Source of the DNA: a virus | Lineage: Duplodnaviria; Heunggongvirae; Uroviricota; Caudoviricetes | Virus record (IMG/VR): IMGVR_UViG_3300029613_000341 | Location: 1-42,454 of that record | Reading direction: 5' to 3' (one strand) | Length of the DNA stretch: 42,454 nucleotides | Shown here: piece after piece, positions 1-42,454 of the stretch | Numbering within the stretch: the stretch's first letter is position 1 | How the letters are laid out: each line of letters starts with the position of its first letter | Made by a program: the position numbers and the translations under genes | Notes under the pieces: model-generated | Database searches by the model: none | What the model was told of the DNA's origin: nothing | The model's input: only the letters and a program-made list of their open reading frames with translations

Positions 1-1719
1 ATGATTTTTAGGGATAGCTTGAGAGTATTACCTTATGGTCGAGTAGATAATGATTTCTTCCAGATAGAAGAAAGACGTTCATGGAATGCAGGGCGATATT
101 ATTGGTCTAATAGAAGGATTTTTGGTTATATTGGAATTACTCAATCCAGTAATAAAGAGCTGAAAGATAAGTCGGGGAGAGAGGGATTCATAAGAAACCA
201 GGCTGCAAGAGAACTGAAAACTATTATATCTAATTTGTTAACTGAACTTGCTGATAGATTTTTTGGTTCACGTTCTGATGACCGTAAAGAGCTTTTAGAA
301 CAAGTTAAGCGTGAAAAAGAGTTAAGAAAATCTGCTCAACAACAAGCTCGAAAATCAACACAAAAAAGTTTTTCAGAAGCTTTGAAGAATCAGACACCAG
401 TTCTTGATGCTTCCTTGGAGGCTGTTAAAAGGCTGAAAACTAAGCTTGATAAAACTGATGGTTCGTTAGATTTAAACTATCTTAAAATTATAGACAGTGA
501 TCTTACAAACTTAGATGCGTTGCGCAGTGAAATTAAAACGCCTATCAAACCTCCAAAACTTGGAATGTATGAAGAGAAATATAGAGACTACAGAGATAAA
601 TTTAATGAGTTCTCTGCGTATATTCTACAAATGAAGTTAGCAATTAATAAACTTGATTCTGAATTAAATAAACTTGAGCCTTCATTGTCAGCGAAAAATC
701 ACCTTGAAAAAAATCAAGGTATTATTAATTCTAAACTAACTAAGTTTAATAACACGATAGAGGAGAAGATACATTCTCTTTTAAAAAAATGGGCCGATGA
801 AATAAAGGTTGATCGAAGTGATTATTATGCTAAAACTATATCAGTTGTTGATTCAATAGATAATGATTCACAAATTGAAAATGTGTTTAATTTGCTCGAT
901 AGTTTATATGTTGAGTCAGTTGATACCCTAACTTTCAAATATCAATCAATAATAAAAGGTCTCGATAGATTATTTGAAGGTATAAACTTAGATTCAGCAT
1001 TCTCATTATCTGAAGAAGAACGCTCATATTTTGAAGAAAAAGCTAAAAGTTTAAACGCGCTTGCACAGTTAGGTATTAGTGTTGAGATAATATCTCATGA
1101 ACTTGAAGAAATGGATTCTATGGTAACCAGAGGACTAAACTCTCTTCCTACTTCTGTAAAAGAACACCCTGGTTTTTCATTGGCGTTAAATGCTCACAGA
1201 TCGCTTACTCAACAAATACGTTTCTTATCACCTTTGAAAATATCAGGTTATCAATCCAGGCAGAGAATAACTGGAAAAAATATCATGGATTATGTCCTGA
1301 AGTTCTTTGGGGAGCGTTTCGAACGGCAACGAATAACTATTGAATTTAGTGAAGAGTTTAAGCAAATCGCAATAACAGATATACCATCAAGGATCTATCC
1401 TGTTTTTACTAATATTATCAACAATGCAATGTATTGGGTCAGTCTGTCAAATAATAGGCTCATAAAGATTGGTTTTGTGAATTCTTTGGTTATCATAGCA
1501 AATTCTGGTCCGGCAATTGATACCGATGATATCCCGCGACTATTTGAACTATTTTATAGCAAAAGAGCAAATGGACATGGGGTAGGTCTGTATCTATGTC
1601 GAGAAAACCTTGCTGTTGCACATCATAAAATATGGTATTCAGAACCTGATGAAGGCGATAACTATTTAATAAAAGATGGCGCTAATTTTGTGATCCAGTT
1701 CAATGGAGTGGAGTTCTAA
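1..1719 (+). CDS. Histidine-kinase-like protein: coiled-coil-rich region, HisKA-like H-box, C-terminal GHKL (HATPase_c-like) ATPase; ORF is open to base 1, so the 5' end may lie outside the window
   Basis: Long ORF in frame 1. H-box-like I-S-H-E-L-E-E (His codon 1096-1098). C-terminal ~130 aa carry N-box-like NIINNAMYW, G1-like ANSGPAID and G2-like GHGVGLYL motifs. Visibly AT-rich compared with the phage backbone. Confidence 0.55.
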   Translation: MIFRDSLRVLPYGRVDNDFFQIEERRSWNAGRYYWSNRRIFGYIGITQSSNKELKDKSGREGFIRNQAARELKTIISNLLTELADRFFGSRSDDRKELLEQVKREKELRKSAQQQARKSTQKSFSEALKNQTPVLDASLEAVKRLKTKLDKTDGSLDLNYLKIIDSDLTNLDALRSEIKTPIKPPKLGMYEEKYRDYRDKFNEFSAYILQMKLAINKLDSELNKLEPSLSAKNHLEKNQGIINSKLTKFNNTIEEKIHSLLKKWADEIKVDRSDYYAKTISVVDSIDNDSQIENVFNLLDSLYVESVDTLTFKYQSIIKGLDRLFEGINLDSAFSLSEEERSYFEEKAKSLNALAQLGISVEIISHELEEMDSMVTRGLNSLPTSVKEHPGFSLALNAHRSLTQQIRFLSPLKISGYQSRQRITGKNIMDYVLKFFGERFERQRITIEFSEEFKQIAITDIPSRIYPVFTNIINNAMYWVSLSNNRLIKIGFVNSLVIIANSGPAIDTDDIPRLFELFYSKRANGHGVGLYLCRENLAVAHHKIWYSEPDEGDNYLIKDGANFVIQFNGVEF

Positions 1720-1720
1720 T

Positions 1721-3469
1721 ATGACAGTGGCAAATTATAATTCTCTTGTCCAGAAAACTTTCTGCGAAAATGCAATTCGTTCCGTTGTCATGATTGATGA
1801 CGATTTTCTGACGTATTCTGAATCAATCAGGGCGTTGAATAACGAAGTTGATTTAGACTACAACAAAATTGACTCATCTAAACGAGCCGCTACTCTTGAG
1901 AGCTTTTTTCAATCTAAAAATATGATTTGTGATGTTGACAATGGTTCTGTTAATTTCGATGTGGATCGGATTAGAAAATCAGATCTTATTATTGTAGATT
2001 ATCATCTTGATAATAATGCACCTGATAAAACACTTAAACTATTACAAGATTTGAAAGACTCCGATCATTTAAATATGATTGTAATATATACTAGAGAGAA
2101 TTTAGAAACGGTTTGGATGCAGATATCATCGACTCTCAAAGGTGCTCTGGATATCAACAGCTTGATCATTGACTACGATAATGAAGATGTCCAAAGTTAT
2201 TGGGAAGACGTTGTATTACCGAACTTAAATGATAATGGTAATAAAGCTCTCACAAGAGATGAAACAATAGCCTATATTAAAGACAGTAAGCCTTGTAGAA
2301 GAATTAAAAGATTAATACATGATGATGCTGTGTTGGAGGATCAAAAGGATAAAAACTTCATTGCAAAAATGATTGCAGAATATGCTGTGTCTAGAAATGC
2401 AATTATTTCTAGCAACACATCTGGCAATGTCATTCGGGGTGATGAAAGCGGAGTAAAATGGATTCAATGTGGTAATATCTTTGTCTCCCTATTTCATAAG
2501 GTTCAAGATGATCATGAAAACGATGGAGATAGGATTTGGCAAACTCTCAATGATTCTCTCATTGAATGGAAACCATCTTATTATCAGTTAATAAAATCTG
2601 AAATTCAGAATGCAATCGAAGCTGAGGCTTTATCTTTTGTAAATCATTTGGCTAACGATCATTACGGTCAAGCTGCGTGGTTAAATGAGATATTAAAATC
2701 AGACTCGCCTGATATTAGATGTAGAAATATTGACTTTGTATTTGGTAATTTATCAGAAGAGCTTTATCAAAGACTTAAAAATAATAATACGCTGGATGAA
2801 TTTATCAAAAGTGTTTTTGATAGCTATTCAAATGAATACGCTAACAGCGGAGTTGCTGCATTGCTCCAATATTGCTCTTCAAAAATGGATCTGCCATCAA
2901 ATAATGATACTTATCACGAAATGTATCATGCTTTAAATATGAATTTGTCTTCAAAGAATTTTGAAGATGGTCATATTTCTACTGGCACTATTTTCTTTGA
3001 TACAGAGTCGAACAAATGGTATTTATGTGTATCTGCGGCATGTGATTTGGTTCCTACTCAGGGTAACGACCCTCACCATGTAAGATTAAGTCCGCACAGG
3101 CTCATTAAAGTTCTGGAGCTTTTTAACGCCAGTCAGAGTAAAGCATTGCCATTTGCTGAACATTCGAAATATATATATGTAATGCATAAAAATCAAAGAA
3201 AATATCTCTCTATTTTCGAAGGGGATAAAACGCTTCCTGTTGTTGATTATATGGTGGTGTTGAATCATGGAACAACAGTTGATGGCGAAGAAAAAAATAT
3301 TATTTCTGCCGTGTTTTTAAGTAATATGGATGGCAACGTGCAAAATGTTCCTGTCCGACTCAAACTTAAATCTCAACTGAGAACTGGTTATGCAGAAAGA
3401 TATCAGGCTATAGCGTCTCAGTATAGCTCAAGGATTGGTGTGGATTATGTATCAATGATGCTACCATAA
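1721..3469 (+). CDS. Receiver (REC)-like domain protein with ~450-aa C-terminal domain of unknown function
   Basis: ATG at 1721 one base after the upstream stop (TAA 1717-1719), GGAG-type RBS just upstream. N-terminal ~130 aa have the receiver pattern: VVMIDDD acidic pair, DLIIVDYHL with candidate acceptor Asp (codon 1997-1999), MIVIYT. Remainder has no motif I recognise. AT-rich. Confidence 0.5.
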   Translation: MTVANYNSLVQKTFCENAIRSVVMIDDDFLTYSESIRALNNEVDLDYNKIDSSKRAATLESFFQSKNMICDVDNGSVNFDVDRIRKSDLIIVDYHLDNNAPDKTLKLLQDLKDSDHLNMIVIYTRENLETVWMQISSTLKGALDINSLIIDYDNEDVQSYWEDVVLPNLNDNGNKALTRDETIAYIKDSKPCRRIKRLIHDDAVLEDQKDKNFIAKMIAEYAVSRNAIISSNTSGNVIRGDESGVKWIQCGNIFVSLFHKVQDDHENDGDRIWQTLNDSLIEWKPSYYQLIKSEIQNAIEAEALSFVNHLANDHYGQAAWLNEILKSDSPDIRCRNIDFVFGNLSEELYQRLKNNNTLDEFIKSVFDSYSNEYANSGVAALLQYCSSKMDLPSNNDTYHEMYHALNMNLSSKNFEDGHISTGTIFFDTESNKWYLCVSAACDLVPTQGNDPHHVRLSPHRLIKVLELFNASQSKALPFAEHSKYIYVMHKNQRKYLSIFEGDKTLPVVDYMVVLNHGTTVDGEEKNIISAVFLSNMDGNVQNVPVRLKLKSQLRTGYAERYQAIASQYSSRIGVDYVSMMLP

Positions 3470-3540
3470 TTATTATATTTTAGGCGTGGTGATTTTTTTT
3501 CGCCATGCCTATTTTATATTTATCATCACAATGATGTTGT

Positions 3541-3957
3541 TTATTTTTGTTTAAGTCTTCTAAGCTTCATGCATTCTAATGAGAATAATAATAGAGTTGT
3601 GCTGTATATAAAGCCAGAGTTAGTTAATAACTTTAAATTTAATGCTTCAGGATTTTCACTGAGAAAGTGAAAGGCATAAACTAAGTATACAGCTAAAGTA
3701 GCCGTTCCAATTGTTGGTCCAATATCGCCTTGATCATGAGGTTCAAGGTTTACATTGAACTTGAAGATTAGCCATTCAAATCCCCAAGTAAAAAAAACAA
3801 CTAATATCATGGCTGCGAATAATTTCGCGATGTTATCTGCTGATGGATTCATCAGAACAGATTGTTTCTGAAAAAATTCACAAAGTGAGAGTCCGAAAAA
3901 AATAAAAAAAAGTGGTCTGGAACTAAATTTTTCAAAAACTTTGAATAGGGTTTCCAT
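3541..3957 (-). CDS. Small hydrophobic (membrane) protein, unknown function
   Basis: 138-aa ORF with several hydrophobic stretches (LFFIFFGLSL, LFAAMILVVFFTWGF, IGTATLAVYLVYAF), directly downstream of and co-oriented with the P4-type integrase; AT-rich. Confidence 0.35.
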   Translation of the reverse strand: METLFKVFEKFSSRPLFFIFFGLSLCEFFQKQSVLMNPSADNIAKLFAAMILVVFFTWGFEWLIFKFNVNLEPHDQGDIGPTIGTATLAVYLVYAFHFLSENPEALNLKLLTNSGFIYSTTLLLFSLECMKLRRLKQK

Positions 3958-3995
3958 TTTCTTTACCTTCAGGATTATATTAGCTATTCTGATAC

Positions 3996-5225
3996 TTAGG
4001 CTACCAGAGCATTTGATCTTTGAGCTTGAACGTAATCACTCCACCATTGCATCAAACTCTGTCGCTCTATCAGATATTCTGCACGATTGTATGCTGCGAT
4101 AATTTCATCTTTTTTCGAGTGGGCAAGCGCTGCCTCAAGAACTTCAGCTCTGAATTTACCAGACTCCTCTGCCGCTGTTCGTGCAATAGAACGCATACCG
4201 TGAGCTACAAGCTCGCCTCCGAACCCCATTCGGATGATAGCTGCGTTGGCTGTTTGTTCATGCATATGATTAAGAGGCGCTTTTATGCTGGGGAAAACCC
4301 ATTCTCTATGCCCACTTATTGATTTCATTAATTCAAGGATGCGCAAAGCTTCTTTACTCAAAGGAACTTTGTGAAGCTTTTTCATTTTCATGAAATCAGC
4401 AGGAATGTTCCAAATGCTGTTGGTTGTATCAATATCAGACCACCTTGCGCGAACGGCTTCACCCGGACGAACCCATGTCAACAATTGCCATTCAATTAGC
4501 ATACGTGTTTCCAACCGGATTGACGCATTCGTCAAAGATTCCATAAACCTTGGCAATTCGCTTGGGGGAAGGGCAGGCATATTTTGCTTTTTTGGTTTAC
4601 TGAATCTTTGACCAAGGTTGTCAGCCGGGTTGAACTCAATAAGTTCTTCAGTAGCTGCCCACCGGAAGATTTCATTCAGACGTGAAATGATACGGCGTAG
4701 AGTTTCCAATACGCCTCGTTGCTCAATAGGATCAAGGTGTTGTTTTAAGAGCTTAGGTCGGATCTCATTGATAGGGACATTACCCAGACCGGGAAAGACA
4801 TTTCTCTCTAAGCTGCGCCAGATGTCTGCTGCATGGTCTTGTGAGATACCTGATGTCTTTACCTTCTCATCTAACCATTTCCGCGCTACGGCTTGGAGAG
4901 TGTGCTCAGTAGCACTCTTTAATGCCTTCGCCTTATCGTTGTTATGGATTTGGGGATCAACACCATTTGCCAGAAAGGAGAGATATTCATCACGTAAGGC
5001 TCTGGCTCTTGCAAGGGTAAGGTGAGGATATGTCCCAAGGCTCATTTTGGTTCTTTTCTTGCTCACTGGTACTGCATACCTGAAATACCAATTTTTCTTG
5101 CCTCCTTTCGCCAAAGGAGCGATTCGTAGAATCAGACCATCACCGTCAAACAAGTTGATTTCTTTATCGGCTGGCTTGGTGCTTTTGATTTCAGTGTCAG
5201 TGAGCTTCTTAGCGATTTTTGCCAT
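3996..5225 (-). CDS. int: Tyrosine recombinase/integrase, P4 (CP4-57 IntA-like) family
   Basis: ORF 3996-5267; most likely start is the Met of MAKIAKKLTDTEIK (5225). N-terminal arm-binding region typical of P4-family integrases, C-terminal catalytic motifs (AHGMRSIART, AAYNRAEY). Lies ~170 bp from the ssrA 3'-end fragment, the usual tmRNA-int arrangement. Confidence 0.85.
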   Translation of the reverse strand: MAKIAKKLTDTEIKSTKPADKEINLFDGDGLILRIAPLAKGGKKNWYFRYAVPVSKKRTKMSLGTYPHLTLARARALRDEYLSFLANGVDPQIHNNDKAKALKSATEHTLQAVARKWLDEKVKTSGISQDHAADIWRSLERNVFPGLGNVPINEIRPKLLKQHLDPIEQRGVLETLRRIISRLNEIFRWAATEELIEFNPADNLGQRFSKPKKQNMPALPPSELPRFMESLTNASIRLETRMLIEWQLLTWVRPGEAVRARWSDIDTTNSIWNIPADFMKMKKLHKVPLSKEALRILELMKSISGHREWVFPSIKAPLNHMHEQTANAAIIRMGFGGELVAHGMRSIARTAAEESGKFRAEVLEAALAHSKKDEIIAAYNRAEYLIERQSLMQWWSDYVQAQRSNALVA

Positions 5226-5319
5226 TTTGGGACCCTCGGTTTTTGGACCCTTCTTAGTGGGTCCCATTCAGGGTGCCATAACTCGTAGTTCTCAGCAATT
5301 CTCACTGGACGACAATAGA

Positions 5320-5356
5320 CGTAAAAAAGCCCGCAGAGCTTGTGCTGTGTGGGCTT
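5320..5356 (-). terminator. Imperfect hairpin plus T5 on the minus strand; probable remnant of the original ssrA terminator
   Basis: Minus strand reads GCCCACACAGC-ACAA-GCTCTGCGGGC followed by TTTTT, ~35 bp downstream of the displaced ssrA 3' fragment. Confidence 0.3.
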
Positions 5357-5390
5357 AGTAGACTTCATTGAACTTCAAACAACTAAAAAG

Positions 5391-5435
5391 TGGTGGAGCT
5401 GGCGGGAGTTGAACCCGCGTCCGAAATTCCTACAT
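5391..5435. repeat. att direct repeat (45 bp identical to the ssrA 3' end at 41395-41439)
   Basis: TGGTGGAGCTGGCGGGAGTTGAACCCGCGTCCGAAATTCCTACAT occurs at both positions; the copies diverge immediately afterwards (ACC here, CCT at 41440). Confidence 0.85.
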
Positions 5436-5549
5436 ACCATTTTTAATATAGTGAAAACAGTTATTTATATTTAAAAACAGAATGTTAGTATTTTGCGGTG
5501 TTTGTCCGTTTTAGGCATTTTTAATGCTCTGCCGCCAAAATGCCGCCAC

Positions 5550-6569
5550 TTATTTACCTTGAGAATCTATAGGTAAGATCCCCTTAAAAATCAAAAAATC
5601 TGGATCGTAAGCATAATTGGCTAAAAAATCACCGTTATTGGCAGTTGCTTGGAAAATAATTGTATTTTGATCAATTAGCATGTACAGAGATATCAATATA
5701 TCTCGTAATCCACGAAACATTTCTTTTATTTCTTTTTCATCTGAAAATGATGTTTCTATTCCTAAGTTTGATATCGGATCAAAAATCTCAAATTTGTTGA
5801 CTTCTCTTTCATAATTAACTCCTAGTTCTCTACACAGCCATACCACTTGTGCTTCAATGTTCTCTAAATTAGATATGTTAACTTGTTTTGGGTAAAGCTG
5901 ATTGTATCTTGCTATTTCATGCCCAATGTTGTTATATATATTTTCTAATTTTTCAAGGAATGATTTATCAACTTCATTGTTATATCCAGTGGAGATTGAG
6001 GATTTTGTGAATATTTTTTTATATAATGAGTAGGTATGAACTACAGATAGTTTAATTGTGTCTTTTTCGAAAGTTGTATTATCTCGACGAGAAAGGGTAA
6101 ATGACGGTAACGTTTTAAACATATCCGAATAATTCTTGAGGTGAGCGTAGTAAGCATCACTGCGGTTTTTCTCAGTCACTAGATCTATCTGTTGCTGTGT
6201 TTTCCTAATTTGATTTTCCGTTTGTATTGTTCTGTGAATGTTAGCGACTATAGCTACAAAGGGTATCGAAAGGGAAAGAAGAGCGATAGGCAACTTGCTT
6301 ATTTCAATGAAGTTTGAAAATCCATCAGCATCAAATTGAGGAGAGTGTCCCATCCATGAGAATATACCGAAGTATAAGGATGAGATAATAGGTATTCTGA
6401 TGGATTGTTTAAATAAATTTTGTTTTGTTAGCCTTTCCTCAGTCATTTCAAAATAATTATTATTTTTGTTTTTTGTGTATTCAATAAATAGATATATTAA
6501 ATAAAGAATTATAAGGAACGTAGATATTTCTGGTTTTTTTATATAGCTAATTACGAATTCTTGAGTCAT
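5550..6569 (-). CDS. Membrane protein of unknown function (prophage moron between attL and int)
   Basis: ORF 5550-6581; the Met at 6569-6567 overlaps the int stop as ATGA (TGA 6568-6566), suggesting translational coupling. About three N-terminal hydrophobic helices, ~200-aa soluble C-terminal part. Strongly AT-rich. Confidence 0.5.
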   Translation of the reverse strand: MTQEFVISYIKKPEISTFLIILYLIYLFIEYTKNKNNNYFEMTEERLTKQNLFKQSIRIPIISSLYFGIFSWMGHSPQFDADGFSNFIEISKLPIALLSLSIPFVAIVANIHRTIQTENQIRKTQQQIDLVTEKNRSDAYYAHLKNYSDMFKTLPSFTLSRRDNTTFEKDTIKLSVVHTYSLYKKIFTKSSISTGYNNEVDKSFLEKLENIYNNIGHEIARYNQLYPKQVNISNLENIEAQVVWLCRELGVNYEREVNKFEIFDPISNLGIETSFSDEKEIKEMFRGLRDILISLYMLIDQNTIIFQATANNGDFLANYAYDPDFLIFKGILPIDSQGK

Positions 6570-7594
6570 GGTGTGGTCCATTTTAATCTATATAAAGGGT
6601 TTTTTGATACTGCATCCTCTAAATGATCAGGTGCAAAATGTGCATAAACCATAGTCATTTTTATATCCGAGTGACCAAGGATGTCGCGCAACACGAGTAT
6701 GTTTCCGCCGTTCATCATAAAATGGCTAGCGAATGTATGGCGCAGTACGTGGGTGCATTGGCCCTCCGGTAGATCTATACCTGCCCGTTTTACTGCTCGT
6801 TCAAAGGCTTTTCTACATGGTGAGAATAACTTCCCTCTGTTCTTTGGGAGTTCGTCATACAGCTCCTGTGATATGGGTACTGTTCTGTTTTTCTTGCCTT
6901 TGGTCTTTGTATAAGTAATTCGGTATTTCGATATTTGGTGGCCCTGTAGGTTTTCTGCTTCACTCCATCGCGCACCAGTAGCCAGGCATATTTTTGCAAT
7001 CATTAGTAGGCTGGTGTTTTGAGATTCGGCGCAGGCATTAAGCAGGCGTTTGATTTCGTCCGTGGAAAGAAAAGCCAATTCACCTTCAGCAATTTTGAAG
7101 GTTGGAAGCCCTGCCAGTGGGTTTGGTGCGGACCAGTGCCCTAGTTTTTTCAATGTACCGAACACCGATGACAGATTGCGTTGTTCAAGATTTACCGTGC
7201 GGGGCTTAACCGGTGACATGAGCACGCCATCTTCGTTTTTGATCTCACCTTTTAATCTGGCTTCCCGGTACTTTGTGAAATCACCTGCTGTCAATTCAGA
7301 AGCGATGGGATCGCCAAGCCCATTACAAATGATTTTTAGCTTAGCCATTAATCGCTTAGGGTCAGCGAGTGTCTGACCGTACAGGGAATACCATTGCTCA
7401 ATCACTTCTGACAGTGGTCGCCGATCTTCCTTTTCTCCCAGCCAAGGTTTCTTGTTTACCTCATCCATGGTGAAATTCTCAAACGCAATGGCTTCGCCTT
7501 TCGTCGCAAATTGTTTGCGTACGCGTTTGCCATCTCTCCCGTTTGGGTAGCATTCACATAACCACTTTCCGTTCGGCTGTTTTCTGATCGTCAT
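6566..7594 (-). CDS. int: Phage integrase (P2/186-type tyrosine recombinase)
   Basis: 342-aa ORF with catalytic motifs HVLRHTFASH and LGHSDIKMTMVYAHF; recalled similarity to P2 Int; immediately downstream of cI. Confidence 0.9.
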   Translation of the reverse strand: MTIRKQPNGKWLCECYPNGRDGKRVRKQFATKGEAIAFENFTMDEVNKKPWLGEKEDRRPLSEVIEQWYSLYGQTLADPKRLMAKLKIICNGLGDPIASELTAGDFTKYREARLKGEIKNEDGVLMSPVKPRTVNLEQRNLSSVFGTLKKLGHWSAPNPLAGLPTFKIAEGELAFLSTDEIKRLLNACAESQNTSLLMIAKICLATGARWSEAENLQGHQISKYRITYTKTKGKKNRTVPISQELYDELPKNRGKLFSPCRKAFERAVKRAGIDLPEGQCTHVLRHTFASHFMMNGGNILVLRDILGHSDIKMTMVYAHFAPDHLEDAVSKNPLYRLKWTTP

Positions 7595-7596
7595 GA

Positions 7597-8235
7597 TTAG
7601 ATGCTCTTAATCACTTTTACCACACGCCCTACAACGTCTACGTCATCAACTGCACATTCAAAGGTTGTTTCTTCCTGATGAACAACAAGCTTATTTCCGG
7701 GAATTCGAGCTACTTTTACGATGCTTTTCACTCCATCAATATCAACAAGCCAGGAGCCATTACTGATCTGTTTTACAGATACATCAACAATAAAACTTTC
7801 TGTTGTCGTTTGTATGAATAGATAGTTTGACGAGTCGCCCTCAACCAACCTGCTATCTAATAAAATTTCGTCATATGATTGAAGTTCACCATTTCTTAAC
7901 TCTGTGTATTTGATACTGGGAGCTACGATTTTAGAAAGTGGTCTAATTGTGACGTCATTATCATTTTTGAGAATGTTTACGTCACTGTTATCTGCATACA
8001 TATCACCCTGTCCGGTTGCCAACCAAAGAAGCGAGATCCCGGTTTCTAGTGCACATTGAATTACCCATTCTGCTGGAAAACTATCTCTTAAGTATCTGTT
8101 TGCCATGGTACTTTTTGATACTTTTAAGTGTTCGCAGAGTTGTTGGCGTGAGCTGAAATTGTAGGCTTTTATCAGCCTGTTGATGGCATCACGACCCCCA
8201 CTATCGTTTCCACCCTTGATTAGACTCATAATCAA
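7597..8235 (-). CDS. cI: Immunity repressor, phage 186 CI-like
   Basis: Matches my recollection of 186 CI over its length (NRY.R, CALETG..L.WL.TG.G, GLWLVDI.G..SI, FEC..DD....GRVV.V); divergent from the early operon. Confidence 0.8.
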   Translation of the reverse strand: MIMSLIKGGNDSGGRDAINRLIKAYNFSSRQQLCEHLKVSKSTMANRYLRDSFPAEWVIQCALETGISLLWLATGQGDMYADNSDVNILKNDNDVTIRPLSKIVAPSIKYTELRNGELQSYDEILLDSRLVEGDSSNYLFIQTTTESFIVDVSVKQISNGSWLVDIDGVKSIVKVARIPGNKLVVHQEETTFECAVDDVDVVGRVVKVIKSI

Positions 8236-8240
8236 ACCCC

Positions 8241-8269
8241 TTGACGTATATAAAATGCGATCTTAATAT
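8241..8269 (+). promoter_or_regulatory. Putative early lytic promoter (sigma70-like -35 TTGACG, 17-bp spacer, -10 TAATAT)
   Basis: TTGACG at 8241-8246 and TAATAT at 8264-8269 in the cI to cox/apl intergenic region, oriented towards the early genes. Confidence 0.35.
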
Positions 8270-8345
8270 CCATTCATGGTTTGAAAAGCAAAACCAAACC
8301 ACATAAAACGAGATGAGACGATTACAAACTAAGAGATACTGCACT

Positions 8346-8594
8346 ATGAGCAACGACATTTCAATTCGTGTACCAAAAGTGATGGCGACACCAGCTGAGT
8401 TCGCGGAATGGGAAGGCTACTCTCGCGGTTCGGTATATCAAATGATTCATAATGGTAAGCTCGCTAAGTTTTTAGAAAAAAAGGAAAAACCGAAAGACAG
8501 AGTATGTATACGTTACCTTGAGTACAAAAAGGAACAAGTCAGGAAAAACATGGGCCAATCCAATTTCAACTTTAATGTCATCGTTGGTGGCTAA
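8346..8594 (+). CDS. Cox/Apl-like excisionase and repressor-antagonist (small DNA-binding protein)
   Basis: First rightward gene after cI; segment ATPAEFAEWEGYSRGSVYQMIHNGKLAKF resembles the P2 Cox helix-turn-helix region as I recall it. Confidence 0.6.
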   Translation: MSNDISIRVPKVMATPAEFAEWEGYSRGSVYQMIHNGKLAKFLEKKEKPKDRVCIRYLEYKKEQVRKNMGQSNFNFNVIVGG

Positions 8595-8626
8595 GTTCAA
8601 TTATGAGAACTTTCTAAGGGGGCCGC

Positions 8627-9136
8627 ATGTTTGATTACAAGATTTCCAAACATCCGCATTTTGATGAAGCCTGTAGAGCTTTTGCACTACGCCACAATAT
8701 GGCGAAGCTGGCAGAACGTGCAGGAATGAATGTTCAGACACTGCGAAACAAACTCAACCCAGATCAACTGCATCAGCTCACAGCGCCAGAAATCTGGTTG
8801 CTTACCGATCTGACTGAAGATTCAACGCTGGTAGATGGCTTTCTGGCACAGATTCACTGCCTGCCATGTGTACCAATTAATGAGGTGGCAAAAGAGAAAC
8901 TGCCGCATTACGTCATGAGTGCAACCGCAGAGATCGGGCGTGTTGCTGCAGGTGCGGTATCTGGCGATGTAAAAACCAGTGCAGGTCGTCGTGATGCGAT
9001 CAGCAGCATTAACTCTGTTACACGACTGATGGCGCTGGCTGCTGTTTCATTGCAGGCCCGTTTACAGGCTAATCCTGCGATGGCGAGTGCAGTTGATACC
9101 ATGACTGGTCTTGGTGCTTCATTCGGTTTGCTGTGA
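8627..9136 (+). CDS. cII: CII-like lysogeny establishment regulator (phage 186 CII family)
   Basis: 169 aa; near-collinear with 186 CII as recalled (MFD..SKHPH.DEACRAFA.RHNMAKLAERAGMNVQTLRNKLNP...LWLLTDLTEDSTLVDGFLAQIHCLPCVP). Confidence 0.8.
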   Translation: MFDYKISKHPHFDEACRAFALRHNMAKLAERAGMNVQTLRNKLNPDQLHQLTAPEIWLLTDLTEDSTLVDGFLAQIHCLPCVPINEVAKEKLPHYVMSATAEIGRVAAGAVSGDVKTSAGRRDAISSINSVTRLMALAAVSLQARLQANPAMASAVDTMTGLGASFGLL

Positions 9137-9143
9137 GGTGCTT

Positions 9144-9440
9144 ATGCTTACGAAAGAACCATCATTTGCATCGCTGCTGGTTAAACAAAGCCCGGCAATG
9201 CATTACGGTCACGGCTGGATCATGGGGGAGGATGGTAAACGCTGGCATCCGTGCCGTTCACAAGATGAATTGCTGTCTGAATTGACCACGAGGAAACGGA
9301 GAAAGTCAAAATGTATGCAGCGGAAAGTGAAGTGGTTTATCAGTTTCGTTACAGAGGGGAGAGTTATTCAGTACCTGAAGATGATTTGCTCTGTTGTTAT
9401 CCGTCGTTGTCGGGCGATGGCAGTTACTTTTTCACGCTAA
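9144..9440 (+). CDS. Hypothetical early-region protein (uncertain; overlaps the next ORF in another frame)
   Basis: ATG at 9144 with GAGGTG RBS directly after cII; its 3' part overlaps ORF 9311-9535, so one of the two may be spurious. Confidence 0.25.
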   Translation: MLTKEPSFASLLVKQSPAMHYGHGWIMGEDGKRWHPCRSQDELLSELTTRKRRKSKCMQRKVKWFISFVTEGRVIQYLKMICSVVIRRCRAMAVTFSR

Positions 9441-9535
9441 GGGATGGGACGTTTTTACGGGGAGAGCAGGTTAAAGAGACGATACGAAAAAATGTATCTC
9501 CTCTTGAACGTTACCGTAAGAACAAAGAACGATAG
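9311..9535 (+). CDS. Hypothetical early-region protein
   Basis: 74-aa ORF with GGAG upstream of its ATG. Confidence 0.35.
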   Translation: MYAAESEVVYQFRYRGESYSVPEDDLLCCYPSLSGDGSYFFTLRDGTFLRGEQVKETIRKNVSPLERYRKNKER

Positions 9536-9557
9536 TTGCGTTTTGGGGATATGAATT

Positions 9558-9899
9558 ATGGCAATTAATGGCGCTGCGGCGACTGTTTCATTAAGCCCTG
9601 GTGAACGCCTGAATGGACTTAATCACATTGCGGAGTTAAGGGCGAAAGTATTTGGCCTGAATATTGAGTCAGAGCTTGAGCGGTTTATTAAAGATATGCG
9701 TGATTCACGGGATATTAATAACGAACAAAATAAACGAGCACTGGCTGCCATATTCTTTATGGCAAAAATTCCAGCTGAACGTCATAGCATCAGCATTAAT
9801 GAGCTGACCACTGACGAAAAGCGGGAGCTGATTAAAGCAATGAATCATTTTCGTGCAGTGGTGAGCTTATTTCCCAGACGGCTAACCATGCCGAATTAA
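9558..9899 (+). CDS. Hypothetical early-region protein
   Basis: 113-aa ORF, backbone-like GC, compact spacing with neighbours. Confidence 0.5.
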   Translation: MAINGAAATVSLSPGERLNGLNHIAELRAKVFGLNIESELERFIKDMRDSRDINNEQNKRALAAIFFMAKIPAERHSISINELTTDEKRELIKAMNHFRAVVSLFPRRLTMPN

Positions 9900-9960
9900 C
9901 CAATTAATGAAATTCATGGCGTAAACCCGCCGGGCATCCCTTTATCTAAATTCAGGAGAA

Positions 9961-10200
9961 TTGATTATGCGTAATATTGAAACCCTCACGACTAAAACCG
10001 GACCGGATGATGCAGGTCTTAATCTTTTACTGACAGAGGCCCGTCTTGAAGAACGTCGGGCAAGGGCTGAGGCAATGGCTGCCCGCCTTGATAGCCTGGC
10101 GTGTCATATCACATCCCGCCAGCTAAACCACGTCGAAGCAGCAGAACTGCTGCGTGTGACCGCTGAAGCAATCCAGAACGAAGCGCAGGAGATCCACTAA
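9961..10200 (+). CDS. Hypothetical early-region protein
   Basis: 79-aa ORF with AGGAG RBS; its stop is adjacent to the next gene start. Confidence 0.5.
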   Translation: MIMRNIETLTTKTGPDDAGLNLLLTEARLEERRARAEAMAARLDSLACHITSRQLNHVEAAELLRVTAEAIQNEAQEIH

Positions 10201-10427
10201 TGGCTGATGCAATGGATCTCGTACAGCAGCGCGTTGAAGAAGAACGCCAGCGCCATATCCGTGCTGCCCGTGCCAAAACACCGGGCGTGTCCCGCGTGCT
10301 TTGCATTGAGTGTGAAGCGCCAATTCCGCCAGCACGACGCCGCGCCATTCCGGGTGTGCAGCTTTGCATTACCTGCCAGGAAATCGCAGAGCTGAAAGGC
10401 AAACATTACAACGGAGGTGCTGTATGA
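10200..10427 (+). CDS. TraR/DksA-family C4 zinc-finger protein
   Basis: CIECEAPIPPARRRAIPGVQLCITCQ four-cysteine motif; stop overlaps the dam start as ATGA. Confidence 0.65.
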   Translation: MADAMDLVQQRVEEERQRHIRAARAKTPGVSRVLCIECEAPIPPARRRAIPGVQLCITCQEIAELKGKHYNGGAV

Positions 10428-11281
10428 GCACCATCCTGAAATGGGCGGGAAATAAAACCGCCATTATGTCCGAACTGAAAAAACACCTTCCTGATGGCCC
10501 GCGACTGGTTGAACCTTTCGCGGGTTCCTGTGCTGTGATGATGGAGACGGATTACCCCAGCTATCTGGTTGCGGATATTAATCCTGATTTAATCAACCTC
10601 TATAAAAAGGTTGCCGCTGATTGTGAATCGTTTATATCTCGCGCCAGAGTTTTATTTGAGATCGCAAACAGGGAGGTGGCTTATTACAACATAAGGCAGG
10701 GGTTTAATTACTCCACTGAAATTACTGATTTCATGAAAGCGGTATATTTCCTGTATCTCAATCGTCATGGTTACCGTGGATTATGTTGCTATAACAAGAG
10801 CGGGCATTTCAACATTCCGTACGGTAATTATAAAAATCCGTATTTCCCTGAAAAAGAAATTCGCGCATTTGCAGAGAAAGCCCAGCGTGCAACGTTTATC
10901 TGCGCAAGCTTTGATGAAACGCTGGCGATGCTGCAGGTGGGGGATGTGGTGTATTGCGATCCGCCGTATGACGGTACGTTTTCCGGCTATCACACTGATG
11001 GTTTCACTGAAGATGACCAGTATCACCTGGCATCCGTTCTTGAACATCGGTCATCAGAAGGACATCCGGTCATTGTTTCTAACAGTGACACATCCCTGAT
11101 CCGTTCGCTTTATCGCAATTTTACTCACCACTACATCAAGGCAAAACGCAGCATCGGCGTAGCAGCTGGTGAGAGTAAATCTGCAACAGAAATCATCGCT
11201 GTTTCCGGGCCGCGCTGCTGGGTGGGATTTGATCCTTCGCGTGGCGTGGATAGTTCTGCCGTGTACGGAGTGCGTGCATGA
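10424..11281 (+). CDS. dam: DNA adenine methyltransferase (Dam-like orphan N6-adenine MTase)
   Basis: N-terminal KWAGNK...FAGSCAV (SAM-binding) and catalytic DPPY motif ([10 protein letters not shown]). Confidence 0.85.
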
Positions 11282-13692
11282 GCCATGCTGATATGAACAA
11301 CTGCAGCGGCTTTAACGAGGCCGCCGCAGCATTCTCATGGAACAGCCCGAAAAAGGCTATTAACCCTTATCTGGACCCGGCGGAAGTTGCGCCGGTTTCT
11401 GCGCTGTCAAACCTGATCACTCTGTACGCTACCGATAACGAGCAGGAACAACTGCGCCGCGAGGCACTGAGTGATCAGGTCTGGGAGCGTTATTTCTTTA
11501 ATGAATCCCGTGATCCTGTCCAGCGCGAAATGGAGCAGGATAAGCTCATTAGCCGGGCAAAGTTGGCGCATGAGCAGCAGCGTTTTAACCCGGACATGGT
11601 CATTCTGGCAGACGTCAGCGCCCAGCCCTCCCATATCAGCAAGCCGCTGATGCAACGTATTGAATACTTCAGTAGCCTGGGCAGGCCAAAGGCTTATTCC
11701 CGCTATTTACGTGAGACGATTAAGCCATGTCTGGAACGACTGGAGCATGTACGCGACAGTCAGCTATCCACTTCTTTTCGCTTTATGGCAAGCCATGAAG
11801 GGCTGGACGGCCTGCTAATCCTGCCTGAAATGAGTCAGGATCAGGTCAAACGCCTGTCCACCCTTGTAGCTGCGCATATGAGCATGTGCCTTGATGCAGC
11901 TTGTGGCGATTTGTATGCCACCGATGATGTTAAGCCAGAAGAAATCCGCAAGACATGGGAAAAGGTGGCAGCAGAAACCCTGCGTCTGGATGTCATCCCG
12001 CCTGCGTTTGAGCAACTCCGTAGGAAAAGAAACCGCCGTAAACCAGTGCCCTATGAACTCATTCCGGGTTCGCTGGCGCGTATGCTGTGCGCCGACTGGT
12101 GGTATCGGAAATTGTGGAAGATGCGTTGCGAATGGCGGGAAGAGCAGTTGCGTGCTGTCTGCCTGGTCAGCAAAAAAGCATCTCCCTATGTCAGCTATGA
12201 AGCCGTGATGCATAAACGTGAGCAGCGCCGTAAGTCGCTGGAGTTTTTCCGTTCTCATGAACTGGTGAACGAAGACGGCGACACGCTGGATATGGAAGAT
12301 GTGGTAAACGCCAGTAGTAGCAACCCGGCGCATCGCCGCAATGAGATGATGGCATGTGTTAAAGGTCTGGAGCTTATCGCGGAAATGCGCGGTGACTGCG
12401 CCGTTTTCTACACCATCACCTGTCCGTCACGTTTCCATTCCACGCTAAATAACGGCAGGCCCAACCCGACCTGGACAAATGCGACGGTAAGACAAAGCAG
12501 TGATTATCTGGTCGGCATGTTTGCTGCATTTCGTAAGGCGATGCACAAAGCCGGATTGCGCTGGTATGGCGTGCGGGTGGCTGAGCCGCATCATGACGGT
12601 ACAGTTCACTGGCACCTGTTGTGTTTTATGCGCAAAAAAGATCGCCGCGCCATTACTGCTTTGTTGCGTAAGTTTGCCATTCGTGAAGACCGCGAGGAGC
12701 TGGGTAATAACACAGGACCACGCTTTAAGTCTGAGTTGATTAACCCGCGCAAAGGTACGCCAACAAGCTACATCGCGAAATACATCAGTAAGAACATTGA
12801 CGGGCGTGGTCTGGCTGGCGAGATCAGCAAGGAAACGGGTAAATCCCTGCGTGATAACGCTGAATACGTTAATGCCTGGGCGTCTCTGCATCGTGTTCAG
12901 CAATTCCGCTTCTTTGGCATTCCGGGGCGTCAGGCTTACCGTGAACTGCGATTGCTGGCTGGTCAGGCGGCAAGGCAACAGGGGAACAAAAAAGCAGGTG
13001 CGCCGGTACTGGATAACCCACGCCTTGATGCCATCCTGGCTGCTGCTGATGCTGGTTGCTTTGCCACCTACATAATGAAGCAGGGCGGCGTACTGGTTCC
13101 CCGTAAATATCACCTCATCAGAACCGCTTATGAAATCAACGAAGAGCCGACCGCCTATGGCGATCACGGTATTCGTATTTATGGCATCTGGTCACCCATT
13201 GCAGAGGGCAAGATCTGCACTCATGCAGTGAAGTGGAAAATGGTTCGTAAGGCCGTTGACGTTCAGGAGGCGGCAGCCGACCAGGGCGCTTGCGCCCCTT
13301 GGACTCGTGGCAATAACTGTCCCCTTGCTGAAAATTTGAACCAACAGGAGAAAGATAAATCAGCTGATGGGGACCCCAGAACGGACATTACCAGCATGGA
13401 TGACAAGGAGTTGCACGATTACCTGCACAGTATGAACAAAAAAGAGCGCCGGGAACTGGCTGCAAGATTACGCCTGGTGAAACCGAAACGGCGTAAAGAC
13501 TACAAACAGCGAATTACAGACCATCAGAGACTGCAGCTCGTCTATGAGCTGAAGTCCAGAGGATTTGATGGTAGCGAGAAAGAGGTCGATTTACTCCTTC
13601 GCGGCGGCAGTATTCCGTCAGGAGCAGGCTTGCGTATTTTCTATCGGAACCAGCGTTTGCGGGAAGATGATAAGTGGCGGAACCTGTATTAA
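11278..13692 (+). CDS. A: Replication initiation protein A (rolling-circle HUH endonuclease, P2 gpA family)
   Basis: 804 aa; HUH motif VHWHLL and tyrosine pair YIAKYISKN; position after the early genes matches P2/186. Confidence 0.9.
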
Positions 13693-13784
13693 TTACGCGG
13701 ATTAACAATTCGTGCTCTTAATAATACCAGGCATATCAGGCTGATGAACGTAAAAAAACGTTTTACATCAGTAAGATTATTATA

Positions 13785-13804
13785 TACTGTAAATATAAAC
13801 AGTG
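13785..13804 (+). promoter_or_regulatory. LexA (SOS) box
   Basis: TACTGTAAATATAAACAGTG: CTGT-N8-ACAG with an AT-rich centre, ~45 bp upstream of the 13845 ORF. Confidence 0.6.
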
Positions 13805-13844
13805 GTTATGTATACAGTATTGCTTTGGTGTCATAGGAGGAAAG

Positions 13845-14033
13845 ATGCAGGACTATTTTTTGGAGTCTTTGAAGCTCCAGCGCATTGATTTTTTTCTTAA
13901 GCTTGTAGCGGCTAGTGAGTGTAGTGATGAAGAGAAGGGGCTGGCCCTGCAGTGGGTTTCTGAATTGACTGATGAACTCATGGCAAAAATCAGAACTCAC
14001 GAATACAACCGCTCAATGGATGTCATCAGTTGA
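13845..14033 (+). CDS. Small protein downstream of the LexA box (possibly the N-terminal part of a Tum-like antirepressor module)
   Basis: 62-aa ORF with strong RBS (AGGAGGAAAG before the ATG); same position as the SOS-inducible tum operon of phage 186. Confidence 0.45.
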   Translation: MQDYFLESLKLQRIDFFLKLVAASECSDEEKGLALQWVSELTDELMAKIRTHEYNRSMDVIS

Positions 14034-14043
14034 GGTGACTTTT

Positions 14044-14277
14044 ATGCGCATTGAAATAATGATCGATAAAGAGCAGAAGATTAGCCAGTCTACCCTGGAC
14101 GCTCTGGAGTCCGAGCTTTACCGCAACCTGCGCCCCCTGTATCCCAAAACGGTAATTCGTATCCGTAAAGGTAGCTCTAACGGTGTGGAACTGACCGGAC
14201 TGAAACTGGACGAAGAAAAAAAACAAGTGATGAAAATTATGCAGAAGGTGTGGGAAGACGACAGCTGGCTGCATTAA
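14044..14277 (+). CDS. DinI-like protein (DinI/Tum C-terminal domain family)
   Basis: 77 aa, MRIEIMIDKEQKISQSTLDALESELYRNL...KIMQKVWEDDSW resembles DinI as recalled; downstream of the LexA box. Confidence 0.7.
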   Translation: MRIEIMIDKEQKISQSTLDALESELYRNLRPLYPKTVIRIRKGSSNGVELTGLKLDEEKKQVMKIMQKVWEDDSWLH

Positions 14278-14591
14278 GAAACGTTGCCCCCAGGAGGATT
14301 CATTCTGATGGGGGCTAGTTTGGGCAACGAGTGAAATAAGGTGTAAGGTCATTTTGATAAATGATCGTCTGCTTTGTGCAAGATGCAAACGTTTCTTCTG
14401 CTAACTTTCGTTAATTAACGAATGGCAGACTAATTCGCAACGGATAATCTGAATTTTGTAAGATTATGGGCATTTCTATAAAATTTACTAATAATAACCT
14501 TACAATGTACACTACCGATTGAATTTTCCATAGTTGGCCTTTGGCTCTACTTACCATCTATGTTTATGTATTTTATCAAAATGGACTAAAA

Positions 14592-16484
14592 ATGAACAAT
14601 ACGTACATCAAAGACTATATAGAATATTACCTTAGCCTTACAACTGAACCTCAATACGCCATTATGCTTAAAGGTGCTTGGGGATCAGGTAAAACTTGGT
14701 TCATTGAACAAGTTCTTGAAGAATATAAGCAGAAGAATTCAGAGTTTAAATTTCTAAAAGTGAGTTTGTATGGCGTCAACTCTATTAAACAGATTGAAGA
14801 TGAGTTCTATCGTCAACTTCATCCTGTCCTATCAAACAAAGCCCTTATCTTTGGTGCAAATGTACTAAAAAATACGCTTAAGGCTACTTTCAAGATCGAT
14901 CTCAATGGCGATAATAAATCTGACGTTGATGTCAATACCAATGTTCCCACCATTAATCTTAACGATTTTAGTAGAAAACCAGATGGTTTTGTGCTGGTCT
15001 TTGATGATATCGAGAGAGCTGGTATAGATTTACCAATTTTATTTGGATATATAAACCACTTTGTAGAAGTAAACGGATACAAAGCGATCTTGGTTGCCAA
15101 TGAAGAAGAAATAATCAATAGAGAAAAGCGAATAAATAATGATGATGAGAAATCTAGCAGCGAATACATGAGAACAAAAGAAAAGCTTGTTGGTAAAACA
15201 TTTGAAGTAACGTCAGATTTACATAGTGCTTGTAATGTTTTTTTGGGCGTAATTAGCAGTTTACACGTTGCTAATATATTTAAAGAAGATATGCAGGCCA
15301 TAGAAGACATCTATGTGTCGGCGAAATATAATAATCTAAGACACTTGAGGCAGTTCTTTCTTGATGTACAACGCATCATTTCCCTTTTGGGAAATAAATA
15401 TGTCAGCAACGACGATTTTATGAGGGTATTTTTCCAGCAGTTGTTAATTTTCTCGATAGAGTACCGGGGAGGGAACCTTAACTACGAGGAATTCGATTCA
15501 ATCAGCAATGTTAATTATGGTATGTTTTTAGGTAAAGAGCGTACCAAAACTAAGTATGACATGATCGTCGAGAAATATTCATCTCCTGTATTAACCGAGA
15601 AGTTACTGGATGGTGCGTACTGGAGGGAGCTAATCTGTGATGGAAAGGTAACGAGTGAACTTCTCGCTCAGTTGGATATTACGCGATTTTTTAGAAGCAC
15701 CGATGCCCAAGCATGGGAGTATTTGTGGAACTATCGAGAACTTAATGAAACTATGCTTAATGAGCAGTACGCCATTGCCAAGGATAATCTATTTTCAGGT
15801 AAGATCACTTCCTTAGGTGAACTCCTGATGACCGCGAGTATTTTGCTGGACATGGCGAAAGAAGGTCTAACAACAGATGATGTTCATGATCTCATAAATG
15901 AGACAAAACAGAATATAAATAATTATTATAATAGACTTAGAGCTGAAGATATACATAAGGAATATGCGCAAACGCATTATAACGAATTAAGGGCATGGCG
16001 TGGCTTTGGTTTTCTTGACAGGGATAGCGATGAATTCAAACTCATTATTGAGCATATTGAGATAGCGAAGAAGAAACGGTTTGATGAATCAATTCCGGAA
16101 TTTGCGTTGCAGTTCAGCGATGAGTTGCAAAGGGGAAACTTATCGTTTGTATCTGAATTGAGTCATTCTAATAATAGGCAGTTAAATCTTCATAATGTGC
16201 CTTTTTTACACTTGGTTCCTCCTGAAGTTTTCATTGAAAGCTATAGGAAACTTGACCCAGTCCTCATGAGGAAACTGGCATTTAGCTTGCGGAATCGTTA
16301 TTCTGATGGGGATGCTAGAACCAGACTGACCGAAGAATACAACTGGTTGATTAACCTAAAAGAGATAGCTGTAGATTTCACTCAAAACGCAGCCAATAAC
16401 TCCTTTCAGGTTTTTCACGTAAAGTTTTTTATTGACTATGTATTAACTAGCGCAATCAAATTCTTTACTGAGGGAACTGATTAA
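14592..16484 (+). CDS. P-loop NTPase (Walker A GAWGSGKT, Walker B VLVFDD; possibly KAP-type), ~630 aa
   Basis: ATG at 14592 (ORF open from an alternative TTG at 14541); Walker A and B motifs present; long C-terminal region without motifs I recognise; strongly AT-rich; followed by a terminator. Confidence 0.7.
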   Translation: MNNTYIKDYIEYYLSLTTEPQYAIMLKGAWGSGKTWFIEQVLEEYKQKNSEFKFLKVSLYGVNSIKQIEDEFYRQLHPVLSNKALIFGANVLKNTLKATFKIDLNGDNKSDVDVNTNVPTINLNDFSRKPDGFVLVFDDIERAGIDLPILFGYINHFVEVNGYKAILVANEEEIINREKRINNDDEKSSSEYMRTKEKLVGKTFEVTSDLHSACNVFLGVISSLHVANIFKEDMQAIEDIYVSAKYNNLRHLRQFFLDVQRIISLLGNKYVSNDDFMRVFFQQLLIFSIEYRGGNLNYEEFDSISNVNYGMFLGKERTKTKYDMIVEKYSSPVLTEKLLDGAYWRELICDGKVTSELLAQLDITRFFRSTDAQAWEYLWNYRELNETMLNEQYAIAKDNLFSGKITSLGELLMTASILLDMAKEGLTTDDVHDLINETKQNINNYYNRLRAEDIHKEYAQTHYNELRAWRGFGFLDRDSDEFKLIIEHIEIAKKKRFDESIPEFALQFSDELQRGNLSFVSELSHSNNRQLNLHNVPFLHLVPPEVFIESYRKLDPVLMRKLAFSLRNRYSDGDARTRLTEEYNWLINLKEIAVDFTQNAANNSFQVFHVKFFIDYVLTSAIKFFTEGTD

Positions 16485-16549
16485 CTTTTTGTTGATTAAC
16501 ATAGGCAATATTATTAGAAGTACTAGGGATAGTCAGTAAAATTATTAAC

Positions 16550-16581
16550 GTCCGCTTCGCTCAAAGCGGACTTTGTGCTTT
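16550..16581 (+). terminator. Rho-independent terminator
   Basis: GTCCGCTT-CGCTCA-AAGCGGAC stem-loop followed by TTTGTGCTTT, ~65 bp after the NTPase stop. Confidence 0.55.
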
Positions 16582-16769
16582 ATAAAAACGAGAGTTTTGT
16601 TTTTCAAGCGGTCATTCGGTTACGGGATTTCACTTCCCCCGTAAGTGCATGACTATGCCGCATGAGATCGCATGATCGTTTGCGGATCGTTTTTGCTAAG
16701 GCACGCCAGAACTGGTGGGATTTTGCGTAGATCATGCGCCTGCATGAAAACCGCTACATAAAGCGGGCA

Positions 16770-16788
16770 GGCGTGGCGGGGATACGAG
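16770..16788. other. Candidate cos site (cohesive-end region)
   Basis: GGCGTGGCGGGGATACGAG followed by GCGCGCTG; the first 13 bases match my recollection of the 186/P2 cohesive end (GGCG[T/A]GGCGGGGA). Coordinate and identity are tentative. Confidence 0.3.
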
Positions 16789-16896
16789 CGCGCGCTGTAT
16801 GCCTGAAGTGGCTAAAATAGTATCTGTCATAGGTACAACTTAGTGTAGTATCATCCATATAATCCATTGAAATATAATCGACTCTCATTAGAGGTG

Positions 16897-17895
16897 ATGA
16901 TGAACGGAATCTGGTACGAAAACACTCATACACGCATTCCTAATTTTGAAACAACAGTACATCAAAAGCACAAATTCGGTTACGCTTATGAAACAACAAG
17001 TCATTTTGTGCATCTGTATGGGCGTGACGTGGGATTTAATGTAATATCAGTTGGGTTAACTGTTATTGAGCAACGAAGTGGAACTCTCAATGATTGGGTT
17101 CGGAGAGTATTTGGGGCTCAGAACATATCTCCTTTAGATAATGAAATTGGACATGTAACTAGGGGAGTGTGGCGGCCATCCTTATATTATGTCAATGATA
17201 CAGAAACAGCATTAGGTATCGATGAGTTTGAAAAAAGAGCAACAGAGCAAGCTCTAAGAGTTTTGATAGAAAAACTCGATGATATTTTTCTATATGTAGA
17301 ACCAAGTGCCCATGGTTTGATTTCTTACAGTCATAAATGTAGAGAGCTATTAATTCTTGCTTGTACTGAGGTTGAAAATCAATGGGTGTCAATCATTGGT
17401 AATTCGAATTTATCTCGTTCAAATGGTCGATACTCCACAAATGATTATGTGAAATTATTAGATAAGTGTTATTTGTCTGAATATAAAATTCAATATTTGA
17501 ATTATGACGGATTAAGGCATTTCAAACCTTTTGATGGGTGGAATGCAAGTACCCCTACAACATCTTTGTCATGGTATAATGCATATAATAAAACTAAACA
17601 TGATAGATCAGGAGCATTCCACTTTTCCACTTTAGAAAATGTGATGGATGCAGTTGCTGCTTGTGTTGTAATGTACTGTGTAAAATATGGCCCGTTTAGC
17701 TTATTGGAAGCCAATACGTCTCTATCAACGATCGTTAATCAAAACTTTTCAATTTCATTAGATAATAGCAATCCAGCAAGTTATTACATTCCTGAAATTG
17801 AACTTCCACCGGATACAAGAACGGATTTATTAATTTATGATTGTTATCGAGAAAACCATAATAAAGCATGGGTCACTGATCCCCTAGTGCTCTAA
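16897..17895 (+). CDS. Hypothetical protein (~332 aa), unknown function
   Basis: ORF 16867-17895 (alternative TTG); ATG at 16897/16900 with GAGGTG RBS; AT-rich; no motif I recognise. Confidence 0.5.
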   Translation: MMNGIWYENTHTRIPNFETTVHQKHKFGYAYETTSHFVHLYGRDVGFNVISVGLTVIEQRSGTLNDWVRRVFGAQNISPLDNEIGHVTRGVWRPSLYYVNDTETALGIDEFEKRATEQALRVLIEKLDDIFLYVEPSAHGLISYSHKCRELLILACTEVENQWVSIIGNSNLSRSNGRYSTNDYVKLLDKCYLSEYKIQYLNYDGLRHFKPFDGWNASTPTTSLSWYNAYNKTKHDRSGAFHFSTLENVMDAVAACVVMYCVKYGPFSLLEANTSLSTIVNQNFSISLDNSNPASYYIPEIELPPDTRTDLLIYDCYRENHNKAWVTDPLVL

Positions 17896-17951
17896 TTTCC
17901 TGCTAAAGGGAGCTTTTAATTATAAACGCTCCCTTCGGTTGTCGCTATTTA

Positions 17952-18578
17952 TTATATATCAATAGAGTTTTGAAATTTTAATAACTGCCATCTTGTTAAT
18001 AGTGGTTTTATTGCTATGTTGTGTTGGGTATTTATTTTTAAACCTTCGAATTTCGAATATCCATTTTCCAAGGCTTCCACTGAAAAATGAATGGTTTTTG
18101 TTATCGGGTTTATAGCACAAAGATTTAGGTCATATAAAGTATGAATGTCACTTCTGAGCAATAATCCATTGCTAATATGATTGTGACTATCGTTTCGATA
18201 TACATTAATGTGAGCAGCATCAAGAATATCAACAAGCTTACAGCCCGTAACCGCACAAGTAGGATTTGATTTTAATAGCTGGTCGCGAAATGTTTTTTGC
18301 CCACTTCGTTGTTTTATTTGCCGTTCTACAATTTGCCGTTGATCTTCACCCATTAAAGTGGGGGTGTCTTTATCAGCTTCGCTGGCGTTGAGCTCCAGAA
18401 TAATAGTATGTTGGGCGGTAAGCAAAGCAACAGCCCATTGATAGTTAACTTCTTGGATGGACATTTGCCCATTGTAGCGTGGAGTTTCATCTATAAATTG
18501 TGACATTGTAATATTGGATAATTTACGGTACTGGTTGCCGCAGTATGCTATAAATTCTTTAGCTGGCTCAAAAACCAC
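17952..18578 (-). CDS. HNH endonuclease domain protein (C-terminal part of an apparently split gene)
   Basis: HNH motif CAVTGC...LDAAHI...NGLLLRSDIHTLYDLNL; annotated start is GTG; the frame stays open upstream to a stop at 18669-18671, overlapping the end of the upstream ORF. Confidence 0.7.
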   Translation of the reverse strand: MVFEPAKEFIAYCGNQYRKLSNITMSQFIDETPRYNGQMSIQEVNYQWAVALLTAQHTIILELNASEADKDTPTLMGEDQRQIVERQIKQRSGQKTFRDQLLKSNPTCAVTGCKLVDILDAAHINVYRNDSHNHISNGLLLRSDIHTLYDLNLCAINPITKTIHFSVEALENGYSKFEGLKINTQHNIAIKPLLTRWQLLKFQNSIDI

Positions 18579-18625
18579 TCTGGGTTCATCAAATTCATGG
18601 CCATTATCACAACGCCACTCTGATT

Positions 18626-18919
18626 TTATAGTTTTCCTTTGAAGAATTTTTTTGCTTTGCAGTCTAGGTTAATACATTTGTTACGCTTCTTATTAATGCT
18701 CTGTGTTTCTAATTTTTCAATAACAGATATACCTAAAATATTTTCTCTGTTGGTAATAATATCACCGTCTTTTACATTTTTGTGGTTCGCTACAAAACTG
18801 TCATAGCGATAGAAAACTGATGAGTCATCGGGATAACTATCATTTCCCCAGTATCTAAGATCGTCTTTCTCAATTGCCTTAAAAAAAACCATACTTGCTG
18901 TACCATGAACTTTTCCCAC
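18626..18919 (-). CDS. Small ORF immediately upstream of the HNH ORF (likely the N-terminal part of the same gene, separated by a frameshift)
   Basis: 97-aa ORF ending ...CKAKKFFKGKL; an A7 run (T7 on plus strand, 18647-18653) lies where the two frames overlap. Confidence 0.4.
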   Translation of the reverse strand: MGKVHGTASMVFFKAIEKDDLRYWGNDSYPDDSSVFYRYDSFVANHKNVKDGDIITNRENILGISVIEKLETQSINKKRNKCINLDCKAKKFFKGKL

Positions 18920-18976
18920 TAATCAAATTTTGGTTTGTTCTATCGAACAGCAAAGCATGTTGATATACAAGAGAAA

Positions 18977-20008
18977 TCATCCCAAAGAATATGGCTCAAA
19001 TCGCAAAATTTTTTGTTCTAACCAGTCATTTACTTCACGCATCCTTTTTTGCAACGGTAATAATTCATTTCGCACAAACACATTTGCCGCCTTCTCCACA
19101 TCCCCAAACCCCCCAACATTGCTAGGCATTATCCCCATCATTTGTGGTGGCACACGATGCGCTGCCATCATGTCATCCCGACTCACGTTCTTGATGTTAA
19201 GAAATTCATCCTTCGCTGCGACTTCTGATAGCGGGATAATCTGAAGCCCGTCTTTTTTGCCGTTAGGCGAGTACATAAACAGGTTGCGGAAGTTACCCGG
19301 ACCTTTGGCACTTTTCATCGCGTTGCGGAGGTTGTTTACATCCTCCTGGTTCTGCGCGGCGTCGGTCATGTACATGATGAAGCCTGCATGACTGCCGTTG
19401 ATGTAATACTTACGGCGGAACAGCGTGGCGGACTCATTGAGCAGGGCGGACGGAATGGCAGAAAGATAGCCGGGCAGGCCGTAGATCTCTTGGTTAATGT
19501 CCGGTTCCATCAGATGAAAAATGCTGCCTTTCGTGAACTGATACGGCTGGGTTGTCATACCGTATTGCACAAACCAGTAGGTATTCAGGTCTAACCCGCG
19601 TCGGGTGTATTTTGCCAGAGCAGGCTCAAGGGCGATAACTTCACCGAAGCGGTTCGTGCGTTTCTCCAGGTAGGCGTTACCAAATACCAGATAGTCCTGC
19701 ACAAAACGTGAAAAAGCCTGCTGGCTGAGCAGCGGGTGAGGGATGTAGGTACTGGTCAGAATGTTGCATTTCACCGCAATTGGTGAACTGTGATGCACGG
19801 CGGCGCGGAAGGTGCGCGCCAGTCCGTCAAAACTCACTGGCGGCTCATACCAGCGATCTGTCTGTACGCATTCCACATAGTCCAGTAGTTCACGGCGGTC
19901 CAGAACCGGAACGGGATCGCCGAAGCTGAATGCTTCGGCTGAAGTCTGGTTTTTATGCTGGGTCTGTTTCGTCGCCGCAGCGCGGTTCTTCTTACTCTTT
20001 CCCATCAA
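18977..20008 (-). CDS. Q: Portal protein (P2 gpQ family)
   Basis: 343 aa; position and recalled similarity to P2 Q; stop abuts the terminase start. Confidence 0.9.
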   Translation of the reverse strand: MMGKSKKNRAAATKQTQHKNQTSAEAFSFGDPVPVLDRRELLDYVECVQTDRWYEPPVSFDGLARTFRAAVHHSSPIAVKCNILTSTYIPHPLLSQQAFSRFVQDYLVFGNAYLEKRTNRFGEVIALEPALAKYTRRGLDLNTYWFVQYGMTTQPYQFTKGSIFHLMEPDINQEIYGLPGYLSAIPSALLNESATLFRRKYYINGSHAGFIMYMTDAAQNQEDVNNLRNAMKSAKGPGNFRNLFMYSPNGKKDGLQIIPLSEVAAKDEFLNIKNVSRDDMMAAHRVPPQMMGIMPSNVGGFGDVEKAANVFVRNELLPLQKRMREVNDWLEQKILRFEPYSLG

Positions 20009-21771
20009 AAAATCTCCACAATATTGCTGGTATTGGCGGACTCGCCCTGCAGCGGTTCGTTAAACAGTGCGTGCATTGTTGCCCAGGCCAGATCGGCATG
20101 GCTGGCTTCTTCGCTGCGGCTGGCTTCATAGGTCGGGCGGTTGCCGCTGGCGGTGGTGGCGCGACGGATTGCCATGAATGACTGCGCAATGTCGGTGTGC
20201 CCGGCGTCAAACTCAAGACGGCGGTGGCTGATAATGTCGTAGGCCTTGAGTACCAGGGCGTTTTTAACGTTGGGGTTGTAGACAAACTCCCGGACGGCAG
20301 GAAAAAACGCTTTCACGTTCTCGTAAACCCCGTGACCAACGCCGGTTGAGTCGATGCCGATATAGGTCACGTTGTACTGTTCGGTCAGTTTTTTGATGGC
20401 GTCAGCCTGGGCGCGAAAGTCCATTCCGCGCCACTGGTGACGCTCAAGAATGCGGAACTTACCGCCTGGCACGGCTGGCGGTGCCACCACCACGCATCCG
20501 GCGCTGTCGCCGTTCTGCGTACCTTTTGCCGGGTCATAACCGATCCACACTTCGCGCCAGCCAAACGGGCGCAGGGCCAGTGCATGAAAGTCGGTCCAGA
20601 CTTCCCAGCTGTCCACCATGCACGCCTGCAATTCGCTGAGCGGGAACACGGACGCGAGATCGTCCACGAACTCGCACATCAGCAGGTTCTGGTATTCGTC
20701 AGGGCTGTACTCCATGCGCAACTGGTCAAGGTCGAACAGGTTACAGCCGCCGCGCACCGCATCTTCCACGGTGACTATCTGGCGGTATTGCCCGTCTGCG
20801 CACAGCAGGCCGGGGGCCAGATTGCTGTGGGACAGGTCGATGTCCACCTTGTCAGCTTTGTTGCGCCCACGGTTGAACAGCGCACCGGACCAGAACGGAT
20901 AAGCACTGTGGGTCAGACTGGATGGTGTGGAAAAATAGGTCTGCCGCCATTTCTTGTGAATAGCCATACCGGAAGCCACTTTGCGTAGCTCCTGAAATTT
21001 CGGTATCCAGAAATATTCATCCAGATACAGGTTGCCGTGATAACTCTGGGCCGTGCGGGCATTGGTGCCGAGGAAGTAAAGCGTGGCCCCGTTAGGAAGC
21101 ACCATCGGATCGCCTTTCAGCTCCACCTCCACTTCTTTGGCGAAGTCGATGATGTACTGCTTAAAGACGTGGGCCTGTGCCTTACTGGCGGAAAGGAAAA
21201 TCTGGTTACGCCCGGTAAGCAGGGCGTCAATCAGGGCTTCACGGGCAAAGTAAAAGGTCGCGCCGATCTGGCGTGACTTCAGCAGGTTGCGGATGCGGTT
21301 GGTTTTTCCGGCTTCCCACCAGTGGCGCTGGTAGTTGAACATGGAGGAATGGAAGATTTCTTCCAGCTTCTCAATCTGTTCATCGGTGAAGACATTTTTT
21401 TCCGGCTGACGGCGCGGGCCTTTGTTGCGGTTGGCGACGTTAGGATTTAAGTCGGCTTCGTTGCCGCCATTGTTAAACTTGCCGATCCGCGCGTGGCGCT
21501 CAGACTGGCGCGCCAGCAGGTCAATCTCTTTGAAATCTTTCCCTTCTTTGTGCTCCTTCATAATGAGCTGGCAGTAGCGTGCGGCGGTGGTGAGCTGCAT
21601 CTGATCCAGCGGCCCATAGTCACCCCACTTGTCGCGTTTTTTCCAGCTGTGAACGGTTGCAACTTTCTCGCCCAGCATTTCAGCAATGCGGGCTACGCGG
21701 TATCCCTGAAAGTACAGCAGCATGGCCTGCCGACGGGGATCGAGATCTGCGGGTGTCAGTGTGGTGTTCAT
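20005..21771 (-). CDS. P: Terminase large (ATPase) subunit (P2 gpP family)
   Basis: 588 aa; divergent from the O-N capsid operon as in P2. Confidence 0.9.
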   Translation of the reverse strand: MNTTLTPADLDPRRQAMLLYFQGYRVARIAEMLGEKVATVHSWKKRDKWGDYGPLDQMQLTTAARYCQLIMKEHKEGKDFKEIDLLARQSERHARIGKFNNGGNEADLNPNVANRNKGPRRQPEKNVFTDEQIEKLEEIFHSSMFNYQRHWWEAGKTNRIRNLLKSRQIGATFYFAREALIDALLTGRNQIFLSASKAQAHVFKQYIIDFAKEVEVELKGDPMVLPNGATLYFLGTNARTAQSYHGNLYLDEYFWIPKFQELRKVASGMAIHKKWRQTYFSTPSSLTHSAYPFWSGALFNRGRNKADKVDIDLSHSNLAPGLLCADGQYRQIVTVEDAVRGGCNLFDLDQLRMEYSPDEYQNLLMCEFVDDLASVFPLSELQACMVDSWEVWTDFHALALRPFGWREVWIGYDPAKGTQNGDSAGCVVVAPPAVPGGKFRILERHQWRGMDFRAQADAIKKLTEQYNVTYIGIDSTGVGHGVYENVKAFFPAVREFVYNPNVKNALVLKAYDIISHRRLEFDAGHTDIAQSFMAIRRATTASGNRPTYEASRSEEASHADLAWATMHALFNEPLQGESANTSNIVEIF

Positions 21772-21913
21772 GGCACAAACCTACAGCCTTGAATGAAGGC
21801 TTTCCCCGCCTGCGGTTTGTGTGGTTGTCGGTACAAATACCGCGCATTGTTTCACTGCCCCCATCACCGCAACCATAAGGCTCCAGTAAGTTTTTTCTAA
21901 CGGAGCACGGCTC

Positions 21914-22747
21914 ATGACAGTGAAAGCAAAGCGTTTTCGCATCGGGGTGGAAGGTGCCACCACCGACGGACGCGAAATCCAGCGTGAATGGCTGGAACAG
22001 ATGGCAGCCAGCTACAACCCGGCGGTGTATACCGCGCTGATTAACCTTGAGCACATCAAGTCTTATCTGCCGGACAGCACCTTTAACCGCTACGGCAAGG
22101 TGACGGCGCTGTTTGCTGAAGAAATCACGGAAGGTCCACTGGCAGGCAAGATGGCGCTGTATGCCGACGTTGAGCCAACGGAGTCCCTGGTGGAGCTGGT
22201 GAAAAAAGGCCAGAAATTATTCACCTCTATGGAAGTCAGCCCGAAGTTTGCTGATACGGGCAAAGCCTACCTGGTTGGCCTGGCTGCCACTGATGACCCT
22301 GCCAGTCTGGGCACTGAAATGCTGACATTCAGCGCCAGTGCAGCTCATAACCCGCTGGCAAACCGCAAGCAGAATCCTGCAAATCTCTTTACCGCTGCAG
22401 AGGAAACGGTGATCGAACTGGAAGAAATCCAGGATGACAAACCGTCCCTGTTTGCCCGTGTCACGGCGTTGTTTACCAAAAAAGAGCAGTCCGATGACGC
22501 CCGGTTCTCTGATGTGCATAAGGCCGTGGAGCTGGTCGCCACTGAGCAGCAGAACCTGAACGCACGCACCGAAAAATCCCTGTCTGAGCAGGAAGAACGC
22601 CTGTCTGAGCTGGAGACTGCCCTGCAGGCACAGCAAACCGCCTTTAACGAACTGGTGGACAAGCTGAGTCATGAAGACAGCCGCCAGGACTACCGCCAGC
22701 GTGCAACAGGCGGTAACGCCCCCGCTGACACTCTGACCAATTGCTGA
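21914..22747 (+). CDS. O: Capsid scaffolding protein (P2 gpO family)
   Basis: Recalled similarity to P2 O (FRIGVEG...DGR, YLVGLA.TDDPASLGTE, DDARF.DVH); GGAG RBS. Confidence 0.9.
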   Translation: MTVKAKRFRIGVEGATTDGREIQREWLEQMAASYNPAVYTALINLEHIKSYLPDSTFNRYGKVTALFAEEITEGPLAGKMALYADVEPTESLVELVKKGQKLFTSMEVSPKFADTGKAYLVGLAATDDPASLGTEMLTFSASAAHNPLANRKQNPANLFTAAEETVIELEEIQDDKPSLFARVTALFTKKEQSDDARFSDVHKAVELVATEQQNLNARTEKSLSEQEERLSELETALQAQQTAFNELVDKLSHEDSRQDYRQRATGGNAPADTLTNC

Positions 22748-22763
22748 TGGAGCACAAAACCCG

Positions 22764-23822
22764 ATGAAGAAGAATACCCGCTTTGCTTTTAACGCTTACC
22801 TGCAGCAGCTGGCGCGTCTGAACGGTGTGGCAGTTGAAGAACTGTCCAGCAAATTCACTGTGGAGCCGTCTGTGCAGCAGACGCTGGAAGACCAGATCCA
22901 GCAGTCCGCCGCTTTCCTGACGCTGATTAACGTCACGCCAGTGACTGAGCAGTCCGGTCAGCTGCTGGGGCTGGGTGTTGGCAGCACCATTGCCGGAACC
23001 ACTGACACCACCGCGAAAGAGCGTGAACCTGTCGACCCGACGCTGATGGTCGATGTGGAATATAAATGCGAGCAGACCAACTTTGACACGGTGCTGACCT
23101 ACGCGAAGCTGGACCTGTGGGCGAAGTTTCAGGATTTCCAGGTGCGTATCCGTGACGCCATCGTGAAACGTCAGGCACTGGACCGCATCATGATCGGCTT
23201 TAACGGCGTGAAGCGTGCGAAAACCTCCAACCGTAGTGAAAACCCGCTGCTGCAGGATGTGAACAAAGGCTGGCTGCAGAAAATCCGTGAGGATGCACCG
23301 GATCACGTCATGGGCAGCACCACCACGGGCGGCGAAACCACACCGGGTGCGGTGAAAGTCGGGAAAGGTGGCGAATATGCCAACCTGGACGCTGTGGTGA
23401 TGGATGCGGTCAATGAGCTTATCGACGTGGTCTACCAGGACGATGACGATCTGGTGGTGATTTGCGGTCGTGAACTGCTGTCTGACAAGTATTTCCCGCT
23501 GGTCAACAAAGAGCAGGAGAACAGTGAAAAACTGGCTGCCGATATGATCATCAGCCAGAAACGTATGGGTGGCCTGCAGGCGGTGCGTGCGCCGTTCTTC
23601 CCGCCGAATGCGCTGCTGATCACCCGTCTGGATAACCTGTCCATCTACTGGCAGGAAGATACCCGCCGCCGTTCAGTTATCGACAACCCGAAACGTGACA
23701 GGATTGAAAATTTTGAATCCGTTAACGAAGCCTATGTGGTTGAGGACTATCGCTGCGCTGCACTGGTGGAAAACATCCAGATTGGTGACTTCAGCGCCGC
23801 CGCAGCAGAAACCGGAGCGTAA
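22764..23822 (+). CDS. N: Major capsid protein (P2 gpN family)
   Basis: Strong recalled similarity to P2 N over the whole length (TRFAFNAYL, KFTVEPSV, NGVKRA.TS.RS.NP.LQDV, QKRMGGLQAVR). Confidence 0.9.
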   Translation: MKKNTRFAFNAYLQQLARLNGVAVEELSSKFTVEPSVQQTLEDQIQQSAAFLTLINVTPVTEQSGQLLGLGVGSTIAGTTDTTAKEREPVDPTLMVDVEYKCEQTNFDTVLTYAKLDLWAKFQDFQVRIRDAIVKRQALDRIMIGFNGVKRAKTSNRSENPLLQDVNKGWLQKIREDAPDHVMGSTTTGGETTPGAVKVGKGGEYANLDAVVMDAVNELIDVVYQDDDDLVVICGRELLSDKYFPLVNKEQENSEKLAADMIISQKRMGGLQAVRAPFFPPNALLITRLDNLSIYWQEDTRRRSVIDNPKRDRIENFESVNEAYVVEDYRCAALVENIQIGDFSAAAAETGA

Positions 23823-23825
23823 TTC

Positions 23826-24476
23826 ATGAGCCTGAGTCCCGCACGGCAGCATCGCCTGCGCGTTCAGGCTGAACAGGCCGCTCGCGAGGGTGGCAGTGTT
23901 CGCCACGCGTCGGGCTATGACCTGATGCTGCTGCAACTGGCGGAAGACCGCCGCCGTCTCAAGGGCGTTCAGTCCACGGTCAAAAAAGCGGAAATCAAGG
24001 TGGAGCTGCTGCCGAAATATACCGCCTGGGCGGAGGGCGTTCTGGCTGCCGGAGGCGCTCAACAGGATGACGTGCTGATGTACGTGATGCTGTGGCGCAT
24101 TGATGCCGGAGATTATGCCGGGGCGCTGGAGATCGGGCGTCATGCCCTGCGTCATGGCTGGGTGATGCCGCTGGGTAACCGCAACGTGCAGACCGTGCTG
24201 GCAGAGGAAATGGCAGACGCGGCGCAGAGCGCAATGCTTGCCGCCACCGGCTTTGATGCCGATCTGTTGCTGCAGACGCTGGAGCTGACAGACGGTCTGG
24301 ATATGCCGGACCAGTCACGGGCGCGTCTGCATAAAGCGATTGGCGCTGTCCTGAGTGAAAGCAATCCGGCTTCCGCCCTTAATCATCTCAACCATGCGTT
24401 ACAGCTCGATCCCCGCTGTGGCGTGAAAAAAGACAAACAGCAGCTGGAGCGCAGACTGCGCAATGACAGCCGCTGA
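23826..24476 (+). CDS. M: Terminase small (endonuclease) subunit (P2 gpM family)
   Basis: Recalled similarity to P2 M (AQRH..RV, GAQDD.LM.VMLWR.D.GD.AGALEI, RAKLHK). Confidence 0.85.
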   Translation: MSLSPARQHRLRVQAEQAAREGGSVRHASGYDLMLLQLAEDRRRLKGVQSTVKKAEIKVELLPKYTAWAEGVLAAGGAQQDDVLMYVMLWRIDAGDYAGALEIGRHALRHGWVMPLGNRNVQTVLAEEMADAAQSAMLAATGFDADLLLQTLELTDGLDMPDQSRARLHKAIGAVLSESNPASALNHLNHALQLDPRCGVKKDKQQLERRLRNDSR

Positions 24477-24571
24477 CAGAACGTGCCCCCGCGCACGGGC
24501 GGCACGGGGTGGCGAAAGGCACTGCCACATCAAAACCCCGTCCACCGCCCTCTATTTCAGGAGAAAGCAGC

Positions 24572-25036
24572 ATGAAGTTTGTTGCGCCAGAACAGGCACC
24601 GGAACAGGCGGAAATCATCAGGAATACGCCGTTCTGGCCTGATGTGGACCTGTCGGAGTTTCGCTGTGTGATGCGCACTGACGGCACGGTGACGCAGCCG
24701 CGTTTAAAACAGGTTGCCCTGTCGGCAATTTCGGAGGTCAACGCAGAGCTGTATGAGTTTCGCAGACGCCAGCAGATGCTGGGATATGCCTCGCTGGCAG
24801 AGGTTCCGGCAGAACAGCTGGATGGGAAAAGTGAGCGCATTCAGCACTATTTCAACGCGGTTTACTGCTGGGCACGCGCCATGCTCAACGAACGATACCA
24901 GGACTATGACGCCACGGCATCGGGTGTGAAGCGAGGCGAGGAACTGGCAGAAGCCAGCGGTGATTTGTGGCGTGACGCCCGCTGGGCCATCAGCCGGGTA
25001 CAGGATGCGCCGCACTGCACAGTGGAGCTTATCTGA
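24572..25036 (+). CDS. L: Head completion/stabilisation protein (P2 gpL family)
   Basis: ATG at 24572 with AGGAG RBS; recalled similarity to P2 L (NAELYE.R, ELWRD.RWA..R.Q). Confidence 0.85.
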   Translation: MKFVAPEQAPEQAEIIRNTPFWPDVDLSEFRCVMRTDGTVTQPRLKQVALSAISEVNAELYEFRRRQQMLGYASLAEVPAEQLDGKSERIQHYFNAVYCWARAMLNERYQDYDATASGVKRGEELAEASGDLWRDARWAISRVQDAPHCTVELI

Positions 25037-25239
25037 TGAAAGTACGTGCGCATCAGTATGACACGGTGGACGCGCTTTGCTGGCGTCATTACGGGCGCAC
25101 GCAGGGTGTCACGGAGCAGGTACTGAAGGCAAATCCGGGGCTTGCCGAATACGGCCCCTTTTTACCTCACGGGCTGCAGGTGGAGCTGCCGGACATTCCG
25201 ACAACCACCACCGTGCAGACCGTCCAGCTATGGGACTGA
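25036..25239 (+). CDS. X: Tail protein X (P2 gpX family)
   Basis: 67-aa ORF in the conserved position after L. Confidence 0.8.
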   Translation: MKVRAHQYDTVDALCWRHYGRTQGVTEQVLKANPGLAEYGPFLPHGLQVELPDIPTTTTVQTVQLWD

Positions 25240-25242
25240 ATT

Positions 25243-25458
25243 ATGACGCTTGAGCGAATCAGCGCCTTTATCACGTATTGCATCGCCGTCGTGCTGGCCT
25301 GGCTGGGCGATTTGTCCATCAAGGATGCCTCAACGCTGGGTGGCCTGATGATCGGTGTGCTGATGCTGGCTATCAACTGGTACTACAAACACAAAGCCTA
25401 CCAGCTTCTGCGCGACGGGCAGATCACGCGGGAGGACTATGAATCCATCAATCGTTAA
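25243..25458 (+). CDS. Putative holin
   Basis: 71 aa with two hydrophobic segments, immediately upstream of the endolysin. Confidence 0.6.
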   Translation: MTLERISAFITYCIAVVLAWLGDLSIKDASTLGGLMIGVLMLAINWYYKHKAYQLLRDGQITREDYESINR

Positions 25459-25951
25459 ACGCTGCCTTGTCGGGACCGTGCTGGCTATTGCTGCCACGCT
25501 GCCGGGTTTTCAGCAGCTTCACACCTCCGTGGAGGGGCTGAAACTGATTGCCGATTACGAAGGCTGTCGTCTGCAGCCGTATCAGTGCAGCGCGGGTGTC
25601 TGGACCGATGGCATTGGTAATACGTCGGGCGTCATTCCCGGCAAAACCATTACGGAACGACAGGCAGCAGAAGGGCTGATTTCCAACGTGCTACGTGTGG
25701 AGCAGGCGCTGGAAAGGTGTGTGAAGCAACAGCCGCCGCAGAAGGTGTATGACGCGGTGGTGTCGTTTGCCTTCAACGTGGGAACGGGCAATGCCTGCAG
25801 TTCCACGCTGGTGAAATTGCTCAACCAGCGGCGCTGGGCGGATGCGTGCCGACAGTTGCCGCGCTGGGTTTATGTGAAAGGTGTGTTTAATCAGGGGCTG
25901 GATAACCGCCGTGCGCGGGAGATGGCCTGGTGCTTACAGGGAGCAAACTGA
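25439..25951 (+). CDS. K: Endolysin (phage lysozyme; hydrophobic N-terminus suggests a SAR-type signal anchor)
   Basis: 170 aa; N-terminal LVGTVLAIAATL then a lysozyme-like region (LIADYEGCRLQPYQCSAGVWTDGIGNT); GGAGGA RBS. Confidence 0.8.
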   Translation: MNPSIVKRCLVGTVLAIAATLPGFQQLHTSVEGLKLIADYEGCRLQPYQCSAGVWTDGIGNTSGVIPGKTITERQAAEGLISNVLRVEQALERCVKQQPPQKVYDAVVSFAFNVGTGNACSSTLVKLLNQRRWADACRQLPRWVYVKGVFNQGLDNRRAREMAWCLQGAN

Positions 25952-25952
25952 A

Positions 25953-26330
25953 ATGAAAAAGAAATTAATCAGCGGGCTGTTTCTGATGTTATGGATGGCG
26001 CTGTTGATCGCAGCAATGGTGTATCCGCAGGGGATTTTTCCGGTACTGGCAGCGTCCGGTATCTGGGTAGCCTGTCTGCTGACATGGGCGGTAATTCCGG
26101 TAGCACTGGCTGCGTTAATTAAGAACGGCCCGCTCTGGGAGGAGTTGAGGGCATCTTTGCTAAAGACCATTACCCGAAAAGAAAACGTATTTATCAGCTG
26201 GGTAATGCGATTGCTGATTGTCGTAAGTCTCGCCTGGACGGGGTGGGCCATTACCCTGGTCTTTTATCTGCTGACCGTTATTGCCTTCTGGATCACCCGT
26301 AACCAGATGGCGCAACAGGTAGCAGCATGA
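25953..26330 (+). CDS. LysA-like membrane protein (lysis timing/accessory)
   Basis: 125 aa with multiple transmembrane segments, between endolysin and the spanin genes. Confidence 0.55.
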   Translation: MKKKLISGLFLMLWMALLIAAMVYPQGIFPVLAASGIWVACLLTWAVIPVALAALIKNGPLWEELRASLLKTITRKENVFISWVMRLLIVVSLAWTGWAITLVFYLLTVIAFWITRNQMAQQVAA

Positions 26331-26755
26331 ACCGGTTGCTGCTGGTTGTGCTGGCGTTATTACTGGTGGCGCTGGGCTGGCAGACGTGGCGGCTGGCTGA
26401 TGCCAGCCAGACCATCAGCACGCAGGCGGACGAGCTGCAGAGCAAAAGCCAGGCACTGGCAAAGAGCAACAGCCAGCTTATCAGCCTGTCCATTCTGACT
26501 GAAACCAATAACCGGGAGCAGGCGCGGCTCTATGCCGACGCAGAACAGACCAGCGCGCAGCTGAGACAACGACAACACCGAATTGAGGAACTGAAGCGTG
26601 AGAACGAGGGTTTACGCCGCTGGGCTGATACTCCTTTGCCTGCTGACATTATCCGGCTGCGGGAACGTCCGGCACTCACCGGAGGTGCAGCTTACCGTCA
26701 ATGGTTGTCCGCGAGTGACGCCGTGTCGGCTGGATCAGGCAGCGCCGCGCACTAA
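26327..26755 (+). CDS. lysB: Inner-membrane spanin component (LysB/Rz-like)
   Basis: N-terminal transmembrane helix followed by a coiled-coil-like region; conserved position in the lysis cassette. Confidence 0.65.
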   Translation: MNRLLLVVLALLLVALGWQTWRLADASQTISTQADELQSKSQALAKSNSQLISLSILTETNNREQARLYADAEQTSAQLRQRQHRIEELKRENEGLRRWADTPLPADIIRLRERPALTGGAAYRQWLSASDAVSAGSGSAAH

Positions 26756-26888
26756 CGGTGATCTGAACGCGTTGCTGGATGAAACGGAGGCCGCCTGGGC
26801 GGTCTGTGCAGACAAAGTGGACATGATTATTGCGTGTCAGGAGCGAAACAGTGAACAAACCACAATCCCTGCGCCACGCCCTCAATAA
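26598..26888 (+). CDS. lysC: Outer-membrane lipoprotein spanin component (LysC/Rz1-like), overlapping lysB in another frame
   Basis: Signal peptide with lipobox LTLSGC; embedded in and extending past lysB, as in P2. Confidence 0.5.
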   Translation: MRTRVYAAGLILLCLLTLSGCGNVRHSPEVQLTVNGCPRVTPCRLDQAAPRTNGDLNALLDETEAAWAVCADKVDMIIACQERNSEQTTIPAPRPQ

Positions 26889-27282
26889 AGCGGTGCCTTA
26901 TGTCCGCAATAACCCGGACAAACTGCATCTGTTTGTGGATAACGGTTCGCTGGTTGCCACGGGGGCCAACTCCATGTCGTGGGAGTACCGTTACACCCTG
27001 AACGCGGTGATTGAGGATTTCAGCGGCGACCAGAATCTGCTGATGGCCCCGGTTTTGCTGTGGCTGAGGGATAACCAGCCCGATGCCATCAATAACCCGG
27101 CGTTACGGGAAAAACTATTCACCTTTGAGGTGGATATTCTGCGCAACGATGTCTGTGATATCAGCCTGAACCTGCAACTGACGGAGCGTGTGCTGGTCAG
27201 CACTGACGGTAGTGTGTCGAGCGTTGAAGCTATAGCGGAACCTGATGAACCTGAAGAAATGTGGACGGTGAAACGTGGCTGA
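26851..27282 (+). CDS. R: Tail completion protein R (P2 gpR family)
   Basis: GTG start at 26851; recalled similarity to P2 R (SLR.AL, FVDNGS, NQPD). Confidence 0.8.
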   Translation: MNKPQSLRHALNKAVPYVRNNPDKLHLFVDNGSLVATGANSMSWEYRYTLNAVIEDFSGDQNLLMAPVLLWLRDNQPDAINNPALREKLFTFEVDILRNDVCDISLNLQLTERVLVSTDGSVSSVEAIAEPDEPEEMWTVKRG

Positions 27283-27721
27283 ACTGCAGAAAGTGGACGA
27301 CTGGCTGAGTGCCTTGCTGGCGAATCTGGAGCCAGCCGCAAGAAGCCGCATGATGCGCCAGCTGGCGCAGGAACTGCGCCGGATACAGCAGCAGAACATC
27401 AGGATGCAACGCAATCCAGATGGCAGTAGTTATGAACCGCGACGGGTAACAGCACGCAGTAAAAAGGGGCGCATCAAACGTCAGATGTTTGCAAAGCTGC
27501 GAACCACAAAATACCTGAAAACTGCCGCCAGCGCCGATTCTGCCAGCGTGCAGTTTGAAGGCAAGGTACAGCGCATTGCCCGTGTTCACCATTACGGCTT
27601 GCGTGATCGCGTCAGCCGTAAGGGGCCACAGATACGTTATGCTAAACGTAGGTTACTTGGAATTTATGATACTGATTTTGATATTATAGAAGAGATAATC
27701 ATGAATTTTTTGATTCGTTAG
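27275..27721 (+). CDS. S: Tail completion protein S (P2 gpS family)
   Basis: GTG start; recalled similarity to P2 S (LLANLEPAAR..MMRQ.AQELRR.QQ.NI..QRNPDGS.Y.PR.VTARSK.GRI.R.MFAKLRTT.Y, QRIARVHHYGLRDRVSRKGP). Confidence 0.85.
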   Translation: MAELQKVDDWLSALLANLEPAARSRMMRQLAQELRRIQQQNIRMQRNPDGSSYEPRRVTARSKKGRIKRQMFAKLRTTKYLKTAASADSASVQFEGKVQRIARVHHYGLRDRVSRKGPQIRYAKRRLLGIYDTDFDIIEEIIMNFLIR

Positions 27722-28880
27722 ATTCATTAATTTTCTTAAAGTATGAGTCTATTTTTTCAATTAATAAATTGATGCTTTTTATAAATTCTTTTGTTTCTTT
27801 CTCTGTTGGTTCATGTGATGTATGAGCTATTTTGTCACGTAATTCTTTCCTATTTTTATTTGCATGTTGCCACTCAAGTGGCGCAATTTCGGGTACAGAG
27901 ATGTTAAAGAGTTGTTTGAATAGTTTTTTACATCTATCATCGAACTTCCAGTTTTTATTTAATGTTTCTTTTGTCTGGCATTCATTGATACCATTGCGAT
28001 GAAAGGCATTAATAATTTTTCTGAGAATATAGCTTTCAAGGCCTGCTGATGCTTCAATTACGGCTGATCTAAATGCACCTTTATGAACAAGATTGTCTGC
28101 TCTAATCAATAATAGTTCAGGATGTTCATTGAATTCATTTGACATTAAACGTTTTTTGAAATTATCAATGAGACTTTCATCGTGTTTATACCAGCTTTCT
28201 CTCATTAATGGGGTGATTACTCCAACTAAAGGAATTGCACTTATCTTAATACCATCGCAATAATGCTCTTGTAACACTCCGTTGGTAAATCCTGAGCCAA
28301 CTTGATAAAGAGATATCTCGTCTGCAAATTGATCTTTAAAGGCAACTCTATACTGTTTTATAAAGTGGTTTATTATTCCGATGCATTCCTCTGATCTTTT
28401 AGGTGGAAATATCTCTCTAGCAGTTTTTATTTTTCTCTCTAACTCTATTTTTTTATCTATATCTTGCTGGCTCATTTTGGATAGGAACATCTCAGCATCT
28501 TCCACAGATGGGAAGTTATCTTCTTTCCTTATTTGGTTTCTTATAGAGTTGATTAGTTCTTCATGTGATATTTCTAAAAGGTCAAAACATTCCCAATAGT
28601 TGGCGAGAGAAATAATAGTCCGGCATTTCATTATCCCTCTTTCATTTGTGTGATGTGGTAGTAGTTGTTCTCTGGTACCGATTAATAGGGTTTGAGGGAA
28701 TAAGCTTGCATCTTTAAATAGTGCATAGTAATCGTTGTGAACTGTTAAGCGTAAATGGTTATTTTCATATAGAAAATCATAATCACCATCTGGAATATTG
28801 AGGACATAAGGCAACTCGACCAAGTAACGTGCAGCAAAGATCATTTCAGTCATCTCCATATGAGAATTCAATTGTGCCAA
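27699..28880 (-). CDS. Hypothetical 393-aa protein (moron between S and V, antisense to the late operon)
   Basis: Long minus-strand ORF in the otherwise plus-strand late region; very AT-rich; occupies the slot I recall as orf30 in P2; no motif I recognise. Confidence 0.55.
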   Translation of the reverse strand: MAQLNSHMEMTEMIFAARYLVELPYVLNIPDGDYDFLYENNHLRLTVHNDYYALFKDASLFPQTLLIGTREQLLPHHTNERGIMKCRTIISLANYWECFDLLEISHEELINSIRNQIRKEDNFPSVEDAEMFLSKMSQQDIDKKIELERKIKTAREIFPPKRSEECIGIINHFIKQYRVAFKDQFADEISLYQVGSGFTNGVLQEHYCDGIKISAIPLVGVITPLMRESWYKHDESLIDNFKKRLMSNEFNEHPELLLIRADNLVHKGAFRSAVIEASAGLESYILRKIINAFHRNGINECQTKETLNKNWKFDDRCKKLFKQLFNISVPEIAPLEWQHANKNRKELRDKIAHTSHEPTEKETKEFIKSINLLIEKIDSYFKKINESNESKNS

Positions 28881-28935
28881 AAATCATACACTGCCACAAC
28901 GATGAAAAAAAATCTTGCTTTGCAACTATAGAAGG

Positions 28936-29514
28936 ATGAATGCACAACTAACCGAAATCATGCGCCTTATCACCAACCTGATCCGCACTGGTGTAGTCAC
29001 CGAAGTGGACAGGGAAAACTGGCTTTGCCGGGTGAAAACAGGCGACTTAGAAACCAACTGGATCAGCTGGCTGACCCTGCGTGCCGGGAATGCCCGGACA
29101 TGGTGGCGACCATCGGAAGGTGAGCAGGTGGTGCTGCTGAGTCTGGGCGGCAATCTGGAGACCGCCTTTGCGCTGCCCGCTGTCTATTCGAATCAGTTCG
29201 CACCACCGTCGACGTCGGCGGACGCCTGCGTGACAGAACATCCTGACGGTGGCTGGTTTGAATACGAACCCGCCACCGGGCGCTGGTATGTCAGGGGCAT
29301 CAAATCCATGGTTATTGAGGCTGCCGACAATATCACCCTGAAAACCAGTGAGTTTGTGCTGGAGGCTGACCGCACGCGTATTAATAGTGAAGTAGTGATC
29401 AATGGCGGCGTTACCCAGGGCGGCGGTGCGATGAGTTCTAACGGGATCGTGGTTGATGCGCATCAGCATACTGGCGTCCTGAAAGGCGGCGATACAACCG
29501 GAGGCCCGGTATGA
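28936..29514 (+). CDS. V: Baseplate assembly/spike protein V (P2 gpV family)
   Basis: ATG at 28936 with AGAAGG RBS; conserved position; glycine-rich C-terminus. Confidence 0.85.
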   Translation: MNAQLTEIMRLITNLIRTGVVTEVDRENWLCRVKTGDLETNWISWLTLRAGNARTWWRPSEGEQVVLLSLGGNLETAFALPAVYSNQFAPPSTSADACVTEHPDGGWFEYEPATGRWYVRGIKSMVIEAADNITLKTSEFVLEADRTRINSEVVINGGVTQGGGAMSSNGIVVDAHQHTGVLKGGDTTGGPV

Positions 29515-29870
29515 CGCTTTATAGCGGGATGAACAATACCAGCGGTAAAGCCATTACTGATATTGACCATCTGCGCCAGTCGGTGCGGGACATTCTGCTG
29601 ACACCGCAGGGTAGCCGCATTGCTCGCCGGGAATATGGTTCCCTGCTGTCGGCACTGATAGATCAGCCACAAAATCCGGCATTACGCCTGCAGGTCATGT
29701 CGGCAGTGTATGTGGCGCTGAGTCGCTGGGAGCCACGGCTGACGCTGGATTCCATCACCATCAACAGCAATTTTGACGGTTCAATGGTGGTGGAGCTGAC
29801 CGGGCGGCGGAATAACGGTGTGCCTGTTTCCCTTTCCGTATCAACAGGAGCAGAGAATGGCAGTGATTGA
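29511..29870 (+). CDS. W: Baseplate protein W (P2 gpW family)
   Basis: 119 aa; conserved position with overlapping stop/start. Confidence 0.85.
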   Translation: MTLYSGMNNTSGKAITDIDHLRQSVRDILLTPQGSRIARREYGSLLSALIDQPQNPALRLQVMSAVYVALSRWEPRLTLDSITINSNFDGSMVVELTGRRNNGVPVSLSVSTGAENGSD

Positions 29871-30765
29871 CCTTTCGCAGTTACCTGCGCCGCAGATTGT
29901 GGATGTGCCGGACTTTGAGACGCTGCTTGCCGAACGCAAGGCAGAATTTGTGGCGCTTCATCCGAAAGATGAGCAGGAAGCAGTGATGCGTACGCTGGAA
30001 CTGGAATCTGAACCCGTCACCAAATTGCTGCAGGAGAACGCTTACCGTGAGTTGCTTCTGCGCCAGCGCATTAACGAAGCCGCGCAGGCTGTGATGGTGG
30101 CTTACGCGATGGGCGGCGATCTTGACCAGCTCGCTGCTAACTACAACGTGAAACGCCTGACGGTGACACCTGCTGATGATGACGCTGTACCGCCCGTTGC
30201 GGCTGTGATGGAAAGTGATGAAGCGTTACGCCTGCGTGTGCCTGCAGCCTTTGAAGGGCTTTCTGTTGCTGGGCCAACTGCCGCTTATGAGTTTCATGCA
30301 CGAAGCGCCGACGGTCGGGTGGCGGATGCCAGTGCAACCAGTCCGGCACCTGCAGAGGTGGTGCTTACGGTCCTAAGCCGTGAAGGCGACGGAACAGCAG
30401 AAAAAGACCTGCTGGATGTGGTGGAGAAAGCCCTGAACAGTGAGAACGTCCGCCCGGTGGCTGACCGTCTGACGGTTCGCAGCGCGGAAATCATCCCGTA
30501 CCGCGTGGAAGCCACCATTTTTCTCTATCCGGGGCCGGAAGCAGAGCCGGTAATGGCAGCGGCAAAAGCCAGCCTGCAGAGGTACATCGCCAGTCAGACG
30601 CGGCTTGGTCGGGATATTCGCCGTAGCGCCATTTTTGCCGCGCTGCATGTTGAGGGTGTTCAGCGTGTGGAACTGGCTTCCCCGCTGGCGGATGTGGTCC
30701 TGAACAAAACGCAGGCGGCATCATGTACGCAGTGGAGCGTGACCAACGGGGGAACGGATGAATAG
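29857..30765 (+). CDS. J: Baseplate protein J (P2 gpJ family)
   Basis: ATG at 29857 with AGGAG RBS; ~302 aa. Confidence 0.85.
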   Translation: MAVIDLSQLPAPQIVDVPDFETLLAERKAEFVALHPKDEQEAVMRTLELESEPVTKLLQENAYRELLLRQRINEAAQAVMVAYAMGGDLDQLAANYNVKRLTVTPADDDAVPPVAAVMESDEALRLRVPAAFEGLSVAGPTAAYEFHARSADGRVADASATSPAPAEVVLTVLSREGDGTAEKDLLDVVEKALNSENVRPVADRLTVRSAEIIPYRVEATIFLYPGPEAEPVMAAAKASLQRYIASQTRLGRDIRRSAIFAALHVEGVQRVELASPLADVVLNKTQAASCTQWSVTNGGTDE

Positions 30766-31363
30766 TCTGCTGCCACCGGGTTCAACGCCACTGGAGCGCC
30801 GACTGGCGCAAACCTGCAGCGGGATTTCTGATCTGCAGGTGCCGCTGCGTGACTTGTGGAATCCGGCAACCTGTCCGGTCAGTTTCCTGCCTTATCTCGC
30901 CTGGGCGTTCTCTGTGGATCGCTGGGACGAGGGCTGGACAGAAAGCGTCAAACGTCAGGTGGTGAAGGATGCTTTTTATATTCATCAGCATAAAGGAACC
31001 ACCAGTGCCGTGCGGCGGGTGGTGGAGCCGTTCGGCTTTCTGATCCGCATTATTGAGTGGTGGCAGACCGGAGAGGCACCGGGCACGTTTCGTCTGGATA
31101 TCGGCGTGCAGGACCAGGGCATCACTGAAGATACCTATCTGGAACTTGAGCGACTGATAAGCGATGCCAAACCATGTAGCCGTCACATGATCGGCATGTC
31201 CATCAACCTGCAGACTAGCGGCCCGCACTGGGTGGGAGCCGCCAGCTATCTTGGCGAAGAAATCACGATCTATCCGTATATCAACGAAACAATTATTTCC
31301 GGCGGCACCGCGCATGAATGCGGGGCGGTCCATGTTATTGACACAATGAGAGTGAATCCATGA
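30758..31363 (+). CDS. I: Baseplate/tail protein I (P2 gpI family)
   Basis: 201 aa; conserved position between J and H. Confidence 0.8.
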   Translation: MNSLLPPGSTPLERRLAQTCSGISDLQVPLRDLWNPATCPVSFLPYLAWAFSVDRWDEGWTESVKRQVVKDAFYIHQHKGTTSAVRRVVEPFGFLIRIIEWWQTGEAPGTFRLDIGVQDQGITEDTYLELERLISDAKPCSRHMIGMSINLQTSGPHWVGAASYLGEEITIYPYINETIISGGTAHECGAVHVIDTMRVNP

Positions 31364-32901
31364 GCACAAAATTTTATACCCTGCTGACGGATATTGGCGC
31401 GGCGAAACTTGCCAGCGCCGCCGCGCTCGGTGTGCCGCTAAAAATTACCCATATGGCGGTGGGCGATGGCGGCGGAGTATTGCCGACGCCGGACGCAAAG
31501 CAGACTGCACTGGTAAATGAGAAACGCCGGGCTGCGCTGAATATGCTCTATATCGACCCGCAGAACAGCAGCCAGATTATTGCTGAACAGGTGATCCCTG
31601 AAAACGAGGGCGGTTGGTGGATACGTGAAGTGGGCCTGTTTGATGAGTCAGGGGCATTGATTGCCGTGGGGAACTGCCCGGAAAGCTATAAACCGCAACT
31701 GGCTGAAGGCAGCGGGCGCACCCAGACCGTGCGCATGGTGCTGATTACCAGCAGCACGGAAAATATCACCCTGAAAATCGATCCTGCTGTAGTGCTGGCA
31801 ACCCGCAAGTATGTGGATGACAAGGTACTGGAGCTGAAGGTGTATGTGGATGACCTGATGGCAAAACACCTTGCCGCACAGGACCCACATTCACAGTATG
31901 CACAGAAAGAAAGTCCGACGTTTACCGGGACACCCAAAGCGCCAACGCCAGCAGCAGGGAATAACACCACGCAGATTGCGACCACCGCGTTTGTTCAGGC
32001 GGCACTGATGGCCCTTATTAATGGTGCGCCAGCCACACTGGATACGCTGAAAGAAATTGCCGCTGCCATTAATAATGACCCGAAATTCAGTACCACCATT
32101 AACAATGCGCTGGCACTGAAAGCGCCGTTGTCGAGTCCGGCACTCACCGGAACGCCAACAGCCCCCACGGCGGCGCAGTCGGTCAACAATACACAGATTG
32201 CCACTACGGCTTTTGTGAAATCGGCGATTGCGGCAATGGTGGGTTCTGCACCTGCGGCACTGGATACACTGAACGAACTGGCGGCGGCGCTGGGGAATGA
32301 CCCGAACTTTGCCACGACAATGCTTAATGCACTGGCAGGTAAACAACCGCTGGACAATACGCTTACCAATTTGAGTGGAAAGGATGTAGCTGGTCTTCTC
32401 GCATACCTTGGTTTGGGAGAAGGTTCGGCATTACCCGTTGGTGTGCCTGTTCCGTGGCCTTCAGCCACACCGCCTACTGGCTGGCTGAAATGCAACGGTG
32501 CGGCTTTTTCTGCCGTTGAATATCCAAAACTGGCGAAGGCTTACCCGACAAATAAATTGCCTGATTTACGTGGTGAGTTTATTCGTGGCTGGGATGATGG
32601 GCGCGGGGTAGATTCTGGTCGTTCCCTACTTTCGGCACAAAATAGTCTTTCTTTCGATCACCGTCATTTCTTACCAACTGCTTACGGAAGTGGTGGTGAT
32701 GGATTGATGTCTGCTGTTTTCAAAGATGACAATAGTGCAATGTCATACTATCCAGCAGGAACAAATGAATATAATGCGAGTCCATCATCAGGGACAATCC
32801 TCCAAACATATTCAGCGAGAAATACTGATGGTTCAGATAAATTCGGTAACGAATCACGTCCACGAAATATTTCATTTAATTATATCGTGAGGGCTGCATA
32901 A
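31360..32901 (+). CDS. H: Tail fibre protein H (conserved N-terminal anchor, divergent C-terminal receptor-binding part)
   Basis: 513 aa; P2 H-like N-terminus (MSTKFYTLLTD.GAAKLA.A...G); internal ~40-aa repeats; AT-richer C-terminal part. Confidence 0.85.
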   Translation: MSTKFYTLLTDIGAAKLASAAALGVPLKITHMAVGDGGGVLPTPDAKQTALVNEKRRAALNMLYIDPQNSSQIIAEQVIPENEGGWWIREVGLFDESGALIAVGNCPESYKPQLAEGSGRTQTVRMVLITSSTENITLKIDPAVVLATRKYVDDKVLELKVYVDDLMAKHLAAQDPHSQYAQKESPTFTGTPKAPTPAAGNNTTQIATTAFVQAALMALINGAPATLDTLKEIAAAINNDPKFSTTINNALALKAPLSSPALTGTPTAPTAAQSVNNTQIATTAFVKSAIAAMVGSAPAALDTLNELAAALGNDPNFATTMLNALAGKQPLDNTLTNLSGKDVAGLLAYLGLGEGSALPVGVPVPWPSATPPTGWLKCNGAAFSAVEYPKLAKAYPTNKLPDLRGEFIRGWDDGRGVDSGRSLLSAQNSLSFDHRHFLPTAYGSGGDGLMSAVFKDDNSAMSYYPAGTNEYNASPSSGTILQTYSARNTDGSDKFGNESRPRNISFNYIVRAA

Positions 32902-33503
32902 TGGGTGGAGCTGTATTAAATGATGCGCTGATCGCGGTAAAGGCAGGGGATATTACCGTTTATAACTATGATAATGGGACACAGGAATATATCTCAACAT
33001 CAACCGAATATCTTGCTGTCGGTGTCGGTATCCCGGCATGTTCTTGTTTAGATGCACCTGGTACACATAAAACGGGTTATGCAATTTGCCGCTCAACGGA
33101 TTTGAACTCGTGGAAATATGTGCCAGATCATCGCGGTGAAATTGTTTATAGCACCGAAACGGGAGAACCAAAAGAAATCACAGCGCCAGGGGATTACCCT
33201 GAAAATATGACCACTATCGCTCCGTTAACGCCATACGATAAATGGGATGGTGAGAAATGGGTAACCGATACCGAGGCACAATACGGTGCCGCAATAGAAG
33301 CGGCAGAAGCACAGCGCCAGTCACTGATTGATACTGCAATGGCTTCCATTAGTCTGATTCAACTGAAATTGCAGGCCGGGAGGAAGCTGACGCAGACAGA
33401 AACCACCCGACTAAACGCTGTGCTGGATTACATTGACGCGGTGACGGCAACGGATACCAGCGCTGCACCTGACATTAACTGGCCCGAGATACCACAATTT
33501 TAA
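32901..33503 (+). CDS. G: Tail fibre assembly chaperone (gpG/Tfa family)
   Basis: 200-aa ORF immediately after H, start overlapping the H stop. Confidence 0.7.
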   Translation: MGGAVLNDALIAVKAGDITVYNYDNGTQEYISTSTEYLAVGVGIPACSCLDAPGTHKTGYAICRSTDLNSWKYVPDHRGEIVYSTETGEPKEITAPGDYPENMTTIAPLTPYDKWDGEKWVTDTEAQYGAAIEAAEAQRQSLIDTAMASISLIQLKLQAGRKLTQTETTRLNAVLDYIDAVTATDTSAAPDINWPEIPQF

Positions 33504-33638
33504 ATTCCTACCCCCGCGTCTGCGGGGCTTATTTCATCCTGCCGTTGTACCATTCTCCATACAAAACCCAATTCGTGCATCCTGTGCGCATCAACCAGAA
33601 CATAGGCAGACCCCCTCTACAACCGGAGAGACTGCCTT

Positions 33639-34811
33639 ATGGCTCAGGATTACCACCACGGCGTGCGCGTTGTTGAAGTCAACGAAGGCACCCGATCCAT
33701 TACCACGGTGAGCACCGCCATCGTGGGCATGGTCTGTACGGGCGATGATGCCGATGCAAAAATGTTTCCTCTTAATAAACCCGTACTGATCACTGATGTG
33801 CTGACTGCCAGCGGTAAAGCGGGTGAGTCAGGCACGCTGGCTCGTTCGCTGGATGCCATCGCTGACCAGGCAAAACCCGTGACCGTTGTTGTGCGTGTGC
33901 CGCAGGGTGAAACGGAAGACGAAACCACGACCAATATCATCGGCGCAGTGACTGCTGAAGGTAAAAAAACAGGTATGAAAGCCCTGTTATCTGCACAGGC
34001 TCAGCTCGGCGTTAAACCGCGCATTCTCGGCGTGCCAGGCCACGACACCAAGGCGGTAGCTACTGAGTTGCTGAGCGTGGCGCAAAGACTGCGTGGATTT
34101 GCTTACCTGTCAGCGTATGGCTGCAAGACGGTACAGGAGGCGATCACTTACCGTGAAAACTTTAGCCAGCGCGAAGGGATGCTGATCTGGCCTGACTTTA
34201 CTGGCTGGGACACGGTGCTGAATGCCGAAGCAACGGCATATGCCACCGCCCGTGCGCTTGGTCTGCGCGCCAAAATTGACGAGCAGACCGGATGGCACAA
34301 AAGCCTGTCCAACGTGGGCGTGAACGGTGTCACCGGAATTTCTGCAGATGTGTTCTGGGATCTGCAGGACCCGGCAACCGATGCAGGTCTGCTGAACCAG
34401 AACGACGTCACCACACTTGTGCGTAAAGACGGTTTCCGCTTCTGGGGTTCCCGCTGCCTGAGTGATGACCCGCTCTTTGCCTTCGAAAACTACACCCGCA
34501 CGGCGCAGGTGCTGACGGACACGATGGCAGAAGCGCACATGTGGGCGGTGGACAAACCGCTGAACCCGTCGCTGGCGCGCGACATTATCGAAGGTATCCG
34601 CGCCAAAATGCGCAGCCTGGTCAGTCAGGGCTATCTCATTGGTGGTGATTGCTGGCTGGACGAGTCGGTGAACGATAAAGACACGCTGAAAGCCGGGAAG
34701 CTCACCATCGACTACGACTACACGCCAGTGCCGCCACTTGAAAACCTGATGCTGCGCCAGCGCATCACCGATCAGTACCTGGTGAATTTTGCCAGCCAGG
34801 TCAGCGCGTAA
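33639..34811 (+). CDS. FI: Tail sheath protein FI (P2 gpFI family)
   Basis: 390 aa; extensive recalled similarity to P2 FI ([55 protein letters not shown]). Confidence 0.9.
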
Positions 34812-34820
34812 GGGGACAAC

Positions 34821-35336
34821 ATGGCTTTACCACGCAAATTAAAACACCTGAACCTGTTTAACGACGGGAACAACTGGCAGGGGATCGTTGAGTCGCTGAC
34901 ACTGCCGAAATTCACCCGCAAATATGAGAAGTATCGCGGCGGCGGAATGCCGGGTGCAGTGGATGTGGATCTGGGGCTTGATGACAGTGCTCTGGACACA
35001 GAATTTTCCATTGGTGGTACTGAACTGCTGCTGTTTAAGCAGATGGGCAAAGCCACTGTGGATGGCATCCAGCTGCGCTTTACCGGCTCTATCCAGCGTG
35101 ACGATACCGGGGAAGTGCAGGCTGTGGAGCTTGTGGTGCGTGGACGTCACAAAGAAGTGGATTCCGGCGAGTGGAAGACGGGCGAAAGCAACACCACCAA
35201 AGTGACCAGCACTAACAGCTACGCGAAGCTGACCATCAATGGTGAGGTGCTCTATGAAGTGGACCTCATCAACATGGTGGAGATCGTGGACGGTGTGGAC
35301 CTGATGGAAGCACACCGTAACGCCCTCGGCCTCTGA
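34821..35336 (+). CDS. FII: Tail tube protein FII (P2 gpFII family)
   Basis: 171-aa ORF directly after FI. Confidence 0.85.
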   Translation: MALPRKLKHLNLFNDGNNWQGIVESLTLPKFTRKYEKYRGGGMPGAVDVDLGLDDSALDTEFSIGGTELLLFKQMGKATVDGIQLRFTGSIQRDDTGEVQAVELVVRGRHKEVDSGEWKTGESNTTKVTSTNSYAKLTINGEVLYEVDLINMVEIVDGVDLMEAHRNALGL

Positions 35337-35389
35337 TGTATCTGACGGCGCGGAATACCGCGCCAGAACCTAATTTACAGGACAGCAAA

Positions 35390-35692
35390 ATGAGCGATAA
35401 GCAGACTGAAAAGACCATTCAACTGGATACCCCTATCAAGCGTGGTAAAACAGAAATCACCGAAATTGTGCTGCGCAAACCGCAGTCCGGTGCGCTGCGC
35501 GGTACACGCCTGCAGGCGATTATGGATATGGATGTGAACGCGATGATGACCGTGATCCCCCGCATCTCCAGCCCGGCACTGACTGCACAGGAAATTGCAG
35601 AGATGGACCCGGCAGATCTCACTGCCATGTCGGTTGAGGTTGTCACTTTTTTGTTGAAGAAGTCGGTACTTGCCGGTTTACCGACAGCCTGA
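35390..35692 (+). CDS. E: Tail assembly chaperone E (P2 gpE family)
   Basis: ATG at 35390; conserved position before the tape-measure gene. Confidence 0.8.
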   Translation: MSDKQTEKTIQLDTPIKRGKTEITEIVLRKPQSGALRGTRLQAIMDMDVNAMMTVIPRISSPALTAQEIAEMDPADLTAMSVEVVTFLLKKSVLAGLPTA

Positions 35693-35826
35693 CGGTTGAC
35701 GATCTGGTGGCAGATATCGCCACCATTTTTCACTGGCCGCCATCCGTTACTGACGTTATGCCGCTGACCGAAGTGCTGGAATGGCGGTATAAAGCGATTC
35801 AGAGAAGCGGGGCCAACGATGAGTGA
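35390..35826 (+). CDS. E+E' fusion made by -1 programmed ribosomal frameshift at a TTTTTTG slippery site (35647-35653)
   Basis: Slippery heptamer near the end of E; hand translation shows the -1 frame open from 35650 to a TGA at 35824-35826, overlapping the start of T. Confidence 0.6.
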
Positions 35827-38800
35827 TAATAACCTGCGTCTGCAGGTCATTCTTAATGCGGTTGACAAACTCACCCGCCCATTCCGTGCTGCACAGGCCA
35901 GTTCGAAAGAGCTGGCTGGCGCAATTCAGAATACCAGAAACAGCCTCAAAGAACTGAATAAGCAGGCTGGCAGAATTGATGAGTTTCGCAAGACTCGCTC
36001 GCAACTAGCCATAACAGCCAACAACCTGAACGCAGCCCGCGAAGAGGCGGCAAAACTCGCCACACAATTTGCTGCCACTAACAGGCCAACCGCCGCGCAG
36101 GCAAAGTTATTCAGTCAGGCCAAAACACGAGTACAGGAACTTCAGCAGACCTATAACGGCTTGTTGGGGGCGGTCCAGAGACAACGTCAGGCACTTAAAG
36201 AATCAGGGATTGATACCAGGCAACTCAGTAGTGCCCAGCGAGAACTTAAGAAAAATGCTGAAGAAACAAGTCAGGCACTGGAGGGCCAGCAAAAAGCACT
36301 TAAACGTCTGGGTGAACAACAGGCACGGATGAACGCTGCCAGAGAACAATACTCAAGACGGCTTGAAGTGCGCGATCGCATCGCAGGAGCCGGAGCCACC
36401 ACCACGGCTGCAGGGCTGGCAATGGGCGCACCAGTGATGGCGGCGGTAAAAAGCTATACCAGCATGGAAGATGCCATGAAAGGTGTGGCAAAGCAGGTCA
36501 ATGGTCTGCGTGACGATAATGGCAACCGCACTGCACGTTTTTATGAAATGCAGGATGCCATCAAGGCTGCCAGCGAACAGTTGCCGATGGAAAACGGTGC
36601 GGTGGATTTCGCTGCACTGGTTGAAGGTGGTGCGCGCATGAACGTCGCAAACCCTGACGACAGCTGGGAAGACCAGAAACGTGACCTGCTGGCCTTCGCT
36701 AGTACGGCAGCAAAGGCGGCAACAGCCTTTGAGCTGCCAGCGGATGAACTGTCAGAAAGTTTGGGGAAAATCGCCCAGCTCTACAAAATCCCTACCCGCA
36801 ATATTGAACAGCTCGGTGATGCGCTGAACTATCTGGATGATAACGCCATGTCGAAAGGGGCAGACATTATTGATGTCATGCAACGTCTGGGCGGTGTGGC
36901 GGACCGTCTGGATTATCGTAAAGCGGCGGCGCTGGGTTCCACCTTTCTGACACTGGGCGCTGCGCCGGAGGTTGCAGCCAGTGCAGCAAACGCGATGGTG
37001 CGTGAATTGTCCATTGCCACCATGCAGAGCAAGAGTTTCTTTGAAGGGATGAATCTGCTGAAACTCAATCCTGAAGTGATTGAAAAGCAGATGACGAAGG
37101 ATGCGATGGGAACCATCCAGCGCGTGCTGGAGAAGGTGAACGCACTGCCGCAGGACAAGCGTCTGTCTGCCATGACCATGTTGTTTGGTAAAGAGTTTGG
37201 CGATGACGCGGCGAAACTGGCAAACAACCTGCCGGAACTGCAGCGCCAGTTAAAGCTGACAGCGGGCAATGATGCGCTCGGTTCCATGCAGAAAGAATCC
37301 GACATCAACAAGGACTCACTTTCTGCTCAGTGGTTGCTGGTCAAAACCGGAGCGCAGAACACCTTCAGCAGCCTGGGTGAAACGCTGCGCCAGCCGCTGA
37401 TGGATATTCTGTACACGGTGAAAAGCGTCACGGGGGCGTTGCGTCGCTGGGTGGAAGCTAACCCGGAACTGACGGGCACACTGATGAAAGCAGCGGCTGT
37501 TGTGGCTGCGGTTACCGTGGGCCTCGGCACCTTAGCGGTGGTGTTAGCTGCAGTGCTGGGGCCGCTGGCAGTGATCCGTCTGGGGTTCTCTGTGCTGGGT
37601 ATCAAAACGTTACCTTCCGTTACGGCAGCAGTAACCCGAACCAGCAGCGCGTTGTCCTGGCTGGCTGGCGCACCACTGGCACTGCTGCGACGCGGGCTTG
37701 CTTCATCGGGCAACGCCGCAGGTTTACTTACTGCGCCGTTGTCGTCTTTGCGCCGCACGGCATCACTGACGGGAAATGTCCTGAAAACTGTAGCAGGTGC
37801 GCCGGTTGCACTTTTGCGGTCTGGATTATCCGGTTTACGTGCTGTTGCTGTGATGTTTATGAATCCTCTGGCGGTACTGCGCGGTGGACTGGCCGCCGCA
37901 GGCACGGTGCTGCGAGTACTGGCATCTGGTCCACTGGCGATGCTGCGCGTTGCCCTGTATGCCGTATCTGGTCTGTTAGGTGCTCTGCTCAGTCCGATAG
38001 GTCTTGTGGTTACTGCACTGGCGGGCGTGGCGCTGGTTGTCTGGAAATACTGGCAACCCATCACCGCATTTCTTGGTGGCGTGGTGGAAGGATTCAAAGC
38101 GGCGGCAGGTCCCGTCAGTGCAGCATTCGAACCGCTTAAGCCCGTGTTCCAGTGGATTGGCGACAAAGTACAGGCGCTGTGGGGCTGGTTTACTGATCTG
38201 CTGACGCCCGTTAAGTCGACCTCTGCCGAACTGCAGAGTGCAGCGGCAATGGGACGGCGATTCGGGGAGGCACTGGCGGAAGGGCTGAATATGGTCATGC
38301 ATCCGCTGGACTCCCTGAAATCCGGCGTTTCCTGGTTGCTGGAGAAACTCGGCGTTGTCAGTAAAGAGGCCGCAAAGGCGAAACTACCGGAAAGTGTGAC
38401 GCGTCAGCAACCTGCGACGGTGAATACAGACGGTAAAGTGATGATGCCATCGGGTGGTTTTCCGTCATGGGGATATGGCTTTGCGGGGATGTATGACAGC
38501 GGCGGCTATATCCCGCGCGGGCAGTTTGGCATCGTCGGTGAAAACGGGCCGGAAATTGTTAACGGCCCGGCAAATGTGACCAGCCGGAGAAATACAGCTG
38601 CACTGGCTGCCGTTGTTGCCGGAATGATGGGCGTTGCTGCCGCGCCAGCAGAGCTTCCACCGTTGCACCCTTTGGCACTTCCCGCGAAAGGTGGAGAAGC
38701 AATTGTGAGTCGCGCAGCCACTGTGCCGCCCGTTTACAGGATTGAGGCACCGACGCAGATCATCATCCAGACGCAGCCAGGACAAAGTGCGCAGGATATT

Positions 38801-38896
38801 GCGCGGGAGGTGGCCCGCCAGCTTGATGAACGTGAACGCAGGCTGAAGGCAAAAGCCAGGAGTAACTACAGCGATCAGGGGGGATACGACGCATGA
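35819..38896 (+). CDS. T: Tail tape-measure protein T (P2 gpT family)
   Basis: 1025 aa, alpha-helical and Ala/Gly/Leu-rich with internal repeats; follows E/E'. Confidence 0.9.
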   Translation: MSDNNLRLQVILNAVDKLTRPFRAAQASSKELAGAIQNTRNSLKELNKQAGRIDEFRKTRSQLAITANNLNAAREEAAKLATQFAATNRPTAAQAKLFSQAKTRVQELQQTYNGLLGAVQRQRQALKESGIDTRQLSSAQRELKKNAEETSQALEGQQKALKRLGEQQARMNAAREQYSRRLEVRDRIAGAGATTTAAGLAMGAPVMAAVKSYTSMEDAMKGVAKQVNGLRDDNGNRTARFYEMQDAIKAASEQLPMENGAVDFAALVEGGARMNVANPDDSWEDQKRDLLAFASTAAKAATAFELPADELSESLGKIAQLYKIPTRNIEQLGDALNYLDDNAMSKGADIIDVMQRLGGVADRLDYRKAAALGSTFLTLGAAPEVAASAANAMVRELSIATMQSKSFFEGMNLLKLNPEVIEKQMTKDAMGTIQRVLEKVNALPQDKRLSAMTMLFGKEFGDDAAKLANNLPELQRQLKLTAGNDALGSMQKESDINKDSLSAQWLLVKTGAQNTFSSLGETLRQPLMDILYTVKSVTGALRRWVEANPELTGTLMKAAAVVAAVTVGLGTLAVVLAAVLGPLAVIRLGFSVLGIKTLPSVTAAVTRTSSALSWLAGAPLALLRRGLASSGNAAGLLTAPLSSLRRTASLTGNVLKTVAGAPVALLRSGLSGLRAVAVMFMNPLAVLRGGLAAAGTVLRVLASGPLAMLRVALYAVSGLLGALLSPIGLVVTALAGVALVVWKYWQPITAFLGGVVEGFKAAAGPVSAAFEPLKPVFQWIGDKVQALWGWFTDLLTPVKSTSAELQSAAAMGRRFGEALAEGLNMVMHPLDSLKSGVSWLLEKLGVVSKEAAKAKLPESVTRQQPATVNTDGKVMMPSGGFPSWGYGFAGMYDSGGYIPRGQFGIVGENGPEIVNGPANVTSRRNTAALAAVVAGMMGVAAAPAELPPLHPLALPAKGGEAIVSRAATVPPVYRIEAPTQIIIQTQPGQSAQDIAREVARQLDERERRLKAKARSNYSDQGGYDA

Positions 38897-39378
38897 TGAT
38901 GGTGCTGGGATTGTACGTGTTTATGCTGCGCACCGTGCCGTATCAGGAGCTGCAGTATCAACGCAGCTGGCGACATGCGGCAAACAGCCGGGTAAACCGA
39001 CGTCCGTCCACGCAGTTTCTGGGACCGGACAACGACATGCTGACGCTTTCCGGTGTTCTTATGCCGGAGATAACAGGTGGCAGGCTGTCGTTGCTGGCAC
39101 TGGAGCAGATGGCAGAACAGGGGAAAGCATGGCCCCTGATTGAAGGCAGCGGCACGATTTATGGCATGTATGTGATTGAGGGACTGAATCAGACTAAAAC
39201 GGAGTTTTTCCGCGACGGTATGCCGCGCCGGATTGAGTTCACCCTGTCGCTCAAACGGGTGGATGAATCCCTGTCCGATATGTTCGGTGATCTCAGTGCG
39301 CAGCTGAATAATCTGCAGGGAACGGCAACATCTGCCTTAAGCGATATCAGTAAAACGGTGGGAGGGCTTCTGTCGTGA
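38893..39378 (+). CDS. U: Tail protein U (P2 gpU family)
   Basis: 161 aa; conserved position. Confidence 0.85.
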   Translation: MMMVLGLYVFMLRTVPYQELQYQRSWRHAANSRVNRRPSTQFLGPDNDMLTLSGVLMPEITGGRLSLLALEQMAEQGKAWPLIEGSGTIYGMYVIEGLNQTKTEFFRDGMPRRIEFTLSLKRVDESLSDMFGDLSAQLNNLQGTATSALSDISKTVGGLLS

Positions 39379-40475
39379 ATTTCAGCTCTGAACTGCTTAA
39401 CAAAGGCAACAAAACTCCGGCATTCAGCATCAGTATTGAAGGCAGGGATATCACCACTGTGCTGGACAACCGCCTGATGGGGCTGACGCTGACGGATAAC
39501 CGGGGATTTGAAGCGGACCAGCTTGATCTGGAGCTGGACGACGCCGATGGAAAAATCGTGCTGCCGCGCCGTGGTGCGGTCATTACGCTGGCGCTGGGCT
39601 GGAAGGGGCAGCCGCTTTTCCCGAAAGGGGCATTCACGGTGGACGAGATTGAACACACTGGCGCACCGGACCGCCTGACTATCCGGGCGCGAAGTGCTGA
39701 TTTTCGTGAAACGCTGAATACCCGCCGTGAAAAGTCGTGGCACAAGACCACCGTTGGGGAAGTGGTGAAGGAAATAGCTGCGCGGCACAAACTGAAGATG
39801 GCACTGGGTAAAGACCTGTCAGATAAACCCGTGGAACATATAGACCAGACCAATGAGAGTGACGGCAGTTTTCTGATGCGGTTGGCGCGCCAGTACGGTG
39901 CTATTGCGTCGGTGAAAAATGGCAATCTGTTATTCATCCGACAGGGACAGGGTAAAAGCGCCAGCGGTAAACCACTGCCGGTGATCACTATCACACGCAA
40001 GGACGGCGACAGTCACCGCTTTACCCTGGCAGATCGCGGAGCCTACACGGGCGTAATTGCCAGCTGGTTGCATACCCGCGAACCCGCGAAGAAAGAAAGC
40101 ACTACGGTGAAGCGTAAGCGCAGAACGAAGAATCAGAAGAAAGAGCCGGAAGCGAAGCAGGGCGATTACCTGGTGGGTACGGATGAAAACGTGCTGGTAC
40201 TTAATCGCACCTATGCCAACCGGGGCAACGCTGAACGGGCAGCGAAAATACAGTGGGAACGTTTGCAACGCGGCGTTGCGTCATTCTCGCTACAACTGGC
40301 GGAAGGGCGGGCAGATCTCTACACGGAAATGCCTGTGAAGGTCAGTGGCTTTAAACAGCCGATAGATGATGCGGAATGGACCATTACGACTCTGACGCAT
40401 ACCGTCAGCCCGGATAACGGTTTTACGACCAGTATTGAACTTGAAGTGAAGATTGATGATCTTGAAATGGAATAA
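39375..40475 (+). CDS. D: Tail protein D (P2 gpD family)
   Basis: 366 aa; conserved position before ogr. Confidence 0.85.
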   Translation: MNFSSELLNKGNKTPAFSISIEGRDITTVLDNRLMGLTLTDNRGFEADQLDLELDDADGKIVLPRRGAVITLALGWKGQPLFPKGAFTVDEIEHTGAPDRLTIRARSADFRETLNTRREKSWHKTTVGEVVKEIAARHKLKMALGKDLSDKPVEHIDQTNESDGSFLMRLARQYGAIASVKNGNLLFIRQGQGKSASGKPLPVITITRKDGDSHRFTLADRGAYTGVIASWLHTREPAKKESTTVKRKRRTKNQKKEPEAKQGDYLVGTDENVLVLNRTYANRGNAERAAKIQWERLQRGVASFSLQLAEGRADLYTEMPVKVSGFKQPIDDAEWTITTLTHTVSPDNGFTTSIELEVKIDDLEME

Positions 40476-40543
40476 ATGGTTCTCAATATTGGTATTTTGT
40501 GTATCATTACGATGATTCTGATAGCAAAGGTAGGGATCTGGAT

Positions 40544-40762
40544 ATGATGAATTGTCCAAAGTGTGGTCATGCGGCGCACACAAGGAGCAGTTTTCAAGTA
40601 ACAGAAAGCACCAAAGAGCGTTACTGCCAGTGCCAAAATATTAACTGCGGGAGCACTTTTGTTACCCATGAAACAGTGGTCCGGTTTATTGTGACACCCG
40701 CACTGATTGCTACTGCTCCTCCACATCCATTGCCAGGTGGTCAGGGGCATATGAATTTTTGA
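40544..40762 (+). CDS. ogr: Late-gene transcription activator, Ogr/Delta zinc-finger family
   Basis: 72 aa from the Met at 40544; C-x2-C...C-x4-C zinc finger (CPKCGH ... CQCQNINC); matches P2 Ogr as recalled. Confidence 0.85.
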   Translation: MMNCPKCGHAAHTRSSFQVTESTKERYCQCQNINCGSTFVTHETVVRFIVTPALIATAPPHPLPGGQGHMNF

Positions 40763-40788
40763 GAAAGAGAACCTGCTACGGCAGGTTT

Positions 40789-41271
40789 TTATTCATCTGG
40801 GATCTCACCCGTTTCAAGAAAATGTATAAAGCCAGGCTCATCTATGATGATTGTGCCTTTCATCCTGGCTGCCGATACTTTTGATGGGCCTGCATTGTAA
40901 CCGCAACAGAGCATCTGAAGGCTTTGGGTTACAGAGGTTCTTACCGTTAATCCTTGTTCATTCGCCTTATCAACCAATCTTTCTTTATCTGCTTTCTTAA
41001 ATCCGGTGAAACACACATCGAATGTATTTTTTTTCGGACCAGATTGCTTAGTGAGATGTGAGTAGTTTTCGGGGAGGAATGACGCGCATTCCTGAATGGC
41101 TTGTTCTGGTGAATCGTACTGTTTAAGAATGCGGTCTTTTCGGAAGGTTTTTATTCGATCGGTGTTCTTACAAATGCCCTGTATATGATTTTCGCTATAA
41201 CTGATGCTCTGTATAGAGTGAACACCGATACGACCATTTGCATTGATGTAAACAAAGTGAAGTTCTTCCAT
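40789..41271 (-). CDS. Small protein with C-terminal BRCT-like domain and unknown N-terminal domain (moron next to attR)
   Basis: 160 aa; C-terminal FDVCFTGF...QGLTV.TSVTQSLQMLCCG.NAGPSKVSAARMKGTIIIDEPGF resembles the BRCT domain of NAD-dependent DNA ligases; AT-rich; lies between ogr and att. Confidence 0.55.
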   Translation of the reverse strand: MEELHFVYINANGRIGVHSIQSISYSENHIQGICKNTDRIKTFRKDRILKQYDSPEQAIQECASFLPENYSHLTKQSGPKKNTFDVCFTGFKKADKERLVDKANEQGLTVRTSVTQSLQMLCCGYNAGPSKVSAARMKGTIIIDEPGFIHFLETGEIPDE

Positions 41272-41354
41272 GTGAAACCTCTTTGCATGATTTCAAGATG
41301 GCGACAGGCAAGATGGACGCAAAAGTCTGTCGCCATTTTGCCGCCACTACCAAA

Positions 41355-41388
41355 GAAAAAGGGGCTACGCTTTCACGTAACCCCTTGA
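41355..41388 (-). terminator. Rho-independent terminator of ssrA
   Basis: Minus strand reads GGGGTTACG-TGAAAGC-GTAGCCCC followed by TTTTT, just downstream of the tmRNA 3' end. Confidence 0.5.
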
Positions 41389-41394
41389 TTTATT

Positions 41395-41439
41395 TGGTGG
41401 AGCTGGCGGGAGTTGAACCCGCGTCCGAAATTCCTACAT
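41395..41439. repeat. att direct repeat (phage core overlapping the ssrA 3' end)
   Basis: Identical to 5391-5435. Confidence 0.85.
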
Positions 41440-41757
41440 CCTCGGTACTACATGCTTAGTCAGTCTTTACATTCGCTTGCCAGCTGCGGACGGACACGCC
41501 ACTAACAAACTAGCCTGATTAAGTTTTAACGCTTCAACCCCAGGCAGGGCTTCCACGCGATCTCTTTTGGGTTTGACCTCTCTTGATCCCCGTCCTAAGA
41601 GCGGAGGCTAGGGAGAGAGGGCTCTAAGCAGGTTATTAAGCTGCTAAAGCGTAGTTTTCGTCGTTTGCGACTATTTTTTGCGGCTTTTTACGAGGCCAAC
41701 CGCCCCTCGGCATGCACCTTGGGTTTCGCAAATCCCGTCGAATCCAGAATCAGCCCC
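41395..41757 (-). ncRNA. ssrA: tmRNA (SsrA), 363 nt
   Basis: Reverse complement begins GGGGCTGATTCTGGATTCGACGGG and ends ...GTTCAACTCCCGCCAGCTCCACCA; contains the tag reading frame GCAAACGACGAAAACTACGCTTTAGCAGCTTAA (ANDENYALAA-stop); matches E. coli ssrA as I recall it. Confidence 0.95.
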
Positions 41758-41971
41758 AATGTGTAAAGGTAAGTATACCAGATTTATGAGCGCCATGACC
41801 AGCCTCAATGGCGTTATCGTTAAAGATTTAGCACCCATGTAGCCTGATTTTTATTCGATTAAGCAATGGGATGGCAACATTTGTGTCGGATGTGATAGCC
41901 AATAAGATGTTCATTCGCGCCGCCGGAGAGGGAGGCGCGGTGAGGAACTGGTCAATAATTGGAGTGCAGGT

Positions 41972-42454
41972 TTAACGGTGGGCGTTTTTCATGATACGTG
42001 CTTTATCCACCTGCCATTCGCGTTCTTTGATATCTGAACGTTTATCGTGCTGTTTTTTACCTTTGGCGACGCCGATTTTCACTTTGCACCAGGCATTTTT
42101 CCAGTACAGGGAGAGCGCCACTACGGTATAGCCTTCTCGATTGACGCGACCGTACAATGAGTCCAGTTCGCGCTGGTTGAGAAGTAACTTGCGGGTACGG
42201 GTAGGATCGCACACCACATGCGTGGAGGCCACGGCCATTGGCGTGATGTTAGCGCCAAACAGAAATGCCTCTCCGTCACGCAGAAGGACGTAGCTGTCGC
42301 TGATATTGGCTTTTCCTGCGCGCAGGGATTTAACCTCCCAGCCTTGCAGGGCAAGTCCCGCTTCGAACTCTTCTTCGATAAAGTATTCGTGACGGGCGCG
42401 CTTGTTAAGCGCGATGGTCGCTGAACCAGGTTTATGTGCTTTTTTCTTCGTCAT
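41972..42454 (-). CDS. smpB: SsrA-binding protein SmpB
   Basis: 160 aa beginning [47 protein letters not shown]; matches E. coli SmpB as recalled; start codon is at the last bases of the window. Confidence 0.95.

Follow-up and report, generated by a model that had tools for sequence, protein, structure and literature searches.

A pair of adjacent genes opens the 42,454-nucleotide Caudoviricetes record IMGVR_UViG_3300029613_000341, analysed here over its whole length (the window), and reads best as the decayed 3' part of a conflict module linked to DNA methylation and carried on an ssrA-integrated island (probability about 0.75). That the two genes are the remnant of a locus of the HEF_HK/Response_reg_2 family is very likely. 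The pair is a member of this family, which is already known and not new. An attractive Detocs-like candidate thereby turns out to be a truncated member of a family for which Pfam models and a descriptive paper already exist.

Gene 1 (positions 1–1719, plus strand) has a reading frame that is open to base 1 in the ORF list, and its product is named in RefSeq as a 572-aa 'ATP-binding protein'. Alignment with P0036 and other full-length homologues identified it as the 3' remnant, codons 417–988, of a gene for a 988-aa histidine kinase-like (HK-like) protein. The missing 416 N-terminal residues make up the front 42% of the full-length gene. Full-length homologues are 988–997 aa long with an N-terminal HATPase_c_3 domain, and their length and Pfam domains support a layout of paraMORC ATPase, coiled coil, DHp, and CA domains. 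The DHp and CA kinase core is retained whole in the remnant, as a HEF_HK (DHp-like) domain at aa 356–414 (1066–1242, plus strand; Pfam PF19191, 26.1 bits against a cutoff of 24.1) and a HATPase_c catalytic (CA) domain with N, G1, and G2 boxes at aa 462–553 (1384–1659, plus strand; Pfam PF02518, E 1.8e-11, 44.9 bits). The candidate phospho-histidine, His366 in ISHELEE (codon 1096–1098), pairs in the alignment with the invariant His782 of full-length homologues. Solved histidine-kinase catalytic domains were matched by the family profile (ThkA 3a0t, E 1e-11). The histidine-kinase core that had been proposed for gene 1 in the initial annotation is borne out by both Pfam domains, the invariant His, and the ThkA match, and its GHKL ATPase motifs by the alignment, where the N, G1, and G2 box residues that it quoted are invariant among full-length homologues. 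An NCBIfam scan returned nothing beyond sub-threshold generic histidine-kinase matches.

Gene 2 (1721–3469, plus strand) encodes a response regulator-like (RR-like) protein of 582 aa and is intact in the window, as judged from the ORF list, the start context, and a RefSeq match (100% identity to a protein named 'response regulator receiver domain'). Its ATG at 1721 adjoins the stop codon of gene 1 at 1717–1719. A Response_reg_2 receiver domain occupies positions 1775–2245 on the plus strand (PF19192; E 3.7e-31, 109 bits, cutoff 27) and is matched by all 37 of 37 gene 2 homologues, which upholds the receiver-like N-terminus read earlier from the translation. The profile searches that had been suggested as a check therefore recovered HATPase_c, HEF_HK, and Response_reg_2. 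The acidic pocket, acceptor Asp, Thr, and Lys of a CheY-like receiver are present in gene 2: the acidic pair is D26/D27 (codons 1796–1801), the candidate acceptor is D93 (1997–1999), and an invariant lysine, K260 (codon 2498–2500), lies just past a later strand and would belong to the receiver fold.

The C-terminal part of gene 2 is a conserved, beta-rich domain (aa ~395–582; 2903–3466, plus strand) with the motifs HALN, GT, CxxxxCDxVP, QxRxxYxxR, and RxGVD. We treat it as a candidate effector with a toxin-like (CcdB/MazF-like) candidate fold. Pfam searches at E ≤ 10 with 37 homologues of gene 2 identified no domain in the C-terminal 400 aa, and hhalign comparison of the C-terminal alignment with small MazF/Kid/EndoA/ChpBK and CcdB profiles gave probabilities below 1%. 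The domain thus has no sequence or profile similarity to the CcdB and MazF families, and its conserved residues (e.g., CxxxxCD, QxR, and RxGVD) are not the known functional residues of MazF or CcdB. The CcdB, MazF, and Kid toxins are paired with an antitoxin, whereas in the window the domain forms one protein with a receiver and a helical linker. A profile of the domain searched against 1.84 billion representatives produced 640 matches, the best 150 of which were all of the receiver-fused architecture or fragments. Because the same architecture recurs among these 150 listed matches, they provide no new context for the domain.

The HEF_HK/Response_reg_2 pair was described computationally by Bellieny-Rabelo, Pretorius and Moleleki (2021, Genome Biol Evol, PMC8011034), in the study from which the Pfam families PF19191 and PF19192 derive. 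The pair was already tied there to restriction-modification (R-M) systems and paraMORC ATPases, and the examples included E. coli sequences. A dominant 'group 1' has an N-terminal HATPase_c_3 domain, and a 'group 2' without this module was counted as an architecture. In the window, PF19191 with the core His is followed by HATPase_c, PF19192 is present, and the genes are adjacent, as in the family. Likeness to the published family extends to a soluble, island-borne pair linked to C5 methylases, Vsr, and R-M genes, but the window copy differs from group 1 in lacking both the N-terminal HATPase_c_3 domain and the neighbouring methylase.

Intact relatives were surveyed at 62 species-level loci, 45 of them well resolved and with enough flanking sequence, and neighbours were compared by blastp. 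A full-length HK-like gene with the N-terminal module was present at all 45 well-resolved loci. A C5 DNA methyltransferase gene adjoins the pair in 44 of the 45 and lies directly upstream in 36 of those 44. A Vsr gene occurs at 19 of the 62 loci, and no neighbour other than the C5 methylase and Vsr is conserved across the 62; the family travels with these two genes across phyla. Relatives that are 99% identical in Klebsiella, Serratia, and Salmonella are intact, with a 988-aa protein that bears an N-terminal paraMORC-type GHKL ATPase. Intact operons were found in E. coli SE15, where the paralogue likewise has its methylase and the genes bear the locus tags ECSF_RS22155, RS22150, and RS26660, and in assemblies whose proteins NCBI assigns to Salmonella, Klebsiella, and Serratia. 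One intact island (L002) contains the integrase of the window, a 138-aa ORF, the RR-like gene, and then the full HK-like gene overlapping a C5 methylase gene; the window aligns to it by blastn at 99% identity, beginning at L002 position 11249. The initial annotation had placed something essential upstream of base 1, and in intact relatives this is the case, with the N-terminal ATPase module and the C5 methylase found there. At the Salmonella locus L005, the gene is annotated as 572 aa and the actual ORF is intact at 999 aa, so its short form is a start-site mis-call only, and annotations of the same length in other genera may reflect the same error. The short form of 'group 2' is therefore a mis-call in the L005 example but a true truncation in E. 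coli.

A literature search found no experimental test of any family member, phage defence included. A role in conflict or defence is plausible, as the family is associated with a C5 methylase, in many cases with Vsr, and with mobile islands; we consider such a role probable. An ordinary housekeeping two-component system that controls gene expression, as the annotation names ('response regulator receiver domain' and 'histidine kinase') and nothing else would suggest, is exceedingly improbable: no more than about 10% of complete E. coli genomes carry the pair, which lies on an AT-rich island with an integrase, belongs to a family that accompanies methylase and Vsr genes in distant hosts, and has no DNA-binding output domain in either protein by Pfam and fold search.

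The loss in E. coli is shared. In all 559 complete E. coli genomes with the window allele, homology to the intact island is lost at one point (L002 11127), and the first ~375 codons of the HK-like gene, which encode the GHKL ATPase module, are deleted. No C5 methylase was found in the window or in these 559 genomes. An IS3 element lies at the junction in 484 of the 559, whereas in one O111:H8 strain IS3 is absent and the remnant borders directly on a truncated alpha-amylase pseudogene. For the window copy, whose upstream junction lies outside the window, we infer the truncation from identical sequences in other genomes. The earlier reading of the pair as a signalling-type anti-phage system stands in part: a defence role is plausible for the family, but a complete system is not present here, with the methylase and ~375 codons deleted. 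Deprived of both its self-marking enzyme and its sensor ATPase, the pair is most likely inert; it is probably inactive in the window, and residual activity there is improbable.

The pair might instead have been kept for a function, as a sensor-less kinase and receiver-effector acting as an addiction or abortive-infection device or as the partner of an intact paralogue elsewhere. The few non-synonymous changes in the intact gene 2 could mean that it is still under selection: the ratio of non-synonymous to synonymous changes relative to the intact allele is 1:12 for gene 2 and 5:3 for the gene 1 remnant (Fisher p = 0.014). The difference between the two genes speaks for decay of gene 1, although its five non-synonymous changes fall in a variable coiled-coil stretch and only one is polarisable to the E. 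coli lineage; outgroups gave little information on the others, since these sites vary. The pair is 99.8%–100% conserved in 560 E. coli genomes, gene 2 being near-invariant at this level in most of them. The DHp and CA domains are intact, the genes are tightly coupled, and a terminator-like hairpin with a 12-bp stem and a T run (3481–3511, plus strand) follows gene 2 and ends the two-gene transcription unit. Since the kinase core is whole and an in-frame internal ATG has AGGA just 5' of it (in locus L001), a sensor-less kinase could be made. Near-identity, however, would equally be expected from recent common ancestry within a single E. coli clade, and the synonymous changes may belong to the intact lineage. 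An IS splits gene 2 in O103:H2, many draft assemblies break within it, and no promoter was identifiable within the window, where promoter-like sites are no commoner than in shuffled sequence. Retention for function is accordingly unlikely, and decay of a once complete module is the preferred reading.

The genomic setting is that of an old island. GC content is 0.32–0.35 across positions 1–4000, and a P4-type tyrosine integrase of the island, with Arm-DNA-bind_3, Phage_int_M, and Phage_integrase Pfam domains, is encoded at 3996–5267 on the minus strand; both agree with the AT-rich integrative island that had been proposed. Between the pair and the integrase, the ORF list and Pfam scan leave a 138-aa hydrophobic ORF of unknown function (3541–3957, minus strand), whose place beside the RR-like gene is conserved in just a few closely related enterobacterial loci; it is island cargo outside the conserved core. 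The ssrA (tmRNA) gene, an integration hotspot, was located by ARAGORN at 41395–41757 on the minus strand. A 45-bp copy of the ssrA 3' end at 5391–5435, an exact repeat of 41395–41439, forms an att repeat between the old island and a P2-like prophage, which lies between the integrase and ssrA and is flanked by the two repeats. The initial annotation was right that the integrase is of P4 type, but its adjacency to ssrA does not hold, as the functional ssrA is 36 kb away with the prophage between. An Rfam scan of positions 1–8000 gave no match.

Detocs consists of the sensor kinase DtcA, the stand-alone receiver DtcB, and the receiver-effector DtcC (Rousset et al. 2023, bioRxiv 10.1101/2023.01.24.525353), and a complete stand-alone system of this kind in the window would have a soluble kinase that senses infection and phosphorylates the receiver-fused effector. 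Kinase core and receiver are both there and translationally coupled, the island is AT-rich with an integrase alongside, and the C-terminal domain is effector-like with a toxin-like candidate fold. Gene 1, however, lacks the 416 N-terminal residues that every one of the 45 well-resolved relatives has kept, the methylase that nearly always accompanies the pair is absent, and an IS disrupts gene 2 in at least one lineage. The ORF list has no receiver-only ORF in or around positions 1–3540, and there is no DtcB-like gene, PNP domain, TPR sensor, or PADLOC match. A self-sufficient system is therefore very improbable. The resemblance to Detocs noted at first survives as a likeness of logic, namely what appears to be a His-Asp phosphorelay, a receiver fused to an effector that does not bind DNA, and a defence-type context. 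Membership was rejected, as DtcB, a PNP or other known effector, and a TPR sensor are all missing; no sequence relationship between the window pair and Detocs was detected, and the sensor in the family of the window pair is instead a MORC-like GHKL ATPase tied to a DNA methylase. The suggested PADLOC check gave no model at a meaningful E-value for either window protein, with a release that may lack Detocs models; when the full-length homologue and island neighbours were scanned along with them, the methylase alone matched.

MORC and paraMORC GHKL ATPases in R-M operons were described by Iyer, Abhiman and Aravind (2008, PMC2292703). The full-length relatives resemble these in having an N-terminal HATPase_c_3 domain in operons with a cytosine methylase and Vsr, and differ in adding a second, histidine kinase-type GHKL domain and a DHp helix, paired with a receiver protein. 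The paraMORC module itself is deleted in the window copy. Three further assignments were rejected. An R-M system would not describe the window pair, which has no methylase here and no nuclease domain in either protein by Pfam and fold search. ParaMORC3, or Shedu type I-D, joins GHKL to a DUF4263 Shedu nuclease (PMC12137116) and is a different architecture. The methylation-associated defence system (MADS) has eight genes, among them one for a type I-like specificity subunit, and bears no relation to the pair.

We propose an operon of three or four genes as the intact module, comprising the C5 methyltransferase, the 988-aa fusion of paraMORC-type GHKL ATPase, coiled coil, and histidine-kinase core (DHp and CA), the receiver-effector gene, and often Vsr. 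In the intact system, the methylase would mark self DNA, and the MORC-like ATPase module would read DNA state and control autophosphorylation of His782 (His366 in the window). Phosphate would then move to Asp93 of the receiver, and phosphorylation would free the putatively CcdB/MazF-like C-terminal domain, which would then cause cell arrest or attack nucleic acid. In this form, the steps of phosphorelay and toxin action are rather doubtful. That the intact family constitutes an uncharacterised immune or addiction class, running from methylation status through a MORC-like ATPase and a His-Asp relay to a toxin-fold effector, is a slightly stronger yet still tentative suggestion. It is unlikely that such a class exists and that the remnant, still expressed, also forms a kinase-toxin pair that lacks its sensor but has some activity left. 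Within the E. coli lineage, one deletion would have taken the methylase together with the ~375 codons at the start of the kinase-like gene, leaving a 572-aa ORF from an internal ATG and the intact receiver-effector gene; the joint loss of methylase and sensor in a single event would have been survivable for the cell.

The truncation common to these E. coli genomes amounts to a natural experiment, and it suggests that a cell can survive losing methylase and sensor at once. The intact family, rather than the window remnant, is worth testing. It brings together epigenetic self-marking, an ATPase of the MORC type, and a two-component phosphorelay, three elements normally found apart. Should the intact operon act in defence or addiction, the Detocs precedent of phosphorelays as immune wiring would extend to methylation-gated systems, and the operon could be a bacterial model of DNA-state reading by MORC-like ATPases.

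The pair in the window is a truncated member of the HEF_HK/Response_reg_2 family and the remnant of a larger system. Gene 1, the kinase-like gene (positions 1-1719, + strand; 572 aa), is open to base 1, as the initial annotation had stated. That annotation had also read a kinase core in gene 1 and proposed a profile search; in Pfam the product matches HEF_HK at aa 356-414 (26.1 bits against a cutoff of 24.1) and HATPase_c at aa 462-553 (E 1.8e-11). The family profile also matches the solved catalytic domains of the histidine kinases ThkA (3a0t/3a0r, E about 1e-11), FixL, and HK853, and the kinase core is confirmed. The histidine singled out in the ISHELEE motif is His366 (codon 1096-1098). In an alignment of full-length homologues it is invariant, as are the residues quoted earlier for the N, G1, and G2 boxes.

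Gene 2, the receiver-like gene (1721-3469), starts one base past the TAA of gene 1, as had been noted, is preceded by a GGAG-rich stretch, and is followed by a terminator with a 12-bp stem (3481-3511). Residues D26, D27, D93, T124, and K260 are invariant among its homologues, and D93 (codon 1997-1999) is the aspartate previously proposed as the phosphate acceptor. The C-terminal ~190 aa carry the invariant motifs HALN, GT, CxxxxCDxVP, QxRxxYxxR, and RxGVD. Searching 1.84 billion representatives with a profile of this domain gave 640 relatives, and among the matches listed (150 of 640) every one is either a receiver-fused protein of 560-680 aa or a fragment. A CcdB/MazF-like toxin fold is tentatively suggested for the domain and is a lead rather than a finding; Pfam searches with homologues and profile-profile comparison gave no sequence-level support for it.

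The window pair has 99.6% DNA identity to a RefSeq locus annotated as "ATP-binding protein" and "response regulator receiver domain", and it was found in 560 of 5,426 complete E. coli genomes. The nearest homologues outside E. coli (Klebsiella, Serratia, and Salmonella; 99% identical) are 988 aa long, with HATPase_c_3 at the N-terminus. The window ORF aligns with residues 417-988 only, and its start falls within a strongly conserved block. An intact island from another genome (L002) has the integrase, a 138-aa ORF, and the receiver-like gene as in the window, then the full 988-aa gene, whose start is overlapped by the end of a C5 DNA methyltransferase gene; beyond lie a relaxase and more integrases. 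The window aligns with this island at 99% identity from L002 position 11249 onward. A search of all complete E. coli genomes with the methylase plus the 5' half of the kinase-like gene produced 559 matches, none of which includes the methylase; among the matches listed, all begin at L002 position 11127 (about codon 376). In strain WEC, an IS3 end lies just upstream of the remnant, and no stop interrupts the frame between the end of the IS and the annotated ATG; this junction occurs in 484 genomes. In an O111:H8 strain, a truncated alpha-amylase pseudogene directly abuts the remnant. The initial annotation suggested that a sensor domain and a partner gene may lie upstream; intact relatives have there a putative sensor, the N-terminal HATPase_c_3, and the C5 methylase, and the E. 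coli allele lacks both. One Salmonella Bareilly protein (P0062; L005 3984-6983) is also annotated at 572 aa, but this is a start-site mis-call because the ORF is intact at 999 aa; the shorter gene model appears to have taken its start from the truncated E. coli protein, which is abundant. Annotations of this length also occur in other genera and may reflect a similar error.

This kind of system is already known. Bellieny-Rabelo et al. 2021 (PMC8011034), in a study without experiments, defined both Pfam families, reported 91.6% linkage of the two genes across 644 regions and enrichment of C5 methylases, Vsr, and further R-M genes nearby, and related the pair to paraMORC ATPases. A receiver-like profile run against one genome for each GTDB species identified 62 loci from many phyla. 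In all 45 loci whose flanks were long enough, a full-length kinase-like gene is directly upstream of the receiver-like gene, and in 44 of them a C5 methylase is adjacent. The order methylase, kinase-like, receiver-like is preserved on one strand in 36, and the methylase is convergent downstream in 7. Vsr is the sole other recurrent neighbor (19 of 62 loci), often directly 3' of the receiver-like gene. Because these loci share no conserved separate nuclease, the effector activity is expected to reside in the two large proteins themselves. E. coli SE15 has an intact, diverged paralogous operon (NC_013654.1, 4541494-4548686) with a methylase, a 989-aa kinase-like gene, and a 607-aa receiver-like gene, an allele matched by about 205 complete E. 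coli genomes. It is followed by a gene for a phosphorothioate-binding SBD-HNH endonuclease, a neighbor also found at the Salmonella locus L005. A 5.6-kb contig in a "Bacteroidales bacterium" MAG (DAIPZW010000118.1) encodes a receiver-like protein 100% identical to gene 2, preceded by a short kinase-like ORF near the contig end; it probably reached that bin as E. coli contamination.

The deletion took both the methylase and the putative sensor, so the remnant most likely has no activity. Non-synonymous to synonymous changes relative to the intact allele are 5:3 for the gene 1 remnant, 1:12 for gene 2, and 2:22 for the integrase. The difference between genes 1 and 2 (Fisher p = 0.014) fits relaxed constraint on gene 1, although the changes in this gene fall within a coiled-coil stretch that is variable, and most of them cannot be polarised. 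Gene 2 is intact at 99.8-100% identity in most complete genomes carrying the pair, which could reflect recent common descent or retained function. In O103:H2 FWSEC0007, an IS3-family element splits gene 2 after about codon 453, and two pseudogene pieces are annotated. One cluster groups 1,605 "partial" fragments of gene 2 that come from draft assemblies, which suggests that contig breaks within the gene are common in such assemblies.

The surrounding region is AT-rich (GC 0.32-0.35) and has a P4-type integrase (Pfam; 3996-5267, - strand), in agreement with the island proposed previously. What needs correcting is the position of ssrA (41395-41757), which a P2-like prophage separates from the island integrase. 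A 45-bp exact direct repeat of the ssrA 3' end (5391-5435 and 41395-41439) brackets this prophage, so the locus is a tandem array of ssrA, P2-like prophage, and an older P4-integrase island. Between gene 2 and the integrase is the 138-aa hydrophobic ORF (3541-3957, - strand), kept in close enterobacterial islands and not across the wider family. A 343-aa AT-rich ORF (5550-6581, - strand), flanked by the prophage att repeat and the P2-type integrase, has only faint SLATT/2TM-effector hints. A gapS1-named gene occupies this slot in E. coli WEC, which suggests a hotspot for variable cargo. The prophage also has an AT-rich cargo block (GC 0.35-0.40) coding for a 647-aa KAP-family P-loop NTPase (14541-16484, + strand) that matches the PADLOC candidate defense family PDC-S49 (E 1e-159), an adjoining 342-aa ORF with no family match (16867-17895, + strand), and a 208-aa HNH_2 endonuclease (17952-18578, - strand; E 6e-9). 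In the late region, a 393-aa ORF with no convincing family match (27699-28880, - strand) coincides with a sharp AT-rich dip (GC 0.355).

Alongside the domain content, conserved catalytic and phospho-acceptor residues, operon structure, methylase and Vsr linkage, and truncation established here, a mechanism can be proposed for the intact system. The methylase would mark self DNA, the MORC-like ATPase would sense DNA state, phosphate would pass from His782 (His366 in the window ORF) to Asp93, and phosphorylation would activate a putative toxin-fold effector. The resemblance to Detocs noted initially extends to this general logic, which the family shares, but not to membership, as the window pair failed all Detocs features tested. 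MADS and paraMORC3/Shedu were rejected as identities of the window system. New here are the truncation, an independent sample in which the three-gene architecture is near-obligate, and a tentative fold for the effector. The window copy is of low interest; the intact family is a reasonable target for experiments.

Follow-up and report, generated by a model that had tools for sequence, protein, structure and literature searches.

Probable successive integration of an IntA-type island, now a truncated remnant, and a P2-like prophage at the 3' end of the Escherichia coli tmRNA gene

Introduction

The tmRNA gene, ssrA, is the most enriched of the integration targets recorded in Islander, which has also catalogued 125 tandem arrays (Hudson, Lau and Williams 2015, PMC4383910). 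The prophages Fels-2 and SopEPhi are reported to integrate in this gene (Pelludat et al. 2003 and Williams 2003, as cited in PMC3448106 and PMC10107115). Their excision leaves ssrA wild type, while that of some others leaves it mutated (PMC10107115 Table 1). The CP4-57 island of E. coli K-12 is also able to excise (PMC10107115). More than one element may occupy the same gene: the ssrA of Salmonella Typhimurium LT2 is listed as holding both Fels-2, with an integrase of the P2 type, and Stm27X, with one of the P4 type (Williams 2003 via PMC10107115 Table 1). Tandem occupancy of ssrA by P2-type and P4-type elements is thus already published for this strain and is an ordinary, described kind of arrangement.

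Here, we analyse a locus of the same kind in a stretch of 42,454 nt taken from the viral record IMGVR_UViG_3300029613_000341 (hereafter the window). A P2-like prophage lies in it between an intact ssrA and a displaced copy of the end of this gene, and beyond the displaced copy stands a second integrase gene, of the IntA type. We propose, with a probability of roughly 0.87, that two elements integrated here one after the other, each in a site-specific manner, at the 3' end of the tmRNA gene of E. coli.

Results

A prophage bracketed by an exact repeat of the end of ssrA

The sequence TGGTGGAGCTGGCGGGAGTTGAACCCGCGTCCGAAATTCCTACAT, the last 45 nt of ssrA, occurs exactly twice in the window, once within the intact gene and once, in direct orientation, as a displaced copy 36,004 bp away (Table 1). 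No other exact direct repeat in the window comes near it in length. The original prediction had placed a 45-nt copy of the ssrA 3' end at one side of a P2-like prophage and the intact gene 36 kb off at the other, and both are where it put them. The intervening element has the signature used by Islander, since the intact gene and its cognate 3' fragment bracket an interval that encodes a tyrosine integrase. One might suspect that such a repeat is fortuitous, or a duplication introduced by assembly, and has nothing to do with integration; there are, after all, only two copies of it. This is extremely improbable. Shuffled sequences give an expectation of 0 matches, and the repeat coincides at once with the 3' end of ssrA, with the attP core of the free phage Cartapus and with the junction in genomes where the site is empty. 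Moreover, at least 75 complete genomes, each assembled independently, show the same architecture.

The displaced copy was also scanned permissively with Rfam, and the only confident alignment to the tmRNA model there covers these 45 nt. The idea that ssrA survives beyond them, which had been prompted by a 177-nt tmRNA annotation in NZ_AP022036.1, was rejected on this ground.

The prophage is complete and of the Fels-2/186 type. Apart from the genes listed in Table 1 it encodes a tail fibre and a scaffold protein, and matches in PHROG and Pfam identify P2-type morphogenesis and replication modules. Its DNA aligns with records of the Peduoviridae type over up to 73% of its length at 97% identity, and its integrase is 92.9% identical in amino acids to that of Fels-2 and 93.2% identical to that of Cartapus. 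The lysogeny switch may be of the 186 type, with CI (7597-8235) and CII both found; an ORF without Pfam match at 8313-8594 is put in the position of Apl/Cox by comparison with Cartapus and Fels-2.

Cartapus carries an identical 45-nt segment between a cargo gene and a gene for a 160-aa protein, the latter corresponding to 40789-41271 of the window. When the two ends of the prophage are joined they are collinear with the attP of this phage, the right arm matching at 121/123 positions, the core at 45/45 and the left arm at 91/114. An integrase of the Fels-2 class is found together with an attP core that equals the 3' end of ssrA. Each arm contains a GCCGCCAC motif, and we regard both as candidate arm-type sites of Int. 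The right arm also contains a terminator (-19.8 kcal/mol, z = -4.75 relative to shuffles), hence the phage replaces both the 3' end of ssrA and its terminator. As the two 45-nt copies are identical, excision would be expected to restore a wild-type ssrA, as for Fels-2 and SopEPhi, joined to the terminator of the island described below. The prophage is predicted to be competent for excision.

Table 1. Coordinates of the features discussed in the text (position 1 is the first nucleotide of the window).
Feature	Position	Strand	Basis or remark
Histidine-kinase-like ATPase, cargo of the remnant	1-1719	+	Pfam HEF_HK and HATPase_c
Response_reg_2 receiver-like protein, cargo of the remnant	1721-3469	+	Pfam PF19192, E = 3.7e-31; start as in RefSeq
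138-aa hypothetical protein of the remnant	3541-3957	-	phrog_6556, function unknown to PHROG
IntA/P4-type tyrosine integrase of the older ssrA island, 409 aa	3996-5225	-	Pfam Arm-DNA-bind_3, Phage_int_M and Phage_integrase
GGGACCC / GGACCC / GGGTCCC repeats between terminator and int	5229-5265		Motif positions
Displaced island-borne ssrA terminator	5323-5356 (hairpin 5327-5356, T6 run)	-	Terminator scan
Displaced copy of the last 45 nt of ssrA	5391-5435	-	Int-proximal att junction of the prophage and former attL core of the IntA island
Fels-2/186-type P2-like prophage, about 36 kb	5436-41394		CI, CII, gpA, terminase, portal, capsid, sheath, tape measure, gpD, Ogr
GCCGCCA-N4-GCCGCCAC motif, left attP arm	5530-5549	+	Same motif in Cartapus attP and in Fels-2
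Prophage integrase, Fels-2 type	6566-7594	-	Pfam Int_N and Phage_integrase
GTCGCCA-N4-GCCGCCAC motif, right attP arm	41329-41347	+	Conserved in Cartapus
Phage-supplied terminator now serving the intact ssrA	41352-41386	-	12-bp stem and T-run; identical in Cartapus attP
Last 45 nt of ssrA within the intact gene, the other att copy	41395-41439		Exact repeat
Intact ssrA (tmRNA)	41395-41757	-	ARAGORN, tag ANDENYALAA; Rfam 295.8 bits
smpB, chromosomal flank	41972-42454	-	Pfam SmpB, E = 1.5e-57

An IntA-type integrase behind the displaced end of ssrA

On the minus strand, the displaced copy is followed by a hairpin with a T-run and then by an integrase gene. The hairpin (-15 kcal/mol, z = -4.86 relative to shuffles) had been predicted and was recovered, with a run of six T rather than the five first counted. 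It is homologous to the ssrA/CP4-57 terminator of K-12. The reading frame of the integrase is open over 3996-5267. Since the alignment with K-12 IntA begins at Met15 of this ORF, we take the gene to start there, at 5225, which is the likely start and also the one given in RefSeq relatives. The protein passes the NCBIfam model PRK09692 with 440.6 bits (cut-off 434). Along its full length it shares 48% identity with K-12 IntA, with the VRPGE, HGMRS, LAH and AYNR motifs aligned, and it is 86% identical to the integrase that heads a complete island in strain 300709 (NZ_CP025903.1). The domains, the model score and the similarity to IntA all agree with the P4/IntA-like assignment first made.

The whole region of fragment, spacer, terminator and leader aligns with its counterparts in CP4-57 and in strain 300709. 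The locus thus has the two marks of a CP4-57-like island, a P4-family integrase with an Arm-DNA-bind_3 domain and its location directly past the 3' end of ssrA behind a terminator carried by the island, and the predicted succession of ssrA end, terminator and integrase turns out to be homologous to the ssrA-terminator-intA unit of K-12. The short repeats that separate terminator and integrase are conserved in strain 300709, and K-12 has repeats of the GGCCCA type at the same place; they are candidate arm-type sites of the IntA-type integrase. The permissive Rfam scan also gave a partial match to IsrM (RF02763) at 5323-5400. This match covers only the two ends of the model and misses 253 of its positions. 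Because its 53 bits fall far below the gathering score (376) and the centre of the 329-nt model is missing, it was rejected as an sRNA gene. In LT2 isrM is located just upstream of STM2763, so that we interpret the match as homology between leaders.

The two integrase types use ssrA to different extents. Elements of the Fels-2 type share a block of 45-47 nt of identity with the gene, and those of the IntA type share only about its last 11-18 nt, as seen in psaA of K-12 and in the attR of strain 300709. The 45-nt fragment contains the short block, and the displaced copy is therefore at the same time the junction of the prophage and the core of the old attL of the island. Hence, the original prediction of one att core common to both elements must be modified: the cores are nested, not the same.

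Truncation of the left element

Position 1 of the window is also the first base of the kinase-like gene, and for this reason the view further left was taken from relatives: two tandem genomes, one genome with the island only and 10 further contexts of the exact kinase-like protein. One and the same order was seen in 13/13 of them. Core genes (gabP-glaH) are followed by a ygaQ that lacks its N-terminus, an IS3, the kinase-like and receiver-like genes, the 138-aa ORF and the integrase. The element thus amounts in all 13 to 5.4 kb, comprising the integrase, one small ORF, which matches nothing in Pfam, NCBIfam or PADLOC, and the kinase-like/receiver-like pair. The IS3 and the truncated ygaQ are seen only in these relatives, which are 99.9-100% identical to the window over 1-5390. 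All 10 contexts of the exact kinase-like protein carry both, and none among them has an untruncated island. The IS3, of 1,258 bp, lies immediately upstream of the kinase-like gene and abuts the 5'-truncated ygaQ. Its flanks read TCT and CGC and it therefore lacks a 3-bp target duplication. The same interval in K-12 contains CP4-57, its attR (psaA), ypjA, pinH, ypjB, ypjC, ileY and a full-length ygaQ. In the relatives, ypjA through ileY are missing beside the IS3.

A further ssrA-derived repeat upstream of the island, on whose existence the original prediction had let the idea of tandem occupancy depend, was sought within 20 kb leftward in the relatives, using patterns of 30, 20, 15 and 16 nt (the last in the form of K-12 psaA) and Smith-Waterman alignment. 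None was found, the best alignment scores being 15 and 13, against a mean of 13.3 and a maximum of 19 in shuffled sequences. Neither a distal, psaA-like att copy nor the native flank was encountered over these 20 kb. The sequence ATCATGATTGGACGG..., which follows the IntA-type attR in both K-12 and strain 300709, is absent from the window and from 13/13 relatives. A tblastn search with AlpA found no homologue in 1-5390, and the same query matches strain 300709 with E = 2.9e-11. The GC content of the remnant is 36.5% (34% over 1-3469), that of the prophage 49.4% and that of the chromosomal flank 50.8%. We also considered that the element might be a P4-like satellite paired with a P2-type helper, and rejected this, as its 5.4 kb contain no alpha primase-helicase, sid, psu or delta.

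The IS3 without target duplication, the lack of a third repeat, of the native flank and of AlpA, and the low GC together indicate that the left element is the head of an IntA-type island, that is, a truncated remnant without an att site of its own and, by these signs, unable to excise. The initial picture of two full elements in tandem thus gives way to one of a prophage beside a 5.4-kb relic. The missing third repeat shows that the island has decayed, and not that it never existed.

It could be argued that the left region is simply core chromosome with a resident integrase gene, and that the prophage is the sole element that ever entered this site. In the relatives the region is indeed fixed and almost invariant within its lineage, has no distal att and runs into core genes, and the assembly collection lists the kinase-like protein in 19,002 blocks. 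Yet, its GC content is far from that of the chromosomal flank, and K-12 and strain 300709 have different islands at this very place, with homologous integrases (48% and 86% identity), leader and terminator. Each of those islands ends at a degenerate copy of the ssrA 3' end, after which comes a chromosomal flank common to both strains, and it is this flank, along with ypjA-ileY, that is missing beside the IS3 devoid of target duplication. We thus consider the core-chromosome explanation very unlikely. The homology of leader and integrase with CP4-57 and with strain 300709 shows that the left element was once an island.

Occupancy of ssrA among E. coli genomes

Comparison with genomes lacking the prophage had been suggested along with the original prediction. 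We joined 5136-5435 to 41440-41739 as an in-silico empty site and searched for it in 5,426 complete E. coli genomes. The junction was covered over at least 80% of its length in 965 of them, and the best 15 records listed are 100% identical to it. In the examples that we opened, the order is smpB, ssrA, integrase, hypothetical ORF, receiver-like gene, kinase-like gene, IS3 and truncated ygaQ, i.e. the remnant stands directly at ssrA. The unoccupied site that belongs to the Islander signature, equal to the sequence minus the prophage, thus exists in related genomes. The tandem junction between the island and the left end of the phage occurs in at least 75/5,426 genomes, a minimum since divergent phage arms escape megablast, and the junction between the right end of the phage and ssrA in 174/5,426. 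Fels-2-type phages therefore lysogenise ssrA in several downstream contexts. The arrangement is common in E. coli and of a known kind.

The two elements vary very differently among these genomes. The remnant is 99.87-100% identical in the 13 relatives, whether they carry a prophage or not. In the five tandem relatives, the initial 6.5 kb of the window's prophage has a coverage of only 76-81%, at 87-91% identity. The cargo slot next to int is found in four states in the same five genomes: a 506-aa GapS1, an unrelated 343-aa ORF (in two genomes), a 353-aa ORF, or nothing. In strain 300709, where the island is a different one, this slot holds an anti-phage dCTP deaminase gene.

Discussion

Comparison with described occupants of ssrA

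The prophage resembles Fels-2 and SopEPhi in its target at the 3' end of ssrA, its integrase, its CI and CII, which point to a switch of the 186 type, and its P2 structural genes. In the Fels-2 record the attP is split into 24 + 23 nt and has the same sequence at its end; the block of identity is 45 nt here. Unlike these phages of Salmonella, the present one has E. coli as host and other cargo genes, namely the 343-aa ORF next to int and, in a second variable slot, a KAP NTPase (PADLOC candidate PDC-S49).

LT2 offers the same combination of a P2-type prophage and an island with a P4-type integrase at one ssrA, as far as the table listing tells. The leader preceding the P4-type integrase in LT2 is homologous to ours, as the IsrM match reveals. 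Compared with Stm27X as listed, the P4-type element is here reduced by IS3 to a 5.4-kb remnant with no distal att. CP4-57 (intA, alpA, with psaA as attR) shares with the remnant an IntA-type integrase past ssrA, an island-borne terminator and repeat motifs. But it spans 22 kb, has AlpA and retains a degenerate attR, neither of which the remnant has, and the two integrases are only 48% identical. The closest arrangement is that of strain 300709, with ssrA, a P2-like prophage, a fragment of the ssrA 3' end and an IntA-type integrase in succession. There, however, it is the prophage that suffered an internal deletion, while the island is complete, of about 21 kb and with an AlpA-like gene, and ends at the degenerate attR CGCCAGCCCCA in front of ypjA, which makes it a true tandem with three att sites. 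As in the tandem arrays of Islander, a regenerated target gene and a displaced fragment mark the ends of the element. Those arrays demand a fragment and an integrase for each member. The prophage has both and the remnant has only the integrase, so that the locus is not a tandem array in this strict sense.

Order of the two integrations

The original prediction regarded the order of insertion as undecidable from the window. Comparison with other genomes does allow it to be inferred, by parsimony across genomes and not by phylogeny. The remnant hardly varies, be a prophage present or absent, while the prophages are unlike one another, which suggests that the island came before the phage. The simplest history would be that of an island that integrated first and was then truncated, followed by several independent integrations of phages into the intact ssrA.

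Under this scenario, an island of the IntA/P4 type would have crossed over within the last ~11-18 nt of ssrA, placing its own spacer, terminator and integrase gene directly after the gene. A deletion associated with IS3 would then have cut the island down to 5.4 kb, and the distal part of the island would have been lost together with attR and with the chromosome as far as the middle of ygaQ; the remnant, no longer able to excise, would have become fixed in a large lineage of E. coli. Later, a P2-like phage of the Fels-2 type, whose attP holds a copy of the 45-nt ssrA 3' end followed by a terminator, would have entered the intact gene by means of its own Int. From then on the copy brought by the phage would complete and terminate ssrA, and the old 45 nt, the island terminator and the island integrase would find themselves 36 kb downstream.

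The reverse order may be envisaged, in which the phage entered an unoccupied ssrA and the island integrated later into the displaced 45-nt fragment with its native downstream sequence. The IntA-type core of ~11-18 nt lies inside this fragment, which could thus in principle act as attB, the gene order ssrA-phage-fragment-island is compatible with such a history, and an ancestral prophage might have been lost precisely, time and again, before the site was lysogenised anew. But the remnant, lacking attR and AlpA, could not have moved after its truncation, and the very same truncated remnant, 99.9-100% identical, is directly at an intact ssrA in many genomes, while the tandem genomes hold different phages. 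A phage-first history would thus require an ancient phage, entry of the island, truncation, many precise losses and several re-lysogenisations. This makes it very improbable, if slightly less so than the core-chromosome explanation weighed above. We thus retain the history in which the island precedes the phage.

Implications

These results fix the exact limits of the prophage at 5436-41394, with the att copies on either side of it, and show that ssrA currently runs on a 3' end and a terminator supplied by the phage. They also carry a warning for annotation, as partial 'tmRNA' features at such displaced fragments are artefacts. One might speculate that the integrase of the remnant is kept intact as a resident gatekeeper that alters the stability, the excision or the re-entry of Fels-2-type phages at ssrA, since its core site is nested in both of the 45-nt copies that flank the prophage. 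If so, it might bind or recombine at the junctions of the prophage. We hold this to be very improbable. The results also identify the 'second island' as a non-mobile remnant, and their significance beyond annotation is small. For annotation pipelines, the locus is a clean natural example of how tandem arrays decay, in which rules that strictly demand a fragment plus an integrase miss the older member.

Variable gene content of the prophage

The 343-aa ORF next to the integrase gene (int) of the P2-like prophage matched a single family, phrog_17460, which carries the label 'unknown function', and found nothing in Pfam, NCBIfam or PADLOC. In related prophages the corresponding place beside int is taken by GapS1, by an anti-phage dCTP deaminase, by a RES-domain protein or by another ORF, or else it is empty. 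Such differing contents make this position a variable cargo or defence slot. A second variable slot of the prophage encodes a 647-aa P-loop NTPase of the KAP family, with a match (E = 1e-159) to PDC-S49, a candidate system in PADLOC. The next ORF in this slot, of 342 aa, falls in phrog_19461 (function label unknown). In one relative this second slot is occupied by the retron Ec67 reverse transcriptase.

Function labels conflict for the last prophage gene before ssrA: its PHROGs family is called 'DNA ligase', whereas the record of Cartapus, a free phage with the same attP core, gives a putative exonuclease. This gene has no Pfam match, and its PADLOC match, to PDC-S48, is weak. Each attP arm of the prophage also carries one copy of a direct motif that is kept in Cartapus and in the Salmonella prophage Fels-2, and we regard these motifs as candidate arm-type Int binding sites.

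Features of the prophage, the island remnant and the sequences at their borders
Feature	Position	Strand	Remarks
Two-gene module: kinase-like ATPase (HEF_HK + HATPase_c) and Response_reg_2 protein	window 1-3469	+	island remnant; domains in brackets
Partial Rfam match to Salmonella sRNA IsrM	window 5323-5400	-	53 bits vs gathering score 376
177-nt 'ssrA transfer-messenger RNA'	NZ_AP022036.1 (L002) 25391-25567 = window 5391-5567		RefSeq annotation
Direct motif G(C/T)CGCCA-N4-GCCGCCAC	window 5530-5549, 41329-41347	+	one copy per attP arm of prophage
343-aa ORF, GC 31%	window 5550-6581	-	between att site and prophage int
Second variable slot of prophage	window 14541-17895	+	between replication gene and portal gene
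160-aa gene	window 40789-41271	-	final prophage gene ahead of ssrA
IS3 copy, 1,258 bp	NZ_CP114592.1 (L001) 18622-19879		between 5'-truncated ygaQ and island remnant

The island remnant and its left border

The only cargo remaining in the island remnant is the pair of kinase-like and receiver-like genes, with a GC content of 34%. Domains of the HEF_HK and Response_reg_2 type have been described in two-component-like elements linked to restriction-modification and paraMORC systems (bioRxiv 10.1101/2020.08.26.268516 / PMC8011034). PADLOC gave no match for the kinase-like protein, and its match for the receiver-like protein was weak (E = 0.0028). In the assembly collection, 19,002 blocks list the kinase-like protein in this exact form.

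To the left of the remnant, the same junction of truncated ygaQ, IS3 and remnant occurs in all the relatives that were opened (13/13). The IS3 copy lacks a target-site duplication (flanks TCT and CGC). This junction marks a deletion in which the stretch from ypjA to ileY was also lost, and with ileY a tRNA-Ile gene.

The remnant integrase gene is split in NZ_CP025916.1 by an insertion of IS100 (IS21 family), so that this strain, at least, can do without the integrase. Separately, NZ_CP026085.1, a 4.83 Mb genome named E. coli 'DH5alpha', has the remnant integrase directly at ssrA, with 100% identity. The same position in K-12 holds CP4-57 with intA, which is 48% identical to the remnant integrase. 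The 'DH5alpha' label of this genome looks doubtful.

Traces of ssrA in RNA annotations

The RefSeq 'ssrA' of NZ_AP022036.1 spans the displaced ssrA fragment and the adjoining phage arm, and several further genomes with the tandem arrangement carry the same annotation over both. Because just 45 nt of it are genuine ssrA sequence, this feature is an annotation artefact. The match to IsrM is restricted to the 5' end of the model and the terminator, with 253 central positions missing, and in Salmonella Typhimurium LT2 isrM sits directly upstream of STM2763. Taken together, these two observations suggest a P4-type integrase island as the source of part of the IsrM sRNA, namely the island's leader, made of the ssrA tail and its terminator.

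What the first reader, a model, noticed from the sequence alone, without database searches (positions are those of the whole stretch)
5550..6569. AT-rich membrane-protein gene translationally coupled to the phage integrase (cI-int-orf operon)
The int stop (TGA 6568-6566) overlaps an ATG (6569-6567) of the next ORF as ATGA, and the gene fills the space between int and attL that is normally empty in P2. Being transcribed with the repressor and integrase, it would be expressed in the lysogen, the expected pattern for superinfection-exclusion or abortive-infection cargo. It encodes ~3 transmembrane helices plus a ~200-aa soluble domain with no recognisable motif.
Basis: partly seen in the sequence, partly recalled or inferred. 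Interest (0 to 1): 0.55.

Follow-up and report, generated by a model that had tools for sequence, protein, structure and literature searches.

The report
Uncharacterised membrane cargo gene behind prophage integrase
A real, conserved but functionally unknown inner-membrane protein gene sits in the swappable cargo slot between the integrase and the attachment site of a Fels-2/186-type E. coli prophage; related prophages carry known anti-phage genes in the same slot, so it is a good but untested candidate for a new single-gene phage-exclusion factor.

Summary
A 339-aa ORF (5550-6569, minus strand, 30.7% GC) starts at an ATG that overlaps the integrase stop codon as ATGA. It lies inside a 36-kb Fels-2/186-like prophage bounded by a 45-bp ssrA repeat.

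The gene is real. It has a confident AlphaFold model and is under purifying selection. Its family has more than 1,000 clusters (50% identity).

No Pfam, NCBIfam, PADLOC, PDB or BFVD match reaches significance. The only hit is PHROG 17460, of unknown function.

The family has a conserved membrane core and a variable, probably cytoplasmic, C-terminal domain.

In 75 of 80 viral contigs with a homologue the order is cI-int-X. X usually overlaps or abuts the integrase stop. Integrases stay about 90% identical while X alleles are 29-87% identical.

Among the 80 closest integrase relatives the same slot holds:
- X: 21
- an unrelated ~400-aa family: 17
- GapS1: 8
- a dCTP deaminase defence gene: 1
- nothing: 16 (as in Fels-2 itself)

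It is not shown: neither expression nor any phenotype has been tested. The slot was already described as a minor P2 defence hotspot in 2026.

The parts
5550..6569 (-). Gene X: 339-aa predicted inner-membrane protein. TM1 is about aa 15-32, TM2 about 55-73, TM3 about 93-111. A conserved polar helix runs to about aa 151, followed by a variable alpha/beta domain (152-339).
   Evidence: ORF and translation; PGAP CDS WP_148119614.1; AF2 pLDDT 85; phrog_17460 E=4.6e-55; family of 1135 clusters at 50% identity; dN/dS 0.05-0.15.
6566..6569 (-). ATGA overlap of the int stop codon (TGA 6568-6566) with the X start codon (ATG 6569-6567).
   Evidence: Sequence. Overlap or a gap of 10 nt or less is conserved in 64 of 77 homologous loci.
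6566..7594 (-). Tyrosine integrase of the prophage (P2/186 type).
   Evidence: Pfam Int_N 7.7e-28 and Phage_integrase 7.4e-25.
7597..8235 (-). CI immunity repressor (186 type), first gene of the leftward lysogenic operon.
   Evidence: Pfam Phage_CI_repr 1.4e-32 and Phage_CI_C 2.3e-35.
8236..8312 (.). Switch region between cI and the apl-like gene. It is expected to hold the face-to-face pR/pL promoters. A promoter-like site on the + strand lies at 8241-8269.
   Evidence: Consensus scan. The face-to-face pR/pL arrangement of 186 is described in PMC7498355. pL itself was not located.
5436..5549 (.). Conserved attP arm between the X stop codon and the att core. It is present in relatives whatever cargo they carry.
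   Evidence: blastn similarity resumes at 5548-5557 in loci with related, unrelated or no cargo. The arm starts 3 nt after the int stop in empty-slot phages.
5391..5435 (-). att core: displaced 3' end of ssrA (45-bp exact repeat), marking the prophage boundary.
   Evidence: Exact repeat with 41395-41439. Similarity to strains 13P477T and E371 begins at 5391. Sub-threshold Rfam tmRNA hit.
5327..5341 (-). Terminator-like hairpin plus T-run just beyond the att core (the native ssrA terminator). It is the first terminator-like site downstream of cI-int-X.
   Evidence: Scan. The role as operon terminator is inferred.
41395..41757 (-). Intact ssrA (tmRNA) at the other prophage end. It contains the second att core copy (41395-41439).
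   Evidence: ARAGORN; repeat.

Best explanation
Gene X is an accessory (moron) gene of a Fels-2/186-like temperate phage. It sits in the single-gene swap slot between the int stop codon and the attP arm. I infer that it is made in the lysogen from the cI-int transcript by translational coupling.

Most likely it is a phage-exclusion or abortive-infection factor. Three transmembrane helices (N-terminus out, C-terminus in) anchor it in the inner membrane.

The conserved part is the TM2-TM3 hairpin plus a roughly 50-Å polar stripe on the helix that extends TM3 into the cytoplasm. I propose that this is the effector or oligomerisation module, for example a gated pore that collapses membrane potential, or a dock on a conserved inner-membrane host protein. 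The poorly conserved cytoplasmic alpha/beta domain would then set which invader is recognised.

Shown here:
- the gene is real;
- its location and cassette boundaries;
- conserved coupling to int;
- dispensability for the phage;
- co-occupancy of the slot with known defence genes.

Inferred: lysogenic expression, anti-phage function, topology and mechanism.
For: 1. Real, constrained gene.
- 1135 family clusters at E<=1e-3 and 213 at E<=1e-30.
- AF2 pLDDT 85.
- dN/dS 0.05-0.15.

2. Inside the mobile unit. The att core is at 5391-5435. Two other strains carry the identical prophage with a different left flank.

3. Precise cassette. Similarity to relatives with unrelated cargo stops at about 6578 and resumes at about 5550.

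4. Conserved position. The order is cI-int-X in 75 of 80 IMG/VR loci and in all four look-ups of distant alleles. X overlaps or starts within 10 nt of the int stop in 64 of 77 loci. No terminator-like site or above-chance promoter lies between int and X.

5. Slot census among the 80 closest integrases.
- X: 21
- a ~400-aa family: 17
- GapS1-like: 8
- dCTP deaminase (PADLOC 2e-146): 1
- empty: 16
GapS1 is a described anti-phage system (bioRxiv 10.1101/2023.03.28.534373). The int-att interval is reported as a minor P2 defence hotspot (PMC13586616).

6. Dispensable. The slot is empty in Fels-2 and in the plaque-forming phage MLG42.

7. Recurrence with lysogeny modules. A homologue (E=4e-19) directly abuts the LexA/S24-type repressor at the end of an unrelated Vibrio Vinavirales prophage.

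8. Architecture.
- The invariant residues cluster in aa 47-145; the C-terminal part is variable.
- K+R counts are 3.6 for loop 1, 1.95 for loop 2 and 3.9 after TM3.
- The conserved polar residues 112-145 fall in one 140-degree arc of the helix.
Against: - No expression data and no phenotype.
- No significant similarity to any known defence, Sie, holin or channel family in Pfam, NCBIfam or PADLOC. No significant match in PDB sequences, PDB folds or viral folds.
- Location in a hotspot is circumstantial. Most occupants of this slot are themselves uncharacterised, and one carries nucleotide-metabolism genes (DCD-like plus ThyX).
- Selection on close alleles is purifying, with no gene-wide sign of an arms race.
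- TM2 is only weakly hydrophobic, and the topology rests on the positive-inside rule alone.
- AT-rich cargo may be silenced by H-NS.
Confidence: 0.5

Rival explanations
1. Classical superinfection exclusion at the DNA-entry step. X sits in the inner membrane and blocks genome translocation of incoming phages, in the manner of P22 SieA, T4 Imm or K139 Glo. It does not sense infection and does not harm the cell.
For: Membrane anchoring. Placement in the lysogenic operon. The K139 family gene glo, near int, is called a periplasmic protein and the family's immunity gene in PMC4870250; that Glo mediates exclusion and sits in the control region is from my recollection of Nesper et al. 1999, which is not held.
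Against: The bulk of the protein is predicted to be cytoplasmic and only about 19 residues face the periplasm. No similarity to any Sie family in Pfam. Strong conservation of the intramembrane and juxtamembrane residues together with a variable soluble domain fits an effector-plus-sensor layout at least as well.
Confidence: 0.2
2. Lysogenic-conversion factor unrelated to phage defence. X would be a membrane protein that changes host physiology, for example envelope stress tolerance, colonisation, or immunity to a toxin or bacteriocin.
For: Many AT-rich morons are fitness factors. Nothing in the sequence points specifically to defence. At least one occupant of the slot is metabolic (DCD-like plus ThyX).
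Against: Distant alleles persist in one phage slot alongside GapS1 and dCTP deaminase. The family recurs next to repressors in unrelated temperate viruses. No signal for secretion or enzymatic motifs.
Confidence: 0.15
3. A phage-cycle function tied to integrase. Because X is translationally coupled to int, it might modulate integration or excision, or lysogeny maintenance, for example by membrane sequestration of a regulator.
For: Conserved overlap or abutment with the int stop. Location directly next to the attP arm.
Against: Fels-2, MLG42 and 16 of 80 close relatives lack any gene here. Others carry unrelated cargo with about 90% identical integrases. In Vibrio the homologue follows a repressor and not an integrase.
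Confidence: 0.07
4. HEPN-type RNase effector tethered to the membrane, similar to HEPN-TM or Tha.
For: One family member, P0255, gives a sub-threshold Pfam HEPN_RiboL-PSP hit (E=2e-5; 25.1 bits against a cutoff of 28.4) and carries RNAIAHG. One subclade has RD(L/I)L(V/I)H in the last helix.
Confidence: 0.03

Closest known systems
Cargo of the integrase-att hotspot of P2-like prophages (PMC13586616, NAR 2026); hotspot concept of Rousset et al. 2022 (PMC9122126)
   Same: Same position: between int and the att site, inside the att-delimited element. It is AT-rich, swaps as a cassette, and shares the slot with recognised systems (GapS1, dCTP deaminase).
   Different: That paper reports only that 3% of recognised P2 defence systems lie there. 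This protein family is not recognised by PADLOC, and I found no description of it. Here it is the commonest single occupant (21 of 80) in the Fels-2-type integrase clade.
Tha (tail-activated HEPN system) of Staphylococcus aureus prophages (PMC11087260)
   Same: A single-protein, prophage-carried accessory gene that protects lysogens against other phages. The paper describes a C-terminal HEPN effector domain and no discernible N-terminal domain.
   Different: Tha is a soluble HEPN RNase with an Rx4H motif and has a cognate inhibitor, Ith. X has three transmembrane helices, no HEPN motif and no adjacent partner gene.
Vibrio phage K139 Glo and classical Sie proteins (P22 SieA, T4 Imm)
   Same: Envelope-located products of temperate or lysogeny-linked genes that exclude superinfecting phage. 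glo is part of the K139 control region near int. This comes from PMC4870250 and from my recollection of Nesper et al. 1999, which is not held.
   Different: No detectable sequence similarity. Glo is periplasmic, whereas X is mostly cytoplasmic by prediction.
SLATT / CBASS 2TM membrane effectors and Kiwa KwaA
   Same: Small helical membrane modules thought to disrupt or sense the membrane. There are weak hits: SLATT_6 E=0.12, PADLOC 2TM effector E=0.17, 2TM_IV in 2 of 58 members, KwaA in 1 of 58.
   Different: All hits are far below the cutoffs. For the window protein they fall on the least conserved part, TM1 (aa 4-49). There is no cyclase, SLOG or KwaB partner. Resemblance is at most generic.
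PHROG 17460
   Same: Direct family membership (E=4.6e-55, aa 15-300).
   Different: The PHROG carries no functional annotation, so this adds only that phage-encoded homologues were already clustered.

Membership tests
P2-like prophage int-att accessory/defence hotspot cargo | Gene lies between the integrase gene and the att site, inside the att-delimited element. | tested here: met
   att core at 5391-5435 and 41395-41439; X at 5550-6569; int at 6566-7594. The flank changes at 5391 in other strains.
P2-like prophage int-att accessory/defence hotspot cargo | The interval is hypervariable between otherwise collinear, closely related prophages and includes known defence systems. | tested here: met
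   Integrases are about 90% identical. The cargo is X (29-87% identical), a ~400-aa family, GapS1, a dCTP deaminase, or nothing.
P2-like prophage int-att accessory/defence hotspot cargo | Confers resistance to phage infection. | not testable with these tools
   Needs plaque or efficiency-of-plating assays.
Lysogenic (cI-int) operon member | Same strand, with no intervening terminator or promoter, and start codon coupled to the upstream stop. | tested here: met
   ATGA overlap. No terminator-like site on the minus strand between 8235 and 5550. Promoter-like hits number 6, below the chance expectation of 9.4. Coupling is conserved in 64 of 77 loci.
Lysogenic (cI-int) operon member | Transcribed in the lysogen. 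| not testable with these tools
   No transcriptome data. pL-driven cI-int transcription in 186 is background knowledge.
HEPN RNases (RiboL-PSP-HEPN, HEPN-TM, Tha) | Rx4-6H catalytic motif in a four-helix HEPN fold, with a score above the family threshold. | tested here: not met
   The window protein has RDILIS. The motif occurs in 16 of 236 members only. Pfam is below the gathering score in the one member that hits. No HEPN structure among the fold hits.
SLATT / CBASS 2TM effectors | Significant match to SLATT or 2TM effector profiles, and association with a nucleotide-signal generator. | tested here: not met
   SLATT_6 E=0.12 (12 bits against a cutoff of 100). PADLOC 2TM E=0.17. No partner gene in the slot.
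Kiwa (KwaA/KwaB) | KwaA profile match plus an adjacent KwaB (DUF4868). | tested here: not met
   KwaA hits 1 of 58 members at E=5e-3. X is a single-gene cassette.
Known superinfection-exclusion families in Pfam/PHROGs | Sequence match to a Sie, Imm or Cor type family. | tested here: not met
   No such hit in Pfam or PHROGs.
PHROG 17460 | Significant profile match over most of the protein. | tested here: met
   E=4.6e-55, aa 15-300 against profile positions 5-292 of 343.

The most novel reading that the evidence does not exclude
X founds a previously unrecognised family of single-protein, membrane-embedded anti-phage factors with a fold not represented in the PDB. It has a conserved TM-hairpin and polar-stripe effector and an exchangeable cytoplasmic specificity domain. 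The family is carried with lysogeny modules by temperate viruses of at least two realms: Peduoviridae and Vinavirales, with a marginal match in an inovirus. Its dosage is hard-wired to the repressor-integrase transcript by stop-start coupling.
Probability: 0.35. Interest if true: 0.65.

Novelty: new variant of a known kind. Interest (0 to 1): 0.45.

Why it matters
If X blocks phages, it would add a widespread defence family that current detectors (PADLOC, Pfam) miss. The family has more than 1,000 clusters at 50% identity across Enterobacterales, Pseudomonas and Vibrio.

It would also show that the small int-att slot of Fels-2-type prophages is mostly filled by unrecognised systems, namely X and the ~400-aa family. 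That means defence content in P2-like prophages is under-counted.

The layout, a conserved membrane core plus a variable cytoplasmic domain with many natural alleles in an otherwise constant prophage backbone, is a ready-made system for mapping specificity determinants. The conserved stop-start coupling to int suggests a simple way for phages to express cargo only in the lysogenic state.

If X has no phage phenotype, it is one more AT-rich moron of unknown role.

Tried and rejected
- Family scans of the window protein in Pfam, NCBIfam and PADLOC gave only noise: DivIC E=0.11, SLATT_6 E=0.12, 2TM effector E=0.17.
- Pfam and PADLOC scans of 58 distant members gave sporadic, unrelated hits.
- PDB sequence searches with the single protein and with the profile found nothing, or only designed coiled coils.
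- Foldseek against the PDB and BFVD gave nothing at E<=1e-3. Echoes of CorA, ExbB, TolQ and ZorAB at E>1 were not used.
- The AFDB library was unavailable.
- The HEPN lead from P0255 was followed and rejected for this allele.
- A search with the conserved core alone, looking for fusions to known domains, returned only fragments.
- The genome-contig scan gave only 6 loci. A scan with the more divergent alignment failed.
- Searches for positive selection found purifying selection, with dS near saturation.
- Literature searches found no description of the family. Brenes & Laub 2025 and Nesper et al. 1999 are not held, so a published test of a homologue cannot be excluded.
- The 37-kb 'plasmid' carrying a truncated copy looks like an assembly artefact and is not evidence of an episome.

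Full report
**Setting**

The window is E. coli chromosome. The segment 5391-8300 is 100% identical to strains 13P477T and E371.

ARAGORN finds one intact tmRNA gene at 41395-41757 on the minus strand. Its last 45 nt (41395-41439) are repeated exactly at 5391-5435. Between the two repeats lies a 36-kb P2-type prophage of the 186/Fels-2 kind:
- CI repressor, 7597-8235, minus strand;
- tyrosine integrase, 6566-7594, minus strand (Pfam);
- on the other strand an apl-like gene, cII, fil, a replication gene and the late genes (annotation of the identical prophage).

Left of the repeat the window carries a second island with a P4-type integrase (3996-5267). Strains 13P477T and E371 have the gab operon there instead. 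The prophage, including the gene under study, therefore moves as a unit whose edge is at 5391.

**The observation**

The minus strand reads ccATGAct at 6570-6563. The int stop (TGA, 6568-6566) and an ATG (6569-6567) overlap by 4 nt. The ORF ends at 5550-5552. PGAP annotates exactly this 339-aa product as a hypothetical protein.

GC is 30.7%, against 45.7% for int and 50.5% for the prophage body.

Hydropathy and the AlphaFold model agree on:
- an N-terminal helix (about 15-32);
- a weaker second helix (about 55-73; Kyte-Doolittle 1.13);
- a strong third helix (about 93-111; 2.18), which continues as one 50-residue helix to residue 151;
- a mixed alpha/beta domain after that.

All points of the finding are confirmed.

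**Is it a real gene?**

Yes.
- PHROG 17460 matches at 4.6e-55.
- A word-indexed search finds 55 clusters, all in Enterobacterales and all 'hypothetical'.
- An exhaustive profile search of 1.84 billion representatives finds 1135 proteins at E<=1e-3 and 213 at E<=1e-30.
- The AF2 model built on 42 homologues has mean pLDDT 85.
- Against alleles 76-87% identical, dN/dS is 0.05-0.11 in the N-terminal half and 0.10-0.15 in the C-terminal half. Integrase gives 0.02-0.03.

**Family anatomy**

Invariant or nearly invariant residues are concentrated in residues 47-145:
- LTKQxLF before TM2;
- P60, G68 and W72 in TM2;
- G83, F87 and ISKLP in the short outer loop;
- P103 and N110 in TM3;
- HRTIQTExQI and KNxxDxYYxHxK on the helix that extends TM3.

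TM1 and everything after residue 150 vary. Against four of five alleles, identity is 44-65% for residues 39-150 and 22-40% for 151-339; the fifth is about even at 52% and 46%.

Over 58 diverse members the mean K+R counts are:

| Segment | Mean K+R |
|---|---|
| N-terminus | 0.8 |
| Loop 1 | 3.6 |
| Loop 2 | 1.95 |
| After TM3 | 3.9 |

By the positive-inside rule the N-terminus and loop 2 face the periplasm, and loop 1 and the C-terminal domain face the cytoplasm.

The conserved polar residues 112-145 all fall within a 140-degree arc of the helix. They form a continuous stripe about 50 Å long, starting at the inner membrane face. This suggests an interface or a lining.

**What it is not**

- No hit reaches a curated threshold in Pfam, NCBIfam or PADLOC, for the protein or for 58 distant relatives.
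- PDB sequence searches are empty.
- Foldseek against the PDB and BFVD gives nothing at E<=1e-3.

A HEPN lead came from one member, P0255 (HEPN_RiboL-PSP E=2e-5, below the gathering score; motif RNAIAHG). It does not generalise. R[NDH]xxxH occurs in 16 of 236 members, in two subclades and at two different positions. The window protein has RDILIS.

**Genomic context across relatives**

- Four look-ups of alleles 27-44% identical all returned the order cI-int-X-att in 186-like prophages.
- Of the best 80 IMG/VR loci with a homologue, 75 have this order. Three of the remaining five lack upstream sequence, and two carry an insertion between int and X or within X.
- In these loci X is 29-87% identical to the window protein, while int falls into classes of 66-68%, about 76% and 89-94% identity.
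- X overlaps the int stop in 41 loci, 18 of them by exactly 4 nt. It starts within 10 nt of the stop in 23 more, out of 77 loci.

Close juxtaposition has therefore been kept while the protein diverged to about 30% identity. This argues that co-expression with int is selected.

In the window no terminator-like site lies on the minus strand between cI and the end of X. Promoter-like matches in the region number 6, below the chance expectation of 9.4. The first terminator-like hairpin is the native ssrA terminator at 5341-5327, just past the att core.

That pL drives cI-int in 186 is background knowledge. PMC7498355 describes the face-to-face pR/pL arrangement.

**The slot is a swap cassette**

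blastn against relatives carrying unrelated cargo loses similarity at about 6578, which is 10 nt before the int stop. Similarity returns at 5548-5551, at the X stop codon, and continues through the attP arm to the core.

I classified the slot among the 80 closest integrase relatives in IMG/VR (89-95% identity). Three loci had the int stop mis-scored and were corrected by hand.

| Slot content | Loci |
|---|---|
| X family | 21 |
| Unrelated ~400-aa family (34-99% identical among themselves; the phage Cartapus member is annotated 'RES-like' but has no Pfam hit) | 17 |
| GapS1-like proteins | 8 |
| dCTP deaminase (PADLOC dCTPase, 2e-146) | 1 |
| dCTP-deaminase-like plus ThyX pair | 1 |
| Other | 2 |
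| Empty | 16 |
| Undetermined (contig ends) | 14 |

All sampled cargo is 31-35% GC. Fels-2 and the plaque-forming Yersinia phage MLG42 have empty slots, so X is not needed for the phage cycle.

GapS1 is a described anti-phage system (bioRxiv 10.1101/2023.03.28.534373). A 2026 survey lists the int-att interval as a minor P2 defence hotspot holding 3% of recognised systems (PMC13586616).

**Beyond Peduoviridae**

The family profile matches proteins in several other contexts:
- Pseudomonas chlororaphis (4e-83, next to umuDC);
- Xenorhabdus (7e-72, between terminase and an integrase);
- a Vibrio Vinavirales prophage (4e-19). There the gene directly abuts a LexA/S24-type repressor at the end of the element;
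- marginally, gp02 of the Vibrio inovirus VALG_phi6 (2e-6).

Linkage to a lysogeny module thus recurs in an unrelated virus.

**Interpretation**

The best-supported reading is that X is lysogen-expressed accessory cargo, and most likely a phage-exclusion or abortive-infection factor. The conserved membrane core would be the effector or docking module, and the variable cytoplasmic domain the specificity module.

The evidence is contextual and structural-predictive. Expression, phenotype and mechanism are inferred. I put 0.5 on this statement.

Rivals:
- a DNA-entry block of the classical Sie type (0.2);
- a non-defence conversion factor (0.15);
- an integrase-linked phage function (0.07), weakened by empty and swapped slots;
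- a membrane HEPN RNase (0.03), tested and not met.

**Prevalence and novelty**

This exact allele is in 2 of 5426 complete E. coli genomes. DNA-level relatives are detectable in 22.

The kind of thing, hotspot cargo in a P2-like prophage, is known, and the slot itself was described in 2026. The protein family is undescribed in the material I could search, unrecognised by current defence databases, and without a known fold. I rate it a new variant of a known kind, with interest 0.45.

Noticed in passing
window 14541-16484 (+): A 647-aa KAP-family P-loop NTPase matches the PADLOC candidate system PDC-S49 (E=1e-159) and Pfam KAP_NTPase (4e-22). It sits in the classical P2 defence hotspot between the replication/DinI genes and portal gene Q. 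The prophage therefore carries at least two cargo loci.
   Followed up: partly
window 1-5267: A second mobile element lies in tandem at ssrA. It has a P4-type integrase (3996-5267, minus strand), a 138-aa hydrophobic ORF (3541-3957, minus strand; hydrophobicity read from its sequence), and a HEF_HK/HATPase_c histidine kinase (1-1719) paired with a Response_reg_2 protein (1703-3469). It is about 33% GC. The same island sits next to homologous prophages in other strains (L005, L015).
   Followed up: partly
L114 5035-6228, L004 3165-4370 and 15 further loci: An unrelated ~400-aa soluble protein family is the second commonest occupant of the same int-att slot (17 of 80). Members are 34-99% identical to each other. 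The family has no Pfam or PADLOC hit; phage Cartapus annotates its member as 'RES protein, NAD+ binding'. It is another uncharacterised candidate.
   Followed up: partly
L125 5028-6785 (-); L179 5041-6596 (+): Rare occupants of the slot: a 585-aa dCTP/dCMP deaminase defence protein (PADLOC dCTPase, 2e-146), and a dCTP-deaminase/dUTPase-like protein paired with ThyX thymidylate synthase.
   Followed up: partly
L049 3669-5885; L037 3793-5684: In two viral contigs the X homologue is separated from int, or split, by about 1.1-1.2 kb of inserted DNA. In L049, residues 9-58 and 52-326 of X lie 1.2 kb apart. This looks like an IS-type disruption. L024 may carry a truncated copy.
   Followed up: no
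NZ_CP019275.1 (L002), whole record: The 37.4-kb 'plasmid' p13P477T-2 is the same prophage plus the chromosomal ssrA-smpB-ratA-bamE-recN flank, with many frameshifts. It looks like an assembly artefact and not an episome. Its copy of X is truncated by the record start.
   Followed up: partly
P0255, P0242, P0249, P0256 (residue about 211); P0011, P0018-P0025 (residue about 280): Two subclades of the family carry canonical-looking R[ND]xxxH motifs at different places in the variable domain. P0255 reaches a sub-threshold HEPN_RiboL-PSP hit. This could be chance (16 observed against 6.5 +/- 2.6 in shuffles), or an RNase activity in some alleles.
   Followed up: partly
L018 70-1743 (-) (Vibrio phage 10N.239.312.A01_PE001); L019 435-1274 (-) (VALG_phi6): Distant homologues occur in non-tailed temperate viruses. 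In the Vinavirales element the gene abuts the LexA/S24-type repressor (coordinates 1137/1138) at the end of the genome. The inovirus match is marginal.
   Followed up: partly
window 5323-5400 (-): Rfam gives a partial, far sub-threshold IsrM sRNA hit (53 bits against a gathering score of 376) over the ssrA terminator region. It also gives a sub-threshold tmRNA hit stretched over 5391-5719, which is driven only by the 45-nt 3' fragment.
   Followed up: no

What the first reader, a model, noticed from the sequence alone, without database searches (positions are those of the whole stretch)
13785..14277. SOS-controlled module: LexA box upstream of a small ORF and a DinI-like gene
A near-consensus LexA box (TACTGTAAATATAAACAGTG, 13785-13804) precedes a 62-aa ORF and a 77-aa DinI-like ORF. 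This mirrors the LexA-regulated tum antirepressor operon at the right end of phage 186, through which DNA damage induces the prophage. Here the coding capacity is in two separate frames, so this may be a two-protein variant or a disrupted tum.
Basis: partly seen in the sequence, partly recalled or inferred. Interest (0 to 1): 0.45.

Follow-up and report, generated by a model that had tools for sequence, protein, structure and literature searches.

The report
Split tum SOS induction operon
This is the DNA-damage switch of a Fels-2-like prophage in E. coli: a LexA-repressed promoter drives a small anti-repressor gene and a DinI-like gene, an arrangement already described for phages Fels-2 and PsP3 and found in about a fifth of complete E. 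coli genomes.

Summary
A LexA box (13785-13804) lies upstream of a 62-aa ORF (13845-14033) and a 77-aa DinI-family ORF (14044-14277), just downstream of the gpA replicase gene. The host element is a P2/186-family prophage integrated at E. coli ssrA.

The region is 96% identical to Fels-2 (STM2728 plus the DinI gene). It has the same layout as PsP3 tumA/tumB. The literature already states that Fels-2 and PsP3 carry tum split in two.

- **62-aa ORF:** it is a remote homologue of the 186 Tum N-terminal half. Pairwise BLASTP finds nothing, but hhalign gives 96.5% probability and PHROG profiles cross-hit.
- **DinI ORF:** it is 40% identical to Tum residues 71-145.
- **Not a broken tum:** both genes are under strong purifying selection (dN/dS 0.03-0.12).

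- **Double operator:** there are two overlapping LexA boxes, and they align base for base with colicin, cloacin and pesticin operators.
- **One TumA, many CI types:** an identical TumA is paired with at least 17 CI types. These share mainly the N-terminal DNA-binding domain.

Verdict: real, functional, ordinary and already known. Interest is low.

The parts
13762..13767 (+). Putative -35 hexamer TTTACA of the SOS promoter
   Evidence: It lies 17 nt upstream of TACTGT. It is invariant in 53 distinct operator segments from 83 loci. It is also kept in SopEPhi, Yersinia MLG42 and Klebsiella phi4.1, whose spacer sequences differ. The design matches the annotated 186 p95, TTCACA-N18-TACTGT. The assignment is inferred; the simple promoter scan did not call it.
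13785..13804 (+). LexA box 1 (distal), TACTGTAAATATAAACAGTG, overlapping the putative -10
   Evidence: It has a perfect CTGT-N8-ACAG core and is the best LexA-like 20-mer in the window. It is nearly invariant in relatives.
13800..13819 (+). LexA box 2 (proximal), CAGTGGTTATGTATACAGTA, sharing CAGTG with box 1
   Evidence: It is the second-best LexA-like 20-mer in the window. It is 19/20 identical to the proximal SOS box of colicin N, and the whole double box aligns with the colicin N, pesticin and cloacin operators. In relatives the CAG half-site is kept while the centre varies. LexA binding is not tested.
13845..14033 (+). tumA-like gene, 62 aa: putative CI antirepressor (Fels-2 STM2728 orthologue)
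   Evidence: It is 98.4% identical to the Fels-2 protein and matches phrog_698 at 3.6e-38. It cross-hits the same PHROG profiles as the 186 Tum N-half. hhalign against the Tum N-half family gives 96.5% probability, E = 8e-10. dN/dS is 0.06-0.12. AlphaFold2 predicts a helical hairpin with pLDDT 88.
14044..14277 (+). tumB, 77 aa: DinI-like protein
   Evidence: It matches Pfam DinI at 4e-23. It is 40% identical to 186 Tum 71-145, E = 1e-23. It matches DinI structures 1GHH and 7YWA at 1e-6. dN/dS is 0.03-0.10. It falls below the NCBIfam cut-off for chromosomal DinI, 44.5 against 111 bits.
14279..14321 (+). Stem-loop after tumB, a possible partial terminator and boundary of the variable cargo slot
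   Evidence: The RNA fold is -20.4 kcal/mol, z = -2.4. Two other sequence variants from relatives fold at the same place, z = -2.8 and -3.0. The annotated 186 terminator t95a occupies the same position. The U-tract is weak, so function is inferred.
7597..8235 (-). 186-type CI immunity repressor, 212 aa: the presumed target of the antirepressor
   Evidence: It matches Pfam Phage_CI_repr (1.4e-32) and Phage_CI_C (2.3e-35). It is 79.7% identical to Fels-2 CI and 30.6% to 186 CI.

Best explanation
This is the SOS induction operon of a Fels-2-like (P2/186-family) prophage integrated at E. coli ssrA, in its split tumA/tumB form.

Proposed mechanism:
1. In the lysogen, LexA occupies a double, overlapping operator (13785-13819). 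The operator covers the -10 and the start region of a promoter (TTTACA-N17-TACTGT) and keeps the operon off.
2. DNA damage activates RecA, LexA cleaves itself, and the operon is transcribed.
3. The 62-aa TumA-like protein is a helical hairpin homologous to the N-terminal half of 186 Tum. It binds the 186-type CI repressor (7597-8235) and stops it binding DNA. This releases the early lytic promoter and induces the prophage.
4. The 77-aa DinI-like TumB binds RecA filaments and modulates the SOS signal. The internally initiated 77-aa product of 186 tum is annotated as doing the same.

Shown here: the sequence elements, their homology, their conservation, purifying selection, and the presence of the CI partner.
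Taken from work on 186, PsP3 and Fels-2: LexA binding, CI binding and RecA binding.
For: - **Sequence and annotation:** the region is 96% identical to Fels-2 gpA / STM2728 / DinI. PsP3 annotates the same layout as tumA ('similar to 5' end 186 tum; UV induction of prophage') and tumB. The 186 record annotates p95, its LexA site and tum.
- **Homology:** the DinI ORF is 40% identical to Tum 71-145. The 62-aa ORF is linked to the Tum N-half by PHROG cross-hits and by hhalign at 96.5% probability.
- **Real genes:** dN/dS is 0.03-0.12 for both.
- **Conserved architecture:** TumA-like genes at 37-52% identity always sit directly after gpA, in prophages with a 186-type CI and CII. Each has a perfect CTGT-N8-ACAG 33-39 nt upstream of its start codon.
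- **Partner:** a 186-type CI is present in the window.
- **Operator:** the double box aligns with colicin-type operators. The literature says these bind two LexA dimers (PMC2994835).
- **Literature:** PMC3121763 states that tum is split in Fels-2 and PSP3 and that the upstream PSP3 gene encodes the antirepressor. PMC7708051 describes the 186 mechanism.
- **From memory only:** Bunny et al. 2002 reported that the Fels-2 tum homologue causes lexA-null lethality. That paper is not held here.
Against: - Pairwise BLASTP finds no alignment between the 62-aa ORF and 186 Tum. The homology is at profile level only, about 18% identity.
- No experiment on this exact protein family could be read here. The PSP3 antirepressor result is a personal communication cited second-hand.
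- An identical TumA is paired with at least 17 CI types at 33-79% identity. This is unexpected for a specific repressor-binding partner unless it recognises the conserved N-terminal domain.
- Box 2 lacks the left CTG (it has GTG) and might not bind LexA on its own.
- The promoter hexamers are inferred; the consensus scan did not call them.
Confidence: 0.85

Rival explanations
1. The two ORFs are the remains of a single tum gene broken by a frameshift or stop codon. The module would be a decaying pseudogene and the prophage no longer SOS-inducible through it.
For: The two ORFs together correspond to the two halves of the 146-aa 186 Tum, and they lie in different frames.
Against: - Both ORFs show dN/dS of 0.03-0.12 at dS of about 1.
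- Each has its own strong Shine-Dalgarno sequence.
- The same two-gene layout is kept in Fels-2, SopEPhi, PsP3, Yersinia and Klebsiella phages and in 1125 of 5426 E. coli genomes.
- Stand-alone forms dominate both the TumA-like family and the 186-type Tum N-half family.
- 186 itself makes the DinI-like half separately from an internal GTG start.
Confidence: 0.02
2. The operon is SOS-controlled, but the 62-aa protein is not a CI antirepressor. It might be a partner or regulator of DinI/RecA or have some other SOS-time function, with induction proceeding by another route.
For: - There is no detectable pairwise similarity to Tum.
- It matches no Pfam, NCBIfam or PADLOC family and no solved structure.
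- An identical protein is paired with very different CI repressors.
- The fold is a generic helical hairpin with no informative structural neighbours.
Against: - Profile-level homology to the Tum N-half is register-consistent over residues 1-46.
- The gene occurs with a LexA box even where no DinI gene follows (ESSI2 phages, L092-L095), so it is not a DinI accessory.
- Every locus whose upstream early region was examined has a 186-type CI.
- PsP3 tumA is annotated as responsible for UV induction.
- TumA type tracks the CI N-domain type.
Confidence: 0.1
3. Only box 1 is a working LexA operator. Box 2 (13800-13819) is a degenerate remnant with no role, so the resemblance to colicin operators carries no functional meaning.
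For: - Box 2 has GTG instead of CTG in its left half-site and scores much worse than box 1: rough heterology index 7.7-11 against 4.3.
- Its centre is the most variable part of the operator.
- 186, PsP3, ESSI2 and other relatives manage with a single box.
Against: - The 32-nt double pattern is expected 0.03 times per window.
- Box 2 is 19/20 identical to the proximal colicin N box, which has the same GTG. Colicin double boxes are reported to bind two LexA dimers (PMC2994835).
- The right half-site CAG of box 2 is kept in almost all of the 43 upstream variants seen in 80 loci, and in the diverged SopEPhi, MLG42 and phi4.1 operators.
Confidence: 0.3

Closest known systems
Fels-2 STM2728 / STM2726.1 (DinI family) and PsP3 tumA / tumB: the split tum operon
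   Same: - It has the same position after gpA and the same two-gene layout with a 10-nt gap.
- The DNA is 96% identical to Fels-2, and the small protein is 98.4% identical.
- The double LexA box is the same as in Fels-2.
- PsP3 has the same layout and is annotated tumA/tumB.
   Different: - It differs from Fels-2 essentially only in the cargo downstream of tumB: a KAP NTPase here, a 243-aa ORF in Fels-2.
- It differs from PsP3 in three ways. PsP3 TumA belongs to the 186-type subfamily (phrog_1993), while the window protein belongs to phrog_698. PsP3 has a single LexA box. Its CI is only about 34% identical.
Coliphage 186 p95-tum SOS operon (Tum antirepressor, 146 aa)
   Same: - A LexA-repressed promoter lies right after gene A, and the box overlaps the -10 TACTGT.
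- The N-terminal antirepressor module and the C-terminal DinI-like module are both present.
- A stem-loop follows the operon, then a further gene.
- The target is a 186-type CI.
   Different: - In 186 the two modules form one polypeptide, and the DinI-like part is also made from internal starts. Here they are two genes in different frames.
- The N-module is only about 18% identical and is detectable only by profiles.
- 186 has one LexA box, while the window has two.
Colicin / cloacin / pesticin double overlapping SOS boxes
   Same: Two 20-nt LexA boxes share CAGTG, 15 bp centre to centre. The 36-nt operator aligns almost base for base, and the proximal box is 19/20 identical to that of colicin N.
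   Different: It controls a prophage antirepressor rather than a bacteriocin. In colicin promoters the boxes start just after the -10, while here box 1 overlaps it. No common ancestry of the flanking DNA is evident.
Gifsy prophage dinI-gfoA / gftA operons (Lemire et al. 2011)
   Same: A LexA-controlled operon pairs a DinI homologue with a small antirepressor that inactivates a non-cleavable repressor. Those antirepressors act in trans on other prophages (PMC3121763).
   Different: The gene order is reversed (dinI first). The repressor family (GfoR/GtgR) is different. No sequence relation to the Gifsy antirepressors was tested here.

Membership tests
186-type tum SOS operon | LexA operator overlapping the promoter of the operon | tested here: met
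   There is a perfect CTGT-N8-ACAG at 13787-13802, and TACTGT serves as the putative -10, 17 nt after TTTACA. 186 has TTCACA-N18-TACTGT. The match is by sequence only.
186-type tum SOS operon | LexA actually binds and represses; the operon is induced by DNA damage | not testable with these tools
   This needs EMSA or footprinting and reporter assays.
186-type tum SOS operon | Located immediately downstream of the replication gene A in a P2/186-family genome | tested here: met
   gpA (Pfam Phage_GPA, 1e-127) ends at 13692 and the operon starts about 70 nt later. Distant relatives have the same position.
186-type tum SOS operon | Antirepressor module homologous to the Tum N-terminal half | tested here: met
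   hhalign gives 96.5% probability, E = 8e-10, over residues 1-46. 186 Tum hits the ORF's own PHROG (phrog_698) at 2.4e-5 in the same register. Pairwise BLASTP is negative.
186-type tum SOS operon | DinI-like module | tested here: met
   It is 40% identical to Tum 71-145, E = 1e-23, and matches Pfam DinI at 81.9 bits.
186-type tum SOS operon | Both modules in one 146-aa polypeptide | tested here: not met
   There are two ORFs in different frames, separated by a stop codon and 10 nt. The module therefore belongs to the split tumA/tumB form of PsP3 and Fels-2, not the fused 186 form.
186-type tum SOS operon | Cognate 186-type CI repressor in the same prophage | tested here: met
   The ORF at 7597-8235(-) matches PF07022 and PF16452. 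CII (PF06892) and an integrase are adjacent.
186-type tum SOS operon | The protein binds CI and blocks its DNA binding | not testable with these tools
   There is only indirect support. TumA type tracks the CI N-domain: 57-97% identity where TumA is identical, 40-46% where TumA is divergent.
DinI family (Pfam PF06183) | Score above the Pfam gathering threshold over the whole domain | tested here: met
   It scores 81.9 bits against 24.2, covering profile positions 1-63 of 63.
Chromosomal DinI orthologue (NCBIfam NF007893 equivalog) | Score above the curated equivalog cut-off | tested here: not met
   It scores 44.5 bits against a cut-off of 111. It is DinI-like, not the host dinI orthologue.
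Colicin-type double SOS operator | Two LexA boxes overlapping by 5 nt (shared CAGTG), 15 bp centre to centre | tested here: met
   Alignment A4 with the colicin N, pesticin and cloacin promoters shows this. The double pattern is expected 0.03 times per window.
Colicin-type double SOS operator | Binding of two LexA dimers | not testable with these tools
   This is reported for colicin operators in PMC2994835. It is not tested for this site.

The most novel reading that the evidence does not exclude
The Fels-2-type TumA may be a generalist antirepressor. One invariant 62-aa protein would serve at least 17 heteroimmune CI repressors by binding their conserved N-terminal DNA-binding domain, rather than the divergent oligomerisation domain.

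On this reading, one SOS-induced prophage could induce co-resident heteroimmune P2-family prophages in trans.

The colicin-like double LexA operator would give this clade a tighter, higher-threshold induction than the single-box 186 and PsP3 type.
Probability: 0.4. Interest if true: 0.4.

Novelty: already known. Interest (0 to 1): 0.15.

Why it matters
This module decides when a very common family of E. coli, Salmonella and Klebsiella prophages switches from dormancy to lytic growth after DNA damage, including damage from antibiotics such as quinolones.

The finding adds nothing new in kind. It re-identifies the Fels-2/PsP3 split tum operon.

One practical point is annotation. RefSeq still labels the antirepressor gene 'hypothetical protein' in more than a thousand E. 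coli genomes, and PHROGs lists its family as unknown function.

Two side observations could be followed up cheaply:
- the colicin-type double LexA operator;
- one identical TumA serving many CI immunity types. This bears on cross-induction between co-resident prophages.

Tried and rejected
- **Pairwise BLASTP:** the 62-aa ORF against 186 Tum gave no alignment. The MAFFT identity of 23% was uninformative, so profiles were needed.
- **Family libraries:** Pfam, NCBIfam and PADLOC gave no family for the 62-aa ORF. A profile search of PDB sequences found nothing.
- **Structure search:** Foldseek of the AlphaFold2 helical hairpin against BFVD gave no match at E <= 0.001, as expected for so simple a fold.
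- **Promoter and terminator scan:** it did not call the SOS promoter. Its only terminator-like hit (14022-14039) lies at the end of the tumA coding sequence and was not pursued.
- **Rfam:** it found only the tmRNA, with nothing at the post-tumB hairpin.
- **Search for a fused form:** the search of 1.84 billion representative proteins found 66 relatives, almost all stand-alone proteins of 50-100 aa. None was a TumA-DinI fusion of this subfamily.
- **Papers not held:** Bunny et al. 2002 (PMC151935) and Gillor et al. 2008 (PMC2729051) could not be read. I therefore cannot say whether the double box was already described for Fels-2.
- **First literature search:** the search for TumA/TumB as words returned only irrelevant papers.
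- **Biased sample:** both IMG/VR scans returned only loci with 100% identical TumA. That set was not used for dN/dS of tumA. Diverged phage records were used instead.
- **Pseudogene hypothesis:** rejected on the selection and conservation data.

Full report
**1. What is there**

The window carries a P2/186-family prophage integrated next to ssrA.
- The tmRNA gene is at 41395-41757 on the minus strand.
- The ssrA-smpB flank is 99.8% identical to E. coli chromosomes.
- The prophage has an integrase (6566-7594, minus), a 186-type CI repressor (7597-8235, minus; Pfam PF07022 and PF16452), a CII (8627-9136), a Dam methylase and the gpA replicase (11278-13692).

The finding lies directly after gpA.
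- The sequence TACTGTAAATATAAACAGTG is at 13785-13804.
- A 62-aa ORF runs from 13845 to 14033, preceded by AGGAGG.
- Ten bases later, a 77-aa ORF runs from 14044 to 14277, preceded by GAGGTGA, in a different frame.
- The 77-aa protein is a full-length DinI-family domain: Pfam E = 4e-23, 81.9 bits against a cut-off of 24.2.

**2. Is it more than chance?**

The bare core CTGT-N8-ACAG is not rare in 42 kb: 0.46 are expected. Three things make the site significant.
- **Closeness to the full consensus.** It is the best LexA-like 20-mer in the window. This comes from a rough heterology-index scan whose matrix I built from E. coli boxes recalled from memory.
- **Position.** It lies in front of a DinI-family gene.
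- **Conservation.** TumA-like genes only 37-52% identical, in other P2-family prophages, each have a perfect CTGT-N8-ACAG 33-39 nt upstream of the start codon.

**3. The operator is double**

The second-best LexA-like 20-mer in the window is 13800-13819, CAGTGGTTATGTATACAGTA. It overlaps box 1 by the five bases CAGTG.

A 53-nt query containing both boxes hit 214 plasmid records, many of them small mobilizable plasmids of 4-9 kb. In the three I opened, the match lies just upstream of colicin N, pesticin and cloacin genes. The 36-nt operators align almost base for base. Box 2 is 19/20 identical to the proximal colicin N box, including GTG in place of CTG.

[quoted passage not shown] The double pattern is expected 0.03 times per window.

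The distribution in relatives is as follows.
- The double box is shared by Fels-2, SopEPhi, Yersinia MLG42 and Klebsiella phi4.1.
- 186, PsP3, the ESSI2 phages and more distant relatives have a single box.
- In 53 distinct operator variants from 83 loci, the -35 TTTACA is invariant and box 1 is nearly so. Box 2 keeps its right half-site while its centre varies.

Relative to the promoter, box 1 corresponds to the 186 box: the window has TTTACA-N17-TACTGT and 186 has TTCACA-N18-TACTGT. Box 2 is the extra, downstream one. Whether box 2 binds LexA is not shown.

**4. Identity of the two genes**

The region is 96% identical to Fels-2. There the genes are STM2728 (hypothetical) and STM2726.1 (DinI family, noted as similar to PsP3 TumB). 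PsP3 annotates the same layout in two parts:
- tumA: 'similar to 5' end 186 tum; UV induction of prophage';
- tumB: 'similar to dinI and 3' end of 186 tum'.

The 186 record annotates p95, its LexA site, the 146-aa Tum and shorter internally initiated products. These include a 77-aa product from a GTG start that corresponds to the DinI-like half.

The homology evidence is this.
- **DinI ORF:** it is 40% identical to Tum 71-145, E = 1e-23.
- **62-aa ORF, pairwise:** BLASTP finds no alignment to Tum.
- **62-aa ORF, PHROG profiles:** it hits phrog_698, phrog_8554 and phrog_1993. The N-half of 186 Tum hits the same three, in the same register. PsP3 TumA hits phrog_1993.
- **62-aa ORF, hhalign:** I aligned 28 diverse family members against an alignment of the 186 Tum N-half family. 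The result was 96.5% probability, E = 8e-10, over residues 1-46 of both.

The 62-aa ORF is therefore a remote homologue of the antirepressor half of Tum.

AlphaFold2 predicts a two-helix hairpin with pLDDT 88. No solved structure or informative structural neighbour was found.

**5. Not a broken gene**

- Against SopEPhi, MLG42 and phi4.1, dS is about 1, while dN/dS is 0.06-0.12 for tumA and 0.03-0.10 for tumB.
- The pair occurs in 1125 of 5426 complete E. coli genomes, annotated 'hypothetical protein' and 'DinI-like family protein'.
- Stand-alone small proteins dominate both the TumA-like family (66 representatives, almost all 50-100 aa) and the 186-type Tum N-half family.
- The TumA-like gene also occurs with its LexA box but without any DinI gene, in the ESSI2 phages and loci L092-L095. 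It is therefore the core of the module, and DinI is an optional companion.

**6. Mechanism**

By homology and by the literature on 186 (PMC7708051; PMC3121763), the most likely sequence of events is:
1. LexA represses the operon.
2. DNA damage removes LexA.
3. TumA inactivates CI by binding it, and lytic development starts.
4. TumB (DinI-like) modulates RecA filaments.

Lemire et al. state explicitly that Fels-2 and PSP3 have tum split into two halves. [quoted passage not shown] 2002 and a personal communication. From memory, Bunny et al. 2002 showed that the Fels-2 tum homologue is responsible for the lethality of lexA null mutations in Salmonella. That paper is not held here.

**7. A wrinkle worth recording**

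Among the 68 IMG/VR contigs that encode a 100% identical TumA and have a CI match:
- gpA and CII, where found, are at least 90% identical to the window's;
- CI falls into at least 17 types, 33-79% identical to the window CI;
- what those CIs share is the N-terminal helix-turn-helix domain, 57-97% identical (mean 71%);
- the C-terminal domain is only 23-72% identical (mean 35%).

Phages with divergent TumA or Tum (186, PsP3, L092, L094, L096) have CI N-domains only 40-46% identical.

This fits an antirepressor that contacts the DNA-binding domain and is not immunity-specific. The alternative is that it reflects where recombination breakpoints fall. It is an inference, not a result.

**8. Downstream**

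A stem-loop at 14279-14321 follows tumB, where 186 has its partial terminator t95a. Relatives carry at least three different sequences there that all fold.

Beyond the stem-loop the content varies between relatives. In the window it is a KAP-family P-loop NTPase that matches the PADLOC defence candidate PDC-S49. None of the 80 IMG/VR loci with an identical TumA contains it.

**9. Verdict**

- The module is the known split tum operon of Fels-2-like prophages and is very common.
- Novelty: already known. Interest: low (0.15).
- The double colicin-type operator and the one-TumA-many-CI pattern are modest additions that could be tested easily.

Noticed in passing
window 14541-16484 (+), with 16867-17895 (+) and 17952-18578 (-): The cargo slot after tumB holds a 647-aa KAP-family P-loop NTPase. 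It matches the PADLOC defence candidate PDC-S49 (E = 1e-159) and phrog_4740. Two further genes follow: a 342-aa ORF with no family and an HNH-like ORF. None of the 80 IMG/VR loci with an identical TumA carries the NTPase, so this is a variable, probably anti-phage, cargo position.
   Followed up: partly
window 14279-14321 (+); relatives L007-L086: A stem-loop directly follows tumB, flanked by conserved ACGTTGC and CAACGAG. Relatives carry at least three different stem sequences that all fold (z = -2.4 to -3.0). One variant has G-U pairs, which suggests an RNA-level element on the + strand. It occupies the position of the 186 partial terminator t95a but has only a weak U-tract. There is no Rfam match.
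   Followed up: partly
window 3600-3619: The third-best LexA-like site in the window is TGCTGTATATAAAGCCAGAG (CTG-N10-CAG). It lies in an AT-rich stretch within the 3' part of a 138-aa ORF (3541-3957, minus) that has no Pfam match, outside the prophage.
   Followed up: no
window 3996-5267 (-) and 5550-6581 (-): A second integrase of P4 type (423 aa, with an Arm-DNA-bind_3 domain) lies to the left of the prophage integrase. This suggests a tandem island at the ssrA attachment site. A 343-aa ORF with no family overlaps the end of the prophage int gene.
   Followed up: no
IMG/VR loci L098-L177 (CI genes); PsP3 L180 151-1011: Several CI repressors paired with the identical TumA are 308-318 aa long and carry a duplicated N-terminal helix-turn-helix domain. 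PsP3 CI is also long, at 286 aa.
   Followed up: partly
L087 (ESSI2_ev015), L088 (Cronobacter ESSI-2), L092-L095: In these P2-family phages a TumA-like gene with a single perfect LexA box sits after gpA without any DinI gene. It abuts an oppositely oriented gene that is an Ogr/Delta-type regulator in L092-L095, labelled 'transcriptional regulator' in ESSI-2 and 'putative phage gene' in ESSI2_ev015. In the Cronobacter ESSI-2 record the TumA-like gene is not annotated at all.
   Followed up: partly
window 13972-14277 (+): A 101-aa ORF in the tumB frame starts at an upstream ATG inside tumA. RefSeq calls the 77-aa form (234 nt) in the closest E. coli match, and only that start has a Shine-Dalgarno sequence. 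The longer ORF is probably not used.
   Followed up: partly

Follow-up and report, generated by a model that had tools for sequence, protein, structure and literature searches.

A KAP-type P-loop NTPase gene in the old/tin-equivalent slot of a P2-like prophage is a candidate phage-defence gene

KAP NTPases were put forward as conflict proteins twenty years ago, and phage defence by such proteins (Tmn, EF_KAP, Reve) has been demonstrated only in the last few years. We know of no mechanism for any of the defensive KAP NTPases. Canonical members carry transmembrane (TM) helices inside the P-loop domain, inserted in the stretch from Walker A to Walker B (10.1101/2022.08.21.504612, on Tmn). In EF_KAP and three other KAP fusions, defence is Walker-B-dependent and non-abortive; EF_KAP, the one fusion so tested, protects equally at MOI 1 and 10 (PMC12632615). 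PifA, the classical KAP-domain exclusion protein, is cited in that paper as giving permeability lesions upon T7 infection. QatA binds DNA and forms 7-8-mers (PMC13279940).

Among tested proteins, the nearest relative of the one described here is Reve, a single-gene system of the P4-satellite hotspot, for which a resemblance to ORC/Cdc6 has also been reported (Moura de Sousa et al., NAR 2026 / bioRxiv 10.64898/2026.02.27.708500). Plasmid pFD425, taken as Reve from the plasmid-number order in the supplement, gave 40-fold to >1e5-fold protection against 7/7 Drexlerviridae tested. From bioinformatics, PADLOC holds 145 phage defence candidate (PDC) families, identified by 'guilt-by-embedding', the source genes lying inside BREX, DISARM or type I RM operons (Payne et al. 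2024, 10.1101/2024.01.29.577857). In P2-like prophages, the main published defence hotspot is the GpA-GpQ interval (PMC9122126; PMC13586616). The A-to-cos interval of P2 itself contains orf91, tin and old, the last two being non-essential genes of lysogenic conversion, active in the exclusion of other phages.

We analysed a P2-like prophage sequence of 42,454 nt (IMG/VR record IMGVR_UViG_3300029613_000341), referred to in its whole length as the window. A KAP-type P-loop NTPase gene occupies positions 14592..16484 of its + strand, stop codon included, as defined by the ORF and by matches to Pfam KAP_NTPase and PADLOC PDC-S49. The longest frame opens with a TTG (14541-16484); counted from the ATG at 14592, the RefSeq start in 46 E. 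coli genomes, the protein has 630 aa. Walker A (GAWGSGKT) spans residues 28-35, nt 14673-14696, and Walker B (VLVFDD) residues 134-139, nt 14991-15008, extending to VLVFDDIER at 134-142. Both motifs and the ~630-aa length had been read correctly in the first-pass annotation, and its tentative KAP-type assignment was borne out by an HMM search: Pfam KAP_NTPase (PF07693) scores 79.3 bits against a gathering cut-off of 20 bits (E=3.8e-22), residues 3-263 aligning to profile positions 2-290 of 293. All other AAA and STAND Pfam models scored under their cut-offs, NB-ARC, NACHT and nSTAND included, and a STAND/NACHT/NB-ARC assignment was rejected.

The extent of the KAP_NTPase profile places the NTPase domain at 14598..15380 (+). 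Across 68 homologues, K34, D138 and D139 are invariant, and so are W30, G31, G33, E141 and R142; N248-L249-R250, also invariant, lies close to the end of the domain. The motif forms G-x-W-G-x-G-K-[ST] for Walker A and hhhh-D-D-x-[ED]-R for Walker B are both present in 67/68 members. In structure comparison, the fold lies nearest to the DNA-binding initiator-clade AAA+ proteins Cdc6/Orc1, DnaA, TnsC and MuB, and it also resembles RdrA, BrxC and Avs3.

At the position of the canonical KAP TM hairpin, the protein has a lysine-rich Walker A-B insert (residues 77-125, 14820..14966, +), delimited by conservation and low pLDDT (below 50 at residues 79-122 of the predicted structure). The insert is gap-free and conserved, and it is not hydrophobic: L76, H77, P78, L80, K83, K97, K101, D103 and P119 are at least 90% conserved, and K93 is at 84%. 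None of the 68 members has a TM-grade segment in the Walker A-B spacer, where the maximal 19-residue Kyte-Doolittle mean ranges from 0.34 to 1.30 (0.79 in the window protein) against a TM cut-off of ~1.6; 9/68 attain at least 1.6 somewhere along the protein. The window protein is a TM-less member of the KAP clade, and the transmembrane reading was dropped. Reading the insert as an amphipathic helix was rejected as well, its helical hydrophobic moment of just 0.31-0.38 not being distinctive.

The remainder of the protein, residues 266-630 (15387..16481, +), is an all-alpha domain. At first pass this part had been described as lacking recognisable motifs, and indeed it belongs to no Pfam family and gave no specific match in fold comparison; its size had been put at ~450 aa, however, and is ~365 aa, since residues 3-263 belong to the KAP_NTPase match. 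Neither a toxin domain nor a nuclease or pore domain was found in the protein. The gene is under purifying selection, with a dN/dS of 0.27-0.29, five times that of gpA. The ratio is 0.16-0.20 in the NTPase domain and 0.33-0.38 in the C-terminal domain, which is the faster-evolving half.

A PADLOC search, suggested at first pass, identified the protein as a full-length member of PDC-S49: model PDLC05031 matches residues 2-623 to profile positions 5-614 of 624 at E=1.6e-159, and the two other PDC-S49 HMMs match at 1.5e-152 and 1.5e-89. The copies that led to the nomination of PDC-S49 sit inside BREX, DISARM or type I RM operons; the window copy, in contrast, is prophage cargo. The exact window protein is already called 'NTPase KAP' at NCBI; with that name and the candidate status both public, the defence idea is not new. 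The literature searched makes no mention of PDC-S49 or of WP_029365156 / WP_105078174. Membership of the named KAP-type systems was rejected: at E<=0.1, none of the PADLOC HMMs for Tmn, QatA and RdrA matches the protein, and the one for PifA matches its P-loop only (residues 19-52, E=0.0028). Tmn moreover has TM helices inside its NTPase domain, which the window protein lacks, and QatA and RADAR RdrA act together with partner genes, whereas the window protein has no conserved partner.

Reve shares its architecture with the window protein. Both are single soluble proteins (586 and 630 aa, respectively) without TM segments, both have GxWGxGKT and hhhDDxER ~100 residues apart, and in both a helical C-terminal region (~330 aa in Reve, ~365 aa here) follows the NTPase. 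Each gene is cos-adjacent cargo within the P2/P4 system, but the carriers of Reve are P4 satellites, not P2. The only PADLOC match of Reve is to a PDC-S49 HMM (E=2.5e-11). Pairwise, identity to the window protein is detectable around the P-loop only (33% over 49 aa); full-length profile-profile comparison gives 99% probability (E=4.5e-18), collinear over 546 columns. With hhalign, the NTPase domains match at 98.9% probability (E=1.5e-17, 215 columns), and the C-terminal domains alone at 30.7% (E=5e-4, 211 collinear columns) against 0.4-0.8% for mismatched-domain controls. On these profile comparisons the NTPase domains are homologous, and it is for this domain only that homology is secure. EF_KAP and the KAP fusions can be likened to the window protein by description: a KAP NTPase precedes a C-terminal region without known domain (~320 aa in the fusions), and they act as single genes whose defence needs Walker B. 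EF_KAP differs in its two N-terminal TM helices and its Firmicutes origin.

The slot is bordered on the left (11278..14277, +, by Pfam) by the replication endonuclease gene gpA (11278-13692; Phage_GPA, E=1e-127) and a DinI-like ORF (13972-14277; DinI, E=8e-23). Its right border is a conserved cos region at 16644..16796, to which no strand is assigned, recognised by conservation and by alignment to P2 cos. The 19-nt cos equivalent, GGCGTGGCGGGGATACGAG, maps to 16770-16788 within non-coding sequence that 87 P2-like phage records share as a conserved block; 45/57 aligned positions match the P2 cos junction, and apart from this junction blastn found no detectable DNA shared between P2 and window positions 13000-19100. 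The gene had been placed between replication gene A and a cos-like site, in the equivalent of the old/tin slot, and this position holds. Old and Tin of P2, encoded between gpA/orf91 and cos, occupy the same slot but bear no sequence relation to the KAP protein (Old is an ABC-ATPase/TOPRIM nuclease), and their genes are transcribed in the opposite direction.

With the gene order gpA-DinI-KAP-cos-cargo-Q, the 'cargo slot' is in fact two slots split by cos, and the old/tin-equivalent one contains the KAP gene only. The cos-Q cargo region at 16867..20008, separate from the KAP unit by ORFs, Pfam and co-occurrence, comprises a 342-aa protein of unassigned function (16867-17895, +), a frameshifted HNH_2 endonuclease gene (17952-18919, -) and, after this cargo, the portal gene Q (18977-20008, -). 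The cos region is the recombination breakpoint of this neighbouring cargo: homology to other KAP-carrying prophages stops at 16795, 7 nt beyond cos. As a variable non-core gene between gpA and portal gpQ, the KAP gene is P2 hotspot cargo by the published definition (Rousset 2022; Moura de Sousa 2026).

The gene is AT-rich, as noted at first pass (GC 0.367, against 0.527 in neighbouring gpA), and the upstream region and terminator then ascribed to it were both recovered, the latter as a terminator-like hairpin. The DinI-like stop (14277) and the KAP ATG are 314 nt apart. In prophages without the KAP gene, backbone homology stops at ~14275-14387 of the window, so that ~200 nt of upstream DNA travel with the gene; this homology break defines a cargo-specific region at 14388..14591 (+). 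Sigma-70-like hexamer pairs occur upstream of the gene at 14456-14484 and 14467-14495; promoter-like hexamers in this region show no enrichment over shuffles, their frequency being that of chance. On the other side, a terminator-like feature at 16550..16581 (+), called on fold energy, consists of a hairpin at 16550-16571 that starts 66 nt past the stop codon (8-bp stem with 5 G-C pairs, -12.9 kcal/mol, z = -2.49) and then TTTGTGCTTT, an interrupted T-run.

Among 5,426 complete E. coli genomes, the KAP gene is present in 46 and the neighbouring DinI region in 1,125. The gene is missing from ~96% of the genomes with this same backbone and is therefore dispensable for the phage. Its 630-codon frame is intact in 46/46 E. 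coli genomes and also across genera. All five E. coli prophages examined have it in the same slot, with identical gene order on the gpA side and four different cos-Q cargoes among them. The window's own cos-Q cargo accompanies KAP in 2/12 cargo-positive genomes, and 44/46 KAP-positive genomes are without it; nor did 9 non-E. coli contexts of the family reveal a conserved partner gene. The KAP gene is a single-gene module that moves independently of its neighbours. To look for diverged copies of the gene elsewhere in E. coli, for instance in P4 elements, we ran blastn at a distant setting; it returned the same 46 loci only. In the phage genome collection, just two matches turned up at the protein level, both weak and partial, so that deposited phage genomes lack the gene.

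The family as a whole comprises ~2,300 clusters at 50% identity, always pairing a TM-less KAP NTPase with the ~365-aa all-helical domain. Beyond phages, it is found on plasmids and in chromosomal islets across many phyla, and several distant homologues are isolated amid housekeeping genes, with neither mobile nor defence genes next to them. One homologue adjoins ArdA and PsiA in the leading region of a plasmid, where anti-defence genes abound. A copy on a Pantoea plasmid is frameshifted into two pieces.

A link to defence is independently supported by full-length membership of PDC-S49 and by the anti-phage activity of Reve, the nearest tested relative. The KAP gene is a credible candidate phage-defence gene, and a defence role is likely. 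Our preferred reading, to which we assign a probability of about 0.6, is an anti-phage (superinfection-exclusion) module, self-contained in a single protein and carried as a moron of the P2-like prophage in the old/tin slot. The protein would be made in the lysogen, and its faster-evolving helical C-terminal domain would recognise a component of the incoming phage. Recognition might switch the NTPase into an NTP-dependent oligomer, much as QatA and RdrA form 7-8-mer rings. We propose that this oligomer is itself the effector, because the protein has no enzymatic effector domain; it could bind or remodel phage DNA, or the phage replication/packaging complex. Contact with the DNA or the complex may be made by the lysine-rich insert, which is conserved and lies at the point where AAA+ proteins of the initiator clade touch DNA. 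Judging from Reve, phage specificity is probably narrow.

The gene could instead encode an accessory NTPase without anti-phage function, serving the element itself (replication or packaging near cos, P4 interference, action against host defences) or providing a host fitness trait. Its place between a replication gene and cos would suit such a role, as would the replication initiators/loaders and transposition AAA+ proteins among its top structural matches and the homologue beside ArdA and PsiA. We nevertheless consider it unlikely: the gene is dispensable, the family extends well outside phages, and PDC-S49 was nominated from genes embedded in defence operons. The ORC/Cdc6 resemblance, moreover, is generic for KAP/STAND NTPases and holds for the validated Reve too. 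Quite unlikely is defence by abortive infection or toxicity, in which the protein, like PifA, would sense a phage protein and, through its NTPase, damage the host cell or make it permeable, the death of the infected cell protecting the population. The lesions ascribed to PifA point in this direction, many STAND-type NTPase sensors are abortive, and the basic insert that replaces the membrane hairpin could still associate peripherally with the membrane. However, hydropathy in that insert stays below TM grade in all 68 members, toxin, nuclease and pore domains were not found, similarity to the PifA model is limited to the P-loop, and EF_KAP protects equally at both MOIs.

The lack of an effector domain of its own would also fit a KAP protein acting as sensor or regulator in a multi-gene system that includes the 342-aa protein and, as its effector, the HNH_2 endonuclease; besides this window, Serratia and Lysobacter also have an HNH_2 gene close to a member of the family, the three genomes being unrelated. 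Yet cos and the recombination breakpoint separate the two units, co-occurrence is 2/12 and 2/46 (10/12 cargo-positive genomes have no KAP), the window HNH gene is frameshifted, and most family contexts contain no HNH at all. The three HNH_2 proteins share the catalytic core only (31-33% over 81 aa) and are otherwise unrelated. We rejected this arrangement as very improbable. Finally, AT-rich foreign DNA, a dN/dS well above that of gpA and the broken Pantoea copy might suggest a decaying or inactive remnant, the least probable of these readings; frames intact in every E. coli copy and across genera, a dN/dS well under 1 and invariant catalytic residues in 68 members essentially refute it, as far as sequence conservation can tell.

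Going beyond the preferred reading of a self-contained anti-phage module, PDC-S49 and Reve might form one superfamily of soluble, effector-less KAP NTPases, with >2,000 clusters in many phyla. Here the ancestral membrane hairpin would have turned into a conserved lysine-rich element with which an NTP-driven oligomer clamps or remodels its target, either phage DNA or a replication/packaging complex; the fast-evolving helical domain would set specificity, and defence would be non-killing, with no nuclease or toxin domain. We regard this generalisation as doubtful. If true, it would constitute a distinct 'motor-as-effector' mode of single-protein immunity.

Should the KAP gene prove defensive, the PADLOC candidate PDC-S49 would become a validated system and the P2 hotspot catalogue would gain one. 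The practical gain would be modest, and the conceptual gain hinges on whether an effector-less NTPase mechanism emerges. As a large single-gene family with a tested sister family and members in standard E. coli strains, PDC-S49 offers an easy experimental entry point. E. coli strains with a gene of this family include NC101 and ML35.

The KAP NTPase gene (14592-16484, +) opens with an ATG at 14592 and runs for 630 codons; RefSeq places the start at the same codon in each of the 46 E. coli genomes with the gene. Walker A (GAWGSGKT) occupies residues 28-35 and Walker B (VLVFDD) residues 134-139, with the catalytic residues K34, D138 and D139 invariant in an alignment of 68 homologues. With a GC content of 36.7%, against 52.7% in the adjoining gpA (11278-13692; Phage_GPA, E=1e-127), the gene is strongly AT-rich, and in frame, Walker motifs and AT-richness it agrees with the first-pass annotation. 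The tentative KAP assignment made there also holds: Pfam KAP_NTPase matches residues 3-263 with 79 bits (cut-off 20), all other AAA and STAND models staying below their thresholds. PADLOC returns a full-length match to the candidate defence family PDC-S49 (E=1.6e-159), one of the PDC families presented as '145 untested phage defence candidates' and drawn from genes that sit inside BREX, DISARM or type I RM operons (10.1101/2024.01.29.577857). NCBI lists the exact protein, under the name 'NTPase KAP' or 'P-loop NTPase fold protein', for E. coli and Salmonella; in the literature searched, neither PDC-S49 nor the accessions of the protein are mentioned.

Beta- and Gammaproteobacteria, Bacteroidota and Cyanobacteria, among others, contain full-length homologues at about 30% identity. 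A profile search with the C-terminal 365 residues recovers 2,346 representatives of 50%-identity clusters (1,112 at E<=1e-30), and among the full-length matches listed this domain begins at residue ~250-280 of 600-650-aa proteins, a constancy which makes the NTPase and C-terminal modules a fixed pair. The C-terminal domain has no Pfam match in any of 22 diverse members and no sequence relative in the PDB, so that an enzymatic effector cannot be recognised in it. From the 68-sequence alignment AlphaFold gives a confident model (mean pLDDT 83.5), apart from residues 79-122, a segment placed where canonical KAP NTPases have their transmembrane hairpin. The family carries instead a conserved, non-hydrophobic insert: the spacer between Walker A and Walker B (92-106 residues) aligns without gaps and is highly conserved (L76, H77, P78, L80, K83, K97, K101, D103 and P119 each in at least 90% of members, K93 in 84%), and its hydrophobicity maximum of 1.30 is never enough for a membrane span. 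Judged from its sequence, the window protein is a soluble member of the KAP clade.

The cos equivalent lies at 16770-16788 (GGCGTGGCGGGGATACGAG) and, taken with its flanks, aligns to the P2 cohesive end GGCGAGGCGGGGAAAGCAC at 45 of 57 positions; it sits in 150 nt of non-coding sequence that 87 P2-like phage records have conserved. It divides the region from gpA to the portal gene Q into two cargo slots. Since the A-to-cos interval of P2 contains orf91, tin and old, the KAP gene does reside in the old/tin-equivalent position proposed earlier, as its sole occupant. Compared with two other KAP-carrying prophages, homology is unbroken from gpA to 16795, 7 bases past cos, and then ceases. On the left, where a DinI-like gene ends at 14277, the DinI region is common to 1,125 E. 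coli genomes; where these lack the KAP gene, homology stops at ~14275-14387. These breaks delimit a mobile unit of about 14388-16640, made up of the gene, ~200 nt of upstream DNA belonging to it and a terminator-like hairpin with an interrupted T-run (16550-16571; -12.9 kcal/mol, z = -2.5), in line with the upstream region and terminator noted before. Promoter-like hexamers at 14456-14495 are no commoner than chance in the upstream region, so we only infer expression in the lysogen. FORC_081 (locus L019, 2841-4876) has a rearranged form of the same prophage: directly upstream of the KAP gene, gpA/DinI give way to an IS3 element and a truncated integrase fragment, and the int-CI end is inverted, adjoining a partial ssrA.

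The nearest tested relative is Reve, a single-gene KAP-domain system of P4 satellites validated in a 2026 study of P2/P4 hotspots (PMC13586616). Its sequence was taken from the synthesized sequences of the bioRxiv version, as Syst.19_UnknownSys7. The protein resembles ours in motif type (GEWGVGKT, VFIIDDLER) and in its TM-less spacer of ~100 residues; it has 586 rather than 630 aa, with a ~330-aa C-terminal region, and its gene adjoins the P4 cos site. The sole PADLOC match of Reve is PDC-S49 (E=2.5e-11, residues 22-277). Profile-profile comparison with the window family gives 99% probability (E=4.5e-18, 546 collinear columns); homology is clear for the NTPase halves (98.9%, E=1.5e-17) and no more than suggestive for the C-terminal halves alone (31%, E=5e-4, 211 columns, against 0.4-0.8% for mismatched controls). 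In the portion of the phage panel data considered here, pFD425, which the sequence of plasmid numbers in the supplement identifies as Reve, cut plaquing of all seven Drexlerviridae 40-fold to >1e5-fold, with no reproducible effect on lambda, Bas18-24, T5-like phages, P1 and CLB_P2, part of the 28-phage panel.

We therefore read the KAP gene product as a stand-alone anti-phage NTPase, with a probability of about 0.6. The basis is an intact, conserved KAP-clade NTPase in fixed partnership with a family-specific helical domain, lacking an effector domain and a partner gene, residing in a defence hotspot and homologous to a validated defence NTPase. Far more tentatively, the helical C-terminal domain would sense a phage component and the NTPase would then switch into an oligomer. 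As the protein offers no enzymatic output, its oligomer would be the effector, interfering with phage DNA or with a replication or packaging complex; the lysine-rich insert possibly makes its contact. The first-pass annotation was right in observation and interpretation, defence function having candidate status only. In kind, nothing here is new: public resources list the family as a defence candidate, the protein already bears the name KAP NTPase, and the hotspot has been described well. The window protein is best filed as a new candidate member of an emerging class of single-gene KAP-NTPase defence proteins, and its TM-less, effector-less architecture and mechanism are worth pursuing.

A multi-gene system would draw in the neighbouring cos-to-Q slot, an interval of only 167 bp in P2, which here holds a 342-aa ORF (16867-17895, +; phrog_19461, E=1.9e-222; no Pfam, NCBIfam or PADLOC family) and a frameshifted HNH_2 endonuclease gene (17952-18919, -; phrog_21425, a 319-aa profile). 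Family members in Serratia and Lysobacter have HNH_2 genes nearby too; the three HNH_2 proteins are alike in the catalytic core only, which points to generic island co-location rather than partnership. Only 2 of the 12 genomes that have the complete 342-aa+HNH cargo also have the KAP gene, and 44 of 46 KAP-positive genomes lack that cargo. The 342-aa protein travels independently, a 75%-identical variant occurring in three further E. coli genomes. Five E. coli prophages have the KAP gene in the identical position after gpA and DinI, with varying cos-Q cargo: ParA+SIR2, a 223-aa protein (twice), a RES-domain protein and the 342-aa+HNH pair of the window. The ParA-family and SIR2-family genes of SFE8 (L001, 11344-13220) and the RES-family NAD+ phosphorylase of NRZ14408 (L017, 7256-8410) probably represent additional defence modules of this hotspot. 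The single frameshift in the HNH_2 gene leaves ORFs of 97 and 208 aa, likewise annotated in 12 E. coli genomes (99.4% identity): either a fixed pseudogene or a gene requiring frameshift.

The gene could instead serve a non-defence accessory role, or be dead, or act in an abortive, PifA-like mode. Contexts outside E. coli are mixed. Burkholderia, Flavobacterium and Psychrobacter members are solitary insertions amid housekeeping genes, so that mobile or defence association is not universal; others occupy lambdoid prophages (Serratia, Edwardsiella), an islet with a serine recombinase (Pseudomonas) and a few plasmids, and homologues are thus not consistently outside mobile or defence settings, a pattern that would have counted against the first-pass reading. 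In Pantoea sp. EA-12 (L013, 336-7803; 43% identity) the gene stands near ArdA and PsiA in a probable conjugative-plasmid leading region, with RadC, ArdA antirestriction, group II intron RT, SRAP, KAP and PsiA. Such regions usually house anti-defence genes and are an odd site for a defence gene. As for a dead gene, selection on the KAP gene is five-fold more relaxed than on gpA (dN/dS 0.055), and values of 0.27-0.29, for the window allele against the 94% E. coli allele and against the Serratia and Edwardsiella copies, indicate purifying selection. By domain, dN/dS is 0.16-0.20 for the NTPase and 0.33-0.38 for the C-terminal domain, as a conserved motor with a faster-evolving recognition module would give. 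Concerning abortive action, the protection that EF_KAP and three more KAP fusions give Enterococcus requires Walker B and is non-abortive (PMC12632615). Further precedents for KAP proteins in defence are Tmn, a TM-bearing protein acting in synergy with Gabija, and QatA, a soluble, DNA-binding KAP NTPase forming 7-8-mers.

Elsewhere in the window, an AT-rich pair (1-3469, +; GC 0.29-0.36) of a HATPase_c + HEF_HK gene (572 aa, truncated at the edge of the window) and a Response_reg_2 (PF19192) gene (588 aa) has no PADLOC match. It stands beside a second tyrosine integrase (3996-5267, -), to the left of the P2-like prophage, and the ensemble resembles an integrative island in its own right, carrying a two-component-like pair. 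Directly outside the P2 integrase gene (6566-7594), and overlapping it by 16 nt, is an AT-rich 343-aa ORF (5550-6581, -) with no Pfam or PADLOC family; strains 1409 and FORC_081 have the same integrase neighbour, WP_001676483.1. A minor P2 defence hotspot is reported for the att-integrase interval, and tail-gene hotspots are described as well (PMC13586616). An AT-rich 393-aa ORF (27699-28880, -; GC ~0.34-0.37; no family assignment) lies antisense in the tail/baseplate block, where strain 1409 has a different hypothetical gene. The prophage insertion site adjoins ssrA (tmRNA, tag ANDENYALAA; 41395-41757, -), and between it and the ogr end a 160-aa ORF (40789-41271, -) shows a weak C-terminal match to the PADLOC candidate PDC-S48 (E=1.8e-7).

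Follow-up and report, generated by a model that had tools for sequence, protein, structure and literature searches.

The described systems closest to the gene analysed here are single-protein HEPN effectors (AbiV, AbiD/AbiF, ApeA and DS-11 of DefensePredictor), the HEPN-MNT systems HepT/MntA (8xdj, 7ae2, 5yep), whose toxins of ~130 aa lie beside an MNT nucleotidyltransferase antitoxin, the PrrC/RloC effectors, and the cargo that P2-like prophages carry beside cos. The interval between gpA and gpQ is an anti-phage hotspot of P2 (Rousset et al. 2022), and a 2026 NAR study reported that many unannotated hotspot genes prove defensive when tested. In P2 itself (NC_001895), the tQ terminator and gene Q come immediately after cosL, and the phage's own cargo, tin and old, occupies the opposite side of cos. 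The window studied here, a stretch of 42,454 nt, is a P2-like prophage in which a variable, non-backbone gene lies beside cos between gpA and gpQ. We conclude that this gene (16897..17895, + strand; 332 aa from the ATG at 16897) is real, intact, under selection and foreign to the backbone, and that it belongs to a large, uncharacterised, horizontally mobile family conserved across bacterial phyla.

The protein shows no sequence or profile similarity to AbiV, AbiD/AbiF, ApeA or DS-11. It differs from these effectors in having an invariant Tyr in place of their catalytic Arg, an N-terminal domain without a known fold, and an effector role that is so far putative. Compared with the HepT/MntA toxins it is 2.5 times larger and its motif differs. 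An MNT nucleotidyltransferase gene neighbours it in no locus: we detected none in the window, and none conserved among ~80 genomic loci. With P2 old/tin and other gpA-gpQ cargo (Rousset et al. 2022) the gene shares a cos-adjacent hotspot, low GC content and module-wise exchange, whereas it is unrelated in sequence to old/tin and the systems validated in this hotspot and lies on the Q side of cos.

Along the window, gpA (11278-13692) is followed by a DinI-like gene (13972-14277), a KAP-family NTPase gene (14541-16484, + strand; 647 aa, with a P-loop) at P2's old/tin position, cos, the gene under study, an HNH remnant made up of two ORFs (17952-18919, - strand), the portal gene Q (18977-20008, - strand) and the terminase gene P (20005-21771). 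The cohesive-end sequence GGCGTGGCGGGGATACGAG (16770..16788) equals bases 1-19 of Salmonella phage SEN8, annotated there as 'putative cos site', and cos marks the left end of the packaged genome. In SEN8 the orthologue, at 91% identity, is gene 1 and starts 127 nt from the genome end. A reading made earlier from the sequence only had described a 332-aa, AT-rich gene in a position unoccupied in the P2 backbone. Both points are correct: the ORF has a GC content of 35.4%, against 54.6% for portal plus terminase and 52.7% for gpA, and the P2 arrangement leaves no gene between cosL and tQ. Homology among P2-like prophages breaks at cos (~16770-16800), and cargo to its left (the NTPase, or a pair of CDI-immunity and RNase A-like genes) assorts independently of cargo to its right (our gene with the HNH gene, or nothing). 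Thus, we regard cos as a recombination or module boundary.

Other parts of the window also carry AT-rich genes. At its left edge, two genes of 29-36% GC (1-3469, + strand) encode a histidine-kinase-like protein (HATPase_c and HEF_HK) and a Response_reg_2 receiver protein; PADLOC matched neither, and the pair may be a two-component-type conflict system adjoining the prophage. A 343-aa AT-rich ORF (5550-6581, - strand) shares 16 nt with the end of the integrase gene (6566-7594), gave no match in Pfam or PADLOC, and is a second cargo gene without an assigned function in the integrase-att hotspot of P2-like phages. Within the late genes, an island of 34-37% GC holds a 393-aa ORF (27699-28880, - strand) at a site that resembles the Z/fun locus, and its sole match is a weak one to a class I tRNA-synthetase catalytic domain (E 3e-4).

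The mechanical ORF in the ORF list opens at a TTG (16867, + strand), but a Shine-Dalgarno sequence, GAGGTG (16891..16896, + strand), can be read downstream and is kept in SEN8 and E. coli C21, which bears out the claim that the gene has its own ribosome-binding site. As the spacing of GAGGTG suits the second ATG (16900) better than that at 16897, and as MNGI is the start of most homologues, the product is probably a protein of 331 aa from ATG 16900. Two TATAAT -10-like hexamers read from the sequence (16858-16863 and 16873-16878; span 16858..16878, + strand) constitute a weakly supported candidate promoter. SEN8 retains only the second of them (16873-16878), a good -35 is absent for both, and a consensus promoter scan of the stretch upstream of the gene returned no site on the + strand. 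Downstream, the gene is convergent with the HNH gene, as had been noted, and the pair is separated by an RNA hairpin (17902..17939; dG -16.8 kcal/mol, z -3.8) that none of 200 shuffled sequences folded as well as. Its stem is still present in SEN8, and it resembles a bidirectional terminator between convergent genes.

Conservation of the gene is extensive. PHROG 19461 (function unknown) matches it over its full length (E 1.7e-222), a single search returned 811 homologues, nearly all of 331-332 aa, and an exhaustive profile search returned 2,653 representative clusters, 667 of them at E < 1e-30. Homologues from Proteobacteria, Bacteroidota and Verrucomicrobiota share ~50% identity, and in the databases all are named 'hypothetical protein' or bear a stray label. 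The ratio dN/dS is 0.14 against SEN8 (dS 0.32) and 0.08 against an E. coli paralogue-like copy. Given this breadth of homologues and the dN/dS of 0.14, we excluded a chance ORF. The sequence-only reading would have been abandoned if conservation outside this genome and an expression signal had both been lacking; since conservation is very broad, that situation does not arise, even with the promoter evidence weak.

The protein combines an N-terminal alpha/beta domain (residues 1 to ~95; 16897..17181, + strand) with an HEPN-like helical core (residues ~105-270; 17209..17706, + strand), and the entries listed for its structure are Csm6 and HI0074. The N-terminal domain is conserved within the 332-aa clade, and distant members carry unrelated sequence instead; we propose that it could act as a sensor or specificity module. 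Two motifs stand out in the core, both in our alignments (A1 and A2 for the first motif) and in a conservation table of 113 sequences. The first, HKxRELLILACTEVEN (residues 146-161; 17332..17379, + strand), contains the almost invariant R149, E158 and E160, and the second is WYxAYNKTKHDR (residues 226-237; 17572..17607, + strand). Near-invariant positions among the 113 representatives include the polar or charged residues R93, R149, E158, E160, T181, N231, K234, H235 and R237 (the last less strict, at 95 of 113), the aromatics Y184, F212, W215, W226, Y227, Y230 and Y297, and P136 and P211. Judged from these alignments, the invariant set of the core is enzyme-like.

The core is an up-down four-helix bundle of HEPN type. 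In its second motif, N231 and H235 keep the spacing of the HEPN RNxxxH, with Y230 in the Arg position, where Tyr is found in 110 of the 113 representatives and Arg in none. Before the last core helix the protein therefore has, in place of Rx4-6H, the arrangement Y230-N231-x-x-K234-H235, with Asn and His conserved at canonical spacing. Searches of Pfam, NCBIfam and PADLOC with the protein and 24 distant relatives matched no described HEPN family by sequence or profile, and the lone AbiD match among these 25 proteins (E = 0.022) is at chance level. PDB profile searches with two alignments were empty or gave chance matches only, Foldseek found nothing significant in the PDB, and the family profile, compared by hhalign with two single sequences (a RiboL-PSP-HEPN protein and the DUF4145 neighbour), gave probabilities < 1%. 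Thus, the earlier statement that no motif is recognisable holds at the sequence level for Pfam, NCBIfam and PADLOC, with PHROG 19461 as the exception. The fold is HEPN-like and atypical, and because the motif is non-canonical and no profile links the family to described ones, we use the label 'HEPN-like' and do not call it a HEPN member. An invariant Tyr stands where Rx4-6H has its defining Arg, so the protein need not be an RNase, and we put forward RNase chemistry only tentatively.

Members of the family turn up repeatedly in settings linked to defence or to mobile elements, for instance in SEN8, where the cos-Q slot holds one. A 381-aa relative (33% identity) abuts a P2-type portal gene at the end of an IMG/VR contig, and a P2-like prophage of Morganella morganii carries a 71%-identical homologue (6001-6996 of that locus, L098) flanked by the tail-fibre assembly gene and gpU; on the P2 map this site matches the Z/fun locus. 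Since the Morganella homologue occupies another P2 hotspot, P2-like phages acquired the family on at least two occasions and at distinct sites. Further homologues lie beside type IV secretion genes in a Pectobacterium ICE, with GajA/GajB-like genes, a 1,473-aa NACHT protein and an integrase in an E. coli island, next to BrnT, near a MTase and an AIPR gene, and next to a resolvase and an MmeI-type enzyme. An Acinetobacter homologue adjoins a DUF4238 protein, and a single DUF4238 protein has been validated against T7 (Rousset et al.). The genes directly flanking the full-length clade (145 neighbours) repeatedly include integrases, AbiEii-like ATPases, Gabija, DRT and mad (mads-system) genes, along with housekeeping genes. 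Of 32 copies on viral contigs >=20 kb long, 14 fall within the terminal 10% (p = 0.002, with some of the contigs non-independent). A DUF4145-domain protein (7149-8498 of locus L002) lies directly 3' of E. coli and enterobacterial homologues of 74-76% identity, and DUF4145 neighbours also occur at three IMG/VR viral loci; as these loci probably represent one element lineage, the link may not be functional.

A likeness to PrrC/RloC is found in a distant subfamily (37-47% identity over the core) that is enclosed by type I R-M operons at seven loci (L068 and L077-L082), in gut Alphaproteobacteria, Elusimicrobia and Oxalobacter MAGs. The gene order is hsdM, hsdS, homologue, hsdR, YgjP-like gene in six of the seven, and this hsdS-hsdR position is like that of prrC. 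The hsdM-hsdR intervals of these loci hold a SieB-like protein, unknown proteins and the homologue, together with a Shedu SduA_C gene in L080, and the YgjP-like peptidase gene lies 3' of hsdR. Unlike PrrC/RloC, however, the family has no ABC-ATPase domain and no sequence relationship to these effectors, and embedding in R-M operons is confined to the distant subfamily: the window's gene is not R-M associated. By analogy, a guard function might be imagined for the R-M-embedded relatives, as speculation.

That the gene could be defensive is an idea already raised computationally. Table S10 of DefensePredictor (Science 2026) includes WP_231331915.1, whose cluster representative, WP_227534336.1, is the RefSeq protein of our gene in E. 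coli C21. The mean log-odds of this machine-learning prediction is 12.9 (range 10.8-14.1), where the authors' strict cut-off is 4, and a distant 314-aa relative scores 11.9. The entry is labelled 'Putative novel defense gene', and HHblits connected it with no defence protein already known. Accession and motif searches showed the family to be absent from the DefensePredictor tables of tested or validated systems, it was not found in the supplements of Rousset 2022, a full-text literature search by accession and PHROG id gave no match, and we found no experiments on any family member in the literature. Nor did we find an earlier description of the fold, the motif, the independence from neighbours or the R-M-embedded relatives.

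The sequence-only reading had left open whether the gene is stand-alone cargo or a partner of the NTPase or the HNH nuclease, and its neighbourhoods favour the first. No neighbour family is shared over ~45 loci of the full-length clade, the gene stands alone in unrelated mobile contexts, and all-against-all clustering of neighbours at 80 genomic loci yielded no family common to the 332-aa clade; the gene has no conserved partner. A partnership with the KAP-family NTPase across cos could be imagined from the window and from E. coli ET665 and FORC_081, in which the two adjoin, but these are the only two of 12 E. coli genomes with our gene to have both, and the other ten have the CDI-immunity and RNase A-like pair where the NTPase would be. 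A 5.3-kb query showed the NTPase module reaching ~16795 (cos), and then diverging, in >30 E. coli genomes among the matches listed, where the module ends without our gene. The NTPase by itself also matches a single-gene PADLOC candidate, PDC-S49 (E 1e-159). Our gene thus does not track the NTPase, and with the distribution contradicting such a partnership we consider it extremely unlikely. Separately, a 2026 NAR paper named a single-gene KAP/ATPase system from P4 'Reve'. The convergent HNH nuclease is a more constant companion: SEN8 and Pseudescherichia have both genes, and so does each of the 12 E. coli genomes with at least one of them. However, the E. coli copies are virtually one and the same module (identity >=99% within the species), so that this co-occurrence is not independent, and the HNH gene is absent from every other context of the family, outside the SEN8-like P2 lineage. 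What had been called an HNH gene does encode HNH but is no intact gene: its ORFs (17952-18578 and 18626-18919) are halves of one 319-aa protein (PHROG 21425; an N-terminal domain without known identity, plus HNH_2), which SEN8 encodes intact. At 18647-18653 a run of A8 has become A7, leaving ORFs of 97 and 208 aa, and a 6-nt deletion and a 2-nt indel lie near the start. Both the window and C21 show the frameshift at the A-run, and every one of the 12 E. coli genomes with the HNH gene has it annotated as two ORFs, in contrast to the dN/dS of 0.14 of our gene; the homopolymer tract could reflect phase variation rather than plain decay. With the two genes convergent and a hairpin between them, a two-gene system is very unlikely, and we rejected it on the distribution and on the decay of the HNH gene.

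We suggest instead that the gene is horizontally acquired, self-sufficient cargo of the cos-proximal hotspot, and that its product would most likely be a single-protein, abortive-infection-type anti-phage effector. Its N-terminal region, which varies by lineage, would be joined to a conserved HEPN-like four-helix core with an enzyme-like invariant set (R93, R149, E158, E160, N231, K234, H235 and R237) and an aromatic cluster (Y184, W215, W226, Y227, Y230 and Y297). The prophage would make the protein in an auto-inhibited state, the variable N-terminal part would read a cue of the infecting phage and switch the HEPN-like domain on, and this domain would cut RNA, as HEPN nucleases do, so that infection stops. 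We infer the defence phenotype, the sensor role and the RNase chemistry, and they differ in standing: a role in defence is probable, and the combined reading, a self-sufficient anti-phage effector with an atypical HEPN-like core of RNase type, has about an even chance. A defence or conflict protein that is not an RNase, with a bundle (YNxxKH and the aromatic pocket) that binds or processes a nucleotide or other small ligand, or that attacks DNA or protein, is somewhat unlikely. Bolder still, and unlikely in our judgement, the family could be a new enzyme class on an HEPN-like scaffold, built on Tyr-Asn-Lys-His with Arg, Glu and Glu of helix 2 and an aromatic pocket; its variable N-terminal modules would tune it to one cue or another, the R-M-embedded subfamily would guard restriction in the manner of PrrC and respond once a phage has disabled it, and phages would carry the 331-aa form as a version that stands alone in P2 hotspots. 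Homologues beside BrnT, and in ICEs and islands that also bear non-defence cargo, could point instead to a gene that plays no part against phages, be it a toxin of selfish or addiction type or some other lysogenic-conversion function (for example in prophage maintenance or host physiology), the more so as about a quarter of P2 hotspots hold non-defence cargo, such as partition systems (Rousset et al. 2022). Such a function is quite unlikely, however, given that no antitoxin-like conserved neighbour appears at ~80 genomic and 45 viral loci, that relatives are embedded in R-M operons with SieB-like and Shedu genes, that a homologue adjoins Gabija and NACHT genes, and that the DefensePredictor score is high. 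A phage counter-defence factor, anti-restriction or anti-CRISPR-like, would suit a phage-borne gene that comes first at one end of virion DNA, and nucleotide binding is possible for HEPN-fold proteins. Yet the family is common in chromosomal islands and ICEs and occurs inside host type I R-M operons, and 331 aa with an enzyme-like invariant core is unlike the typical small inhibitor proteins, which makes this reading highly improbable.

The locus also illustrates how P2-like phages shuffle their cargo, with cos dividing two modules that are exchanged independently. If the self-sufficient effector proves defensive, it would represent a widespread single-gene immune family of >2,600 clusters that the Pfam, NCBIfam and PADLOC models searched have missed, and that spans Proteobacteria, Bacteroidota, Cyanobacteria, Planctomycetota, Bacillota, Patescibacteria and others. 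Being small, self-contained and high in a machine-learning screen, the gene is cheap to test. A defensive role would further mean that an HEPN-like fold can work with Tyr in place of its signature Arg, or through other chemistry.

Follow-up and report, generated by a model that had tools for sequence, protein, structure and literature searches.

The window analysed here (the whole stretch of 42,454 nucleotides) contains a P2-like prophage with an integrase, a CI-type repressor, a Dam-like methyltransferase and gpA. On its minus strand, between the cos site and the portal gene, lie two open reading frames (ORFs), the second of which encodes an HNH nuclease domain. The features that set the locus are the following:

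11278-13692: gpA
16770-16788, plus strand: phage cos site, identical at 19/19 positions to the cos annotated in Salmonella phage SEN8
16897-17895, plus strand: convergent neighbour, encoding an intact 332-aa protein with a HEPN-like domain
17952-18578, minus strand: 208-aa HNH ORF with a GTG start, holding the second half of a predicted PUA-like domain, a linker helix and the HNH_2 nuclease domain
18626-18919, minus strand: 97-aa ORF (ORF1) with a GTG start, holding only the first half of the predicted PUA-like sensor domain and reaching as far as the first Cys pair of a zinc ribbon
18647-18653, minus strand: A7 run (T7 on the plus strand), the second of two frameshifts described below, one nucleotide shorter than the in-frame A8 of intact orthologues
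18977-20008, minus strand: P2 gpQ-like portal gene, directly upstream of the two ORFs on the same strand, the orthologous neighbour being matched by Pfam Phage_portal
18977-21771: portal and terminase genes

The ORFs lie within a low-GC island (approximately 14200-19000), in which GC content falls to 32-40% from the 52-60% of the phage genes on either side. In P2-like phages the stretch from gpA to gpQ is recognised as a hotspot for defence genes (PMC9122126), and the locus belongs to this variable, cos-proximal region by position and by its deviant composition. Known cargo of the region (old, tin and many defence systems; PMC9122126, PMC13586616) shares the same low-GC, cos-proximal and portal-adjacent location, whereas the HNH gene sits on the portal side of cos, belongs to no named defence system and appears pseudogenised. 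An HNH gene at this locus is not mentioned by Rousset et al. 2022. The 332-aa gene and the HNH locus occupy the interval between cos and gpQ in the same layout as gp01 and gp02 of SEN8, and the HEPN-like gene accompanies the HNH gene in the closest clade. A two-gene system with this convergent neighbour was considered and rejected, since distant intact HNH homologues adjoin the portal gene without it, which argues for an autonomous nuclease.

Several other observations concern the prophage more broadly. The position of cos places the ends of the phage genome inside the low-GC island, parting the cargo into two slots. The slot on the gpA side of cos holds a 647-aa KAP-family P-loop NTPase (14541-16484, plus strand), which matches the PADLOC candidate PDC-S49 (E 1e-159); its place in C21-type sister prophages is taken by a CdiI-like immunity gene and a gene with an RNase A-like domain (L002, 402-1539). 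Relative to the phage on contig L004, synonymous divergence (dS) is 0.05-0.07 in the cargo genes (16897-18919) and approximately 1.0 in the adjacent portal gene (18977-20008); it follows that divergent P2-like backbones have recently exchanged the HEPN-like/HNH module. Outside the P2-like prophage (1-3469, plus strand, and 3996-5267, minus strand), a 572-aa HATPase_c protein that runs off the window start overlaps a 588-aa Response_reg_2 (PF19192) protein, and both adjoin a tyrosine integrase. Neither of the two overlapping proteins has a PADLOC match, and the pair may represent a separate integrated island with a two-gene module.

Intact homologues and the lesions of the window copy

The preliminary description of this DNA had reported the two ORFs, the GTG start of the HNH ORF, the openness of its frame further upstream and an A7 run within the overlap of the two frames, and all of these coordinates were confirmed, the upstream limit of the HNH frame being the TAA at 18669-18671. 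It had further proposed that a single A inserted or deleted at the run would fuse the frames into one protein of approximately 320 aa. When the run was edited in silico, one inserted A (A8) did yield a fused product, of 322 aa, and the same fusion was obtained by deleting two A's; deletion of a single A (A6) leads instead into the third frame and yields no fusion. The last case exists in nature, as strain ET665 carries A6, and there ORF1 only lengthens to 105 aa and the frames remain unfused. The A7 frameshift also cuts through the zinc ribbon, so that CINLDC is encoded by the ORF1 frame and WRCDNGH by the HNH frame.

A search of 5.8 billion protein clusters with the repaired protein returned 282 matches at E <= 1e-3, with E values down to 2.5e-186 and identities up to 91%. 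Among the best 120 of these 282 matches almost all are uninterrupted proteins of 312-346 aa at 93-96% query coverage, and because more than 280 uninterrupted proteins of like length, 313-325 aa, match across so much of the query, the 322-aa fusion is no chance reading. Their hosts include Salmonella, Citrobacter, Klebsiella, Enterobacter, Serratia and others, full-length relatives at 35-40% identity extend to cyanobacteria, Bacteroidota and other phyla, and one intact orthologue, gp02 of SEN8, belongs to an isolated phage. The comparison with homologues that had been suggested thus recovered intact single ORFs, and no two-gene arrangement was found elsewhere among the homologues. Above 91% identity the search returned nothing but the 208-aa fragment (P0035, 54 member sequences), and the 5.8 billion clusters thus contain no fused form of the window allele at >91% identity.

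For a comparison at the DNA level we aligned seven intact loci, namely L004 (a Logan contig), L005 (Salmonella), L006, L007, L008 (Enterobacter wuhouensis), L009 (Serratia) and SEN8 gp02. L007 is a 1.6-kb contig (DAMAVY010000604.1) in a metagenome-assembled genome (MAG) labelled 'Clostridium sp.', carrying enterobacterial P2 cargo with an HNH gene at 84% identity together with fragments of portal and HEPN-like genes, and it is most likely a binning contaminant there. The alignments place the following features in the window copy:

17952-18906, minus strand: the whole putative pseudogene, from the ancestral ATG to the stop, delimited by colinear DNA alignment with the intact L004, L005 and SEN8 gp02 and by protein alignment
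18904-18906, minus strand: putative ancestral start codon ATG (MVQQ...); intact homologues begin MVQQAWSFKAIEKDD, and the window reads ATGGTACAGCAAGTATGG followed by T8
18881-18888, minus strand: T8 run, the first frameshift, two nucleotides longer than the TCCTTT of intact orthologues by DNA alignment
18755-18763, minus strand: in-frame loss of 6 bp in an (ATT)n repeat, giving GDIITNR where intact genes encode GDIVIITNR

Judging from these alignments, the GTG at 18919 is not the true start; intact homologues begin MVQQAWSFKAIEKDD, and the ATG that corresponds to their start is the one at 18904-18906. After the start region the window reads TGG TTTTTTTT AAG where the intact genes read TGG TCC TTT AAG, the TCCTTT having been read in L004, L005 and SEN8. 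The T8 run, to which C-to-T changes gave rise, throws the ATG at 18904-18906 out of frame, so that the gene carries two frameshifts and not one, and this ATG now opens a 38-codon dead-end frame ending at the TAG at 18790-18792. At the second site, all seven close intact relatives (L004-L009 and SEN8) carry an in-frame A8 (GCA AAA AAA ATC, encoding A-K-K-I), and because of this the A7 of the window is, by comparison with them, a derived loss of one nucleotide; the relatives L010 and L015 break the A run with AAG. The T8 frameshift, the 6-bp deletion and the excess of amino-acid changes described below were all absent from the preliminary description. As to the (ATT)n repeat at 18755-18763, it arose by a V-to-I change (GTT to ATT) relative to the intact genes, and the pseudogene copies carry 2 units in the window, 3 in FORC_081 and 4 in other E. 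coli genomes.

Copies in E. coli and selection on the gene

The locus was found in 12 of 5,426 complete E. coli genomes, which together with the window give 13 copies, all at approximately 99% identity. A more sensitive blastn search of the same 5,426 genomes returned the same 12 split copies and no other allele, intact or otherwise. The T8 run is present in 13 of 13 copies; at the A tract, 12 copies have A7, one has A6 and none has A8. Ten of the 13 also carry a CAA-to-TAA stop in the HNH part; this nonsense codon is absent from the window copy itself, in which the HNH catalytic motif is unchanged. The 12 genomes come from different laboratories, hosts and countries and were independently assembled. 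This distribution shows that both frameshifts are older than the divergence of these prophages and that lesions are still accumulating.

A sequencing or assembly error at homopolymers in a gene that is really intact, one of the options raised in the preliminary description, would account for two breaks that both lie at homopolymers, which long-read and older platforms miscount. It does not account for an identical T8 in 12 complete genomes and an A7 in nearly all of them across various laboratories, hosts and countries, nor for lesions outside homopolymers (the C-to-T changes, the 6-bp deletion, the nonsense codon and 13 amino-acid substitutions). With the T8 and A-tract frameshifts recurring in 12 independently assembled genomes, we give this option next to no credence.

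Selection on the gene was examined by polarising substitutions with L004, L005 and L006 after in-silico frame repair, with conservation scored on a 63-sequence family alignment. The window lineage carries 2 synonymous and 13 non-synonymous changes, whereas the three intact lineages together carry 30 and 27 (Fisher p = 0.008). Of the 13 window replacements, eight (A5V, S7F, G23S, P97S, Y124C, L139F, R203S and A237V) fall at positions at least 92% conserved; of the 27 on the intact side, none does (p = 1.7e-5). The dN/dS ratio is 0.55 between the window and its nearest intact copy and 0.18-0.26 among intact copies; for the adjacent intact gene, used as a control, the ratio at the same divergence is 0.24. 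Such a pattern marks a gene freed from constraint, with relaxed purifying selection on the window lineage.

The survey also bears on a reading of the locus as two separate functional genes, for example a stand-alone sensor fragment and an independently translated HNH nuclease. Both ORFs are open in the window, the annotation pipeline PGAP annotates both in related genomes, and ORF1 is open in 13 of 13 copies; since the copies differ by at most approximately 1%, however, open ORFs are no evidence of selection. The cut falls in the middle of the predicted beta-barrel and of its zinc ribbon, not at a domain boundary, and the HNH ORF has only a GTG start, has no evident ribosome-binding site and is truncated by a stop in 10 of the 13 copies. 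Taken with the lack of two-gene homologues elsewhere, this makes two working genes very improbable. A consensus scan for promoters and terminators found fewer promoter-like sites than in shuffled sequences, with none upstream of the gene.

One might instead suppose that the break is bridged during expression, by programmed -1 ribosomal frameshifting or transcriptional slippage on A_AAA_AAA, so that full-length nuclease is made at a set ratio. The ORF1-frame heptamer (GC A_AAA_AAA) is a perfect X_XXY_YYZ site with the HNH frame at -1, and the T8 site reads U_UUU_UUA, likewise needing -1. Nevertheless, the arrangement is not conserved, homologues having a single frame with A8 or an interrupted run; the folding of the 87 nt that follow the run is no more stable than that of shuffled sequences (z = +0.51); and no Shine-Dalgarno-like element precedes the run. 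The frame downstream is also without selection, carrying a stop in 10 of 13 copies, and the A6 copy destroys the register of the heptamer. We regard programmed frameshifting as slightly less probable still than two working genes.

The preliminary description had also suggested a phase-variable switch, in which slipped-strand mispairing toggles the tract between A7 (off) and A8 (on) and a subpopulation expresses the full-length enzyme. Homopolymer-controlled phase-variable restriction-modification genes are known, for example in Haemophilus, Neisseria and Helicobacter, and the locus shares with them a nuclease-type gene broken at a mononucleotide run. The tract length does vary between strains (mostly A7, with A6 in ET665), and the A8 persists unbroken in intact relatives even where synonymous divergence is saturated. 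The window locus differs from the known cases in having no 'on' variants, a second fixed frameshift, further decay and a short tract; established contingency loci have longer tracts than A/T runs of 7-8. Switching of the tract between on and off states was not seen among the close relatives, with A8 in 0 of 13 copies and no fused protein >91% identical in the 5.8 billion clusters, nor is the remainder of the gene intact: repair of the run to A8 leaves the native gene broken because the fixed T8 frameshift remains, and the downstream stop in 10 of 13 copies and the relaxed selection on substitutions, damaging ones included, add to this. In 7 of 7 intact loci with the tract the A8 is in frame, pointing to stable coding sequence, and GCA AAA AAA ATC consists of unremarkable codons in a gene of 35% GC, for which other relatives use AAG. 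The proposed switch thus finds little to recommend it, and we hold it to be highly unlikely.

Selection for the A8 tract as such was likewise considered and rejected: AT-rich codons would give it at approximately a one-in-four chance per lineage by our own estimate, and L010 and L015 have AAG. A more speculative proposal has two separate parts. In the first, the A8 of the intact clade would act as a low-rate 'fuse' by which P2-like phages lose a modification-dependent and potentially self-harmful nuclease on lysogenising hosts that bear the targeted modification, the E. coli lineage being a fossil of an off-switch that was later locked; in the second, the family of SEN8 gp02 (phrog_21425) would be a phage-borne type IV enzyme with a new zinc-ribbon PUA-like reader. 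We consider this proposal unlikely, though less so than phase variation.

The reading that we favour, with a probability of approximately 0.87, is that the region is a pseudogene of one gene of approximately 319 aa, with PUA-like, zinc-ribbon and HNH_2 parts, which was cargo of P2-like phages, was disabled by two homopolymer frameshifts and has since drifted. A pseudogene was the remaining option of the preliminary description, and colinear intact homologues, disabling lesions shared among the copies and relaxed purifying selection all speak for it. The ancestor would have been a single gene that P2-like (Peduoviridae) phages carried between cos and gpQ, the portal gene. Replication slippage would have turned TCCTTT into T8 (+2 nt) after codon 6, and A8 into A7 (-1 nt) at codon ~88. 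Later drift would have brought the 6-bp repeat contraction and many substitutions at conserved residues, with an extra nonsense codon or a further A7-to-A6 loss in sister copies. The two annotated ORFs would then be by-products of decay, and a working nuclease is not expected.

Against the pseudogene reading stand the absence of the nonsense codon from the window copy, its unchanged HNH catalytic motif, the slippery A_AAA_AAA heptamer and an in-frame ATG at 18890-18892 that could serve in place of the lost start. From this ATG, together with slippage at the A7 run, a trace of full-length, heavily mutated protein could be made, which would carry eight substitutions at near-invariant sites.

Sensor and nuclease domains of the intact protein

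Two motifs of the intact protein can be located in the window:

18597-18676, minus strand: zinc-ribbon motif CxxxxC ... CxxxH, with CINLDC in the ORF1 frame and CDNGH in the HNH frame
18129-18218, minus strand: HNH catalytic core AAHINVYRNDSHNHISNGLLLRSDIHTLYD, which aligns to the HNH of VcaM4I (6yex)

The C-terminal HNH nuclease named in the preliminary description is borne out by a Pfam HNH_2 match of the repaired protein at 35 bits against a cut-off of 21. When the family profile was run against the PDB with hmmsearch, a single solved structure was matched, VcaM4I (6yex), in the HNH region (E 1.5e-9); Foldseek also matches VcaM4I (E 6e-6), and the invariant H237, N251 and H260 are kept in the window. 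The zinc-ribbon residues C82, C87, C104 and H108 are invariant in a 19-sequence alignment (A1), and in the 63-sequence alignment (A2) the Cys residues are invariant and the His is at least 90% conserved. A weak match to Zn_ribbon_RlmA (E 0.065) was below the cut-off and was set aside.

For the N-terminal domain no match was found in Pfam, NCBIfam or PADLOC; in these the repaired protein retrieved only HNH models, in PADLOC generic 'HNH' ones, and PHROGs places it in the unannotated family phrog_21425. An AlphaFold model of the orthologue P0001, built on the 63-sequence alignment, has a mean pLDDT of 74, which is moderate, and is poor over part of the HNH domain; within the N-terminal domain pLDDT is mostly 81-94, with weaker values of 54-66 at residues ~11-30. 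The model shows a beta-barrel at residues 1-165, two long strands of which flank the inserted zinc ribbon, and as modelled this domain is of the EVE/YTH/ASCH (PUA superfamily) fold, a PUA-like reader. Because the A7 break lies inside the barrel and its zinc ribbon, neither window ORF holds a complete domain; the two domains share one uninterrupted frame in the orthologues and not in the window.

PUA-superfamily/HNH fusions are established modification-dependent restriction enzymes (PMC6765204, PMC7897488). The likeness to type IV nucleases that had been proposed from the architecture extends to the predicted fold, the order of the domains and the HNH match to VcaM4I, and stops short of specificity and activity. 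Compared with the EVE-HNH type IV enzymes of the VcaM4I/TspA15I group (6yex; PMC7897488, PMC6765204), the HNH domain matches by sequence and the N-terminal domain by predicted fold, whereas the sensor here has no detectable EVE sequence similarity (no Pfam match, 10-12% identity), the intact family carries an inserted Cys2-Cys-His zinc ribbon, and in the window the gene is broken. Other type IV enzymes that join a sensor to an HNH domain are TagI, ScoMcrA and E. coli McrA (of the e14 prophage); their readers differ (SRA-like, sulfur-binding or the McrA N-domain), and there is no sequence relationship outside the HNH domain.

The ancestral protein would thus have had three parts: at the N terminus a PUA-superfamily beta-barrel, set within it a Cys2-Cys-His zinc ribbon, and at the C terminus an HNH_2 nuclease. 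From the analogy with EVE-HNH enzymes such as VcaM4I, it most likely flipped a modified base into the barrel pocket and cut nearby DNA, so that a lysogen could have restricted phages with modified genomes, and the lost gene was probably a restriction enzyme cutting modified DNA. A D12-class N6-adenine (Dam-like) DNA methyltransferase (10364-11281, plus strand) lies directly upstream of gpA and overlaps it, and would be relevant background if the lost nuclease sensed DNA modification.

In itself the locus is of little importance, being by our reading an ordinary pseudogene of a known kind of nuclease. For annotation it means that the 'HNH endonuclease' and 'hypothetical protein' of 12 RefSeq E. 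coli genomes should be merged into a single pseudogene. A recent survey reports few recognisable defence pseudogenes in P2, approximately 2% of pseudogenes (PMC13586616), and the locus would provide an instance of a candidate defence gene that decays where it sits in the cos-proximal hotspot, a small counter-example to that rarity. Beyond the window, the intact homologues make up a widespread candidate family that joins a PUA-like barrel with an inserted zinc ribbon to an HNH_2 nuclease, and of which an intact copy is carried by the isolated phage SEN8.
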